Positions 1-40,781 of a DNA stretch of 40,781 nucleotides are shown one piece after another. The position numbers and the translations under genes were made by a program. The DNA lies in assembly GCA_002010065.2 (NCBI GenBank), contig MTMD02000012.1:1-40781 (forward strand). The letters run 5' to 3'. A model generated the notes under the pieces. It was not told the origin of the DNA and ran no database searches. It was given only the letters and a program-made list of their open reading frames with translations. Every line of letters begins with the position of its first letter. The stretch's first letter is position 1. This DNA is from Candidatus Pyrohabitans jungbluthii (GTDB lineage: Archaea; Hydrothermarchaeota; Hydrothermarchaeia; Hydrothermarchaeales; BMS3B).

Positions 1-2
1 GC

Positions 3-1238
3 TAGCTTTTTCATATCATCAAGTTTGAAACTCCTAAAAGCGTCATGGTCTGTAACCAAGACTATGCAATCTGCATCTCTAAAAATCTCCATAGGCTCTG
101 CATATTTTGCACCTTTATTTGCGGTTTCTTCCGCGCTTACATAGGGGTCGTAGGCATACACCCTGGCATTCATCTCTCTAAGCTCGCGGATAATTATCTC
201 GCTTGGAGTATTTCTTACATCGCCGGTGTTCTTCTTGTAGGAAACTCCCAAAATCACTACCTTAGAGCCATTGACAGGTTTTTTCAACCGATTAAGCCCC
301 TTAACTATGAGATTAACTACATGCAGTGGCATGGAATCGTTGACACTTCTGCCAGCGAGGATAACTTTAGGATGAAAGCCCAGCTGCTGTGCCTTAAATG
401 TGAGATAATATGGGTCAACAGGCAGGCAGTGACCACCTACACCGGCGCCGGGATAGTATTTAACGAAGTTCCACTTCGTTGCCGCCGCCTCGATTACTTC
501 ATAAACGTCGACGCCCAAACGTTCGAAAATCAGAGCAAGTTCGTTCATTAAAGCTATGTTCAAATCTCTCTGAATGTTCTCAATAATTTTAGCTGCTTCG
601 GCGGTTCTGATATTATTAACCTTATAAACATCCTTGGCTATGAGTCTGTAAAGTTCTGCCGTTATTTCAAGCCATTTCTCATTAATCGCCCCCACTACGC
701 GCACAACCTTATCCACAGTATGCTCCGGATCACCAGGATTGTACCTCTCTGGAACGTAAGCTAAGCCGAAATCTTCACCTGCTTTTAGACCTGTACTCTC
801 AAGCACAGGCTTAAGGTCGGCTTCTGTACATGTGGGATGTACTGTGCTTTCAAGTACCACAAGTTTGTTCTTGGTTAAGCCCTTTGCTATGGTCTCTCCA
901 GCATTGAGTACGGCACGTAAATCTGGAATCTTTTCCTCAGTCACTGGTGTGGGAACGCAAATTATCGCTACATCGCTCTTTCTTGCTGCTTCAATGCCGT
1001 CAATGGTGGCGGTAAAATGTCCAGCTTTTAAAGCTTTATTGAGAGCGTCATCAATATCAAGCTCCCTCAGGTGGGATTCGCCATTATTCAGCTTTTCCAC
1101 GATGCTTCTATTTAAATCTACTCCAATTACCTTAAAACCTTTGGTTGCAAACTCCAAAGCGGTGGGCAAACCCACATAGCCAAGACCATAGACCGCAATG
1201 GTTAATTTTCGTCTTTTTATCTTATTTAGGATATCCAT
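3..1238 (-). CDS. Nucleotide-sugar dehydrogenase (UDP-ManNAc/UDP-GlcNAc 6-dehydrogenase, WecC/WbpA family); 3' end runs off the window
   Basis: Not in the ORF track. Manual translation gives MDILNKIKRRKLTIAVYGLGYVGLPTALEFA (Rossmann), YPGAGVGGHCLPVDP (catalytic Cys motif) and DCIVLVTDHDAF. GTGGTG RBS upstream. Confidence 0.92.
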   Translation of the reverse strand, partial: MDILNKIKRRKLTIAVYGLGYVGLPTALEFATKGFKVIGVDLNRSIVEKLNNGESHLRELDIDDALNKALKAGHFTATIDGIEAARKSDVAIICVPTPVTEEKIPDLRAVLNAGETIAKGLTKNKLVVLESTVHPTCTEADLKPVLESTGLKAGEDFGLAYVPERYNPGDPEHTVDKVVRVVGAINEKWLEITAELYRLIAKDVYKVNNIRTAEAAKIIENIQRDLNIALMNELALIFERLGVDVYEVIEAAATKWNFVKYYPGAGVGGHCLPVDPYYLTFKAQQLGFHPKVILAGRSVNDSMPLHVVNLIVKGLNRLKKPVNGSKVVILGVSYKKNTGDVRNTPSEIIIRELREMNARVYAYDPYVSAEETANKGAKYAEPMEIFRDADCIVLVTDHDAFRSFKLDDMKKL

Positions 1239-1288
1239 TTCACACACCACAGCCTAAATTTACTACAAAAAATTTTGTTTGTGTGATA

Positions 1289-1338
1289 GATTCTTCGCGT
1301 ATTTGTATGGTTATGCCGGTGATTAATGCTTTTTTCAT
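1289..1338 (-). pseudogene. gmd: Short relic of the GDP-mannose 4,6-dehydratase 5' end (copy 1)
   Basis: Reads [10 protein letters not shown] then breaks. Shares 32 identical bp plus a 14/15 bp block with copy 2. Confidence 0.7.
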
Positions 1339-1340
1339 TC
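1309..1340. repeat. 32-bp exact direct repeat, copy 1 (ggttatgccggtgattaatgcttttttcattc)
   Basis: Identical to 2283-2314. Confidence 0.95.
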
Positions 1341-1370
1341 CGATACTTCTCTGGTTTGCCTGTTGTTACC

Positions 1371-1838
1371 CTACTTTAGCAGCTCCTCTTCAACTTCTTT
1401 GCTGAATAGATAGCCGTCCTTTTCCTTCAGGTCGGATATTATCTGAGCTATATCATCGCTTTTCAAAATGCCTCTCTTTTTACACGCAAAAAGCAGCTCC
1501 GGAATGTTAAACGATGTTACATTCTCATTTGAAGCTGCTTTTTCTGCTTTCCTATCTTCTATAAATACAATTTTCCCCTCAGATGCAGCGATTACACTCA
1601 ATTCACCGGACCCAAGCTCAGGATATTTATTTTTTAACTCAGAAATGTCAGTAGATTCCAATATCTCAATATCTTTTTCTTTCATAGCTTTTACCAGTGG
1701 TTTAATCAGGTTTTTGCACCTGCTTATCTCATCATACACTTCAGCGGTTAGAAATATTCTTTCAACAAAATTGAAAACCAGGTCGATGCGGTTTATTTTA
1801 AGCAGAGCGCTGAGAAAACCCGTGTCTACTACAGCATA
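1371..1838 (-). CDS. PIN-domain (DUF3368-like/VapC) toxin; start codon unclear
   Basis: The frame is open upstream of the GTG at 1739 and reads YAVVDTGFLSALLKINRIDL. Also LGSGELSVIA and IEDRKA. No in-frame ATG/GTG/TTG before the first Asp. Confidence 0.75.
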   Translation of the reverse strand, partial: YAVVDTGFLSALLKINRIDLVFNFVERIFLTAEVYDEISRCKNLIKPLVKAMKEKDIEILESTDISELKNKYPELGSGELSVIAASEGKIVFIEDRKAEKAASNENVTSFNIPELLFACKKRGILKSDDIAQIISDLKEKDGYLFSKEVEEELLK

Positions 1839-2128
1839 CTTAGGAGTTTCTCTGTCTTCTCCTTCAGTTCCTCTGCGGATTCCGGACCCCTCCTTATTGG
1901 AATGTTGTTTCTGATCAGAAGCTCTTTCATCTCCTCATAGGACAGTCTGGCTATCTCAGAAGCCTTCCCCAAGCTGATTTTCCCTTCTCTATAAAGCTCC
2001 ATGGCAACTTTTTCCCGCAGGTCTTTATTTGTCAGCAGAAACAGATCCATCGCTTCATTCAGCAGCTTCTCTCTGTTGTAGCCGAGTTTTGAAATAGCAT
2101 TAAGTATATATTCCACCTCTGTGCTCAT
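1829..2128 (-). CDS. UPF0175-family antitoxin-like protein
   Basis: AMELYREGKISLGKASEIARLSYEEMKELL motif; overlaps the PIN gene; GGTGG RBS before ATG 2128. Confidence 0.85.
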   Translation of the reverse strand: MSTEVEYILNAISKLGYNREKLLNEAMDLFLLTNKDLREKVAMELYREGKISLGKASEIARLSYEEMKELLIRNNIPIRRGPESAEELKEKTEKLLSML

Positions 2129-2185
2129 TCTGATTCCACCACTTAAATTATTATTTATTAACGTAACCATGAAAAAGTAAATTAT

Positions 2186-2312
2186 TCAACCGATTCTCCG
2201 CGTATTGAAGGTGCTGGCTCTACGAACGATGCTATGCACCCTTGCTGAGAAGAAGCTCCGCAAGGTAGCTTCCATCTTGCCCGGTTATGCCGGTGATTAA
2301 TGCTTTTTTCAT
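2186..2312 (-). pseudogene. gmd: Relic of the GDP-mannose 4,6-dehydratase 5' end (copy 2)
   Basis: [25 protein letters not shown], then a frameshift, then [15 protein letters not shown] and a stop. This is the canonical Gmd N-terminus. Confidence 0.9.
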
Positions 2313-2314
2313 TC
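2283..2314. repeat. 32-bp exact direct repeat, copy 2
   Basis: Identical to 1309-1340. Confidence 0.95.
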
Positions 2315-2346
2315 TATCCCTCTTGGTTTCTTACTGGAGAACAATT

Positions 2347-2821
2347 CTATTTCAGAACATCAAGATTCAAATCTCTAAAGAGTTTTACATCAAGATTATA
2401 TTCCGCAGAGAATGGGGTAAGCTTATCGTACAAAGGCTTATCGTTTGTGATCAGGGTGGTACCGTACAGTATAGACGTTATCGCTATAAGGTTGTCAAAA
2501 CCTCCTGCTTAATTTTCACGGCGTAGTCTAGGACTCTTTCTTTTAAATCGGAATCAAAAAGGACGACCTCTGCAGAATCTTCTATCTCCACAGCGGCATC
2601 TTTCCCAAATTCTTCTTTTCCGGTGAGCAGCGATACCACCGATGCAACTTCCACGATTACAACAAAGGGAAGTATCAGTCTATGCTCTCCGGTTATTATA
2701 GCCTCGTAAAGCTCCTTAGCTTTGATATGCAGATCTTCCACTCTTCATGCTTCTTTTTGTTTTTATGCAGAGGTGGAACAAAGGCATAGACCAGCACATT
2801 ACTGTCCAGGGTTATGTCCAT
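2347..2821 (-). pseudogene. PIN/VapC toxin with two frameshifts
   Basis: Three frames join into one PIN domain: MDITLDSNVLVYAF... / ...LILPFVVIVEVASVV... / ...GGFDNLIAITSILYGTTLITNDKPL. Confidence 0.8.
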
Positions 2822-3010
2822 TTAGTATTGCACCTTCAAATGCACCAGGTCATTTCTCGGCTATTTTTCTGTCTCTTTTTTATCTCTAGGCTCTTAATGG
2901 CTTTCAACGCTCCACCTAAATCCCCATAGTTTTCGGTTAATGCTGACGATACCCCAAGCTACCCCCGCCCCAGCCTCTTATCATCCCCCCGTCCCGCATT
3001 CGGGGTCAAT

Positions 3011-3367
3011 TCAGCTGGAGAGGAAAGATTTCACGAAGCTCGGTGAAAGTGAGGAGTACTTCCTCACAGCCTTGATGAACGCCGCTTTTTGAGTGGTAAA
3101 GGTCATGAAGTAATCATCGTCAAAGCCTTCGACTTTTTCGAGTTCTTTGAGGATGAGTCTTATCTGGGCGTCGGAGAGTAGCTTCTCCCCGCGGTAATTC
3201 TTCATCTCCGCCAGCACATTGGCGAAGTAGCCCAGCTTCTTTGCTTTATCCGGGGAGATGTTCTTGATGTATCCGCACTCCCGGCATGCAGGGTGAGGTG
3301 CTATTAAGCCATTGTGCGCGGGTAGGTAGTGCCTCTCATGGGAGTCGCGGTGCTCGCATGCCATCAT
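3011..3367 (-). CDS. Hypothetical protein with a putative Zn site (C-x-H ... HPAC-x2-CG)
   Basis: 118-aa ORF with a CRECG motif; resembles conserved euryarchaeal hypotheticals (from memory). Confidence 0.7.
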   Translation of the reverse strand: MMACEHRDSHERHYLPAHNGLIAPHPACRECGYIKNISPDKAKKLGYFANVLAEMKNYRGEKLLSDAQIRLILKELEKVEGFDDDYFMTFTTQKAAFIKAVRKYSSLSPSFVKSFLSS

Positions 3368-3479
3368 GGTAAAGTTGATGAAGGGGAATATAAGCTTAAC
3401 TCTCCGGGGCGGTGGTTAGCTGCGCGCTCTCCCGGCATGCAGAATGAAGTGGTAAAGAAGGAACTCTTTTTGTCTATAT

Positions 3480-3857
3480 TCAGAGTTTTAGATATTTCTT
3501 TACAGCTTCGATGACAATATCGATTTCCTCCACCACCCTGCCCCTCATTGGTGATTCCTCAAAGACCCATTCTTTTCCCGTCCTTTTTTGAAAATGGTGC
3601 GGGTAGCTATCCAAATTTCTGATTTCGTCAATTTTCTCATGAGGGTAGTCGTCCCAGCCTATAACTCGCTTATCTCCCTCCCAAGGCAGAGTTAAATCAA
3701 CCAGACCATAAGAGTAGCTCCCTGTGGTTGGATCATAGTATATCTCCAGGAAGAGGGTTTCACTCACAAAGGCACGGATTTTCGCTCCCACAACTTTGAC
3801 TTCCAGAAAAATACCGCTCTCTTCCAGCTTCTTCTTAACATCTCTGTACCAAGGCAT
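3480..3857 (-). CDS. DUF6516-like (TumE-like) putative toxin
   Basis: YSYG...VIGWDDYPH...SYPHHF motif; coupled to the upstream small gene. Confidence 0.7.
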   Translation of the reverse strand: MPWYRDVKKKLEESGIFLEVKVVGAKIRAFVSETLFLEIYYDPTTGSYSYGLVDLTLPWEGDKRVIGWDDYPHEKIDEIRNLDSYPHHFQKRTGKEWVFEESPMRGRVVEEIDIVIEAVKKYLKL

Positions 3858-4153
3858 TAAATCGACTCCAGGAGGCGTGCAAGCTCCCTGAGCTCATGTC
3901 TTATCGCCCGCCACTCCAGCAGGTCGTTATATGCCTTGTGGTCTTCGGGAGGTATCCCTTTTTCTTTTATTATGTCTTCTAATTTTTCGAGGGAGCCGTA
4001 TTTCTCTGTGAGTCTTTTTTCTGCCAGCTTTAATTCTACCATTCTCTCGTTTATTTTGGTAATTACTCCTGTTAATACGACATCTTCCTCTGATGATGGG
4101 AGAATTTCCAGAGCCCTTGAGAGTACGCCCTTCACCCTTGCTCCAGTGCCCAT
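3857..4153 (-). CDS. Putative antitoxin partner of the DUF6516-like gene
   Basis: 98-aa helical protein (EKYGSLEKL...DLLEWRA); its stop overlaps the next start. Confidence 0.65.
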   Translation of the reverse strand: MGTGARVKGVLSRALEILPSSEEDVVLTGVITKINERMVELKLAEKRLTEKYGSLEKLEDIIKEKGIPPEDHKAYNDLLEWRAIRHELRELARLLESI

Positions 4154-4275
4154 ATGTATTGAAAGAGATGTTTAACTAATATAATTCTTTTGCATCATAC
4201 CAAGCAATGTTCACAGCTTAATCATTTATTGCCTAAGGCAACATCGCGAGCGGTGTAACCCATGAGCGCCCTCAA

Positions 4276-5625
4276 TTAGCATCTACCATACTCGTCTTCC
4301 AAGCGTATTATATCGTCTTCCTCGATGTACTCGCCTGTCTGGATCTCAATCAGGTGAAGGTCAACTTTGCCCGGGTTCTCAAGGCGGTGCACCGTCGACT
4401 TGGGGATGTAGATGCTCTCATTTTCATGGACGTAGTGCTCCTCCTCGCCCTTAATCACCCTCGCGGTGCCCTTCACCACAACCCAGTGCTCCGCTCTGTG
4501 GTGGTGCATCTGCAGCGAGATGCTCTTCCCCGGGTATATGCACAGGCGCTTAACCTTATAGCGCTCTCCCTCCTCGAGAAGGGTGTAGTATCCCCACGGG
4601 CGGTGCACAGTTTTGTGGATAATCGCCTCGCTTCTGCCCTGCTGCTTGAGAAGCTTTGCTATCTCACCCACGCGCTCGCTCATTTCGCGAGAAGCGACGA
4701 GCAGCGCGTCCTTCGTATCCACGATTACCAGGTCCTCTACGCCCAGCGTTGCTACAAGGCGGTCGTCGCCGTAAATCAGGCAGGAGGAGGTATCTATTGC
4801 CAGGACGTCCCCCTTAACAGCATTACCCCTGCGGTCCTTCTTCATTATCGCATAGACGCTCTCCCAGCTTCCTATATCCTGCCATTCGCCGGAGTAGGGC
4901 ACAACCGCGGCACGGGAAGACTTCTCCATTATTGCATAATCGATGGAAATCGCAGGGATAGAGGCGTAGTTTTCAAGCATGGCGGAGTAGCTCTTCATGT
5001 GCTCTGCAATGCTTGGAGCGTGGTGATGAAATTCTTCTATCAGCAGCTCCGGCGAGAATAGGAAGATGCCGGAGTTCCACAGGTAGCCGAGCTTCAGAAA
5101 CTCCTCGGCTTTTTCCCTGCTGGGCTTTTCGATGAAGCGCTCCACCTTATAGCCAACTTCGAGCTTCTCCCCGGGCTTTATGTATCCGTAGCCCGTTGCG
5201 GGAAAGCTTGGCTTTATGCCAAAGGTTACCACGTAGCTAGAGCACAGCCTCTCCGCCTCTTTAACGGTGGTGAAAAATTCACTGCTCAGCACGTGGTCAG
5301 AGGGCATGACCACAAAGCTCTCGTTGCCGTAGTTTTCTTTTATGTAGAGGGCTGCCAGCGCAATTGCCGGGGCGGTGTTTCTGCGCCGGGGCTCGCGTAT
5401 TATCATATTCTCAGGCACAATATCTCTGAGCTCATCCCTCACGTAGAAGAACTGCTCGTTGTTGGTGAGCACCAGAATCTCGCTGAAGTGCTCCCCCGCG
5501 CGCTCCACAGCCTGGCGCAGAAGGCTCTCTTTGCCATTAAGGGCGAGGAACTGCTTCGGATAGAGCTCCCTGCTCAGCGGCCACAGGCGCGTACCTGAGC
5601 CGCCGGCGAGAATTGCACATATCAT
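4276..5625 (-). CDS. manC: Mannose-1-phosphate guanylyltransferase / mannose-6-phosphate isomerase
   Basis: ILAGGSGTRLWPLSRELYPKQF, RNTAPAI, FIEKP, WNSGIF; C-terminal cupin RPWG...SLQMHHHRAEHW. Confidence 0.96.
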   Translation of the reverse strand: MICAILAGGSGTRLWPLSRELYPKQFLALNGKESLLRQAVERAGEHFSEILVLTNNEQFFYVRDELRDIVPENMIIREPRRRNTAPAIALAALYIKENYGNESFVVMPSDHVLSSEFFTTVKEAERLCSSYVVTFGIKPSFPATGYGYIKPGEKLEVGYKVERFIEKPSREKAEEFLKLGYLWNSGIFLFSPELLIEEFHHHAPSIAEHMKSYSAMLENYASIPAISIDYAIMEKSSRAAVVPYSGEWQDIGSWESVYAIMKKDRRGNAVKGDVLAIDTSSCLIYGDDRLVATLGVEDLVIVDTKDALLVASREMSERVGEIAKLLKQQGRSEAIIHKTVHRPWGYYTLLEEGERYKVKRLCIYPGKSISLQMHHHRAEHWVVVKGTARVIKGEEEHYVHENESIYIPKSTVHRLENPGKVDLHLIEIQTGEYIEEDDIIRLEDEYGRC

Positions 5626-5693
5626 TGCACTCACCACCCATAGTTTATTTTAAAGGGTTAATAAATACTGCGATGCCCTCCCCGATTAGTTTT

Positions 5694-6902
5694 TCATTTC
5701 CTTCCATTCTCCTCTATGTAGTGGGCGAAGAAGGCTGCAAAAACGCCAACGAAGAGGCCGAGCACGCCAGCTACGGCGATATTGAGAAGCCTGTTGGGTC
5801 CCACAGGACTGCGGGGCTCCACCGCCTTTTCAACAATGCGCAGCGACTTCAGCTGCTCCTCCTTGGCGATTCTCGCCTCCTGGAGCTTCTGGGAGAGGAA
5901 GGAGTAGGTATCCTCCAGGGTTTTTATATCCCTGTCAAGCTGCTGGAGGGTGGTCTTAATCTCCTGCAGCTTTGCCTCCTTCTCGTCGATCTCCTTCTTA
6001 AGCTGGGCGGTCTCCTCCTCCAGGTAGGCGACGGAGGCGCGGAGGGTTTTCACAGAGACGCGAATATCTGCGAGGTAGTCTTCAAGGGAGAGGTAAACCT
6101 TGTTCTCAATTGCAATCTGCAGCAGTATTGACTCGTCCAGCTTTGAAGATGTGCTCCTGCCGGAAAGCTCCTTCTCTAGGGCGGAAAGCTTCTCCTCCTG
6201 GGCTGCGAGCGTAGCGCTTTTATTGTGAAGCTGTGAGAGCTGGTTCTTGTACACCGCGGTAAGCGCTGCGAGCTCACTCTCGAGGGTTGTGGTGGGGTTT
6301 GCCTTGATCAGCTCAAGCCTCTGCTGCTCCTTCTCCTTCAGTTCTTCACTGACCTCCTCATAGCGAGCGGCGATAAACTCGTAGCTCTGGGCTGTGCTCG
6401 AGGCAAAGAGGTCTGCGTTCTTCTCTATAAAAATCTCTGCCCAGGTGTCAGCTATTGCTTTGATAGTCGCTGGATCGCTGCCCCTAACCTTCATTGTTAG
6501 CAGCACCGTCTTTGCCTGGGTGGGAGATGCTCTCTTATCTTTAAAAATCTCCAGCTTTGGCTCCATTTGCCTTCTCAGCGCCTCAGGGGGAAGGGGTCTG
6601 CCATCGGCACTCTTAAGGTCCAGCCTGTCTATAATCTCCACTAGGAGGTCGTTGCTGAGGGCGAGTTTTTCGTATATCGCCGGGGTGAAGAGGGTGGATT
6701 CACCAGCTTTTTCGCCCAGCATCTCGGATATGGGCGGAGAGATTAAAACGCTTGTGGTGGTTTCATACTGATTCTGGAGCATGAAGAAGGAGAATATCGC
6801 AGAGGAGAAAACAGCTGCTAAGAATACCGCAATAACAATGTGCTTCTTTTTCCAGAGCACTTCCAGGTAATCCCGCAAATCAATCTCGTACTCCTCCTCC
6901 AT
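5694..6902 (-). CDS. Wzz/GumC-type polysaccharide chain-length determinant (co-polymerase)
   Basis: EIDLRDYLEVLWKKK plus TM1, a long coiled coil, then a Pro-rich PRSPVGPNRLLNIAVAGVLGLFVG TM2. Confidence 0.88.
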   Translation of the reverse strand: MEEEYEIDLRDYLEVLWKKKHIVIAVFLAAVFSSAIFSFFMLQNQYETTTSVLISPPISEMLGEKAGESTLFTPAIYEKLALSNDLLVEIIDRLDLKSADGRPLPPEALRRQMEPKLEIFKDKRASPTQAKTVLLTMKVRGSDPATIKAIADTWAEIFIEKNADLFASSTAQSYEFIAARYEEVSEELKEKEQQRLELIKANPTTTLESELAALTAVYKNQLSQLHNKSATLAAQEEKLSALEKELSGRSTSSKLDESILLQIAIENKVYLSLEDYLADIRVSVKTLRASVAYLEEETAQLKKEIDEKEAKLQEIKTTLQQLDRDIKTLEDTYSFLSQKLQEARIAKEEQLKSLRIVEKAVEPRSPVGPNRLLNIAVAGVLGLFVGVFAAFFAHYIEENGRK

Positions 6903-6988
6903 GGGCTCTGATATGCACCGGAGGTTTAAAAAACTTTGCCTTCATCGCGTGGAAATGCCAAAAACAGGAATAAAATGTGGCAGGGGTA

Positions 6989-7062
6989 TGCCCCCGCCGG
7001 GATTTGAACCCGGGCCTAGACCTCCGCAGGGTCCCGTTCTATCCAAGCTATACTACGGGGGC
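6989..7062 (-). tRNA. tRNA-Arg(GCG)
   Basis: GCCCCCG acceptor, GGACC-CTGCGGA-GGTCT anticodon arm, GGTTCAAATCC T-loop; no CCA. Confidence 0.96.
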
Positions 7063-7092
7063 TTCCAGCAATAAGCGCAGCGTAACTTCGTC

Positions 7093-7114
7093 ACCCTATC
7101 CTGATGGATAGGGT
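7093..7114. other. Perfect 9-bp hairpin between the surE stop and tRNA-Arg (terminator or processing signal?)
   Basis: accctatcc-tgat-ggatagggt. Confidence 0.45.
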
Positions 7115-7121
7115 AACCTTA

Positions 7122-7910
7122 TTAATATTTTCTTAATATCTCCGCCAGCTCCTCCATATCTTTGAGGTTGGCGTAGCTGGTGAAGTCCAGGCTGAGGGGC
7201 GAGATTGAGATACACTTCTCCACCCGCACAGCATGCACGTCGGTACCCGGTTCGGAGTCGTAAATGGGGTCGCCGTCTATCCAGAAGTACGTCCTGCCTC
7301 TGGGATCGCGGCGCTTCTGCAAACGGGTGGTGTACATCCTCCTCGCCAGGCGGGTAACCCTCACCCCACCTTTTGGCTCTTCTGGCACGTTAATGTTAAG
7401 AAGGTCAACCCCTCTGGGCAGACTCCGGGCGAGCACATATTCTGCGCACTTTCTGAGCACCTTTATACCCCAGGTGAAGTCCACCTCGGGCTGAATCTGC
7501 TCAAACTTTATCCTGCTCTCCGCATGCAGGGAAATTGCAATAGAGGGTATGCCTTGGCTTGCGCCCTCCATGGCAGCGCCCACAGTACCACTCGTCGTGG
7601 CCTCGCAGCTCATGTTCTCCCCTATATTTATTCCAGAAACCAGGAGGTCTGGCTTCTCGCCGAGTACGCCGTACATTCCCACGATAACCGCGTCCACGGG
7701 GGTGCCGTCTATCGCATATGCGCGTGCGCCGTCGATGTTGGCTTGAGAAATGCTCACCGGCGAAAACAGAGACATGCTTCTCCCAACTCCGCTCTTCTGC
7801 GTCGCAGGAGCTACCGCTGTTATCTCTCCCAGCCCTTCCAGTGCCTTAACCGCCGCTTTTAGTCCAGGTGAGTTTATGCCGTCGTCGTTGACCACTAGAA
7901 TTTTCTTCAT
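7122..7910 (-). CDS. surE: 5'/3'-nucleotidase SurE
   Basis: ILVVNDDGINSPG, SGVGRS, GTPVD, SGINIGEN, SGTVGAA. Confidence 0.96.
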   Translation of the reverse strand: MKKILVVNDDGINSPGLKAAVKALEGLGEITAVAPATQKSGVGRSMSLFSPVSISQANIDGARAYAIDGTPVDAVIVGMYGVLGEKPDLLVSGINIGENMSCEATTSGTVGAAMEGASQGIPSIAISLHAESRIKFEQIQPEVDFTWGIKVLRKCAEYVLARSLPRGVDLLNINVPEEPKGGVRVTRLARRMYTTRLQKRRDPRGRTYFWIDGDPIYDSEPGTDVHAVRVEKCISISPLSLDFTSYANLKDMEELAEILRKY

Positions 7911-7985
7911 AACCCTTCTCCCGCCTCCTAACGTCGTGCGATAAAAATTTACAGGCGTTAACTCTCCTATAATCATCTGCTACCT

Positions 7986-8069
7986 GCGGGGGTAGCCAAG
8001 CGGTCAAAGGCGCCAGATTCAGGGTCTGGTCCCTAAGTGGGTTCGAGGGTTCAAATCCCTTCCCCCGCA
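7986..8069 (+). tRNA. tRNA-Leu(CAG)
   Basis: GCGGGGG acceptor, CCAGA-TTCAGGG-TCTGG anticodon arm, long variable arm, GGTTCAAATCC. Confidence 0.96.
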
Positions 8070-8205
8070 TATCCAGGGGAGGGGTACTCCCCTCCCTTTA
8101 GGTTAGCCCCACCCCTTAAGGATACGAGGGAAAAACACTAAGGAAGCATAGCGGTATTGTAAGATACCGCGATATGATGATCAAACTTTCTGAAGTTTGG
8201 TTCTG

Positions 8206-8221
8206 AATCCCTTCCCCCGCA
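8206..8221 (+). repeat. Duplicate of the tRNA-Leu 3' end (att-like site)
   Basis: aatcccttcccccgca is identical to 8054-8069 and is preceded by ggttctg versus ggttca. Confidence 0.85.
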
Positions 8222-8319
8222 CTACTTTTCCGCTGTTAAATTGGGATTGGAAAAACCGGGGTGAGAAATATTAATATATCACCATGTTGGAAAATATTCA
8301 AGATCGACAGTGAAATCGC

Positions 8320-9690
8320 ATGAGCGGGCATAAATTGGGCATTATGAAATCCTTGAAGGCGCTCTCTCCTATCAAAATCACAGCCATATACATGCTGGTG
8401 GGGGGACTGTGGATACTGTTATCAGACAGACTGCTGGTCGCTTTTGTCAGGGATCCAGAGGTACTCACGCATATGCAGACTCTTAAGGGCTGGATCTACG
8501 TTGCTGTTACAGCAGTGCTTCTATATCTGCTAATCAGCTACAATACGATGGTTATACGGCACTCGGAGCAGGCAATGCGGGAGAGTGAAGAAAGATACCG
8601 TCAGACTGTGGAAAATTCGCCAAACCCGATTTTCTCTGTTGACAGGGAGGGTGTTATACAGTCGTGGAATAAGGCATGTGAAAATATCTTTCAATACAGC
8701 AGAAAGGAGGTAATTGGTGCGAAGTATCACATGCTCTTGAACCCGGAGGAGCGCCGCACCATCGAGGGTATGTTGAACCAGGTATTTGAGGAGAAACGTT
8801 CATTCAGCAACGTAGAGATTTCATACAGGTGCAGGGACGGAACAGAACGTTTCATGGTTTCCCGATTGTACCCTCTGCTGGATTATGAGGGGTGGGTTAA
8901 GGCATGTGTTTTTGCCAATACAGACGTTACAGAACGCAAACGTGCTGAGGAGGAATTGAAGAGGGCCTATGAAAAACTTCAGCGTGCCCACGAGGAACTT
9001 AAAACACTGGATGAGATGAAGAGCAACATAATCGCCAACGTAAGCCACGAGCTGCGCACCCCCATAACTATTGCAAAGGGTGCCATAGAACTGGTAATGG
9101 ATGAGAAGGATCAGAAAAAGAGGAAGGAGCTTTTGAAAATTGCCCTTAATGCGCTTTTGCGCCAGAACTTTATAGTAGAAGACCTGCTACAGGCAGCGAG
9201 GCTTGAGAGGGGTGAGATGAAGCTCGAAAAAGTGGATATGGCTAATCTAATAAACCGAGTGACTGAGGAGTTCAGACCCATGCTGATGAAGAATAACATA
9301 CAGATGGAGAAGAACGTTGAAGAGGGTCTGTTTGCAACCGCGGACCCAAACCAAATAGAGCACGTGCTAAGAAACCTGATAACCAATGCCATAAAATTCA
9401 ACAAACCTGGGGGAAGTGTCATCATCGAGGCACAGAAAAGGGGGGATATGGTAGAGGTGTGTGTGAGCGACACTGGAATAGGGATACCAGAAGATCAGCA
9501 GGAGAAGATATTTGAGCGCTTCTATCAGGTGGACTCCTCGCCATCAAGGCGGTACGGAGGCACAGGAATGGGACTGGCGATTGTGAAAGAAATAGTAGAA
9601 GCTCATGGGGGAAAAGTAACTGTAGAGAGCAGGCCTGGGGAAGGTAGCAGGTTCTGTTTCACGGTGCCAGCTGCAAGATGGGAGGAGTGA
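8320..9690 (+). CDS. Membrane-anchored PAS/PAC sensor histidine kinase
   Basis: Two N-terminal TMs, PAS domain, H-box SHELRTP, N-box [22 protein letters not shown]. Confidence 0.95.
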
Positions 9691-9750
9691 TACTGACGGA
9701 GGTGCTTCTTATTGACGACGAGCCTGAGATAAAAAGCATCCTTCGCCCTT
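9687..9750 (+). pseudogene. Truncated response-regulator receiver N-terminus
   Basis: GTG overlapping the kinase stop reads [20 protein letters not shown] and then runs into the convergent gene. Confidence 0.65.
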
Positions 9751-10313
9751 CACTCCCCCTTTGCAAGGTACTCCACTAGGCCGGGAGTGAGCATCAGCTT
9801 CCCCTCATACACCACATAGCCGTAGGGGAGGAGTACGCGCTCATTCTCACTGAGGGAAATCTCAACCTCATGGGTAACCTCTATATCCTCAAGCCTCTCG
9901 CCGAGGTAGATTAACCTCGCCACCAGGGCTGCGGTGTCTATGCTGAGCTGCACCTTGCCAAGATGGCGCGCCCTATCGCTTAGCTCTCGTGTTATGTGCT
10001 CTGCTGTCCTCCCGCGGGGCTTCTCGTACCCCAGGATACCGCCCACCACCACCGCTCTGGCTTTTCTAAAATCCTCCTGCGTGAGGGGCTTCTCAGCACG
10101 CGGATCGAGGATTATCACCTCTTCCTCGCGGAAAAGTTCCCTGAAGCTCTGCGTGTAAACCTCGCCCAGCGTGCGGAGCTTCTCTCCCATGCCAGGAGGC
10201 ACGCTGGTAAAGGTTGCGCCTCCCCAGTAGTGCGATGCGGCGCTGTACTCTAGGTAAAGCCACTCTGAAAGCTCTGGCTCTAGGTTTTCAATCACCAGTC
10301 GAACGCGGCGCAT
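9750..10313 (-). CDS. SPOUT-family SAM-dependent methyltransferase (Sfm1/DUF431-like)
   Basis: VIENLEPELSEWLYLEY, ILDPRAEKPL, VVGGILG, LGKVQLSID, LPYGY. Confidence 0.85.
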   Translation of the reverse strand: MRRVRLVIENLEPELSEWLYLEYSAASHYWGGATFTSVPPGMGEKLRTLGEVYTQSFRELFREEEVIILDPRAEKPLTQEDFRKARAVVVGGILGYEKPRGRTAEHITRELSDRARHLGKVQLSIDTAALVARLIYLGERLEDIEVTHEVEISLSENERVLLPYGYVVYEGKLMLTPGLVEYLAKGE

Positions 10314-10347
10314 GCTTCCACCACTACCCTGGGGATATTTTAACTTT

Positions 10348-11442
10348 TCAATCAAAAACAAGTATCGCCGTTGGAAGGCTGCCGTACATTATATCTATGC
10401 GCTGGGCTGGCTCCGTCTCGAAGAACTCTGGCGCACCCGTAAGGATTACCGCTCGCCGCCACGAGTCGCTGGCCAGGAGGTGGCGCTCAAATTTTTTATA
10501 AAGCCTGGCAATCTTGTACCTGCTGCCTATGCGCAGCCCGTAGGGCAGGTTTGTCACAAGCTTATCGCAGTCCAGGCTTACCCTGGTGGCGTCGCAGGTG
10601 AAAAAGCTCACCGCAACACCTGCGCGCTCTGCATTCTGTCTCGCCCCTGCGACATGCTTGGGTGAGATGTCGCACCCACGTATGGAAAGCTCCCTCTTCC
10701 GCACCCGAGCCTCCGCCTCTGCAAGCATCTCCCTGAACTCCTCTAAGGGCAGAAACTTCAGCTTCCAGAAGAGGAAGCTCTCCCTGCGCAGGAGGTTGGG
10801 CATTCTCCATGCGTAGCGCGCAGCTTCAATGCAGATGGTGCCTGAACCGCAGAAGGGGTCCAGGAGGCTCTCCTCAGCGCTCCACTCAGCGATTCTCACC
10901 AGCGCGTAGGAGATGCTTGGTTTAAGCGGTGCAGGGTGCTGGTAAACGCGGTAGCCACGTCTGTGGAGGCTTTCGCCAGTCGTATCGATGCCAACATAGC
11001 ATTTGCTCTGCCTCACCTCCACGCGCACCACTACATCGGGCGAATCCAGGTTAACTTTCAGCCTCACCCCGCGAGCTTCGGCGTAGCTGTCTATCACCGC
11101 CTGCCCTGCCACGCGGGCGACGTCCAGCGAGGTGAAGTCGTGTTCCCCCATACGCGAGGCTTTGACAGCGAAGCTCTGCTCAGGCGAAAGGTACTCGTGG
11201 AAAGCTATGCCCTTCACAGCGCGATACAGCTCATCCAGCGTGGAGAAGTCGCTTTCAAGGAGGAGGAGCACCACCCTGTGCAGCGAGTTAGAGCAGTAGT
11301 TCAGGGTGAGTATATCGCGGGCGTCGCCGCGCACGCGCAGCCTGCCTTCGCCTGCGACGCTTGCTCGTCTGCGTATAAGCTCGCGAACCTCCTGCGCTGC
11401 AACGCTTTCAATCCCGCGCTCAGTAGTGAGCAGTAGTTCCAT
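10348..11442 (-). CDS. trm14: THUMP-domain tRNA (guanine-N2) methyltransferase, Trm14-like
   Basis: THUMP domain plus DTTGESLHRRGYRVYQHPAPL, LDPFCGSGT, NLPYG. Confidence 0.85.
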   Translation of the reverse strand: MELLLTTERGIESVAAQEVRELIRRRASVAGEGRLRVRGDARDILTLNYCSNSLHRVVLLLLESDFSTLDELYRAVKGIAFHEYLSPEQSFAVKASRMGEHDFTSLDVARVAGQAVIDSYAEARGVRLKVNLDSPDVVVRVEVRQSKCYVGIDTTGESLHRRGYRVYQHPAPLKPSISYALVRIAEWSAEESLLDPFCGSGTICIEAARYAWRMPNLLRRESFLFWKLKFLPLEEFREMLAEAEARVRKRELSIRGCDISPKHVAGARQNAERAGVAVSFFTCDATRVSLDCDKLVTNLPYGLRIGSRYKIARLYKKFERHLLASDSWRRAVILTGAPEFFETEPAQRIDIMYGSLPTAILVFD

Positions 11443-11458
11443 GCTTCCACCTCACCCT

Positions 11459-11471
11459 TAATTATATATAA
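11459..11471. promoter_or_regulatory. Likely bidirectional TATA box between divergent trm14 and clc
   Basis: taattatatataa in a 51-bp divergent gap. Confidence 0.5.
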
Positions 11472-11493
11472 CAGCTTTTACTATCGCCAGAAC

Positions 11494-13296
11494 ATGCGCA
11501 TCCCGCACCTGAATAACCCCGAGTTCAGATACCTCAAAAAGTGGTCCACAATCGCAACGCTCATAGGAATAATCTCCGGCGTGGGTGCAATAGCCTTTTA
11601 TGAGCTTCTCAACCTGGGAACAAGACTCTTCCTCGGCTACGGTGCTGGCTTCTTTCCGCCAGAGGCGGGTATGAGTCTCGAGGAGGTGCTTAACTGGTCA
11701 CCTCCGAGCAATCCCCTGCTCCTCATCCCGGTGATAACCCTGGGTGGGCTTATCTCGGGGTTAATCGTCTTCTCCCTGGCGCCTGAGGCAGAGGGTCATG
11801 GCACAGACGCCGCAATACGCGCCTTCCACCGCGAAGGCGGCAAGATTCGTAGGAGGATACCCCTCGTAAAGATGGTCGCCTCTGTGCTCACAATTTCTAC
11901 GGGAGGAAGCGCTGGTAGAGAGGGGCCAATAGCGCAGATAGGCGCGGGCTTTGGCTCCTTTATTGCAGACGTTTTTAAGCTGAGTGAGCGCGACCGCAGG
12001 ATAGCGCTGGCGGTGGGAATAGGCTCCGGCGTTGGGAGCATCTTCAAGGCACCTCTTGGCGGCGCGCTTTTAAGCACTGAGATACTCTACCACCAGGACT
12101 TTGAAAAGGAGGCGCTCATACCCAGCGTTATCGCAAGCGTTGTGGGCTACTCCATCTTCTGCCTCTACGACGGCTTCTCGCCGGTTTTCGCTGCCCAGCC
12201 CTACCAGTGGAGCCTGGCTCAGATTCCTGTATACATGATTCTCGGTGTAGTCTGTGCTGGCGTGGGTCTGCTGTATATAAAGGCGTTCTACTCCGCGAAG
12301 GCGTTCTTTGATAGTCTGAAAGTAAAGCGACACCTCAAGCCGGCGATAGGAGCCTTCGCCGTCGGTGTGCTTGCGGTTGTGCTGATGAAGCTCATACCGG
12401 AAGCTAATGGTGCCGCCGGCTTGGGAGCGCTGAGCATGGGCTACGGCTTTATTCAGCTTGCCCTGTACAACGCTCTCCCCCTGGAGATAATGTTCACCCT
12501 GATTTTCGCCAAGATAGCCATGACCGCCCTCACAATAGGCAGCGGTGGCTCGGGCGGGGTGTTTGCACCGGGCATGGTTATTGGCGCCATGGTGGGCGGC
12601 ACAGTGGGTGCAGTCTTTGCAAAGCTCTTTCCCTGGCTTGTGCCCCCCGAAGCGGTGCCGGCATTTGTAATAATAGGGATGATGGCCCTCTTCGGTGGAG
12701 TGAGCAAGGCGCCAATCGCTGTGCTTATAATGGTAAGTGAGATGACAGGCGACTACTCCCTGCTATTTCCGGCGATGGTGGCTATAGTGGGCTCATACAT
12801 ACTCACAGGCAAGCACAGCATCTACAGCGAGCAGGTGCCCACGCGAATACACTCGCCTGCGCACGCGGAGGAGTACTTCCGTGACCTGCTGCGCATCCAT
12901 CGCGTGGCTGACGCCATGCGCAGCGAGTTTCCCACAACCGCGAGACAGGAGAGTCTTACTGATGCCATGCTGAAGATGCGCCACGGTGTGAGTGCGCTGC
13001 CCATAATGAGAGAGGGCAAGATAGAGGGCATTGTGAGGCTACGCGATATTGTGCGCGTGCCTATAGAGAAGTGGAGCGATACCCGCGTGGAGGAAGTGAT
13101 GCGGGAGAGCTACTCCACAATAACGCCGGACAAGTCCCTGCACGATGCACTCGACTTCATGGAGCAGCGCGGCGTCGGCACCTTAGTGGTGGTATCGCCT
13201 GAGGACCCGTCCAAGCCCCTGGGGCTGCTCCTTAAGAGGGACGTCATAAAGATTGGAGAGGCAAAACTGGGGAGAAAGAAGGAGGTTAGCACTTAA
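11494..13296 (+). CDS. CLC chloride channel/antiporter with C-terminal CBS pair
   Basis: GHGT, GSAGREGP (gating Glu), GGVFAP motifs; two CBS domains. Confidence 0.93.
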   Translation: MRIPHLNNPEFRYLKKWSTIATLIGIISGVGAIAFYELLNLGTRLFLGYGAGFFPPEAGMSLEEVLNWSPPSNPLLLIPVITLGGLISGLIVFSLAPEAEGHGTDAAIRAFHREGGKIRRRIPLVKMVASVLTISTGGSAGREGPIAQIGAGFGSFIADVFKLSERDRRIALAVGIGSGVGSIFKAPLGGALLSTEILYHQDFEKEALIPSVIASVVGYSIFCLYDGFSPVFAAQPYQWSLAQIPVYMILGVVCAGVGLLYIKAFYSAKAFFDSLKVKRHLKPAIGAFAVGVLAVVLMKLIPEANGAAGLGALSMGYGFIQLALYNALPLEIMFTLIFAKIAMTALTIGSGGSGGVFAPGMVIGAMVGGTVGAVFAKLFPWLVPPEAVPAFVIIGMMALFGGVSKAPIAVLIMVSEMTGDYSLLFPAMVAIVGSYILTGKHSIYSEQVPTRIHSPAHAEEYFRDLLRIHRVADAMRSEFPTTARQESLTDAMLKMRHGVSALPIMREGKIEGIVRLRDIVRVPIEKWSDTRVEEVMRESYSTITPDKSLHDALDFMEQRGVGTLVVVSPEDPSKPLGLLLKRDVIKIGEAKLGRKKEVST

Positions 13297-13753
13297 GCAC
13301 GGAGAAGAAGTCCTCTTCGCGGATATCCTCAGGCACAATGAGTACTGGAATCTTTCTCTTCTTAATTATCTCGGGCAGCAGGGGCTTCTCAACCAGCTCT
13401 TTCAGCCAGCCCGTGGGTGAGTAGCCCACTATAACCAGCTTTATCTCCTCGTCCCTCTCCAGCTCCTTTAACACAACCTCGTGGGAGATTCCCGTCTTAA
13501 CCCTGTACTCGATGTTGAGGCTTAGTCCGCGGAAAACCTCAAGCTCCTTCTTGGCTTTCTCTTCCACCTCCTCTTTAATGGCATCCACACTGCGCTCATG
13601 CAGTCCGCCGCCTATCAGCTCAACGGCATACCTCTCGTCGGCAACGAAGAGCAGCTTTATGTCGTACTTCAGGCTACATGCTAAGCCTATGGTGTAGCGT
13701 TCTACCGCCTTCTTCTCTGACACCCCCTCTGAAGCCAGCAGTATTTTTGCCAC
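13286..13753 (-). CDS. Universal stress protein (UspA family)
   Basis: KILLAS..., LVIVG, and C-terminal IPVLIVP. Confidence 0.85.
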   Translation of the reverse strand: MAKILLASEGVSEKKAVERYTIGLACSLKYDIKLLFVADERYAVELIGGGLHERSVDAIKEEVEEKAKKELEVFRGLSLNIEYRVKTGISHEVVLKELERDEEIKLVIVGYSPTGWLKELVEKPLLPEIIKKRKIPVLIVPEDIREEDFFSVLKC

Positions 13754-13961
13754 ACGCCTCGCCTCCTTTTTGTTTAATAATCCCCGCGAGGCTACTTAAC
13801 TTTTCCGGCGGGGTGACACAGTTGATATTTATAGGATTTTGCTGTAACAGAAAGCTCTGATATAATATTGAGAATAATTAATGAAAACACTTTTCACGTC
13901 TCTGCGTAAAGCATAAATAAACCAATAGTGGTTAAGTAATTAATAGTAAGGGTGAGTGGGA

Positions 13962-14432
13962 ATGGCAACAGCGGATAAGAAACTTAAGATGGTTATCTAC
14001 TATATTGTAAGGGAAATGAATAGATTAGGTTATCACCTTAACAGAACAAAGCTAGTGAAACTTCTTTTCATCATTGATTATATAGCAAAAAAGGGAAGGA
14101 GAATGAGAATAGGCAGGACTATTACAGGCATAAAATATCATTATTATCATTACGGGCCATTCTCCAGAAAGATACCTAGTGCGATACAGGACATGCAAGG
14201 AAAGGAGATTATTGAAAGAGATATTGGTAATCCTTTGGACTTTGCCTCCTATTATGTGTATACTCCTGGAAACATGCCACGCTTCGAGCCAGAATTTGAA
14301 GACAGGGAAAAAGAGATTATTGATTTCGTCATAAAAGAATATGGGCCTTACCCATTGGATTCAATTTTGAAAGTTGTTTATAATCTTCCTGAAATGAGAG
14401 AAGCAAAGCCTCTAGACATAGTTTTGGAGTGA
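13962..14432 (+). CDS. Panacea (DUF4065/SocA-like) antitoxin-domain protein
   Basis: RTKLVKLLFIID...ITGIKY...YGPFS...EKEIIDFVIKEYG; AT-rich. Confidence 0.85.
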   Translation: MATADKKLKMVIYYIVREMNRLGYHLNRTKLVKLLFIIDYIAKKGRRMRIGRTITGIKYHYYHYGPFSRKIPSAIQDMQGKEIIERDIGNPLDFASYYVYTPGNMPRFEPEFEDREKEIIDFVIKEYGPYPLDSILKVVYNLPEMREAKPLDIVLE

Positions 14433-14442
14433 GGGGCAGAGG

Positions 14443-15597
14443 GTGGAATTTGAATCTTCGCCATCAACGTTTGAGGACCTTAAAAATTATTTGTTGAATA
14501 ATAAGTTAATGAAGTTAGAAAATGGTCGATTTAGGATTTCTGACGAAGAAAAACTCAAAGAGTTAGGATTCGGGATATTTCTCTCTTTTTTCTATAGCAA
14601 TATGCCCCCGAGGAGAACTTGGCAATTTATCAAACTTGATAAAAATCATGTGCTCTTTTTAGTACGTGAAGAAAAATTTTTACCAAAGATAAGTGAGTTA
14701 AAATTTATAAAGAATCCTTTTAATGGTATTCCAACAGGGGGTTTGAATTGTAATTTATGTCCAATAAAATACTGGATGCTTTACAATCTCTGCACACTTG
14801 AGACCGACAATGACATTAAAAATGATATAGCCATCGAAATAAATGGACTCCTTAGTGGAAGTAAGGAAAAGTGTCATGAATGCAAAAAAGATATAATAAA
14901 ATGGTTGAAAGAAAAGATAAAAACTAATGGGGTTTATGGGAGTGTATTAGGTGGCAATACATATCTGCTGAATGTAGATTCTAAATTCTTCGAATTTTTT
15001 TATTCACCTGATCCTGAAGGCATAGAATCTTACGATGTAAGTTCAGAGATAGGTGATGAGGTCGATCTAGAAAAACCTACATTAAGAAAACCGAGAACCG
15101 AGACAGCTAGAGAATATAAAGACCCTACTGAAATTTTGTTTAATTCCTTCGTTGTTATGTATATTGCATGTAAAACAGGATGTTCGGTAATTGGAGTAAA
15201 TGCCAGAATGATAAAACCATTTGAAGCTCATGAAATGGATGGTTATCTTTGGGATCCTGAAAATAAAAGGCTCATTGTGATAGAAACATCTCGGGAAATA
15301 AAAATCAATAAGAATCATCTGAAGCGCAAAATATACAATTCTGCACTAATGAACATGGTTGACCATTCAACTTACAATTATCTCTATATCACTTTTGGAA
15401 ATAAAAGCAAAGATTTCACGGAAAATGTAGGACATGTAAGACTAGTCGAAAATTTAGAAAAGAAATATAATGTCCCATTTGCTATAATTGACCTCCCTAA
15501 AAAATATCACAAAGCACGAGAAAAATTTGACCCAAAACTCCTAAAAGAAATCTATAACCATTATATAACATCTATTGAAAGGTTACTAAAATTGTAA
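14443..15597 (+). CDS. Hypothetical protein, two CxxC pairs plus a C-terminal PD-(D/E)XK-like segment; candidate toxin
   Basis: 384-aa AT-rich ORF; CNLC, CHEC; HEMDGYLWDPENKRLIVIETS. Confidence 0.6.
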   Translation: MEFESSPSTFEDLKNYLLNNKLMKLENGRFRISDEEKLKELGFGIFLSFFYSNMPPRRTWQFIKLDKNHVLFLVREEKFLPKISELKFIKNPFNGIPTGGLNCNLCPIKYWMLYNLCTLETDNDIKNDIAIEINGLLSGSKEKCHECKKDIIKWLKEKIKTNGVYGSVLGGNTYLLNVDSKFFEFFYSPDPEGIESYDVSSEIGDEVDLEKPTLRKPRTETAREYKDPTEILFNSFVVMYIACKTGCSVIGVNARMIKPFEAHEMDGYLWDPENKRLIVIETSREIKINKNHLKRKIYNSALMNMVDHSTYNYLYITFGNKSKDFTENVGHVRLVENLEKKYNVPFAIIDLPKKYHKAREKFDPKLLKEIYNHYITSIERLLKL

Positions 15598-15599
15598 AA

Positions 15600-15850
15600 G
15601 TGGACTACACCTATTGAAAAGACGATGGCAGAATCAGCTTCAACCACATGTTCGTATCAAGTATCTTTCGTAGCCAGCAGATTCTCGCCTCCGTGAGGCT
15701 TCAGGCAACATCAGTCACCCTACCACTCTAGGTCCTTCTTCTGAAGCTCTAAGGAAAGTATGCTTCTCTCGAAACTCACTCAGTCCGCTCGCCCAGCTCA
15801 TTCTCGGCTTTTTCTGCATTTGAGAAGGATGTGATGAGTCAGGTGGCATA
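15600..15850 (-). pseudogene. Decayed DUF2281-like antitoxin plus PIN toxin start
   Basis: Fragments SWASGLSEFREKHT/LELQKKDLEW*GD and ILDTNMWLKLIL, with frameshift and stops. Confidence 0.55.
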
Positions 15851-15882
15851 ATGTTTTTAACCCCCTGCATTAAGCTAATCTC

Positions 15883-18507
15883 ATGCCTGAGATAACACCC
15901 ATGATGCGCCAGTGGCACCGCTTCAAGCGGGAGTACAGCGATGCGATAATCTTCTTTCGCGCCGGTGACTTCTACGAGATGTTCCACGAGGACGCTGTGC
16001 TTGCTGCGAGGGAACTGGGCATCACATTAACATCTCGAGGCAGGGAGAGAGGCAAGCCCGTGCCCCTGGCGGGCGTACCCTACCATGCAATGGAGACCTA
16101 CCTGGCAAAACTTGTGAGGAAGGGTTATAAAGTTGCAATATGCGAGCAGGTTGAAGACCCAAAGCAGGCGAAGGGCGTGGTAAAGCGAGAGGTTGTTCGC
16201 GTTGTTACGCCTGGCACGCTGATGGAGGAGAGCCTGCTGGAGGAGAAGAGCAACAACTACCTGGCGGCGCTTCTCGTAGATAAAAGCGGCGCTGGAATTG
16301 CATATGCTGACCTTTCTACAGGGGAGTTCGCATGTGGTGAGTTCTCTGGGGAAGAGGCGGTGGAGGAAGCGTTGAACCAGCTGGTTGCAATCTCGCCAGC
16401 AGAGTGCCTGATTCCCGAGAGCATAAGCGAAGAGCTGGTGGAGAAGCTCGGCAAGCTGCTCCGGGACACCTTTTTCAACCGCGTAGGCGACTCAAGCTTC
16501 AGCTACTCCTCAGCCAGAGAAACCCTCGTCCAGCACTTCGGTGTGGCAAGCCTTGAAGGCTTTGGTGTCGCTGAGCTATCGCTTGGCGTAGCTGCCGCCG
16601 GAGCGGTGCTGGGCTACCTGCGGGAGACCCAGAAGAGTGCGCTGCCCCATATAACAAAGCTGCGCAGGTTGGCGATGCAGGAGCACATGCTTCTGGACGC
16701 AGCCACGCTCCGCCACCTGGAAATAACGCGCAACCTGCGCGATGGCTCCACAAAGGGCACTCTGCTAGAGGTGCTGGACGCGACGACGACTGCGATGGGG
16801 GCGAGGCTTCTCAAGCGCTGGCTTCTCCATCCCCTGACCAATGTTAATAAAATAAGGCGACGCCTCGACGCTGTGGAGGAGCTCTACAACGACTACCTTC
16901 TGCGCGAGGAGCTTCGCGAGGCTCTGAGCAAGGTTTACGATTTGGAAAGGCTTAACAGCAGAATTGCAAGTGGCTCTGCTAATGCTCGCGACTTGGTTGC
17001 GCTCAAAAATTCCCTCAGGGCGGTGCCGGAGATACGCGAGCTGCTATCCCAGAGCAAGAGCGAGCTGCTTAATGAAATAGTGGCGGAGATGCATGCCCTG
17101 GAGGATTTGGTAGAGAAGATAGAGCTTGCTATAGTGGACGAGCCTCCGGCGAGCGTGAGAGAAGGCGGGATAATAAAGCCCGGCTACAGCGAGGAGCTGG
17201 ACAGGCTTAGAGAGGCAGCCACGCAGGGTAAGCGCTGGATCGCCGAGCTGGAGCAGCGGGAGAGGCGAAGAACAGGCATCGCCTCCCTCAAAGTTGGGTA
17301 CAACAGCGTCTTCGGGTACTACATCCAGGTGACAAAGCCCAACCTTCACCTTGTACCCAAGGACTACATACGCAAGCAAACCTTAGCCAACGCGGAGCGC
17401 TTCGTCACGCCCGAGCTAAAGGAGAAGGAAGCCCTCATTCTCGGTGCGGAGGAGCGGGCGGCTAAGCTTGAGTACGAGCTTTTCACCCAGCTACGGGAGG
17501 AAGCCGCCTCCCGGGTGAAGGAAGTTCAGAGCACCGCCCATGCTCTCGCTAAGCTGGATGTGCTCCTGAGCTTTGCGAAGGTCGCCAGCGAAAGGGGCTA
17601 CGTTAAGCCAAGCGTCGACGAGGGAGAGGTAATTGAGATTAAGGAAGGTCGCCACCCCGTTGTAGAGGCTTATCAGCGTGAGTTTGTGCCCAACGACGCC
17701 TACCTCGACTCGGCGAAGGAGCAGATTTTAATCATCACAGGACCAAACATGGCGGGCAAATCAACGTACCTGCGCCAAGTGGCGCTAATTGTGCTTCTAG
17801 CCCAGGTGGGAAGCTTCGTTCCAGCGAAAGAGGCGAGGGTAGGCGTGGTGGACAGGATATTCACCCGAGTTGGTGCTAGCGACGACCTAGCTACTGGACG
17901 GAGCACCTTCATGGTAGAGATGCAGGAGGCGGCGAATATCTTAAACAACGCAACGCAGAGAAGCCTTGTCATTCTGGATGAGATAGGGCGGGGCACGAGC
18001 ACCTTCGATGGGCTCAGCATCGCCTGGGCTGTGGTGGAGTATATACACGAGCGCGTCAAGGCAAAGACGCTCTTCGCCACGCACTACCACCACCTCACTG
18101 AGCTTGAGCAACTCCTGCCTAGGGTTAAAAACTACCACATCGCCGTTAAAGAGCAGGGCAACGACATAATCTTCCTGCGCAAAATAATGCCCGGCTCTAT
18201 AGACAAGAGCTATGGCATCCACGTGGCACGACTTGCGGGCTTGCCCAGAGAGGTTATAGAGAATGCTTCGCAGGTGCTTCGCCGTCTGGAAGAGGAGGAG
18301 GTGGCAGATGACAAGGTCATAGCCAAGCGCCTGCGCAAGCGCAAGCTTGCGAAGGTTTTCGCTGACCAGGCGCAGCGTACCCTCTTCGAGAGCTTCGCAG
18401 CAAAGCCCTCGCCTGTAGAGGAGGAGCTGCGCAGGTTAAACCCCAACGAGATGACACCCCTCCAGGCGCTGGAAACGCTGTTCAAGCTTAAGGAGATGCT
18501 GCGCTAG
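15883..18507 (+). CDS. mutS: DNA mismatch repair protein MutS (MutS1)
   Basis: TPMMRQ, GDFYEMF (mismatch-binding Phe-X-Glu), TGPNMAGKST, STFMVEM, DEIGRGTST, FATHYH, SYGIHVA. Confidence 0.97.
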   Translation: MPEITPMMRQWHRFKREYSDAIIFFRAGDFYEMFHEDAVLAARELGITLTSRGRERGKPVPLAGVPYHAMETYLAKLVRKGYKVAICEQVEDPKQAKGVVKREVVRVVTPGTLMEESLLEEKSNNYLAALLVDKSGAGIAYADLSTGEFACGEFSGEEAVEEALNQLVAISPAECLIPESISEELVEKLGKLLRDTFFNRVGDSSFSYSSARETLVQHFGVASLEGFGVAELSLGVAAAGAVLGYLRETQKSALPHITKLRRLAMQEHMLLDAATLRHLEITRNLRDGSTKGTLLEVLDATTTAMGARLLKRWLLHPLTNVNKIRRRLDAVEELYNDYLLREELREALSKVYDLERLNSRIASGSANARDLVALKNSLRAVPEIRELLSQSKSELLNEIVAEMHALEDLVEKIELAIVDEPPASVREGGIIKPGYSEELDRLREAATQGKRWIAELEQRERRRTGIASLKVGYNSVFGYYIQVTKPNLHLVPKDYIRKQTLANAERFVTPELKEKEALILGAEERAAKLEYELFTQLREEAASRVKEVQSTAHALAKLDVLLSFAKVASERGYVKPSVDEGEVIEIKEGRHPVVEAYQREFVPNDAYLDSAKEQILIITGPNMAGKSTYLRQVALIVLLAQVGSFVPAKEARVGVVDRIFTRVGASDDLATGRSTFMVEMQEAANILNNATQRSLVILDEIGRGTSTFDGLSIAWAVVEYIHERVKAKTLFATHYHHLTELEQLLPRVKNYHIAVKEQGNDIIFLRKIMPGSIDKSYGIHVARLAGLPREVIENASQVLRRLEEEEVADDKVIAKRLRKRKLAKVFADQAQRTLFESFAAKPSPVEEELRRLNPNEMTPLQALETLFKLKEMLR

Positions 18508-18587
18508 TTGTGCACAAAGTTATATTTTTTGCACAGACAGAATGCAAAAATTGCAACTTTAGGCATCGACTGTCGCCCAAACTCGCG

Positions 18588-18731
18588 CTAAGGCTTTCTT
18601 ACAAGCCTCGAGGCAATAACTACGAGTGCCACCACAAGCCAGAAGTGCAGCGGCTCTGTAACGCCGAACACGAAAAGCAGGAAGTTCAGGAGAAGCGCAG
18701 CCGCAAGCGCAAGGGCGATGAGTTTATTCAC
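18588..18731 (-). CDS. Small 47-aa two-TM membrane protein
   Basis: Not in the ORF track. MNKLIALALAAALLLNFLLFVFGVTEPLHFWLVVALVVIASRLVRKP; its GTG overlaps the stop of the Hjc-like gene. Confidence 0.65.
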   Translation of the reverse strand: MNKLIALALAAALLLNFLLFVFGVTEPLHFWLVVALVVIASRLVRKP

Positions 18732-19216
18732 CGCCTTCCCTCCAGCATCTCCAGCAGACGCGGGAGTTCCACCACCACGTAGCCAGTGGAATCGTCCTTA
18801 AACTTTATGAGGAGCGCCTCGCCGCGTTCCGCGGCTTTTGCAACCTCTTCCTTGGTTATGCCCACAGAGTTCCTCGCCCAGGTGCTCTTCTCCTTCAAAT
18901 TCACATCAAAGCGAAAAAACTTCTCGCTAATAATCGCATACAGTTTGCGGTGCCTGTAAAAGGAGAAAACCACAAGCGGTAGTTCGTCCTCACGAGCTTC
19001 GCCGCATATCTTCTCCAGTGCTGCGCGAGAAATGCGGATACTCTCTCCGCTGCGCGTGGACTTCGCATCTATCCTGAGCTTCACCCCGCCCTTCTCGGCT
19101 ATTACATCTCCTTTTATCGCCGGCGCTAAGCCGCTAAGCGGAATTCTGTTCGCCTTATAGCCCCGGGATATGAGGAAGTCCTTTATCCTGTATTCAAACT
19201 TCTTCCAGGTCTGCAT
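18728..19216 (-). CDS. Hjc-like Holliday-junction resolvase / PD-(D/E)XK nuclease
   Basis: FE...RGY...RIPLSG...GDVIAEK...IDAKST. Confidence 0.78.
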   Translation of the reverse strand: MQTWKKFEYRIKDFLISRGYKANRIPLSGLAPAIKGDVIAEKGGVKLRIDAKSTRSGESIRISRAALEKICGEAREDELPLVVFSFYRHRKLYAIISEKFFRFDVNLKEKSTWARNSVGITKEEVAKAAERGEALLIKFKDDSTGYVVVELPRLLEMLEGRR

Positions 19217-19311
19217 TAAATTAAGAACCCCGCCGCGGGATAAATCCCTTTCGGTTTCGCGGAGGTTTTTAATATGGGGTATGTGATTATAACTACCTCG
19301 TGGGTGGTAAG

Positions 19312-20247
19312 ATGTACGACGTGATTATACTCGGCGCAGGTCCAGCTGGCTTGGCCGCTGGCATGTACGCGGGAAGGCTGAATATGCGCACACTGATAAT
19401 AGGTGAGGAGGTGGGCGGACTCATAGCTACGACGCAGCTGGTGGAGAACTACCCTGGCTTTAAGCAAATCTCCGGCGAGGAGCTTTCGGAGCGCTTAATG
19501 GAGCATGCCGAGGAGTACGGTGTGGAGCTGGTGGAAGCTCGAGCAATAGACGTGGAGCGCACTGCAGAAGGCTTTCGCGTGGTTACCGACGAAGATGAGA
19601 GCTACGAGGGTAAGACGCTCATCTTCGCCACGGGTACAAGGCACAGGAAGCTGCCTGCGAAAGGCGCGGAAGAGTACGAAAATCGTGGTGTTTATTACTG
19701 CGCCCTTTGCGATGGCCCGCTGTTTAAAGATAAGGTTGTAGCTGTGGTGGGTGGAAGTGACTCCGCGGCGAAGGAGGCACTCCTTCTGGCAGAGTACGCG
19801 CGCAAGGTTTACATAATCTATCGCGGAGAGGAGTTGCGAGGGGAGCCGCCGAACCTGCGCAGGATTGAGGAGAACGAGAAAATCGAGGTGATATACCGCA
19901 CAAACATCGTTGAGGTCAAGGGTGACCGCCTGCTGCGCAGCGTTGTGCTCGACCGGGAGTACAACGGGAGCAAGGAGCTTAGCCTCGATGGCGTGTTTGT
20001 AGCAATAGGCGGCGAGCCCCAGAGTGAGCTGGCGAAGAAGCTGGGCGTGGAGACGAATGAGAAGGGAGAGATAATCATAGACAGGGATTCGAGAACAAGC
20101 GTTGCCGGCGTATTCGCAGCAGGCGACGTCGTGGCAAGTAGCTTTAAGCAGGCTATTGTGGGCGTGGCCGAGGGTGTTGTGGCGGCATATTCAGCGTACC
20201 GCTTCGTAACGAGTGGCTATGTGGCGACGAGGGCGAGCGGCGAATAG
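19312..20247 (+). CDS. trxB: Thioredoxin reductase
   Basis: GAGPAG, CALCDG, GGSDSA, GVFAAGD. Confidence 0.92.
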   Translation: MYDVIILGAGPAGLAAGMYAGRLNMRTLIIGEEVGGLIATTQLVENYPGFKQISGEELSERLMEHAEEYGVELVEARAIDVERTAEGFRVVTDEDESYEGKTLIFATGTRHRKLPAKGAEEYENRGVYYCALCDGPLFKDKVVAVVGGSDSAAKEALLLAEYARKVYIIYRGEELRGEPPNLRRIEENEKIEVIYRTNIVEVKGDRLLRSVVLDREYNGSKELSLDGVFVAIGGEPQSELAKKLGVETNEKGEIIIDRDSRTSVAGVFAAGDVVASSFKQAIVGVAEGVVAAYSAYRFVTSGYVATRASGE

Positions 20248-20249
20248 CT

Positions 20250-20456
20250 CTATGGCTTCTTGCTTATCACATCCACGCGCTGCTGCAGCAGGGCCATAGC
20301 CTCCGCGAGGTCTTTGAGCAGGTGCGTATTCCTGCCCACGAAAGAGGCAACCATCTTATTATCCAGCTCCCCCTCCTCCGCCTTCGTAGCTATATCTTTA
20401 AGTATCGCTTCTGCTTCTTCAGCCATTTCCTCAGAAGTCTTTACCAACAAAAACAC
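20250..20456 (-). CDS. Small helical hypothetical protein
   Basis: About 66-68 aa ORF with a GGAGGTG RBS and TATA upstream. Confidence 0.6.
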   Translation of the reverse strand: MFLLVKTSEEMAEEAEAILKDIATKAEEGELDNKMVASFVGRNTHLLKDLAEAMALLQQRVDVISKKP

Positions 20457-20485
20457 CTCCCTTTATATATTATGTTCGAACAGAC

Positions 20486-21430
20486 TTAAATCTCTTTTGT
20501 CCCTCTCTGCTCGAGGGCTTTAACTATTTCCGCTATTGTTTCATTAACGGGTGTGGCGATCCCCAGCTTTTTCCCGAGGCTCACAATAGCCCCATTCAGG
20601 TAGTCGATTTCCGTCCTCTTCCCCCTCTCTATGTCCTGGAGCATGGAGCTTATGTGACTCACTGTGGGGGGAAGCAGCTTCTCAAGGAGGTGCGTATAGT
20701 ACTCCTCCCATGTGAATTTGAGATGGATCCCCAGAGCATTAGCAACCTCAAAAGCTTCCCTGAGCATGGCACGCATTAGCTTGCGCGTCTCCGGCATCTC
20801 TCCAAGCTTGCCGTAGGGCACGCGAAGGATAGCAGAGAGAGGGTTGAGAGCTATGTTGTAGAATGCCTTCATCCACTTCTCCCTTATTATGTCGTCGCTC
20901 GCCTTTGTTGGTATCCCTGCATGGGTAAAGGCGGAGGCTATCTCCTTCGCTCTGGGCGTAGCTCCTCCCTCCAGGTCACCCACCAGGCATTCGCTTGCAT
21001 ATACCGTCACCTCGGCACAGCCCGGCTCCAGAAGCCTCGCGCCGAATATCGCCATGCCCCCCATTGTGCGTTGCTTTCCAACGACACTTGCTATTAGCTC
21101 CTCGTTGCCGATGCCGTTCTGCATCGACATCACTGCGGTGCCCTCTTTGACAAGAGGCAGAACTTCCTTTACGGCGCTGGCGGTGTCGTAGGACTTTGTG
21201 GTTATCATGATGAGGTCGAAGGACGCGTGCTCTGGAATCTGTTCAACCGATGTAAACGCAGCGAGGCGCGTGAAGATGTGCTCACCCCATATACCCGTTA
21301 TGGTTAATCCCCTCTCATTTATCGCTTTGATGTGCTCCCTTCTACCGATTAATGTAACGCTGTTATCGCGGGATAAGAAGCCGCCGAACACCGAGCCCAT
21401 TGCTCCAGCGCCGAAGATGAGGATGTTCAT
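20486..21430 (-). CDS. panE: 2-dehydropantoate 2-reductase
   Basis: GAGAMG, TKSYD, QNGIG, SSMLQD, TEIDYLNG. Confidence 0.94.
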   Translation of the reverse strand: MNILIFGAGAMGSVFGGFLSRDNSVTLIGRREHIKAINERGLTITGIWGEHIFTRLAAFTSVEQIPEHASFDLIMITTKSYDTASAVKEVLPLVKEGTAVMSMQNGIGNEELIASVVGKQRTMGGMAIFGARLLEPGCAEVTVYASECLVGDLEGGATPRAKEIASAFTHAGIPTKASDDIIREKWMKAFYNIALNPLSAILRVPYGKLGEMPETRKLMRAMLREAFEVANALGIHLKFTWEEYYTHLLEKLLPPTVSHISSMLQDIERGKRTEIDYLNGAIVSLGKKLGIATPVNETIAEIVKALEQRGTKEI

Positions 21431-21440
21431 GGCTCAGCAC

Positions 21441-22805
21441 CTAATTCCTGTGCCCGTGGATCGGCGACGGTATTCTGCCGCCGCGCTTTACGAATGCCTC
21501 GCAGGAGCGCTCGCTTACTGGCATGACATAGGCATAGCCCAGCAGGCCGCCAAGCTCTATGCGCTCCCCCTCTCTGCCCGCGAGGAGCACCCTAACGCCT
21601 GTGGTTTTGTTGTTCATAACCCCTATCGCAGCTTCGTCTGCGATTAAGCCAGCGACGGTGCTTGCGCTGGTCTTCGCAGGAAGCACCACCATGTCCAAGC
21701 CCACGCTGCAAACGCTGGTCATGGCCAGAAGTTTATCCACTGTCACCGCGCCCTCGCGTGCTGCCTCTGCCATGCCTGCGTCCTCGCTCACTGGTATGAA
21801 GGCTCCGCTCAGCCCGCCCACGTAGCTTGTCGCCATGGTTCCGCCCTTCTTCACCGCATCCACGAGCAGAGCGAGCGCAGCCACGCTTCCAGGTGCGCCG
21901 CACCGCTCTATTCCCATCGCCTCTATTATCTTCGCCACGCTGTCGCCCGGGAATGGCGTCGGCGCCAGGGAGAGGTCAACTATACCGAAGCTCACACTTA
22001 ATCTCTTGCTCAGTTCCCTGCCAATAAGCTCTCCCACGCGGGTTATCTTGAAGGCAGTGCGCTTGATAACCTCCGCAACCTCCCCAAGGCTCGCCTCGCT
22101 GTGCTTCTCCAGCACCGCTCTGACTACGCCGGGGCCTGAGATACCCACATTCAGTGCCGCCTCACCCTCACCCTCGCCGTGGAATGCACCCGCCATGAAG
22201 GGGTTATCTCCAGGCGCATTCGCGAATGTGACCAGACGCGCGCAATTCATGTAGTCAAGCTCTGACGCACGTTTAACCACCTGCCCCATTCTCAGCACAG
22301 CGTCCATGTTAATACCTGCCCGCGTCGAGGCGACATTAACTGAGCTGCACACCCTCTGCGTGGAGTTCAGCGCCTGGGGTATAGCATCTATAAGCGCCTC
22401 GTCGCCGCGGGTAAAGCCCTTCTCCACCAGTGCTGAGAAGCCGCCTATGAAGTCCACATTTAGCTTCTCCGCCGCGCGCTCTAAGGCGAGAGCTGCGCGC
22501 ACCGCCGCTTCTTTCGCCTCCTCCTCGCCAAGCTCCCGCACCGCTGGCGAGATAATGTTTGCTACAGGTGTAACAGCCACACGCTTGTTAACTATAGGGA
22601 TGCTGTACTTTTCCTCTAAGGCCTGAGCCTCGCTTACCAGGCGTTCGCCAACGCTGAGAAGCTTCTCCTCAATTCGCTCGCAGGTTTCGTCTATATCGCT
22701 GGAGGCGCAGTCTTTAAGGCTCACCCCCAGCGTGACGGTGCGAATGTCAAGACGCTCCACAAGTATCATGCGAAGCGTCTCAAGAATCTCCTCCCTATCG
22801 AGCAT
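21441..22805 (-). CDS. UPF0210/DUF711 (PFL-like) protein
   Basis: LDIRTVTLG, DNPFMAGAFHG, GGLSGAFIPVSED, VCSVGLDM. Confidence 0.92.
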   Translation of the reverse strand: MLDREEILETLRMILVERLDIRTVTLGVSLKDCASSDIDETCERIEEKLLSVGERLVSEAQALEEKYSIPIVNKRVAVTPVANIISPAVRELGEEEAKEAAVRAALALERAAEKLNVDFIGGFSALVEKGFTRGDEALIDAIPQALNSTQRVCSSVNVASTRAGINMDAVLRMGQVVKRASELDYMNCARLVTFANAPGDNPFMAGAFHGEGEGEAALNVGISGPGVVRAVLEKHSEASLGEVAEVIKRTAFKITRVGELIGRELSKRLSVSFGIVDLSLAPTPFPGDSVAKIIEAMGIERCGAPGSVAALALLVDAVKKGGTMATSYVGGLSGAFIPVSEDAGMAEAAREGAVTVDKLLAMTSVCSVGLDMVVLPAKTSASTVAGLIADEAAIGVMNNKTTGVRVLLAGREGERIELGGLLGYAYVMPVSERSCEAFVKRGGRIPSPIHGHRN

Positions 22806-22814
22806 GCCCTCACC

Positions 22815-23087
22815 TTAAATACGGTGCATGTAGCGGAATATGTCCTCGTGCTGGGCGATTATCTTAACGCGCTGCTCCTCCGCTACGCGCTCAAGGCGGC
22901 GCTGAAGCTCGCGAAGCTCTTTGCCGGTTATGTCCACGATGAGCGTCATTGTCAGCAAGCCCTGCACAACCGTCTGGCTTAGGTCTTCTATGTTTATCCC
23001 CAGCTCAGCGCACGCGCTGGTAACGGCGGCTATAATGCCGGGATGATCCTCGCCGATAACCGTAATAACGGCGCGCTCCTTCTTCAT
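22815..23087 (-). CDS. ACT-domain protein (UPF0237)
   Basis: AVITVIGEDHPGIIA...QHEDIFRYMHRI; the usual partner of DUF711. Confidence 0.92.
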   Translation of the reverse strand: MKKERAVITVIGEDHPGIIAAVTSACAELGINIEDLSQTVVQGLLTMTLIVDITGKELRELQRRLERVAEEQRVKIIAQHEDIFRYMHRI

Positions 23088-23185
23088 GCTCTGCGTATTG
23101 GCGGGAGACGTATTTATATTTGGCGCTATCCGCAAACATAGCAGGCGGTAAGCTTTTATGTGGTATGCAAAGCTTAGATAAGAGT

Positions 23186-24340
23186 ATGAGGGTATTTGTC
23201 CACCTTGCGGTGATATGCTTCCTACTCCTCTTCAGCGTTACCATGATCTACCCTGTTGTCAAGCACTACGTAATGGACAGGTATGGGGCAAGCATATCCC
23301 AGGCGGGCATGTTCGTGGCGGTCAACTTAATAGCGTATGCCATATTTGCCCTGGTGTGGGGGGCGATTTCCGACAGAATAGGCAGAAGAAAACCCTTCAT
23401 CGTTTACGGTCTCCTTGGCAACTCCCTCATGCTCTTCCTCCAGGCCAACGCCCCTAATTTAGAGCTTCTGATGCTCTTCAGGTTCATAGAGGGCATATTC
23501 ACAGTGATGGTGTACTCCATAGCCATGGCCATGGTGCTGGATATCGCGGGGAGGGAGAAATATGGCAGGGGCATGGGAACCGTCGGAATGGGCATTGCCG
23601 CGGGTATGGCCTTCGGCTCGCCCACCGGCGGCGTGCTCGGCGAGATAGAGCCGGTGCTCCCCTTCTATGCCGCCTCTGCGATAATCCTCGCAGCCTTTGC
23701 GGTGGCCCTGTTCCTTCAGGACACCCCCGCAAAAGCCTCGCGCTCTGCGCTGCGCAGCTTCTCGCTCCTTGCGGAGAGGAAGGAGCTCGCGATTCCCTAC
23801 GTCTTCTCCTTCATCGACAGGTTCACCGCAGGATTCTTTGTGAGCGTCTTTCCCATAATGCTGGGAGTTAGCTACGGGATGAATCCCAAGCAGATAGGGA
23901 TGTACCTCTCCTCATTTCTCATGCCCTTTGCGCTGCTCCAGTATGCAGGCGGCATAGCCGTGGACAGATACGGCAGGCTGAAACCGCTCATCGCCGGAAG
24001 CGTCGTCTATGCAGCGTGCATATCCCTGGTGGGAGTGCTGCACCCACCGGTGATCGCGGGTGTGCTCTTCATCGCAGGCATTATGGCTGCGGTGATGCTT
24101 CCCGCCTCGGCTGCGCTCAGCGGAGACTTTGCCCCCCGCGAATCCAGAGGCGCCGCTATAGGCGGGTTCAACTTCAGTGGCTCCCTGGGCTTTGCCCTTG
24201 GGCCGGCGGTCGCCGGAGCTATGGCGGAAAGCTATGGATTCGCCGCTACCTTCCTTCTGGCGGGTGCCTCTGTGCTTGCCAGCTTGCTCATCGCCCTTGC
24301 TCTGGTGCTGAGGTGGGGTCTGGGATTCAAAGGCAGATGA
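23186..24340 (+). CDS. MFS transporter
   Basis: About 12 TMs; GAISDRIGRRK motif A, repeated as DRYGR. Confidence 0.92.
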   Translation: MRVFVHLAVICFLLLFSVTMIYPVVKHYVMDRYGASISQAGMFVAVNLIAYAIFALVWGAISDRIGRRKPFIVYGLLGNSLMLFLQANAPNLELLMLFRFIEGIFTVMVYSIAMAMVLDIAGREKYGRGMGTVGMGIAAGMAFGSPTGGVLGEIEPVLPFYAASAIILAAFAVALFLQDTPAKASRSALRSFSLLAERKELAIPYVFSFIDRFTAGFFVSVFPIMLGVSYGMNPKQIGMYLSSFLMPFALLQYAGGIAVDRYGRLKPLIAGSVVYAACISLVGVLHPPVIAGVLFIAGIMAAVMLPASAALSGDFAPRESRGAAIGGFNFSGSLGFALGPAVAGAMAESYGFAATFLLAGASVLASLLIALALVLRWGLGFKGR

Positions 24341-24345
24341 GAGAG

Positions 24346-25089
24346 CTACTCACTGCTCCTTCTCACAGCGAGGATGCTGGCAAAGAAGAAGCTCAGCGCA
24401 AAGGCGAGTAGCACGGCGAAGTTTCCAAGCGGGAATTCTCTGCCGAGCATCGCCGCACGAAGGCACAGCGACGCATGCGTCAGCGGGAGCAGCTTGATGA
24501 GCGAGGCGACCCATACGGGCACCCCCTGAAGAGAGAAGAAGGTGCCGCTCAGGAACATCATGGGCGTTATGAAGAGCGTTGTGAAGGTGTTCATGTCCTC
24601 GTGGCTCCATATTATCATTCCAACAAGCATGCCCAGGCTGGCGAAGAGGAATGAAGTGACGAGGATTGTGGCAATCGCCGCGAGGTTGATGTTAATCTTC
24701 GCGCCGTACAGAAAGGCGAGGAGTATTATTATCGTGGCGCTGAGCAAGCCGCGAAGCACGCCCCCGAGCACCTTTCCCAGCACTATGGAATGCGCTGCTA
24801 TGGGGGCGACGAGATAGTTCTCAAAGGTTTTGGTATATCTGCGCGAGATGTTAAGCACCACACCAACGCTGGTGAAGCTGGTGTTCATGGTGCTCAGCGC
24901 GATTATTCCAGGGACAACGTAGTTGAGGTAGCTCACCCCCTCGAGTTGTATTCCCCTGCCCAGACCCCAGCCGAAGGCGGTGAGCAGCAGCAGAGGGTTC
25001 ACCATGCCAGAGAAAAGGTAGCGCCAGAAGCGCCGCCGGAAGGTGAGGAGCTCCCTCTCAAAAACAACGAGGAAGTCCACGCTACTCAA
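24346..25089 (-). CDS. ABC-2 type permease (NodJ/DrrB-like)
   Basis: YLNYVVPGI, PMMFLSGTFF, LPLTH. Confidence 0.92.
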   Translation of the reverse strand: MSSVDFLVVFERELLTFRRRFWRYLFSGMVNPLLLLTAFGWGLGRGIQLEGVSYLNYVVPGIIALSTMNTSFTSVGVVLNISRRYTKTFENYLVAPIAAHSIVLGKVLGGVLRGLLSATIIILLAFLYGAKININLAAIATILVTSFLFASLGMLVGMIIWSHEDMNTFTTLFITPMMFLSGTFFSLQGVPVWVASLIKLLPLTHASLCLRAAMLGREFPLGNFAVLLAFALSFFFASILAVRRSSE

Positions 25090-25930
25090 ACCTCCTGCCA
25101 GTGAGCTCTATAAAAACGTCCTCAAGGTTGGTCTCCCTAACCGAGAAGTCGCACGCCTCGCACCGCGCATGTTTAGCGCCGTACTCCAAAGCCTCCTCTC
25201 GAGTGGGGAAGAACCTGCGCTCCGCCATGCCCGCGTGATACACCTCAACCGCGAAGTTGCCCAGCTTTCTTTTCAGGTTTGTTGGCGAGTCTAAGGCGAT
25301 AAGCTGCCCTTCGTTTATTATGCCCACGCGGTCGCACAGTTGCTCAGCCTCCTCGATGTAGTGGGTGGTCAGGAGCACTGTAACGCCCTCGCTGCGCAGG
25401 TTTCTGATAAGGTCCCAGATTTTTCTGCGCGTCGCAGGGTCTAAACCCACGGTGGGCTCGTCCAGGAAGAGCACTCTCGGGCGATGCATCAGCGCCCTCG
25501 CGATAAGCAGTCTGCGCTTCATCCCACCTGAGAAACCCTCCACCAGGTCGTCGGCGCGCTTTTCCAGCTCCACAAATGCGAGGAGTTCGGAGATGCGCCT
25601 CTCCCGCTCGTGGTGCGGCATGTGGTAGAGTTTGCCGTGGAACTCTAAATTTTCCCTCGCCGTGAGCTCGATGTCGAGGTTTAGGTGCTGGGGCGCTATG
25701 CCTATGCTGCGCTTCACCGCTAGTGGCTCTGCAACGACGTCGTAGCCAGCGACCCACGCTCTGCCCGAGGTGGGCTTGGTAAGCGTCGTCAGCATGCGTA
25801 TTGTTGTTGTCTTACCCGCGCCGTTGGGGCCCAGCAAGCCGAAAACCTCTCCTTTGGCGACGGTGAAGCTGAGGTTGTGAACCGCCCTTATCTCCCCATA
25901 GTACTTCGTAAGCCCTTCAAGGCGAATCAT
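25082..25930 (-). CDS. ABC transporter ATP-binding protein (NodI/DrrA-like)
   Basis: GPNGAGKTT, FSGGM, LDEPT, TTHY. Confidence 0.95.
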   Translation of the reverse strand: MIRLEGLTKYYGEIRAVHNLSFTVAKGEVFGLLGPNGAGKTTTIRMLTTLTKPTSGRAWVAGYDVVAEPLAVKRSIGIAPQHLNLDIELTARENLEFHGKLYHMPHHERERRISELLAFVELEKRADDLVEGFSGGMKRRLLIARALMHRPRVLFLDEPTVGLDPATRRKIWDLIRNLRSEGVTVLLTTHYIEEAEQLCDRVGIINEGQLIALDSPTNLKRKLGNFAVEVYHAGMAERRFFPTREEALEYGAKHARCEACDFSVRETNLEDVFIELTGRRFE

Positions 25931-25934
25931 GCCC

Positions 25935-26723
25935 TCACCTTAGCTTCGCCACCTCTCGCATAAGCGCTTTAACGCGTTCCTCGCTCACGGGGTTTGAGAC
26001 TTTCCCTCCCTCTTTTAAGCTGGTGCCCACTATTGCGGCGTCTGCAATGCTGAGCAGAGCAGCGCAGTTCTCCACACTTAACCCGCTACCCACAATCACC
26101 GGCACTTCGCTCGCGAGCGTTGCCCGCTTCAGCTCCTCAACGCTGGGCGGCTCTCCCGTAGCTCTGCCAGTGAGGATAACCGCATCCGCCAACCCGCGGT
26201 CAACGTTGCTCGCTATCTCCTCCTCGAGGCTTAGGCTGGTGAGAGGCGAAGAGTGCTTTACGGCAACGTCTGCGAAGATTTTGATCCCCCTGCCTATTCT
26301 TTCCCTGTAGCGCAGCGTTTCATGTGCCCTGCCTTGGATTATACCCTCCCAGGCTACTCTTGCGCCTGTGTGGACGTTTACGCGGATGAACTCTCCGCCA
26401 GTGGCGGCGGCTATTGCGAGAGCCGCGGTAGCATCGTTGCGCAGCACATTTACGCCAAAGGGTAGGGGCACCTCCCTCTTAACCTCCTCTATTATGGAGG
26501 TCATAAATGCTATAACATGGGGCTCAACCCTACTAGGCGAAAAGGGCACATCGCCGTAGTTCTCGAAGAGAAGCGCATCCACGCCACCATGGTAGAGTGC
26601 CAGGGCATCGCTCAGAGCGCGCCTTCGCAACCCCTCCTCGCTGGTAAAGCGGGGTGAGCCGGGCAGGGCGAGGAGATGAACCACGCCAATTATCACTTTC
26701 TCCTTTTCGAAAAGTTTTATCAT
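25935..26723 (-). CDS. BtpA/SgcQ family protein
   Basis: IGVVHL, ENYGDVPF, GVNVLRND, ADVAVKH. Confidence 0.92.
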   Translation of the reverse strand: MIKLFEKEKVIIGVVHLLALPGSPRFTSEEGLRRRALSDALALYHGGVDALLFENYGDVPFSPSRVEPHVIAFMTSIIEEVKREVPLPFGVNVLRNDATAALAIAAATGGEFIRVNVHTGARVAWEGIIQGRAHETLRYRERIGRGIKIFADVAVKHSSPLTSLSLEEEIASNVDRGLADAVILTGRATGEPPSVEELKRATLASEVPVIVGSGLSVENCAALLSIADAAIVGTSLKEGGKVSNPVSEERVKALMREVAKLR

Positions 26724-26733
26724 GAGAATTACC

Positions 26734-26973
26734 ATGCATGCAGCGGATATAAATCTTCAGGAGGCTAACCCCCTGTTCAGCATTCTTGTGGATGCTGCAA
26801 AGTGTCGTGGAGTGGGTGCGTGCAAGGCAGCCTGTCCCAAAGGCCCAAAGATATGGGAGATTCGCGAGGAGGGCGGCGAGAAAAAGTGTGTTGTTAAAGA
26901 CCTGAGCTGGTGCCTTGCGTGCGCCAAATGCGTAGCTGCATGTCCGGAGGGAGCAATAACCCTGCAGTGGTAA
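26734..26973 (+). CDS. Dicluster ferredoxin (start uncertain)
   Basis: CRGVGACKAACP and CLACAKCVAACP. Confidence 0.88.
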   Translation: MHAADINLQEANPLFSILVDAAKCRGVGACKAACPKGPKIWEIREEGGEKKCVVKDLSWCLACAKCVAACPEGAITLQW

Positions 26974-27057
26974 CACGTATGTAAACTTTTATTATACGCT
27001 GGTGAAACAAAATTTATTTGTTGGACAAGGGGGAATATTGTCTTAGGAGGAAGAAAG

Positions 27058-27498
27058 TTGAAGGAGTATGTAAATGCGGATTGGGAGATAAGTTTTGATG
27101 CGTCACTGCTTATGAACCCAGAGATCGTCACCATTGCTCCAGAAATCAGAGTGAGCGAAGTTGCAAAGCTCATGATGGAGAGGAATATAAGCAGCGTTGC
27201 GGTTGCTGAGGGGGGCAAGATTGTGGGCATAATAACTGATCGCGACTTCACGCGCTGTGCTGCGATGGAAAAGCAGGCTACCACTGCTGCCGAACTCATG
27301 TCATCTCCGGTTATCACAGTAGATTACAGAGAAAATGTCCTGGACATCGCGAGAAAGATGGGAGACCACAACATAAGGCACATATTTGTGGAGAGAGACG
27401 GTGAGATTGTGGGTATAATCTCCCTGAGGGATATACTGAAAATTATGCCTGAGGCAATCTACTGCTACATCCCACACGTTGAGAAGAAGAATAAATAA
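27058..27498 (+). CDS. CBS-domain protein
   Basis: IVGIITDRD, LMSSPVITV, IVGIISLRD. Confidence 0.9.
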   Translation: MKEYVNADWEISFDASLLMNPEIVTIAPEIRVSEVAKLMMERNISSVAVAEGGKIVGIITDRDFTRCAAMEKQATTAAELMSSPVITVDYRENVLDIARKMGDHNIRHIFVERDGEIVGIISLRDILKIMPEAIYCYIPHVEKKNK

Positions 27499-27515
27499 GA
27501 AAAATAGGGGGAGAA

Positions 27516-27530
27516 CTCCCTTAAAGGGAG
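27516..27530. terminator. Short hairpin between convergent genes
   Basis: ctccc-ttaaa-gggag. Confidence 0.35.
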
Positions 27531-28129
27531 GTTATCTCCTCGTACCTCTTTTCAAGAATCGGCTTGTGAATCTCGTTGGGCTTGCCGTAGTGGCAGCGTT
27601 CGCACTTTGCCTTGTGTATCTTTATGTAGTTGCCATCGAAGTGGCAGAGCTGGCACACCAGCACATCTCCGGGACGTTTCTCAGGTACGCGGAAGTCACC
27701 CTCCTTTGTCATGTGGCAGGTCTGGCACATAGTTACGCCGAGGTCTTCGATCTTCTTTTCGTGGATCTTGTGGATCTTCTCGCCGTGGCAGGTGGTGCAG
27801 ATTCTGGGCTCAACACCCTTCGCCTCGTCCACCTTCATGAGCTTGGCAATCTGATGGAAGGTCGAAACATCACCGTGGCAGTCGGCACAGTTTATCTCAG
27901 TCACAACCTTCGTGGGTGCTGGCGCCTCGCCCACCGGCGGCTTTTCCTCCTTTGCAGATGCAAGCTCAGCCTTTAGCTTATTAAGCTCAGCCTCAAGGCT
28001 CGCGATCTGCTTATCCTTTTTCTGGATCTGCTGCGTGTAGGTGGTGGATACGTTCCCCACGTAGATCAGTGTCCCTACCAGAGCAATGGCTAAAACCGCA
28101 ATAATAATTCCCGTTACCTTGCTCGCCAT
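27521..28129 (-). CDS. Membrane-anchored pentaheme cytochrome c
   Basis: N-terminal TM, coiled coil, five CxxCH (CADCH, CTTCH, CQTCH, CQLCH, CERCH). Confidence 0.9.
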   Translation of the reverse strand: MASKVTGIIIAVLAIALVGTLIYVGNVSTTYTQQIQKKDKQIASLEAELNKLKAELASAKEEKPPVGEAPAPTKVVTEINCADCHGDVSTFHQIAKLMKVDEAKGVEPRICTTCHGEKIHKIHEKKIEDLGVTMCQTCHMTKEGDFRVPEKRPGDVLVCQLCHFDGNYIKIHKAKCERCHYGKPNEIHKPILEKRYEEITSL

Positions 28130-28200
28130 GTGTACCTACCTCCTCTTTTTATGAAAATCAGCTTAAAGTACATTAAAAAAACTTATATAATTTTTGGTTG

Positions 28201-29133
28201 TCAGCCGAAGAGCAGGTTCTCCATTTCCTTTATGCTCCCCAAACCTTTAATTTCGTGGGGTAAAAGGGGCACCTCCACCAGCTCAACCTCAGGGTAAGCT
28301 TCTCTCAGCTCCTTTAGATACCTCTGCTGCACCTCGGCCACGCGGCGGTGAAACTCGCACTCCGGCTCAAGTACAACGCTGTTCATCACCATTTTATTAA
28401 CCCTTATCCCGAAGTTTTCCAGTTCCTGCATCAGCCTCTTGACTTGGGATACGCTCAGCCCCTGAGGTGTACCGACTGGTATCACCTCCACCTGCGGCGA
28501 CCTGAGAAATTCCAGAAGCTCTTCGCTTAGCTTTCGCCACCCGGAGATAATGTCGAATATTTCCCTCCTGGGCTTTTTCAGCCCCAGGGTTTCGCGAATT
28601 TTTAGCATCGCCGAGTAAAGGCGCAGGTAGACCTTTGCCGCCTCGTCGAGGTGCTCTATGAAGATTATGGGCATCTTAAGCAGGCGCAGCGTATGTCCCG
28701 CAGGGGCTGTGTCCCACACTATTTTATCGTACTCCCCTTCCCTAGCCAGCCCGGCTATGTAGTCCAGCATGAACTCTTCGTCTATGCCTGGAGCGCTGCC
28801 TATGTAGTCGATGATCTCCTCCTGCACAGGCACGAGGGAGGAGAGAACCTCATACACCTCGCCCCCGAACTTCTCCTTCCAGCGGCGAAGAACCTCGTCG
28901 GTGCTGAGCTCAAGGGCATAGAGGTTATCTGTAACCTCCGTTATGCGGTCGCCAACATCGCGCTCAAATATGTCGCTCAGCGAAGGCGCCGGGTCAGAGG
29001 TGAGAATGAGGGTTTTATACCCCTTCTCGGCGAAGTGCAGCGCAGTAGTTGCGCTGAGCGTGGTTTTACCCACACCCCCCTTGCCGGCGAACATCACCAC
29101 CTTTGCGCCTCTCTCAAGTCTCAGCAGACCCAT
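28201..29133 (-). CDS. ArsA/GET3-family ATPase (single domain)
   Basis: GKGGVGKTT, SDPAPSLSD, DTAPAGHTLRLL; start moved to MGLLRL. Confidence 0.92.
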   Translation of the reverse strand: MGLLRLERGAKVVMFAGKGGVGKTTLSATTALHFAEKGYKTLILTSDPAPSLSDIFERDVGDRITEVTDNLYALELSTDEVLRRWKEKFGGEVYEVLSSLVPVQEEIIDYIGSAPGIDEEFMLDYIAGLAREGEYDKIVWDTAPAGHTLRLLKMPIIFIEHLDEAAKVYLRLYSAMLKIRETLGLKKPRREIFDIISGWRKLSEELLEFLRSPQVEVIPVGTPQGLSVSQVKRLMQELENFGIRVNKMVMNSVVLEPECEFHRRVAEVQQRYLKELREAYPEVELVEVPLLPHEIKGLGSIKEMENLLFG

Positions 29134-29187
29134 AGTAAGCCTCACCACGGCAACTGTTTTATTCACCGAGGAATAAAAAGGCTGTGC

Positions 29188-30546
29188 ATGAAGGTTGCTC
29201 GCATACTTATCGCTGGCGAAAGGAGCGGCGTGGGCAAGAGCACAGTTGTTACAGGAATAATTCGCGCTCTTGCGGATGCAGGCATGAAGATCCAGCCCTT
29301 CAAGGTTGGTCCGGACTACATAGACCCCAGCCACCACACCATGGCGATTGGCGAGCCTTCAAGGAATCTGGACACCTGGCTTATGGGCGAACGCGGCGTG
29401 GTGGAGTCCTTCCTTCTAGGCTCAAAGGGCAAAGACCTGGCGGTTATAGAGGGTGCGATGGGGCTGTACGACGGCTTTTCAGGGAGCTACGAGGGCAGCA
29501 GTGCGCACATAGCGAAGCTTACCTCTACGCCAGTGGTGCTGGTGGTGAATGCTTCGAAAATCGCTGGCAGCATAGCAGCGCTCGTAAGCGGCTACAAAAG
29601 CTTCGACCCCGAGCTTAGCTTCGCTGGCGTTATTCTTAATGGCGTTGGAAGCGAGAGCCACGCAAGGATGCTGGGCGAGGCGATTGAGAGCAGGACAGGT
29701 TTACCCCTCCTGGGCTGGCTGCCGAAGAGCAGCGAGATAGAAATTCCCGAGCGCCACCTTGGCTTAATCCCCGCCGCGGAACGGCAAGAGGAGGAGGTTT
29801 ACCTCAAGCTGGCGGAGTTTGTGAGGGAGCATGTGGATCTTGAGGCGATTCTACGTGCCGCGAGAGATGCGCCGCCCCTGCCTGAGCCGCCGGCAGAGGA
29901 GGAGAAGGAGCCCACGGTTAGAGTGGGGGTCGCTCTCGATAAAGCTTTCAGCTTCTACTACTGGGAGAACTTTGAGCTTATGCGCAGGGAGGGTGCTGAG
30001 GTGGTGTTCTTTTCGCCTATAGCTGATGACACTCTCCCTGACGTGGATGGGCTCTACATAGGCGGTGGCTTCCCGGAGGTTTACGCTTCAGAGATAGCGC
30101 AGAACAGGAAGCTGATGAGGGAGATAAGGAAGAAGAGCGAGGAGGGCATGCCAATCTATGCGGAATGCGGTGGGATGATGTACCTGACCAGAGAGCTCCT
30201 CGACCTGGAAGGCAATGCGTATGAGATGACAGGCATTTTTGATGCCGTGGTTGAGATGACGCCAAAGCTTCAGGCTGTGAGGTACACCCTGGCGAGGGCT
30301 GCACGAAATACGCCCTTCTTTTGCGAGGGAGATGTTTTGAAGGGGCATGAGTTCCACTATTCAAGAATCGCCGACTTTGCCAGCGATATCTCTTTTGCTT
30401 ACTCGCTGCAACGTGGCATGGGCATCGCAGACCACCGCGACGGCTTCATAAGCAACGCCACGCTGGCGAGCTATATGCACCTGCACTTCGCGGGGAGCAG
30501 GGATTTTCTGAAGAGCTTCATAGCTGCATGTGCAGCATCGCGCTAG
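29188..30546 (+). CDS. cbiA: Cobyrinate a,c-diamide synthase family (CbiA/CobB, or CfbB)
   Basis: SGVGKS, FKVGPDYIDP, IEGAMGLYDG, ERHLGL, AECGG, GHEFHY. Confidence 0.88.
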   Translation: MKVARILIAGERSGVGKSTVVTGIIRALADAGMKIQPFKVGPDYIDPSHHTMAIGEPSRNLDTWLMGERGVVESFLLGSKGKDLAVIEGAMGLYDGFSGSYEGSSAHIAKLTSTPVVLVVNASKIAGSIAALVSGYKSFDPELSFAGVILNGVGSESHARMLGEAIESRTGLPLLGWLPKSSEIEIPERHLGLIPAAERQEEEVYLKLAEFVREHVDLEAILRAARDAPPLPEPPAEEEKEPTVRVGVALDKAFSFYYWENFELMRREGAEVVFFSPIADDTLPDVDGLYIGGGFPEVYASEIAQNRKLMREIRKKSEEGMPIYAECGGMMYLTRELLDLEGNAYEMTGIFDAVVEMTPKLQAVRYTLARAARNTPFFCEGDVLKGHEFHYSRIADFASDISFAYSLQRGMGIADHRDGFISNATLASYMHLHFAGSRDFLKSFIAACAASR

Positions 30547-31253
30547 GCGAGCAGCTTCTTAAGTACGCCTATGGTAAGGCGGTGGTACGCCCGTTTAGGG
30601 AAAATTTCCACCCTTCCCGAGCCCAGCATGCCGAGGGCGAAGATGTCGCCCAGCACATCTCCAGCCACATGAGGGAGCGTTTCTCTTGAGTAGCCCCGCA
30701 GGTAGGGTGTTGGCGCCATCGCCACGCGGAGCTTCTCCTCCTCGCTGGCCTCTTCCAGCACAAACTCATACTCGGCGCTGCGGTGAGCAACGTAGATTTC
30801 GACGTTCTCGCTGGGAAGCACGCGGATCTCACCCTCAGGGAGGCTAAGCGTTACCTCCCTCTCAATCCTGCGCAGCTCGCCGGGTAGCTTTTCAGCGCCG
30901 GCCTCCTTAAGTTTGAGGTATAGCCTCTCATCCAGCTTGCCCGAGGCGCTGCCGATGACGGCATAGGGTGGCTGTCCTTCTCGCTTGGCGTCGCGGAAAC
31001 TCTGTCTGCTGAGCTCATAGGCGCTGCTCAGCCCGGTGATGCTTGCGCAGGTGATACCAGCTAAGTAAAGGCAGCCCAGGGCGTGCTCCACCAGGTAGGC
31101 CTTTTTTCCCCCAGCGGCGAGGTCAACGCGGATATCGAAGCGGGAGACGTTGCTTACATCAGCTTCTATGCCGTTGACACTCAGCTTCTCTGCCGGCGAA
31201 ACGCGGAGGTAGTCCACCTCCACCTCCCGCGAAAGTGTAGCTCGCGAAAGCAT
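30543..31253 (-). CDS. LpxC-like Zn-dependent deacetylase homolog
   Basis: VEHALGCLYLAGI, HVAGDVLGD and YHRL are collinear with the LpxC motifs VEHL..AL.GLGI, HK.LD.IGD and GHAL. Confidence 0.72.
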   Translation of the reverse strand: MLSRATLSREVEVDYLRVSPAEKLSVNGIEADVSNVSRFDIRVDLAAGGKKAYLVEHALGCLYLAGITCASITGLSSAYELSRQSFRDAKREGQPPYAVIGSASGKLDERLYLKLKEAGAEKLPGELRRIEREVTLSLPEGEIRVLPSENVEIYVAHRSAEYEFVLEEASEEEKLRVAMAPTPYLRGYSRETLPHVAGDVLGDIFALGMLGSGRVEIFPKRAYHRLTIGVLKKLLA

Positions 31254-31304
31254 GCTGTTACCTCTTACCAAAGCTTTTTATTTTCTTGCTTCGAGTTACC
31301 TGCG

Positions 31305-32138
31305 ATGCGCTCACAGCTTGTTGAGCTTATACGCGTTGCAGTCACATCATTGCCGAGGGATGTGGAGGAAGCTCTGCAGAGAGCGCTGGAGCGAGAGGAG
31401 AACCCCTTGGCTAGGCTTCAGCTTGAAACGATACTAAAAAACGTGGCCTATGCGAGAGAGCGGCGCCTGCCCCTCTGTCAGGATACAGGTGTTCCCATCT
31501 TCTTTGTGCGTGGCTTCGGCAATCTGAGCAAGGTGGAGCATGAAATTAAGCAGGCGGTTAGAGAAGCGACGCAGGCAGTGCCCCTGCGTCCCAGCATAGT
31601 TGACGCGATTACCAGAAAAAACACCGGTGACAACACCGGCGAGGGCATGCCTGTAATCCACTTTGAGGGTGGCGAGGAGCAGAGCATCACCTTCTTGGCC
31701 AAGGGCGCGGGGAGCGAGAACGTTTCGCGAGCAAAAATGCTTCCAGCAAGCGAGGGCGTGGCTGGGATAAAGCGCTTTGTGGTGGAGATAGTGCGCAGCG
31801 CTGGCGCAAAGCCGTGTCCCCCTGTGATTGTGGGCGTGGGCATAGGCGGCACCCTGGATTTAGCTGCGAAGCTGGCGAAGGAGGCACTGCTTCAGCCCCT
31901 ATCCCAGAGAAACCCCCGTGAGGAGCTTTCGAAGCTGGAGGAGGAGCTTCTGGAGGAGATCAACGCCCTGGGCATAGGCGCCATGGGTATGGGTGGAAGT
32001 ACCACGTGCTTAGCGGTAAAAGTGCTTGCATCAGCTTGCCACACCGCTTCGCTTCCCGTGGCGGTGAACATTCAATGCTGGGCGTACCGCTGGGCGAGGC
32101 TGCGAAGGGTCGACGAGGAGTGGGTGGTGGAGCAGTGA
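31305..32138 (+). CDS. Fe-S hydro-lyase (fumarate hydratase/tartrate dehydratase) alpha subunit
   Basis: [34 protein letters not shown]. Confidence 0.92.
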
Positions 32139-32665
32139 AGCACGAGCTTTCTACGCCTGTTGGCAGGGAAGAGGTGCTCAAGCTTCGCGTCGGCGATGTG
32201 GTTTACCTGAGTGGGGTTATTGTAACCGCTCGAGATAGAGCTCATCGCCGTGCGTTAGAGCTGCCCAAGAAAGAGATTCCGGCGAGCTTCAATGTAATCT
32301 ACCACTGTGGCCCTCTGGTCAGGAAGCAGGATGAGAGGTGGGAGGTGCTTTCAGCAGGACCAACGACGAGCGCACGCATGGAGCCCTATCTTGCGTCGCT
32401 TCTGGAGAAGTTCTCCACCAGGCTTATAATAGGCAAGGGCGGCTTCTCTCCAGCTGCAAAAGAGCTTTTTAAGAAGCACACCGCAGCGTACCTCGCCTTC
32501 ACGGGCGGAGCCGGCGCACTGGCAGCGATGGCGATTAAGCGTGTGTTAGCTGTGCACTGGCTTGACTTGGGCATACCCGAGGCGCTGTGGGTGCTTGAGG
32601 TCGCGAGATTTGGCCCCCTCGTCGTAGCCATGGATGCGCATGGGGGGAGTGTCTACCAAGAATGA
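32135..32665 (+). CDS. Fe-S hydro-lyase beta subunit
   Basis: [29 protein letters not shown]; GTG overlaps the alpha stop. Confidence 0.92.
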
Positions 32666-32681
32666 GACCTGAAAACATCTC

Positions 32682-32983
32682 TTACTCGATGAACTCTACT
32701 TCTATCTCCAGCTTCTGTGCGATATCGCTCTGCTTTTTATCGCTGGTTAAAAGCCTGCCGTATTTCTGAGCCTGAGCTATATATAACGCATCGTATATAG
32801 AAACTTTTTCCTCAACAGAAATTTTCTGAGCTGGGCTTATATATTTCCCAAGAGACTCAAATACAATAATTTCCTGAGCTTCTTTTAAAGCATTGAACAT
32901 AAGTAAAGCGTCTTCAAGGGATATTTTACCATAAACTGAGTGATGTTTCCATACAGCATTAGAAACCTCAGCCAGAGGCGTAT
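32682..32983 (-). pseudogene. N-terminally truncated PIN/VapC toxin
   Basis: LAEVSNAVWK...SIYDALYIAQA...LLTSDKKQ; lacks the first VD motif and an antitoxin; AT-rich. Confidence 0.75.
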
Positions 32984-33892
32984 TTAAAGCCCCTCCAGAA
33001 ACTCCTCCACCTCTTGCTTTGTGGGCAAACCAGCGCGCGCACCCACGTGGGAGATGCACTTCGCGGCGACGAAGTTGCCCAGCTTTCCGCAGGTCTCCAG
33101 GTCGTAACCTTTAAGCAAGCCGTAGAGGAAGCCCGCGGCAAAGGCGTCGCCGGCGCCGGTGGTGTCCACCACGCTTGTTTTAAACGCTGGCACGCGGAGC
33201 CTCTCCCTATCGCTGGCTATGAAGCAGCCCTCCTCGCCGAGGGTTACCACCACGATTCTCGCCCCCATATAGAGAAGCATCTCCGCCCCGCGCTCGTATT
33301 CGTTGCCGGTGAGGTGGAAGGCCTCTTCTTTGTTGAGAAATATCACCTCGCTGGCTGAGATGAACTCCTTGAGCTCCACCAGACAGCGCTCCTTGGCGTA
33401 GAGCATCCCAGGGGCAAAGCTCAGCTTCTGCTTTTTAAGCTTCGCCAGCAGTGCGCGCTGAGCTTCGAAGCCGTACTCGCCGACGAAGGAAGAGAAGTGC
33501 AGGTACTTAGCGCGCGAAGCGTAGGCGATGCTCTTTTCGGTGAGCTTCAGCAGGTCATTCGCCCCGGGATAGGCGTACATGCTTCGCTCGCCCTTCTCAT
33601 CCACCAGCGCTATTATTATTCCCGTGGGCGCATCCAGGCGCTCTATTGCGCTCGTATCCACGCCCTCGCGCCGCAGCTCGGCTATTAGGAAATCGCCATC
33701 GCTGTCTCTGCCCACTGCGCCTATAAAGCCCGTGCTCACACCTAGCCTCGCAAGACCCACGATGGTGTTTGCCGCACTCCCTCCGGCTGCCTGCGTAGCC
33801 TCTATTACAAAAACCTCCTCCCCGGGCTTAGCTATGCGAGGCACGCGGTAGATTTTGTCTAGGTTGAGGGCGCCCACGCCGACTACATCCAT
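32984..33892 (-). CDS. PfkB-family carbohydrate/nucleoside kinase
   Basis: GGSAAN, VDTTGAGDAF. Confidence 0.93.
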   Translation of the reverse strand: MDVVGVGALNLDKIYRVPRIAKPGEEVFVIEATQAAGGSAANTIVGLARLGVSTGFIGAVGRDSDGDFLIAELRREGVDTSAIERLDAPTGIIIALVDEKGERSMYAYPGANDLLKLTEKSIAYASRAKYLHFSSFVGEYGFEAQRALLAKLKKQKLSFAPGMLYAKERCLVELKEFISASEVIFLNKEEAFHLTGNEYERGAEMLLYMGARIVVVTLGEEGCFIASDRERLRVPAFKTSVVDTTGAGDAFAAGFLYGLLKGYDLETCGKLGNFVAAKCISHVGARAGLPTKQEVEEFLEGL

Positions 33893-33968
33893 ATTAAAAA
33901 ATAGTTTAACTGGAGATATAAAGGTTCACCTGGGCACACTGCGGCATCAAATCTCTTGCAGGCTCTGC

Positions 33969-34772
33969 TTAATGCCCCGCTTCCTTCGAATCTGAGTACA
34001 TCGCAGCGAAGGGTCGGTGCGACAGAGGCACAACCTTGGTGAACTTCGCATTCATAATCTCATCCACGTCGCCGCCAAAGTAGGAGCAGAACTCCTCAAT
34101 TTCCCGGCGCAGGAAGGCGAGGTCCTCCTTTGTAAGTTCCTCGAACTTTGCACCGTAGCCGAGCTTGTCCTCATCCACCTCGTCTCGCAGGTAAATTGCG
34201 CCGCCGTGTATTCCCGTCGCCAGCCAGTCGCCAACTATCTCAGGGTAGGTCTCCAGTCTCTGCAAGCCGAGAATAATAATCCTGCCCCCAGCCATGTACT
34301 CGCCCAGGAAGTCGCCAGCGGTGCCGCCTATAACCAGCACCGGCACCTGCTCTTTATACTCCTTCATGTGAATTCCCACGCGGTAGCCCACGTGACCTCG
34401 AACGAAAATCTTGCCTCCGCGCATGCTGTGCCCTATAATATCGGTACCGTCGCCGTGCACTATTATCTTACCCGCGTTCATGGTGTTGCCTGCGCCATCC
34501 TGCACATCGCCGTACACCACGATGGTGGGACCATTCGCAAACGCGCCTAGGTCGTCGCCCGCAACTCCGTGAATCTCTATATAATAGTCGCCTCGCAGAC
34601 CATCGGCGATAAAGCGCTGCCCGTTTACATTTATAAGCTTGAGCTTCTTCGCCCCCTGGTTTATAATCTCCTCTATAAGCGCGTTAAGCTCCCGGTAGTG
34701 CATACCCTTCGCATCGATAACCACAAACTCGCCTTCCTTAGAAACCCTCGCCTTTTCCAGCGTCGCAGCCAT
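33969..34772 (-). CDS. Glutamate synthase GXGXG domain subunit (GltB3)
   Basis: GQRFI, GNTMNAG, GIHMK, GEYMAGG. Confidence 0.9.
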   Translation of the reverse strand: MAATLEKARVSKEGEFVVIDAKGMHYRELNALIEEIINQGAKKLKLINVNGQRFIADGLRGDYYIEIHGVAGDDLGAFANGPTIVVYGDVQDGAGNTMNAGKIIVHGDGTDIIGHSMRGGKIFVRGHVGYRVGIHMKEYKEQVPVLVIGGTAGDFLGEYMAGGRIIILGLQRLETYPEIVGDWLATGIHGGAIYLRDEVDEDKLGYGAKFEELTKEDLAFLRREIEEFCSYFGGDVDEIMNAKFTKVVPLSHRPFAAMYSDSKEAGH

Positions 34773-34773
34773 G

Positions 34774-36282
34774 CTATCTCCCCGCAGGTTTAACTCCGAG
34801 AACCTCAAGGTCAACATCACTCAGGCCAACGCCACGCAGCCTATCCCTGTTGCCGCGGAGGCTCTCTATGGAGTTCAGCCCGAGGGCGCCGAGGATCTCC
34901 TTCAACTCATGGCTCCATGCCTTGAGAAGGTTCGCCGCTCTGCGTGCGCCCTCATCCGGGTTGAGGCGCTTTCTTAGCTCAGGAATTTGCGTGGCTATGC
35001 CCCACGGGCACTTGCCGGTATAGCACTTCTTGCACACAGTGCAGCCCAGCGCTACCAGCGCGGCGGTGCCTATGTACACCGCGTCGGCGCCCAAGGCTAT
35101 TGCCTTGGCGACATCGGCGCTGCTCCTTATACCTCCGCTCGCGATGATGCTGCCCCAGTGGCGTATACCCTCTTCACGCAGCCTCTGGTCCACGCTGGCT
35201 ATCGCCACCTCTATGGGAATGCCATGATGGTCGCGGTGCACCTGAGGCGCTGCTCCCGTGCCGCCGCGGAACCCGTCGAGCACAACTGCATCTGCGCCGG
35301 CGCGGATTATGCCCACCGCTATGGGCGCGACGTTGTGCACCGCAGCTATCTTCACAAATACCGGCTTCTTGTAGCGCGTCGCCTCCTTAAGGGCGTATAT
35401 CAACCGCGATAAATCTTCGATGCTGTATATGTCGTGGTGCGGCGCGGGCGAAATAGCATCGCTCCCCTCGGGTATCATTCTGGTTTGAGAGATCTCAGCC
35501 GTAACCTTTGTGCCGGGCAGGTGGCCGCCTATGCCCGGCTTCGCCCCCTGGCCGATCTTAATCTCTATCGCCGCGCCCCGCTTTAAGTACTCCTCATGCA
35601 CCGCAAACCTACCGGAGGCGACCTGGGTTATTATGTGGTCAGCGTAAGGATAAAGATCTACGTGCATCCCACCCTCACCGGTGCCCATGTAGGTGCCCAC
35701 TTCTTTGGCTGCGCGAGCCATGCTCAGCTGGGCCTCAATGCTTATGCTGCCGTAGCTCATGTGGGCAAACATTATGGGCGTCTCAAGCTTGAGGTTGGGC
35801 GCAATCTTAGTCTTGAGGTCAACGCCATTGTCCTCCTCGAGATCAACCTTCTCAGGCTTCCTCCCTATGTAGGTGCGCAGCTCCATGGGCTCACGCAGCG
35901 GGTCTATGCTGGGGTTCGTAACCTGGCAGGCATCTAAAACAAGACGGTCGAAGTAGTTGAGGTAGGGAAGCTCGTTGCCCATGGCGGTGAGAATGACGCT
36001 CCCTGTTTCTGCCTGGGTTTTAATGTCCTTCCTTACCTTATTTGTCCACACGGGGTGGGGAGAGTACTCCATTGGGTGCTTCTCTATGCTGATCGCCTGC
36101 GTGGGGCACATGTAGGCGCAGCGCAGGCACGCGACGCACTTCTCATGGTGGCGCTTCCACTTTTTCTTCTCCTTGTCATATTCATGCACCCCGAAGGGGC
36201 ACTCGCGCACGCAGCGGAGGCAGTTAATGCACGCCTCCTTATCCACGCGCACTATGAAGTCAGGCGGGAAATTTCGCACCAT
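34774..36282 (-). CDS. Glutamate synthase FMN-binding subunit with N-terminal 2x[4Fe-4S] (GltB2)
   Basis: Two CxxCxxCxxxCP, MSYG, GTGEGG, QVASGRF, KIGQGAKPG, SPAPHHDIYSIEDL. Confidence 0.94.
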   Translation of the reverse strand: MVRNFPPDFIVRVDKEACINCLRCVRECPFGVHEYDKEKKKWKRHHEKCVACLRCAYMCPTQAISIEKHPMEYSPHPVWTNKVRKDIKTQAETGSVILTAMGNELPYLNYFDRLVLDACQVTNPSIDPLREPMELRTYIGRKPEKVDLEEDNGVDLKTKIAPNLKLETPIMFAHMSYGSISIEAQLSMARAAKEVGTYMGTGEGGMHVDLYPYADHIITQVASGRFAVHEEYLKRGAAIEIKIGQGAKPGIGGHLPGTKVTAEISQTRMIPEGSDAISPAPHHDIYSIEDLSRLIYALKEATRYKKPVFVKIAAVHNVAPIAVGIIRAGADAVVLDGFRGGTGAAPQVHRDHHGIPIEVAIASVDQRLREEGIRHWGSIIASGGIRSSADVAKAIALGADAVYIGTAALVALGCTVCKKCYTGKCPWGIATQIPELRKRLNPDEGARRAANLLKAWSHELKEILGALGLNSIESLRGNRDRLRGVGLSDVDLEVLGVKPAGR

Positions 36283-37362
36283 TTAGTGTATTACCTCCTC
36301 TCTAACGTCATCATAAAGACGGGCAATCACAGGATTGCCAGCGCGCGGAGCCCAGAGCTTGTCTAACTCTGGTTGCACTTCGCGTATTGCCGCCTCCTCG
36401 CTGGCGATGTACACAAAATCACCGCTCTTCGCCGCTATGAGGGGGCGCAGCTTTATGCGGTCGTTTAACCCAACCATGGTGTCTCGATTCGCGACGATTA
36501 TCGCAAAGGGTCCATTGAGCATTGCGGGCGCGTACGTCATGCGCAGCGCCGTGTATATGCTCCGCTTGGGCTCCGGCATCTTATCTATATGCTTCCAGAA
36601 GGGCGGGGTCAGAGCAATGGCAGCAGTGCGAATGCTCAACCCCTGCTTTCGTACGAGCAGGTCGAAAAGGTAGGCTACCACTTCGGTGTCGGTTAGCAGC
36701 CTGCATTTGTAGCCGTGAGCCTCAAGGTAGCGCCTATTTGTACCGTAGCTGCTTATCTCGCCGTTGTGCACAACGCTCCAGTCGAGAAGGTTGAATGGGT
36801 GCGCACCACCCCACCATCCTGGGGTATTCGTGGGGAAGCGCCCGTGGGTTATCCAGCAGTACGCTTTGTACTTCTCTATCTTGTACATCCTTGCAACGTC
36901 GTCCGGCATGCCCGTGGCCTTAAAGACACCCATGTTCTTGCCGCTGCTCGCCACGAAAGCGCCGTCAATCTCATCGTTAATTGTAAAGACAGTATCTATG
37001 ATATAATCCTCCTCCTGGGCGAGGTACTCCTTCTTGCTCTTAAACTTGTGGGGAACCTCCACGAAGTAGCGCCATACGATGTTCTCCTTGGGTATCTCCT
37101 TGATGTTGCGCATTGGCACCTCTTCGTCCTTTATTATCGCCACGCGGTCTTTGAGGAACTCCTCAGTCGCTTCTTTCGCCTCCTCATCGCGGAAGAATAA
37201 ATGCAGGGCATAGTACTCCGCGTACTTCGGGTATATCCCGTAGCCGGCGAAGCCTCCCCCACGACCATCGTAGCGGTCGCGCATCATCTTCGCCATAGTT
37301 ATAATATCATCGCCCGGGATTCTCTTGCCGTCGCGGTTGAAGATTCCACCTAATCCGCACAT
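36283..37362 (-). CDS. Glutamate synthase class II amidotransferase subunit (GltB1)
   Basis: N-terminal MCG, HGRFPTNT, AHPF, HNGEI, TDTE, DRIKLRP. Confidence 0.93.
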   Translation of the reverse strand: MCGLGGIFNRDGKRIPGDDIITMAKMMRDRYDGRGGGFAGYGIYPKYAEYYALHLFFRDEEAKEATEEFLKDRVAIIKDEEVPMRNIKEIPKENIVWRYFVEVPHKFKSKKEYLAQEEDYIIDTVFTINDEIDGAFVASSGKNMGVFKATGMPDDVARMYKIEKYKAYCWITHGRFPTNTPGWWGGAHPFNLLDWSVVHNGEISSYGTNRRYLEAHGYKCRLLTDTEVVAYLFDLLVRKQGLSIRTAAIALTPPFWKHIDKMPEPKRSIYTALRMTYAPAMLNGPFAIIVANRDTMVGLNDRIKLRPLIAAKSGDFVYIASEEAAIREVQPELDKLWAPRAGNPVIARLYDDVREEVIH

Positions 37363-37627
37363 CTCTTTACCTCAGCAGGAGGAGTTTTTTGTAAGAGGTT
37401 AGACCACGCCTAACATCGAAAAGGCGAGCCATAATTCTAGCTCTATGGTTATAAAATTTTTGGCTGTTCAGCAGGATACCTACAGGAAAATGTAGCCACA
37501 GCAGAAAATTTTAAATATGTTTACATTTACAATATTCTTTACAGTGATGCATAACTTTATATATGGGATGTTTTTACATATATATTAACACATGTTAGAG
37601 TTGTAAAAGCCGCCTCTTTCTGGGAGC

Positions 37628-39331
37628 GTGAAAATGGAAGAGAGAGACACCATACCCTTGGTGAACCGCGCCACAGAGGTGCTGGATGAAATCTCCGCCA
37701 CGCTAAAGGTAGACTTGGATAGGCTCAGGCGAGATAAGCGCTACTTTGAGGAACTCTACCTCACCCTCAAGGGCAACCTGGAGGAGCTCAAACTCCTCAA
37801 GGACGAGATGGAGCAGCGCGGCTTTGACTCGCCATACTTTGCTCTGGGGCTGAGCAGGCACGGCTCGCCCTTTGGCAAGGGCAGCTACCGCCGCGAGGAC
37901 GTCGAAGATCAGCGCGATGTGGCAAGGCATAAGATGTTCTTCCGCACGAATGCGGCGTTTAAAAAGGGTACCTTTGAGCGTACCAAGAGCGCCATAGCAG
38001 CGCACAACATAGCAATAGGTCACCTGGAAGAGTTTATCTCCTTCGTGTGTGAGTGCGGCAAGGAAGCTAAGGGCAAGGAAGCTCTGAAGATAATTGAGGA
38101 GAAGGGCAGATACGTCTGCCCCAAGTGTGGCTCAGACGCAAAGCCGAAGCTTCGCGCGAATGAGCAGGGCATCTATCGCCTGGAGATTCTCCCTTACTTA
38201 ACCTACGGCGGCGAGTTCACCGTGGAAATCTCGAAGTTTACGCCCACAGAGAGGATGGCGTACCGCGAGCTTGTGGAGATCCTGCGGGAGAAGAAGAAGG
38301 GCAAGATAAAGTCGGCGACGGTTACATTTAAAGCGAAGGAGAACGGGAAGTGGGTTACCAAGCGGGAGCAGGTGGAGGTTAGCAAGGGCGAGAAGCTGGA
38401 CTACGAAGGTGTGCTGCGCAGCAAGTATGGCAGGATAATCATAGAGCATGTGCGCTACCACCACGAGCGCTCTATCCTGGTGAGCGGGCGGTACAACCGT
38501 CAGGCCCTCGCCATAGGCTATACCAAGATTTTAAAGTACAAGCGGGAGGAGATCCTGGAGTACCTGCTCTCCCGCAAGGTGGACATGGAGAAGCTGCGCA
38601 AATACGAGGAGATAAAGCGCCGCTTCGATGCCCAGCTTTACACCGCCGAGGCGTCGCAGACCTTTGCGCTGGATATGCGCATAATGGAAGAGCGCTACGA
38701 GCTGATGCAGGAGTTCGAGGAGGAGCTTAAGGCCGCTGGCTTAATGGATGAGAAGGGCAACCTTATCGAAGGCCTGGACGAGGCGATAAACTACCGCCAG
38801 AAGATACGCAAGGAGATGCTCATAAAGATACCAAAGGCGCTTTTCGCATGGGACATCTTCAAATTCCTTCTGATTAAACCCTACCGCGAGCGCCGCTATG
38901 CCAGCATATTCCCGGGTTTGCAGCCCATCCCGGATAAAGAGCAGCTTGAGGCGGCGCTTGAGATACTTCAGGAGGAGGACCTGCTTTACGCGATTCAGAA
39001 GTTCATAGACGCGACGGTAATACCTGTGAAGCGCGCCCACGAGATAGTGTTCAAGAAGTTTGAAATTGAGGAGATACTGCAGGACTACCTCAAGGTTACG
39101 TCGTCCCGCGCAGTTGGAGGCATAGCGCTCTACCTGCACAGCGATCTGGATTTGGAGATCGCCTCCAGGGTAGTCTCCTCTACAGTTGAGGAGCTCAAGG
39201 AGGTGCTCAAGGTTATAATCCGCTTAGGCAGGCGCGACGTTATACCTGAGGAGAAGCTGGAGAATCTCGAGGATATAAAGGAGATAAGAATCTCCGAAAA
39301 GGCTAAGCAGTTCTTGGAGCTGGTGAGGTGA
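37628..39331 (+). CDS. DUF530-like archaeal protein with Zn ribbon
   Basis: CECG...CPKCG, GIYRLEILPYL, WDIFKF; family recognised from memory. Confidence 0.7.
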   Translation: MKMEERDTIPLVNRATEVLDEISATLKVDLDRLRRDKRYFEELYLTLKGNLEELKLLKDEMEQRGFDSPYFALGLSRHGSPFGKGSYRREDVEDQRDVARHKMFFRTNAAFKKGTFERTKSAIAAHNIAIGHLEEFISFVCECGKEAKGKEALKIIEEKGRYVCPKCGSDAKPKLRANEQGIYRLEILPYLTYGGEFTVEISKFTPTERMAYRELVEILREKKKGKIKSATVTFKAKENGKWVTKREQVEVSKGEKLDYEGVLRSKYGRIIIEHVRYHHERSILVSGRYNRQALAIGYTKILKYKREEILEYLLSRKVDMEKLRKYEEIKRRFDAQLYTAEASQTFALDMRIMEERYELMQEFEEELKAAGLMDEKGNLIEGLDEAINYRQKIRKEMLIKIPKALFAWDIFKFLLIKPYRERRYASIFPGLQPIPDKEQLEAALEILQEEDLLYAIQKFIDATVIPVKRAHEIVFKKFEIEEILQDYLKVTSSRAVGGIALYLHSDLDLEIASRVVSSTVEELKEVLKVIIRLGRRDVIPEEKLENLEDIKEIRISEKAKQFLELVR

Positions 39332-39332
39332 T

Positions 39333-39767
39333 ATGGGAAAGGAGATAGTGGTGCTGCGCTCCTCCCAGAAGGATGTGCTCATTGAGGAGATAAACCAGAA
39401 GCTGGACGAAACTACGAAGAAGGTGCACCTGAGTATCCGTCCGACGATAAACATCCTGGCGTCGATACTCACGGCGGCTCCCAACACAGAGGTTATCACA
39501 TGTCCCCCTTCGCTTTACGAGCGCACTCCAAAGAAGATACGCACCGCGCTGGAGAAGATAGGTATAAAGTTTGAACCCCTGCTTCTAACTCCAGGGCGAC
39601 CGCGCTCCCATCCCAACTGGAAGATACAGAAGGTTTACGAGCTTGAAGCGAAGGGCTACTCCGCCAAGGAGATAAGCGATGAGCTGGACATCCCGCTCAC
39701 GACGGTTTACTACTACCTGAAGAAGGAGGAGAACGAGGGCAAAAAGAAGAGGGAAAGGAAGAAGTAG
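39333..39767 (+). CDS. DUF1699-like protein with C-terminal HTH
   Basis: VHLSIRPT...CPPSLY; GRPR...GYSAKEISDELDIPLTTVYYYLK. Confidence 0.7.
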   Translation: MGKEIVVLRSSQKDVLIEEINQKLDETTKKVHLSIRPTINILASILTAAPNTEVITCPPSLYERTPKKIRTALEKIGIKFEPLLLTPGRPRSHPNWKIQKVYELEAKGYSAKEISDELDIPLTTVYYYLKKEENEGKKKRERKK

Positions 39768-39823
39768 CTCTAAAGTTTTAACTCGTTAACCCTCGCTCCA
39801 CAGCTTGCATATTCTCTTGTCGT

Positions 39824-39896
39824 GCCGCCGTAGCTCAGTAGGTAGAGCGCCTGGCTGTTAACCAGGTGGTCGACAGTTCGAGTCTGTCCGGCGGCG
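39824..39896 (+). tRNA. tRNA-Asn(GTT)
   Basis: GCCGCCG acceptor, CCTGG-CTGTTAA-CCAGG anticodon arm, GTTCGAGT T-loop. Confidence 0.96.
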
Positions 39897-39994
39897 CTCA
39901 CCCTTCTTTTAACCCCGCTGAGTCCATCCTGAGTAGACCACTATTGTTGTCAACTTCCGGGAAATTTTAATATCAAGCACAGCCATCTTTATTT

Positions 39995-40489
39995 ATGTAC
40001 TATGAAGAGGTATTCAGAGCCCTAAATAATAAGGGAGTCAGGTATGTGGTTGTGGGGGGTATAGCTTTAAATCTCCATGGCGTGCCGAGGGCAACGGCTG
40101 ATCTTGACATCGCTGTGGCTCTGGAAAATGAAAATCTTGAAAAGATTGTTGAGGCAATGATGGAGCTTGGATTTAAGCCCCGTCTCCCCGTTACACCTCA
40201 GGAATTTTCCAATCCGCTTAACCTTGAGAAATGGAAAAAAGAGAAGAATATGAAGGTTTTCACCTTCTGGAATCCGCATAAGCCATATGAGGAAGTGGAT
40301 ATACTCATAAGCAATCCAATAAAATTTGAAGAGCTTGAGAAAACAAGGGAAGTGGTGAGGGCAAAAGGGATTGAGATTCCCATAATTTCAATAGATTATC
40401 TGATAAAACTGAAAGAATTTGCTGGCAGGAAACAGGACGAATCTGACATCGAAGCGTTGAAGAAGATAAAGAGGATGAAAGAAAAATGA
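39995..40489 (+). CDS. Nucleotidyltransferase (DUF6036/AbiEii-like)
   Basis: VVGGIALNLHGVPRATADLD...LIKLK..AGRKQDESD. Confidence 0.82.
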   Translation: MYYEEVFRALNNKGVRYVVVGGIALNLHGVPRATADLDIAVALENENLEKIVEAMMELGFKPRLPVTPQEFSNPLNLEKWKKEKNMKVFTFWNPHKPYEEVDILISNPIKFEELEKTREVVRAKGIEIPIISIDYLIKLKEFAGRKQDESDIEALKKIKRMKEK

Positions 40490-40659
40490 CGAAAAAGGGA
40501 TTCTCTTATAAGGTTTCAGAAGAAGACCTGAGAAAGTGGATAAAAATGTCTGCTGAGCATAAACTTGAATGGCTTGAAGAAATAAACCGCTTTTTATACT
40601 ATTTTGCCCCTGAAAAAAGCAGAAAAATAATGACAAAGTTTAGAAAGGGTGAGATATAG
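40486..40659 (+). CDS. 57-aa partner protein of the nucleotidyltransferase
   Basis: Not in the ORF track. MTKKGFSYKVSEEDLRKWIKMSAEHKLEWLEEINRF...; ATGA overlap with the NTase stop. Confidence 0.7.
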   Translation: MTKKGFSYKVSEEDLRKWIKMSAEHKLEWLEEINRFLYYFAPEKSRKIMTKFRKGEI

Positions 40660-40761
40660 TATTTATACAATGAATTTTCTGGTTGCAGGAGGTGATAGGA
40701 ACCCGCTGGTGGTTCCTATATGCAGTTATTCTTTACAACGAACCTCGGGGATTAAAGGGAT

Positions 40762-40781
40762 ATGCTTGTGGGCATACTCAG
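40762..40781 (+). CDS. Possible start of a metallophosphoesterase (partial)
   Basis: Only MLVGIL(S) is visible, resembling M.IG.ISD.H starts. Confidence 0.3.

Follow-up and report, generated by a model that had tools for sequence, protein, structure and literature searches.

A minimal LpxC-like protein family of archaea and its possible tie to coenzyme A precursors

The stretch of DNA analysed here (the window) comprises 40,781 nucleotides of contig MTMD02000012.1 from Candidatus Pyrohabitans jungbluthii. Its minus strand holds, at 30543..31253, a coding sequence that translates into a protein of 236 amino acids (P0001) and includes the stop codon. Translation probably begins with the ATG at 31253, as judged from sequence; the corresponding Met is the common start of all close homologues in the alignment, and a Shine-Dalgarno-like GAGGT motif (31260-31264) lies 6 nt upstream. 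A class I fumarase alpha gene starts at 31305 on the plus strand, divergently to the P0001 gene. The 51 bp between them (31254..31304), as read from the sequence, contain an A/T-rich box at 31274-31285 and form a putative promoter region. P0001 is under purifying selection, with dN/dS of 0.10-0.22 against same-genus orthologues. The only PanE/ApbA gene of the genome at the threshold used is located at 20486-21430, 9 kb from the P0001 gene. Genes for GDP-mannose pyrophosphorylase and a Wzz-type protein are also in the window, at a distance of 24 kb from it. PADLOC defence libraries gave 0 matches for P0001, P0010, P0025 and two M20-like proteins described below.

The host of this gene is archaeal. 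The nearest homologues of P0001 carry the name Candidatus Pyrohabitans, a genus of Hydrothermarchaeota, its contig has archaeal Hjc resolvase and DUF530, and its genome has an archaeal pair of PoK (pantoate kinase) and PPS (phosphopantothenate synthetase); the archaeal nature of the contig, assumed when the sequence was read on its own, is thus borne out. That reading had also placed the gene in an organism lacking lipid A synthesis, and the genome, which is 99.95% complete, agrees with it: the LpxA C-domain, the LpxD N-domain and the signatures of LpxB and KdtA were not found in it, LpxK searches returned P-loop noise only (E >= 0.01), and a PF03331 scan of the whole genome gave nothing at E <= 1.

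Taken alone, P0001 matches the Pfam LpxC family (PF03331) with an E-value of 3.4e-4 and 20.7 bits, which is below the cut-off of 27 bits; it has no NCBIfam match and reaches LpxC in the PDB with an E-value of 0.33. The profile of 35 family sequences matches Aquifex LpxC in three collinear stretches (E 1.8e-11), hhalign aligns the family with E. coli LpxC at a probability of 85% (E 6e-6), and 19 of 35 members match Pfam LpxC at E <= 0.01. An AF2 model of P0001 based on the 35-sequence alignment has pLDDT 97.8 and pTM 0.94, and structure prediction from a 5-sequence alignment gave pLDDT 35. Foldseek search of the PDB with the AF2 model produced 54 matches at E <= 0.001 (best E 2.8e-13); all matches listed are LpxC, with TM of 0.71-0.76. 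Homology between P0001 and LpxC is beyond chance, but at profile and structure level only, and the protein is predicted to adopt the two-domain beta-alpha-alpha-beta LpxC fold. The relationship to LpxC proposed in the sequence-only reading is therefore upheld by family profile, hhalign and AF2 with Foldseek, and the fold that an AlphaFold-type model was expected to display is the one obtained.

Residues corresponding to the LpxC active site are fully retained. Codons of Glu56-His57 (predicted general base and first Zn ligand) are found at 31083..31088 of the minus strand and align with EH of both Aquifex and E. coli enzymes. The HxxxDxxxD motif (30645..30671, minus strand) contains the predicted Zn ligands His195 and Asp199 as well as Asp203, and Tyr223-His224 are encoded at 30582..30587 of the same strand. 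In the hhalign alignment, E56, H57, H195, D199, D203 and H224 are equivalent to E. coli E78, H79, H238, D242, D246 and H265, respectively. All six are present without exception in the 35 relatives, whose sequences share 22-35% identity. Tyr223 is specific to the family (34/35), and Thr182 (codon 30708..30710, minus strand), counterpart of E. coli Thr191, is either Thr or Ser in every one of the 35 rows. The alignment by eye had already identified equivalents of Glu78, His79/His238/Asp242 and His265 and a replacement of Lys239 by Val; hhalign yields the same correspondences, with V196 at the place of Lys239.

Regions surrounding this site have been remodelled relative to LpxC. Residues 183-194 (30672..30707, minus strand) constitute a short linker at the place of Insert II, about 34 residues shorter than E. 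coli 192-237; T182 and H195 are spaced by 12 residues, compared with 46 for T191-H238 in E. coli, which is in accord with the earlier remark that this insert is largely lost. Tunnel residues M195, I198, F212 and V217, named for the E. coli enzyme in PMC10254716, fall inside the missing stretch and have no counterpart in P0001. UDP-binding residues K143, D160, F161, K239 and K262, as given in section 16 of the same paper, align with a gap, A156, H157, V196 and a non-conserved column, respectively, in an alignment that is uncertain in mid-protein. The additional stretch noticed past the EH helix proved to be a family-specific insertion of 21 residues (81-101; 30951..31013, minus strand), which appears as a gap in the hhalign comparison with E. 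coli LpxC and sits after the strand that comes after this helix. It includes Arg83 (34/35), Ala89 (33/35), invariant Gly101 and, according to the AF2 model, a predicted helix at 84-91.

An exhaustive profile search among 1.84 billion representatives detected 40 clusters of such proteins. Nearly every named member is archaeal, and each of them is annotated as hypothetical; they make up a small, previously unnamed and almost exclusively archaeal family. At E <= 1e-3 the family profile retrieved no canonical LpxC among these representatives, and the family is not the product of a recent transfer. One retrieved protein of 884 aa (P0044, E 2.4e-4) is a false positive containing fn3 repeats, and since it is one, the search shows no fused forms of the family. 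Besides P0044, alignment A2 leaves out P0004 (N-terminally shorter) and P0030 and P0038-P0043 (fragments or weak matches). Word-index protein search with P0001 returned 4 close relatives only; with the alignment as query it returned 6 proteins at E <= 0.001, P0025 being the sole addition beyond the query and these four. Searches for related loci led from P0016 to L049, and with P0025 in genome contigs they found none. In the literature, no archaeal LpxC homologue was found among the papers listed, at the level of titles and abstracts.

We define the family by length of 230-300 aa, RVD before EH, an insertion with Arg83 and Ala89, a (T/S)x(12-14)H linker and YH replacing GH. P0001 has every one of these features of the archaeal minimal LpxC-like family. 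The family tree displays three clades, A, B and C; the Asgard-type clade C accounts for 28 of 45 rows, and P0001 is placed in clade B with support of 98/91. All three clades share a signature near the active site, consisting of R42 (34/35), D44 (33/35), R83 (34/35), Y223 (34/35) and T227 (33/35), and position 79 is aromatic (Trp, Tyr or Phe) in 35 of 35 sequences. Because the signature is common to all clades, cautious transfer of function between them is allowed. Distribution of the family is patchy: it occurs in 9 of 61 relatives and, in two other groups, in 8 of 301 and 4 of 154 genomes.

Gene neighbourhoods were informative in clade C. PoK or PPS is found within 5 kb of the family gene in 6 of the 7 clade-C lineages examined, a count that overstates independence, since the lineages are related and one ancestral arrangement may underlie the linkage. 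In lineage f24 (G049, G061, G084), a pantoate-kinase-like GHMP kinase is encoded on the same strand, one small gene downstream; it matches NCBIfam pantoate kinase below cut-off (E 7e-52) and is the only strong PoK match in that genome. The f24 cluster also contains an ECF-transporter S-component-like gene (Pfam E 1.9e-4, below cut-off). In G069, the stop of the LpxC-like gene overlaps the start of a PoK-like gene. G362 (record WJJB01000185.1) has PPS 3 kb away on one side of the family gene and PoK, a PLP decarboxylase and PanE/ApbA reductase 2-4 kb away on the other. PoK and PLP decarboxylase are located 2-3 kb from the family gene in G513, and PPS adjoins it divergently in G515 and G514. In the seventh, Njordarchaeum-like lineage (G072/G083), a PoK-PPS-PanE cluster lies about 25 kb apart from it. 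L-aspartate oxidase adjoins the family gene in this lineage and in G513.

Five Asgard-type lineages have a conserved partner upstream of the family gene, a protein distantly resembling M20. In an alignment of 9 sequences of this partner, not a single His, Asp or Glu is conserved, and it looks non-catalytic for this reason. Tblastn at 1e-3 found no such partner in the P0001 genome, where its HMM has one weak match (E 1.6e-5), a generic M20 gene on another contig, C10.

No CoA gene was seen beside the family gene in any clade-B context examined. In Pyrohabitans, it stands alone between the divergent fumarase and a convergent gene for a,c-diamide synthase or ArsA-type ATPase. Its neighbours are genes for a PRC-barrel protein and an HTH protein in G018/G026, and unknown ORFs and NurA/HerA in G043; PoK and PPS of G000, G018 and G043 are on contigs other than that of the family gene. 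The sole clade-A context, a 5.5-kb metagenome contig (P0037), has an SPFH protein, two unknown proteins and no CoA gene. Phyletic patterns gave no signal for PanB (1/9 positive vs 12/52 negative relatives) or PanE (5/9 vs 18/52). PPS was not found in f24 (0/4) or G069, precisely where PoK adjoins the family gene, and in the phylum of G049 it is missing in 5 of 8 family-positive vs 35 of 293 negative genomes, a difference owed to two lineages only. Absence of PPS from these positives counts against a simple salvage scheme, which depends on PPS.

An invariant catalytic set, an LpxC fold, loss of the acyl-tunnel insert and absence of a lipid A pathway from the host are naturally read as marks of an active Zn hydrolase whose substrate differs from that of LpxC and is not acylated. 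We are highly confident that this is a real gene whose product has the LpxC fold and an intact active site and does not serve lipid A. By homology with LpxC, His57, His195 and Asp199 would hold Zn2+, Glu56 would activate the zinc-bound water, and His224, backed by Asp203, would together with Thr182 stabilise the oxyanion and protonate the leaving amine. The acyl tunnel and UDP site are replaced by residues of the family's own (Arg42-Val43-Asp44, the aromatic residue at 79, Arg83, Arg87 and Tyr223), which suggests a small, polar and probably carboxylate-bearing amide as substrate. P0001 may accordingly be described, tentatively and with slightly more doubt than conviction, as a minimal zinc amidohydrolase of LpxC fold that acts on a small anionic substrate and is probably tied to CoA precursors.

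The tie to CoA precursors is likely for the Asgard-type clade and possible, with somewhat more doubt than trust, for the hydrothermarchaeal P0001. Judging from gene linkage in clade C, the enzyme would most likely supply pantoate and/or beta-alanine for 4'-phosphopantothenate and further for CoA. The most parsimonious single reaction would be hydrolysis of the amide of pantothenate or of a close relative such as pantetheine. According to PMC6650551, PS/PanK are replaced by PoK/PPS in archaea, and most archaeal pathways are without PanK; pantoate and CoA auxotrophs of Thermococcus kodakarensis are available (PMC6650551). As it is pantoate and not pantothenate that gets phosphorylated, archaea would, in our proposal, first have to cleave the pantothenate they import, yielding pantoate and beta-alanine; PoK and PPS could then rebuild 4'-phosphopantothenate, an archaea-specific entry opening vitamin salvage to organisms with both enzymes and no pantothenate kinase. 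That pantothenate in particular is hydrolysed appears improbable at present. Equally, it would be a bold guess to equate the family with the pantothenate amidohydrolase that has long escaped identification, or with a closely analogous enzyme whose substrate is pantetheine or some pantoyl amide. Were this guess true, the LpxC fold would have a second career in cofactor metabolism, either older than its lipid A role or parallel to it, and in Asgard-type lineages the enzyme would work with the M20-like partner, which looks non-catalytic.

Neighbours of the family gene also fit another chemistry. The clade of P0001 might hydrolyse a small anionic amide outside CoA metabolism, for example N-acyl or N-carbamoyl aspartate or another dicarboxylate derivative, releasing aspartate, the PoK/PPS linkage then being peculiar to the Asgard-type clade. 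We regard this as unlikely, yet as the most serious rival. Lack of CoA genes beside clade-B members agrees with it, the three conserved arginines R42, R83 and R87 would suit a dicarboxylate, and an aspartate/glutamate-type PLP decarboxylase is encoded near the family gene in G362 and G513. Given the class I fumarase paired divergently across 51 bp in the target genus and the L-aspartate oxidase (NadB) adjoining in the Njordarchaeum-like lineage and G513, an aspartate-related substrate fits at least as well as CoA precursors. The fumarase pairing is, however, confined to one genus and thus counts as one event, NadB of the Njordarchaeum-like lineage is convergent and not co-transcribed, PoK/PPS linkage is commoner than any aspartate-related one, and the identical active-site signature in all clades argues for one substrate class. 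Considerably less credible is de-N-acetylation of some GlcNAc conjugate, a UDP-N-acetyl sugar for instance, which would feed an archaeal glycan or glycolipid pathway not yet described. De-N-acetylation of a GlcNAc derivative is indeed what the only members of the fold characterised so far perform, Thr182 and the aromatic residue at 79 could touch a sugar, and the GDP-mannose pyrophosphorylase and Wzz-type genes are in the same window, but none of the UDP contacts K143, D160, F161, K239 and K262 is kept. Hence, the sequence-only reading stands in its proposal of a different, non-acylated substrate, in line with insert loss and missing lipid A, while its example of a UDP-N-acetyl sugar is not supported. 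Nor is its archaeal glycan pathway, as no glycosyltransferase or sugar-nucleotide gene adjoins a family member in the independent neighbourhoods examined and the recurrent neighbours in clade C are CoA-precursor genes.

Re-use of the zinc site for non-hydrolytic carbonyl chemistry, such as class-II-aldolase-like hydroxymethylation of 2-oxoisovalerate in place of PanB (ketopantoate hydroxymethyltransferase), is very improbable. Searches for PanB were negative in G000-G004, G018, G043, G361, G049, G061, G069, G072 and G083; of these, G000, G072, G043 and G069 have PanE/ApbA reductase, the first three together with both PoK and PPS, and G362 has the family gene clustered with PanE, PoK and PPS. 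Nevertheless, PanE without PanB is a common pattern among family-less relatives (family f8: PanE 5/6, PanB 0/6, LpxC-like 0/6), PanB and the family gene coexist in G026 and G362, f24 has the family gene without PanE, and the full hydrolytic set of LpxC, including the His-Asp pair, is kept. A decaying or non-catalytic remnant of transferred bacterial lpxC is the least probable of all: patchy distribution and loss of much of the ancestral substrate site would be expected of it, but low dN/dS (0.10-0.22), invariance of the six catalytic residues in such divergent sequences and a confidently predicted fold argue against it.

LpxC is commonly taken as a fold of one function, for lipid A alone; a catalytically intact branch without the insert, in archaea without lipid A, indicates that the fold supports other chemistry. 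This branch also offers a minimal scaffold made by nature on which the contribution of the LpxC inserts can be studied. If the PoK/PPS linkage reflects function, the family would close a gap in how archaea supply or salvage CoA precursors, and an orphan enzyme activity might be given its gene.

Compared with known systems, P0001 has the two-domain fold in common with LpxC (EC 3.5.1.108; PF03331; Aquifex aeolicus 1P42, E. coli 4MDT), together with the EH and HxxxDxxxD...H motifs, which provide Zn ligands, general base and His-Asp pair, and the Thr191 equivalent. Like Aquifex LpxC, it has a hairpin aligned just ahead of the EH motif, a region which we take to be Insert I. It differs in being 236 aa long instead of 305, with about 17% identity, in lacking the Insert II acyl passage and the UDP-contact lysines, in its additional 21-residue insertion with conserved arginines, and in its archaeal host without other lpx genes and with other gene neighbours. 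M20 deacylases (ArgE/DapE/LysK) are likewise zinc-dependent and hydrolyse small N-acyl amino acids, but their fold is unrelated to LpxC; the Asgard-type partner is distant from them and has none of its His, Asp or Glu residues conserved. Pantothenase (EC 3.5.1.22), known from Pseudomonas fluorescens as an activity to which no gene or sequence has been assigned (PMC10393543), splits pantothenate into pantoate and beta-alanine. The one observation that supports such an activity for the family is the PoK/PPS linkage in clade C, not in the clade of P0001; the reaction is the same as that proposed here, and its products are the substrates of PoK and PPS.

Homology to LpxC is borderline when only the target's own sequence is considered. 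Its Pfam LpxC match covers residues 26-72 only (E 3.4e-4; 20.7 bits, cut-off 27), comparison with LpxC chains of the PDB gives E 0.33, and NCBIfam yields no match. When 1.84 billion cluster representatives were searched exhaustively with a profile, 40 proteins were retrieved at E <= 1e-3, 33 of them at <= 1e-10; one of the 40, a protein with fn3 repeats, was discarded as a false positive. A family alignment was constructed from 35 full-length members. The resulting profile matches Aquifex LpxC in three collinear stretches (E 1.8e-11), and LpxC makes up 28 of the 30 reported PDB sequences with E <= 1. Taken singly, 19 of the 35 members match Pfam LpxC (8.8e-9 at best), and hhalign relates the family to E. 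coli LpxC with 85% probability (E 6e-6). The AF2 model built from the 35-row alignment reaches pLDDT 97.8 and pTM 0.94; a 5-sequence alignment gave pLDDT 35. When known structures were searched with this model by Foldseek, all matches among those listed were LpxC (E 2.8e-13 to 1.4e-10; query-normalised TM 0.71-0.76). The alignment to LpxC drawn by eye in the sequence-only reading is therefore correct, and the predicted fold is that of LpxC.

Residues E56, H57, G101, H195, D199, D203 and H224 are invariant in 35/35 members. In the hhalign alignment with E. coli LpxC, E56 corresponds to the general base E78, H57, H195 and D199 to the zinc ligands H79, H238 and D242, and D203 and H224 to D246 and H265. 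Equivalents of Glu78, His79/His238/Asp242 and His265, recognised previously by eye, are thus present, as is valine (V196) at the position of Lys239. T182 aligns with T191 of E. coli LpxC, and the linker between T182 and H195 comprises 12 residues versus 46 in the E. coli enzyme. The acyl insert is therefore largely deleted, and M195, I198, F212 and V217, named as tunnel residues in PMC10254716, have no counterpart. UDP-pocket residues K143, D160, F161, K239 and K262 (also PMC10254716) align with a gap, A156, H157, V196 and a variable column, in a comparison whose mid-protein alignment is weak. The extra stretch seen before is a 21-residue insertion (81-101) after the strand following the EH helix, helical at 84-91 in the AF2 model. 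Residues conserved peculiarly in this family, and common to all three clades of its tree, are R42-V43-D44, an aromatic residue at 79, R83, R87, A89, P147, Y223 and T227. Three conserved arginines around the shrunken site suggest a small and anionic substrate.

Purifying selection acts on the target, which is a real gene: dN/dS is 0.10-0.22 against same-genus orthologues (96, 74 and 73% identity). Its ORF (30543-31253, minus strand) encodes 236 residues. A longer version initiated at TTG (31271) is unlikely, because all close homologues share the identical Met-Leu N-terminus, a GAGGT motif lies 6 nt 5' of the ATG and an A/T-rich box is located about 25 nt upstream of it. Upstream, 51 bp separate its start from that of the divergent class I fumarase alpha gene. 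At the other end, a convergent gene of cobyrinate/Ni-sirohydrochlorin a,c-diamide synthase type (CbiA + GATase_3; 29188-30546, plus strand) overlaps its stop with that of the target in CTAG. Both in the window and in congener locus L018, this gene stands between the LpxC-like gene and an ArsA-type ATPase; it is absent from that spot in L017 and L019, two of the three congeners compared. Nearby, a 202-aa protein (27521-28129, minus strand), conserved in the genus, has a hydrophobic N-terminal segment, a linker resembling a coiled coil and, by eye, five CxxCH haem motifs (Pfam Cytochrome_C7, E 2.5e-9). A PIN-domain ORF (32682-33059, minus strand) overlaps with its upstream part the 3' end of a PfkB kinase gene (32984-33892) and occurs in L018 as two copies or fragments.

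The host is archaeal, as indicated by several lines of evidence. Closest proteins to the target are named Candidatus Pyrohabitans sp., a genus placed in Hydrothermarchaeota, and "Euryarchaeota archaeon". The window, which makes up contig C12 entirely and belongs to a 1.99 Mb genome of 15 contigs, is syntenic with three same-genus genomes and encodes archaeal Hjc resolvase and DUF530; the genome also carries the archaeal pair of pantoate kinase (PoK) and phosphopantothenate synthetase (PPS). In this genome, rated 99.95% complete with 1.84% contamination, searches found no LpxB or KdtA signature, no LpxA C-terminal domain, no LpxD N-terminal domain, and only P-loop noise for LpxK; positive controls matched in the expected Gram-negative genomes every time. 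Elsewhere in the window, GC content falls to 36.6% at 14001-16000 and 42-45% at 1-4000, from about 55%, and these stretches may be foreign DNA; Pfam recognises nothing in the ORF at 14443-15597. At 15883-18507 (plus strand) this archaeal contig encodes a MutS of bacterial MutS1 type, full-length and with five domains. Polysaccharide genes, namely GDP-mannose pyrophosphorylase/mannose-6-phosphate isomerase and, after it, a Wzz/GNVR chain-length-determinant-type protein (4276-6902, minus strand), lie 24 kb from the target, with no linkage to it.

Distribution of the family is rare and patchy. It occurs in 9 of 61 relatives of the host (same-genus 4/4, one other family of the order 2/2), in both genomes of a very small phylum, in 8 of 301 sampled genomes of the phylum of G049 (three families: 4/4, 1/1 and 3/3) and in 4 of 154 genomes of the order of G362. 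Members are named Hydrothermarchaeota, Odinarchaeia, Promethearchaeota, Njordarchaeum guaymaensis, "Bathyarchaeota" and, once, a Desulfocucumaceae bacterium MAG. Every named member is annotated "hypothetical protein", as is the nearest protein-atlas cluster (101 members, 74% archaeal).

Clade B, to which the target belongs, shows no informative adjacent genes: a,c-diamide synthase, ArsA-type ATPase, multihaem cytochrome and fumarase in the target genus, a PRC-barrel protein overlapping the LpxC-like start and an HTH protein in G018/G026, unknown ORFs and divergent NurA-HerA in G043. Neighbours in the Asgard-type clade C are of another kind. Three genomes of family f24 carry on one strand an M20-like gene, an ECF S-component-like gene, the LpxC-like gene, a 76-aa AsnC-type ligand-binding protein and the genome's only strong pantoate-kinase homologue; in G069 the M20-like, LpxC-like and PoK-like genes are contiguous or overlapping. 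Within 12 kb, G362 combines PPS, Amidohydro_3, M20-like, LpxC-like, aRF1, FAH-family, PoK-like, PLP decarboxylase, PanE/ApbA (ketopantoate reductase type) and glutamate dehydrogenase genes. L-aspartate oxidase, LpxC-like, aRF1, FAH, PoK-like and decarboxylase genes are found in G513, and an M20-like/LpxC-like pair with PPS divergently adjacent in G515 and G514. The Njordarchaeum-like lineage has the M20-like partner and L-aspartate oxidase adjacent, and a PoK-PPS-PanE cluster about 25 kb away.

For single-copy genes such as PoK and PPS, and genome sizes of 1.4-5 Mb, the chance that one or the other falls within 5 kb is about one percent per genome. At least one of them lies at this distance or less in 6 of 7 clade-C lineages, which are related to each other. 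The honest reading is one or a few ancient arrangements, kept while the LpxC-like proteins diverged to as little as about 30% identity, and such preservation still speaks for functional coupling.

The M20-like partner (350-470 aa; L014 10893-11942, L027 10408-11637, L028 10421-11602, L030 3761-5047, L049 5007-6107, L055 8521-9930, L056 8780-9925), a distant relative of M20/ArgE-DapE deacylases, directly precedes the LpxC-like gene in five of the Asgard-type lineages. Its match to NCBIfam TIGR01910 reaches E 1.7e-15, and Pfam for the most part gives none. Since no His, Asp or Glu is conserved among nine sequences, the partner is probably non-catalytic. In two separate lineages of Asgard type, L-aspartate oxidase (NadB; L027 7449-9035, L028 7393-8988, L030 746-2338, L054 7788-9380) adjoins the LpxC-like gene, and the target genus has fumarase as neighbour; an aspartate/fumarate theme may thus exist.

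By homology with LpxC, the chemistry suited to the target site would be amide hydrolysis. According to PMC6650551, archaeal 4'-phosphopantothenate derives from pantoate by way of PoK and from beta-alanine by way of PPS, with pantothenate kinase mostly missing. An amidase cleaving pantothenate would release exactly the inputs of PoK and PPS, would let archaea exploit the vitamin from outside, and would account for neighbours on both sides as well as for the transporter-like gene in f24. Pantothenase activity has been described in Pseudomonas, its protein not being identified (PMC10393543). Pantothenate hydrolysis is our preferred specific guess, but we consider it improbable, as its support is slim and some evidence speaks against it. 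PPS (PF02006), detected in 261 of the 301 f24-phylum genomes, was not found in G049, G061, G073 and G084 (f24) or in G069, four of these being blank even at E <= 1; all five retain a pantoate-kinase-like gene. Aspartate oxidase and fumarase neighbours hint rather at aspartate-type substrates, phyletic patterns of PanE and of PanB (ketopantoate hydroxymethyltransferase) give no signal, and clade B lacks CoA context, with the sole exception of a PanE/ApbA gene 9 kb from the target.

That gene (20486-21430, minus strand), the only one of its type in the genome at the threshold used, follows DUF711 (21441-22805, minus strand) by 10 nt in an apparent operon (20486-23135) with an ACT-domain protein (22815-23135, minus strand). 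PanB was not found in this genome; because of these two circumstances, the DUF711/ACT pair might be a candidate part of pantoate synthesis. The idea that the LpxC-like family itself replaces PanB is weakened: a PanE-positive, PanB-negative pattern is frequent without the family (in genome family f8, PanE 5/6, PanB 0/6, LpxC-like 0/6), and PanB and the family gene occur together in two genomes. A link to CoA precursor metabolism, of which pantothenate hydrolysis would be one form, is testable.

An LpxC-fold deacetylase relative lacking the acyl-binding insert is thus confirmed in an archaeon by fold, invariant catalytic set, host and the shortened linker. As to interpretation, the earlier proposal that the enzyme is active and hydrolyses a new substrate stands as a prediction, and its UDP-sugar or glycan pathway found no evidence. 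We found no description of the family in literature on LpxC and archaea or on LpxC homologues; a review calls the LpxC fold unique (PMC6281622). In its catalytic centre the target resembles LpxC, but it departs from that enzyme in four of the tested features, namely threshold score, acyl passage, UDP residues and pathway context, and is best classified as a separate family within the LpxC superfamily.
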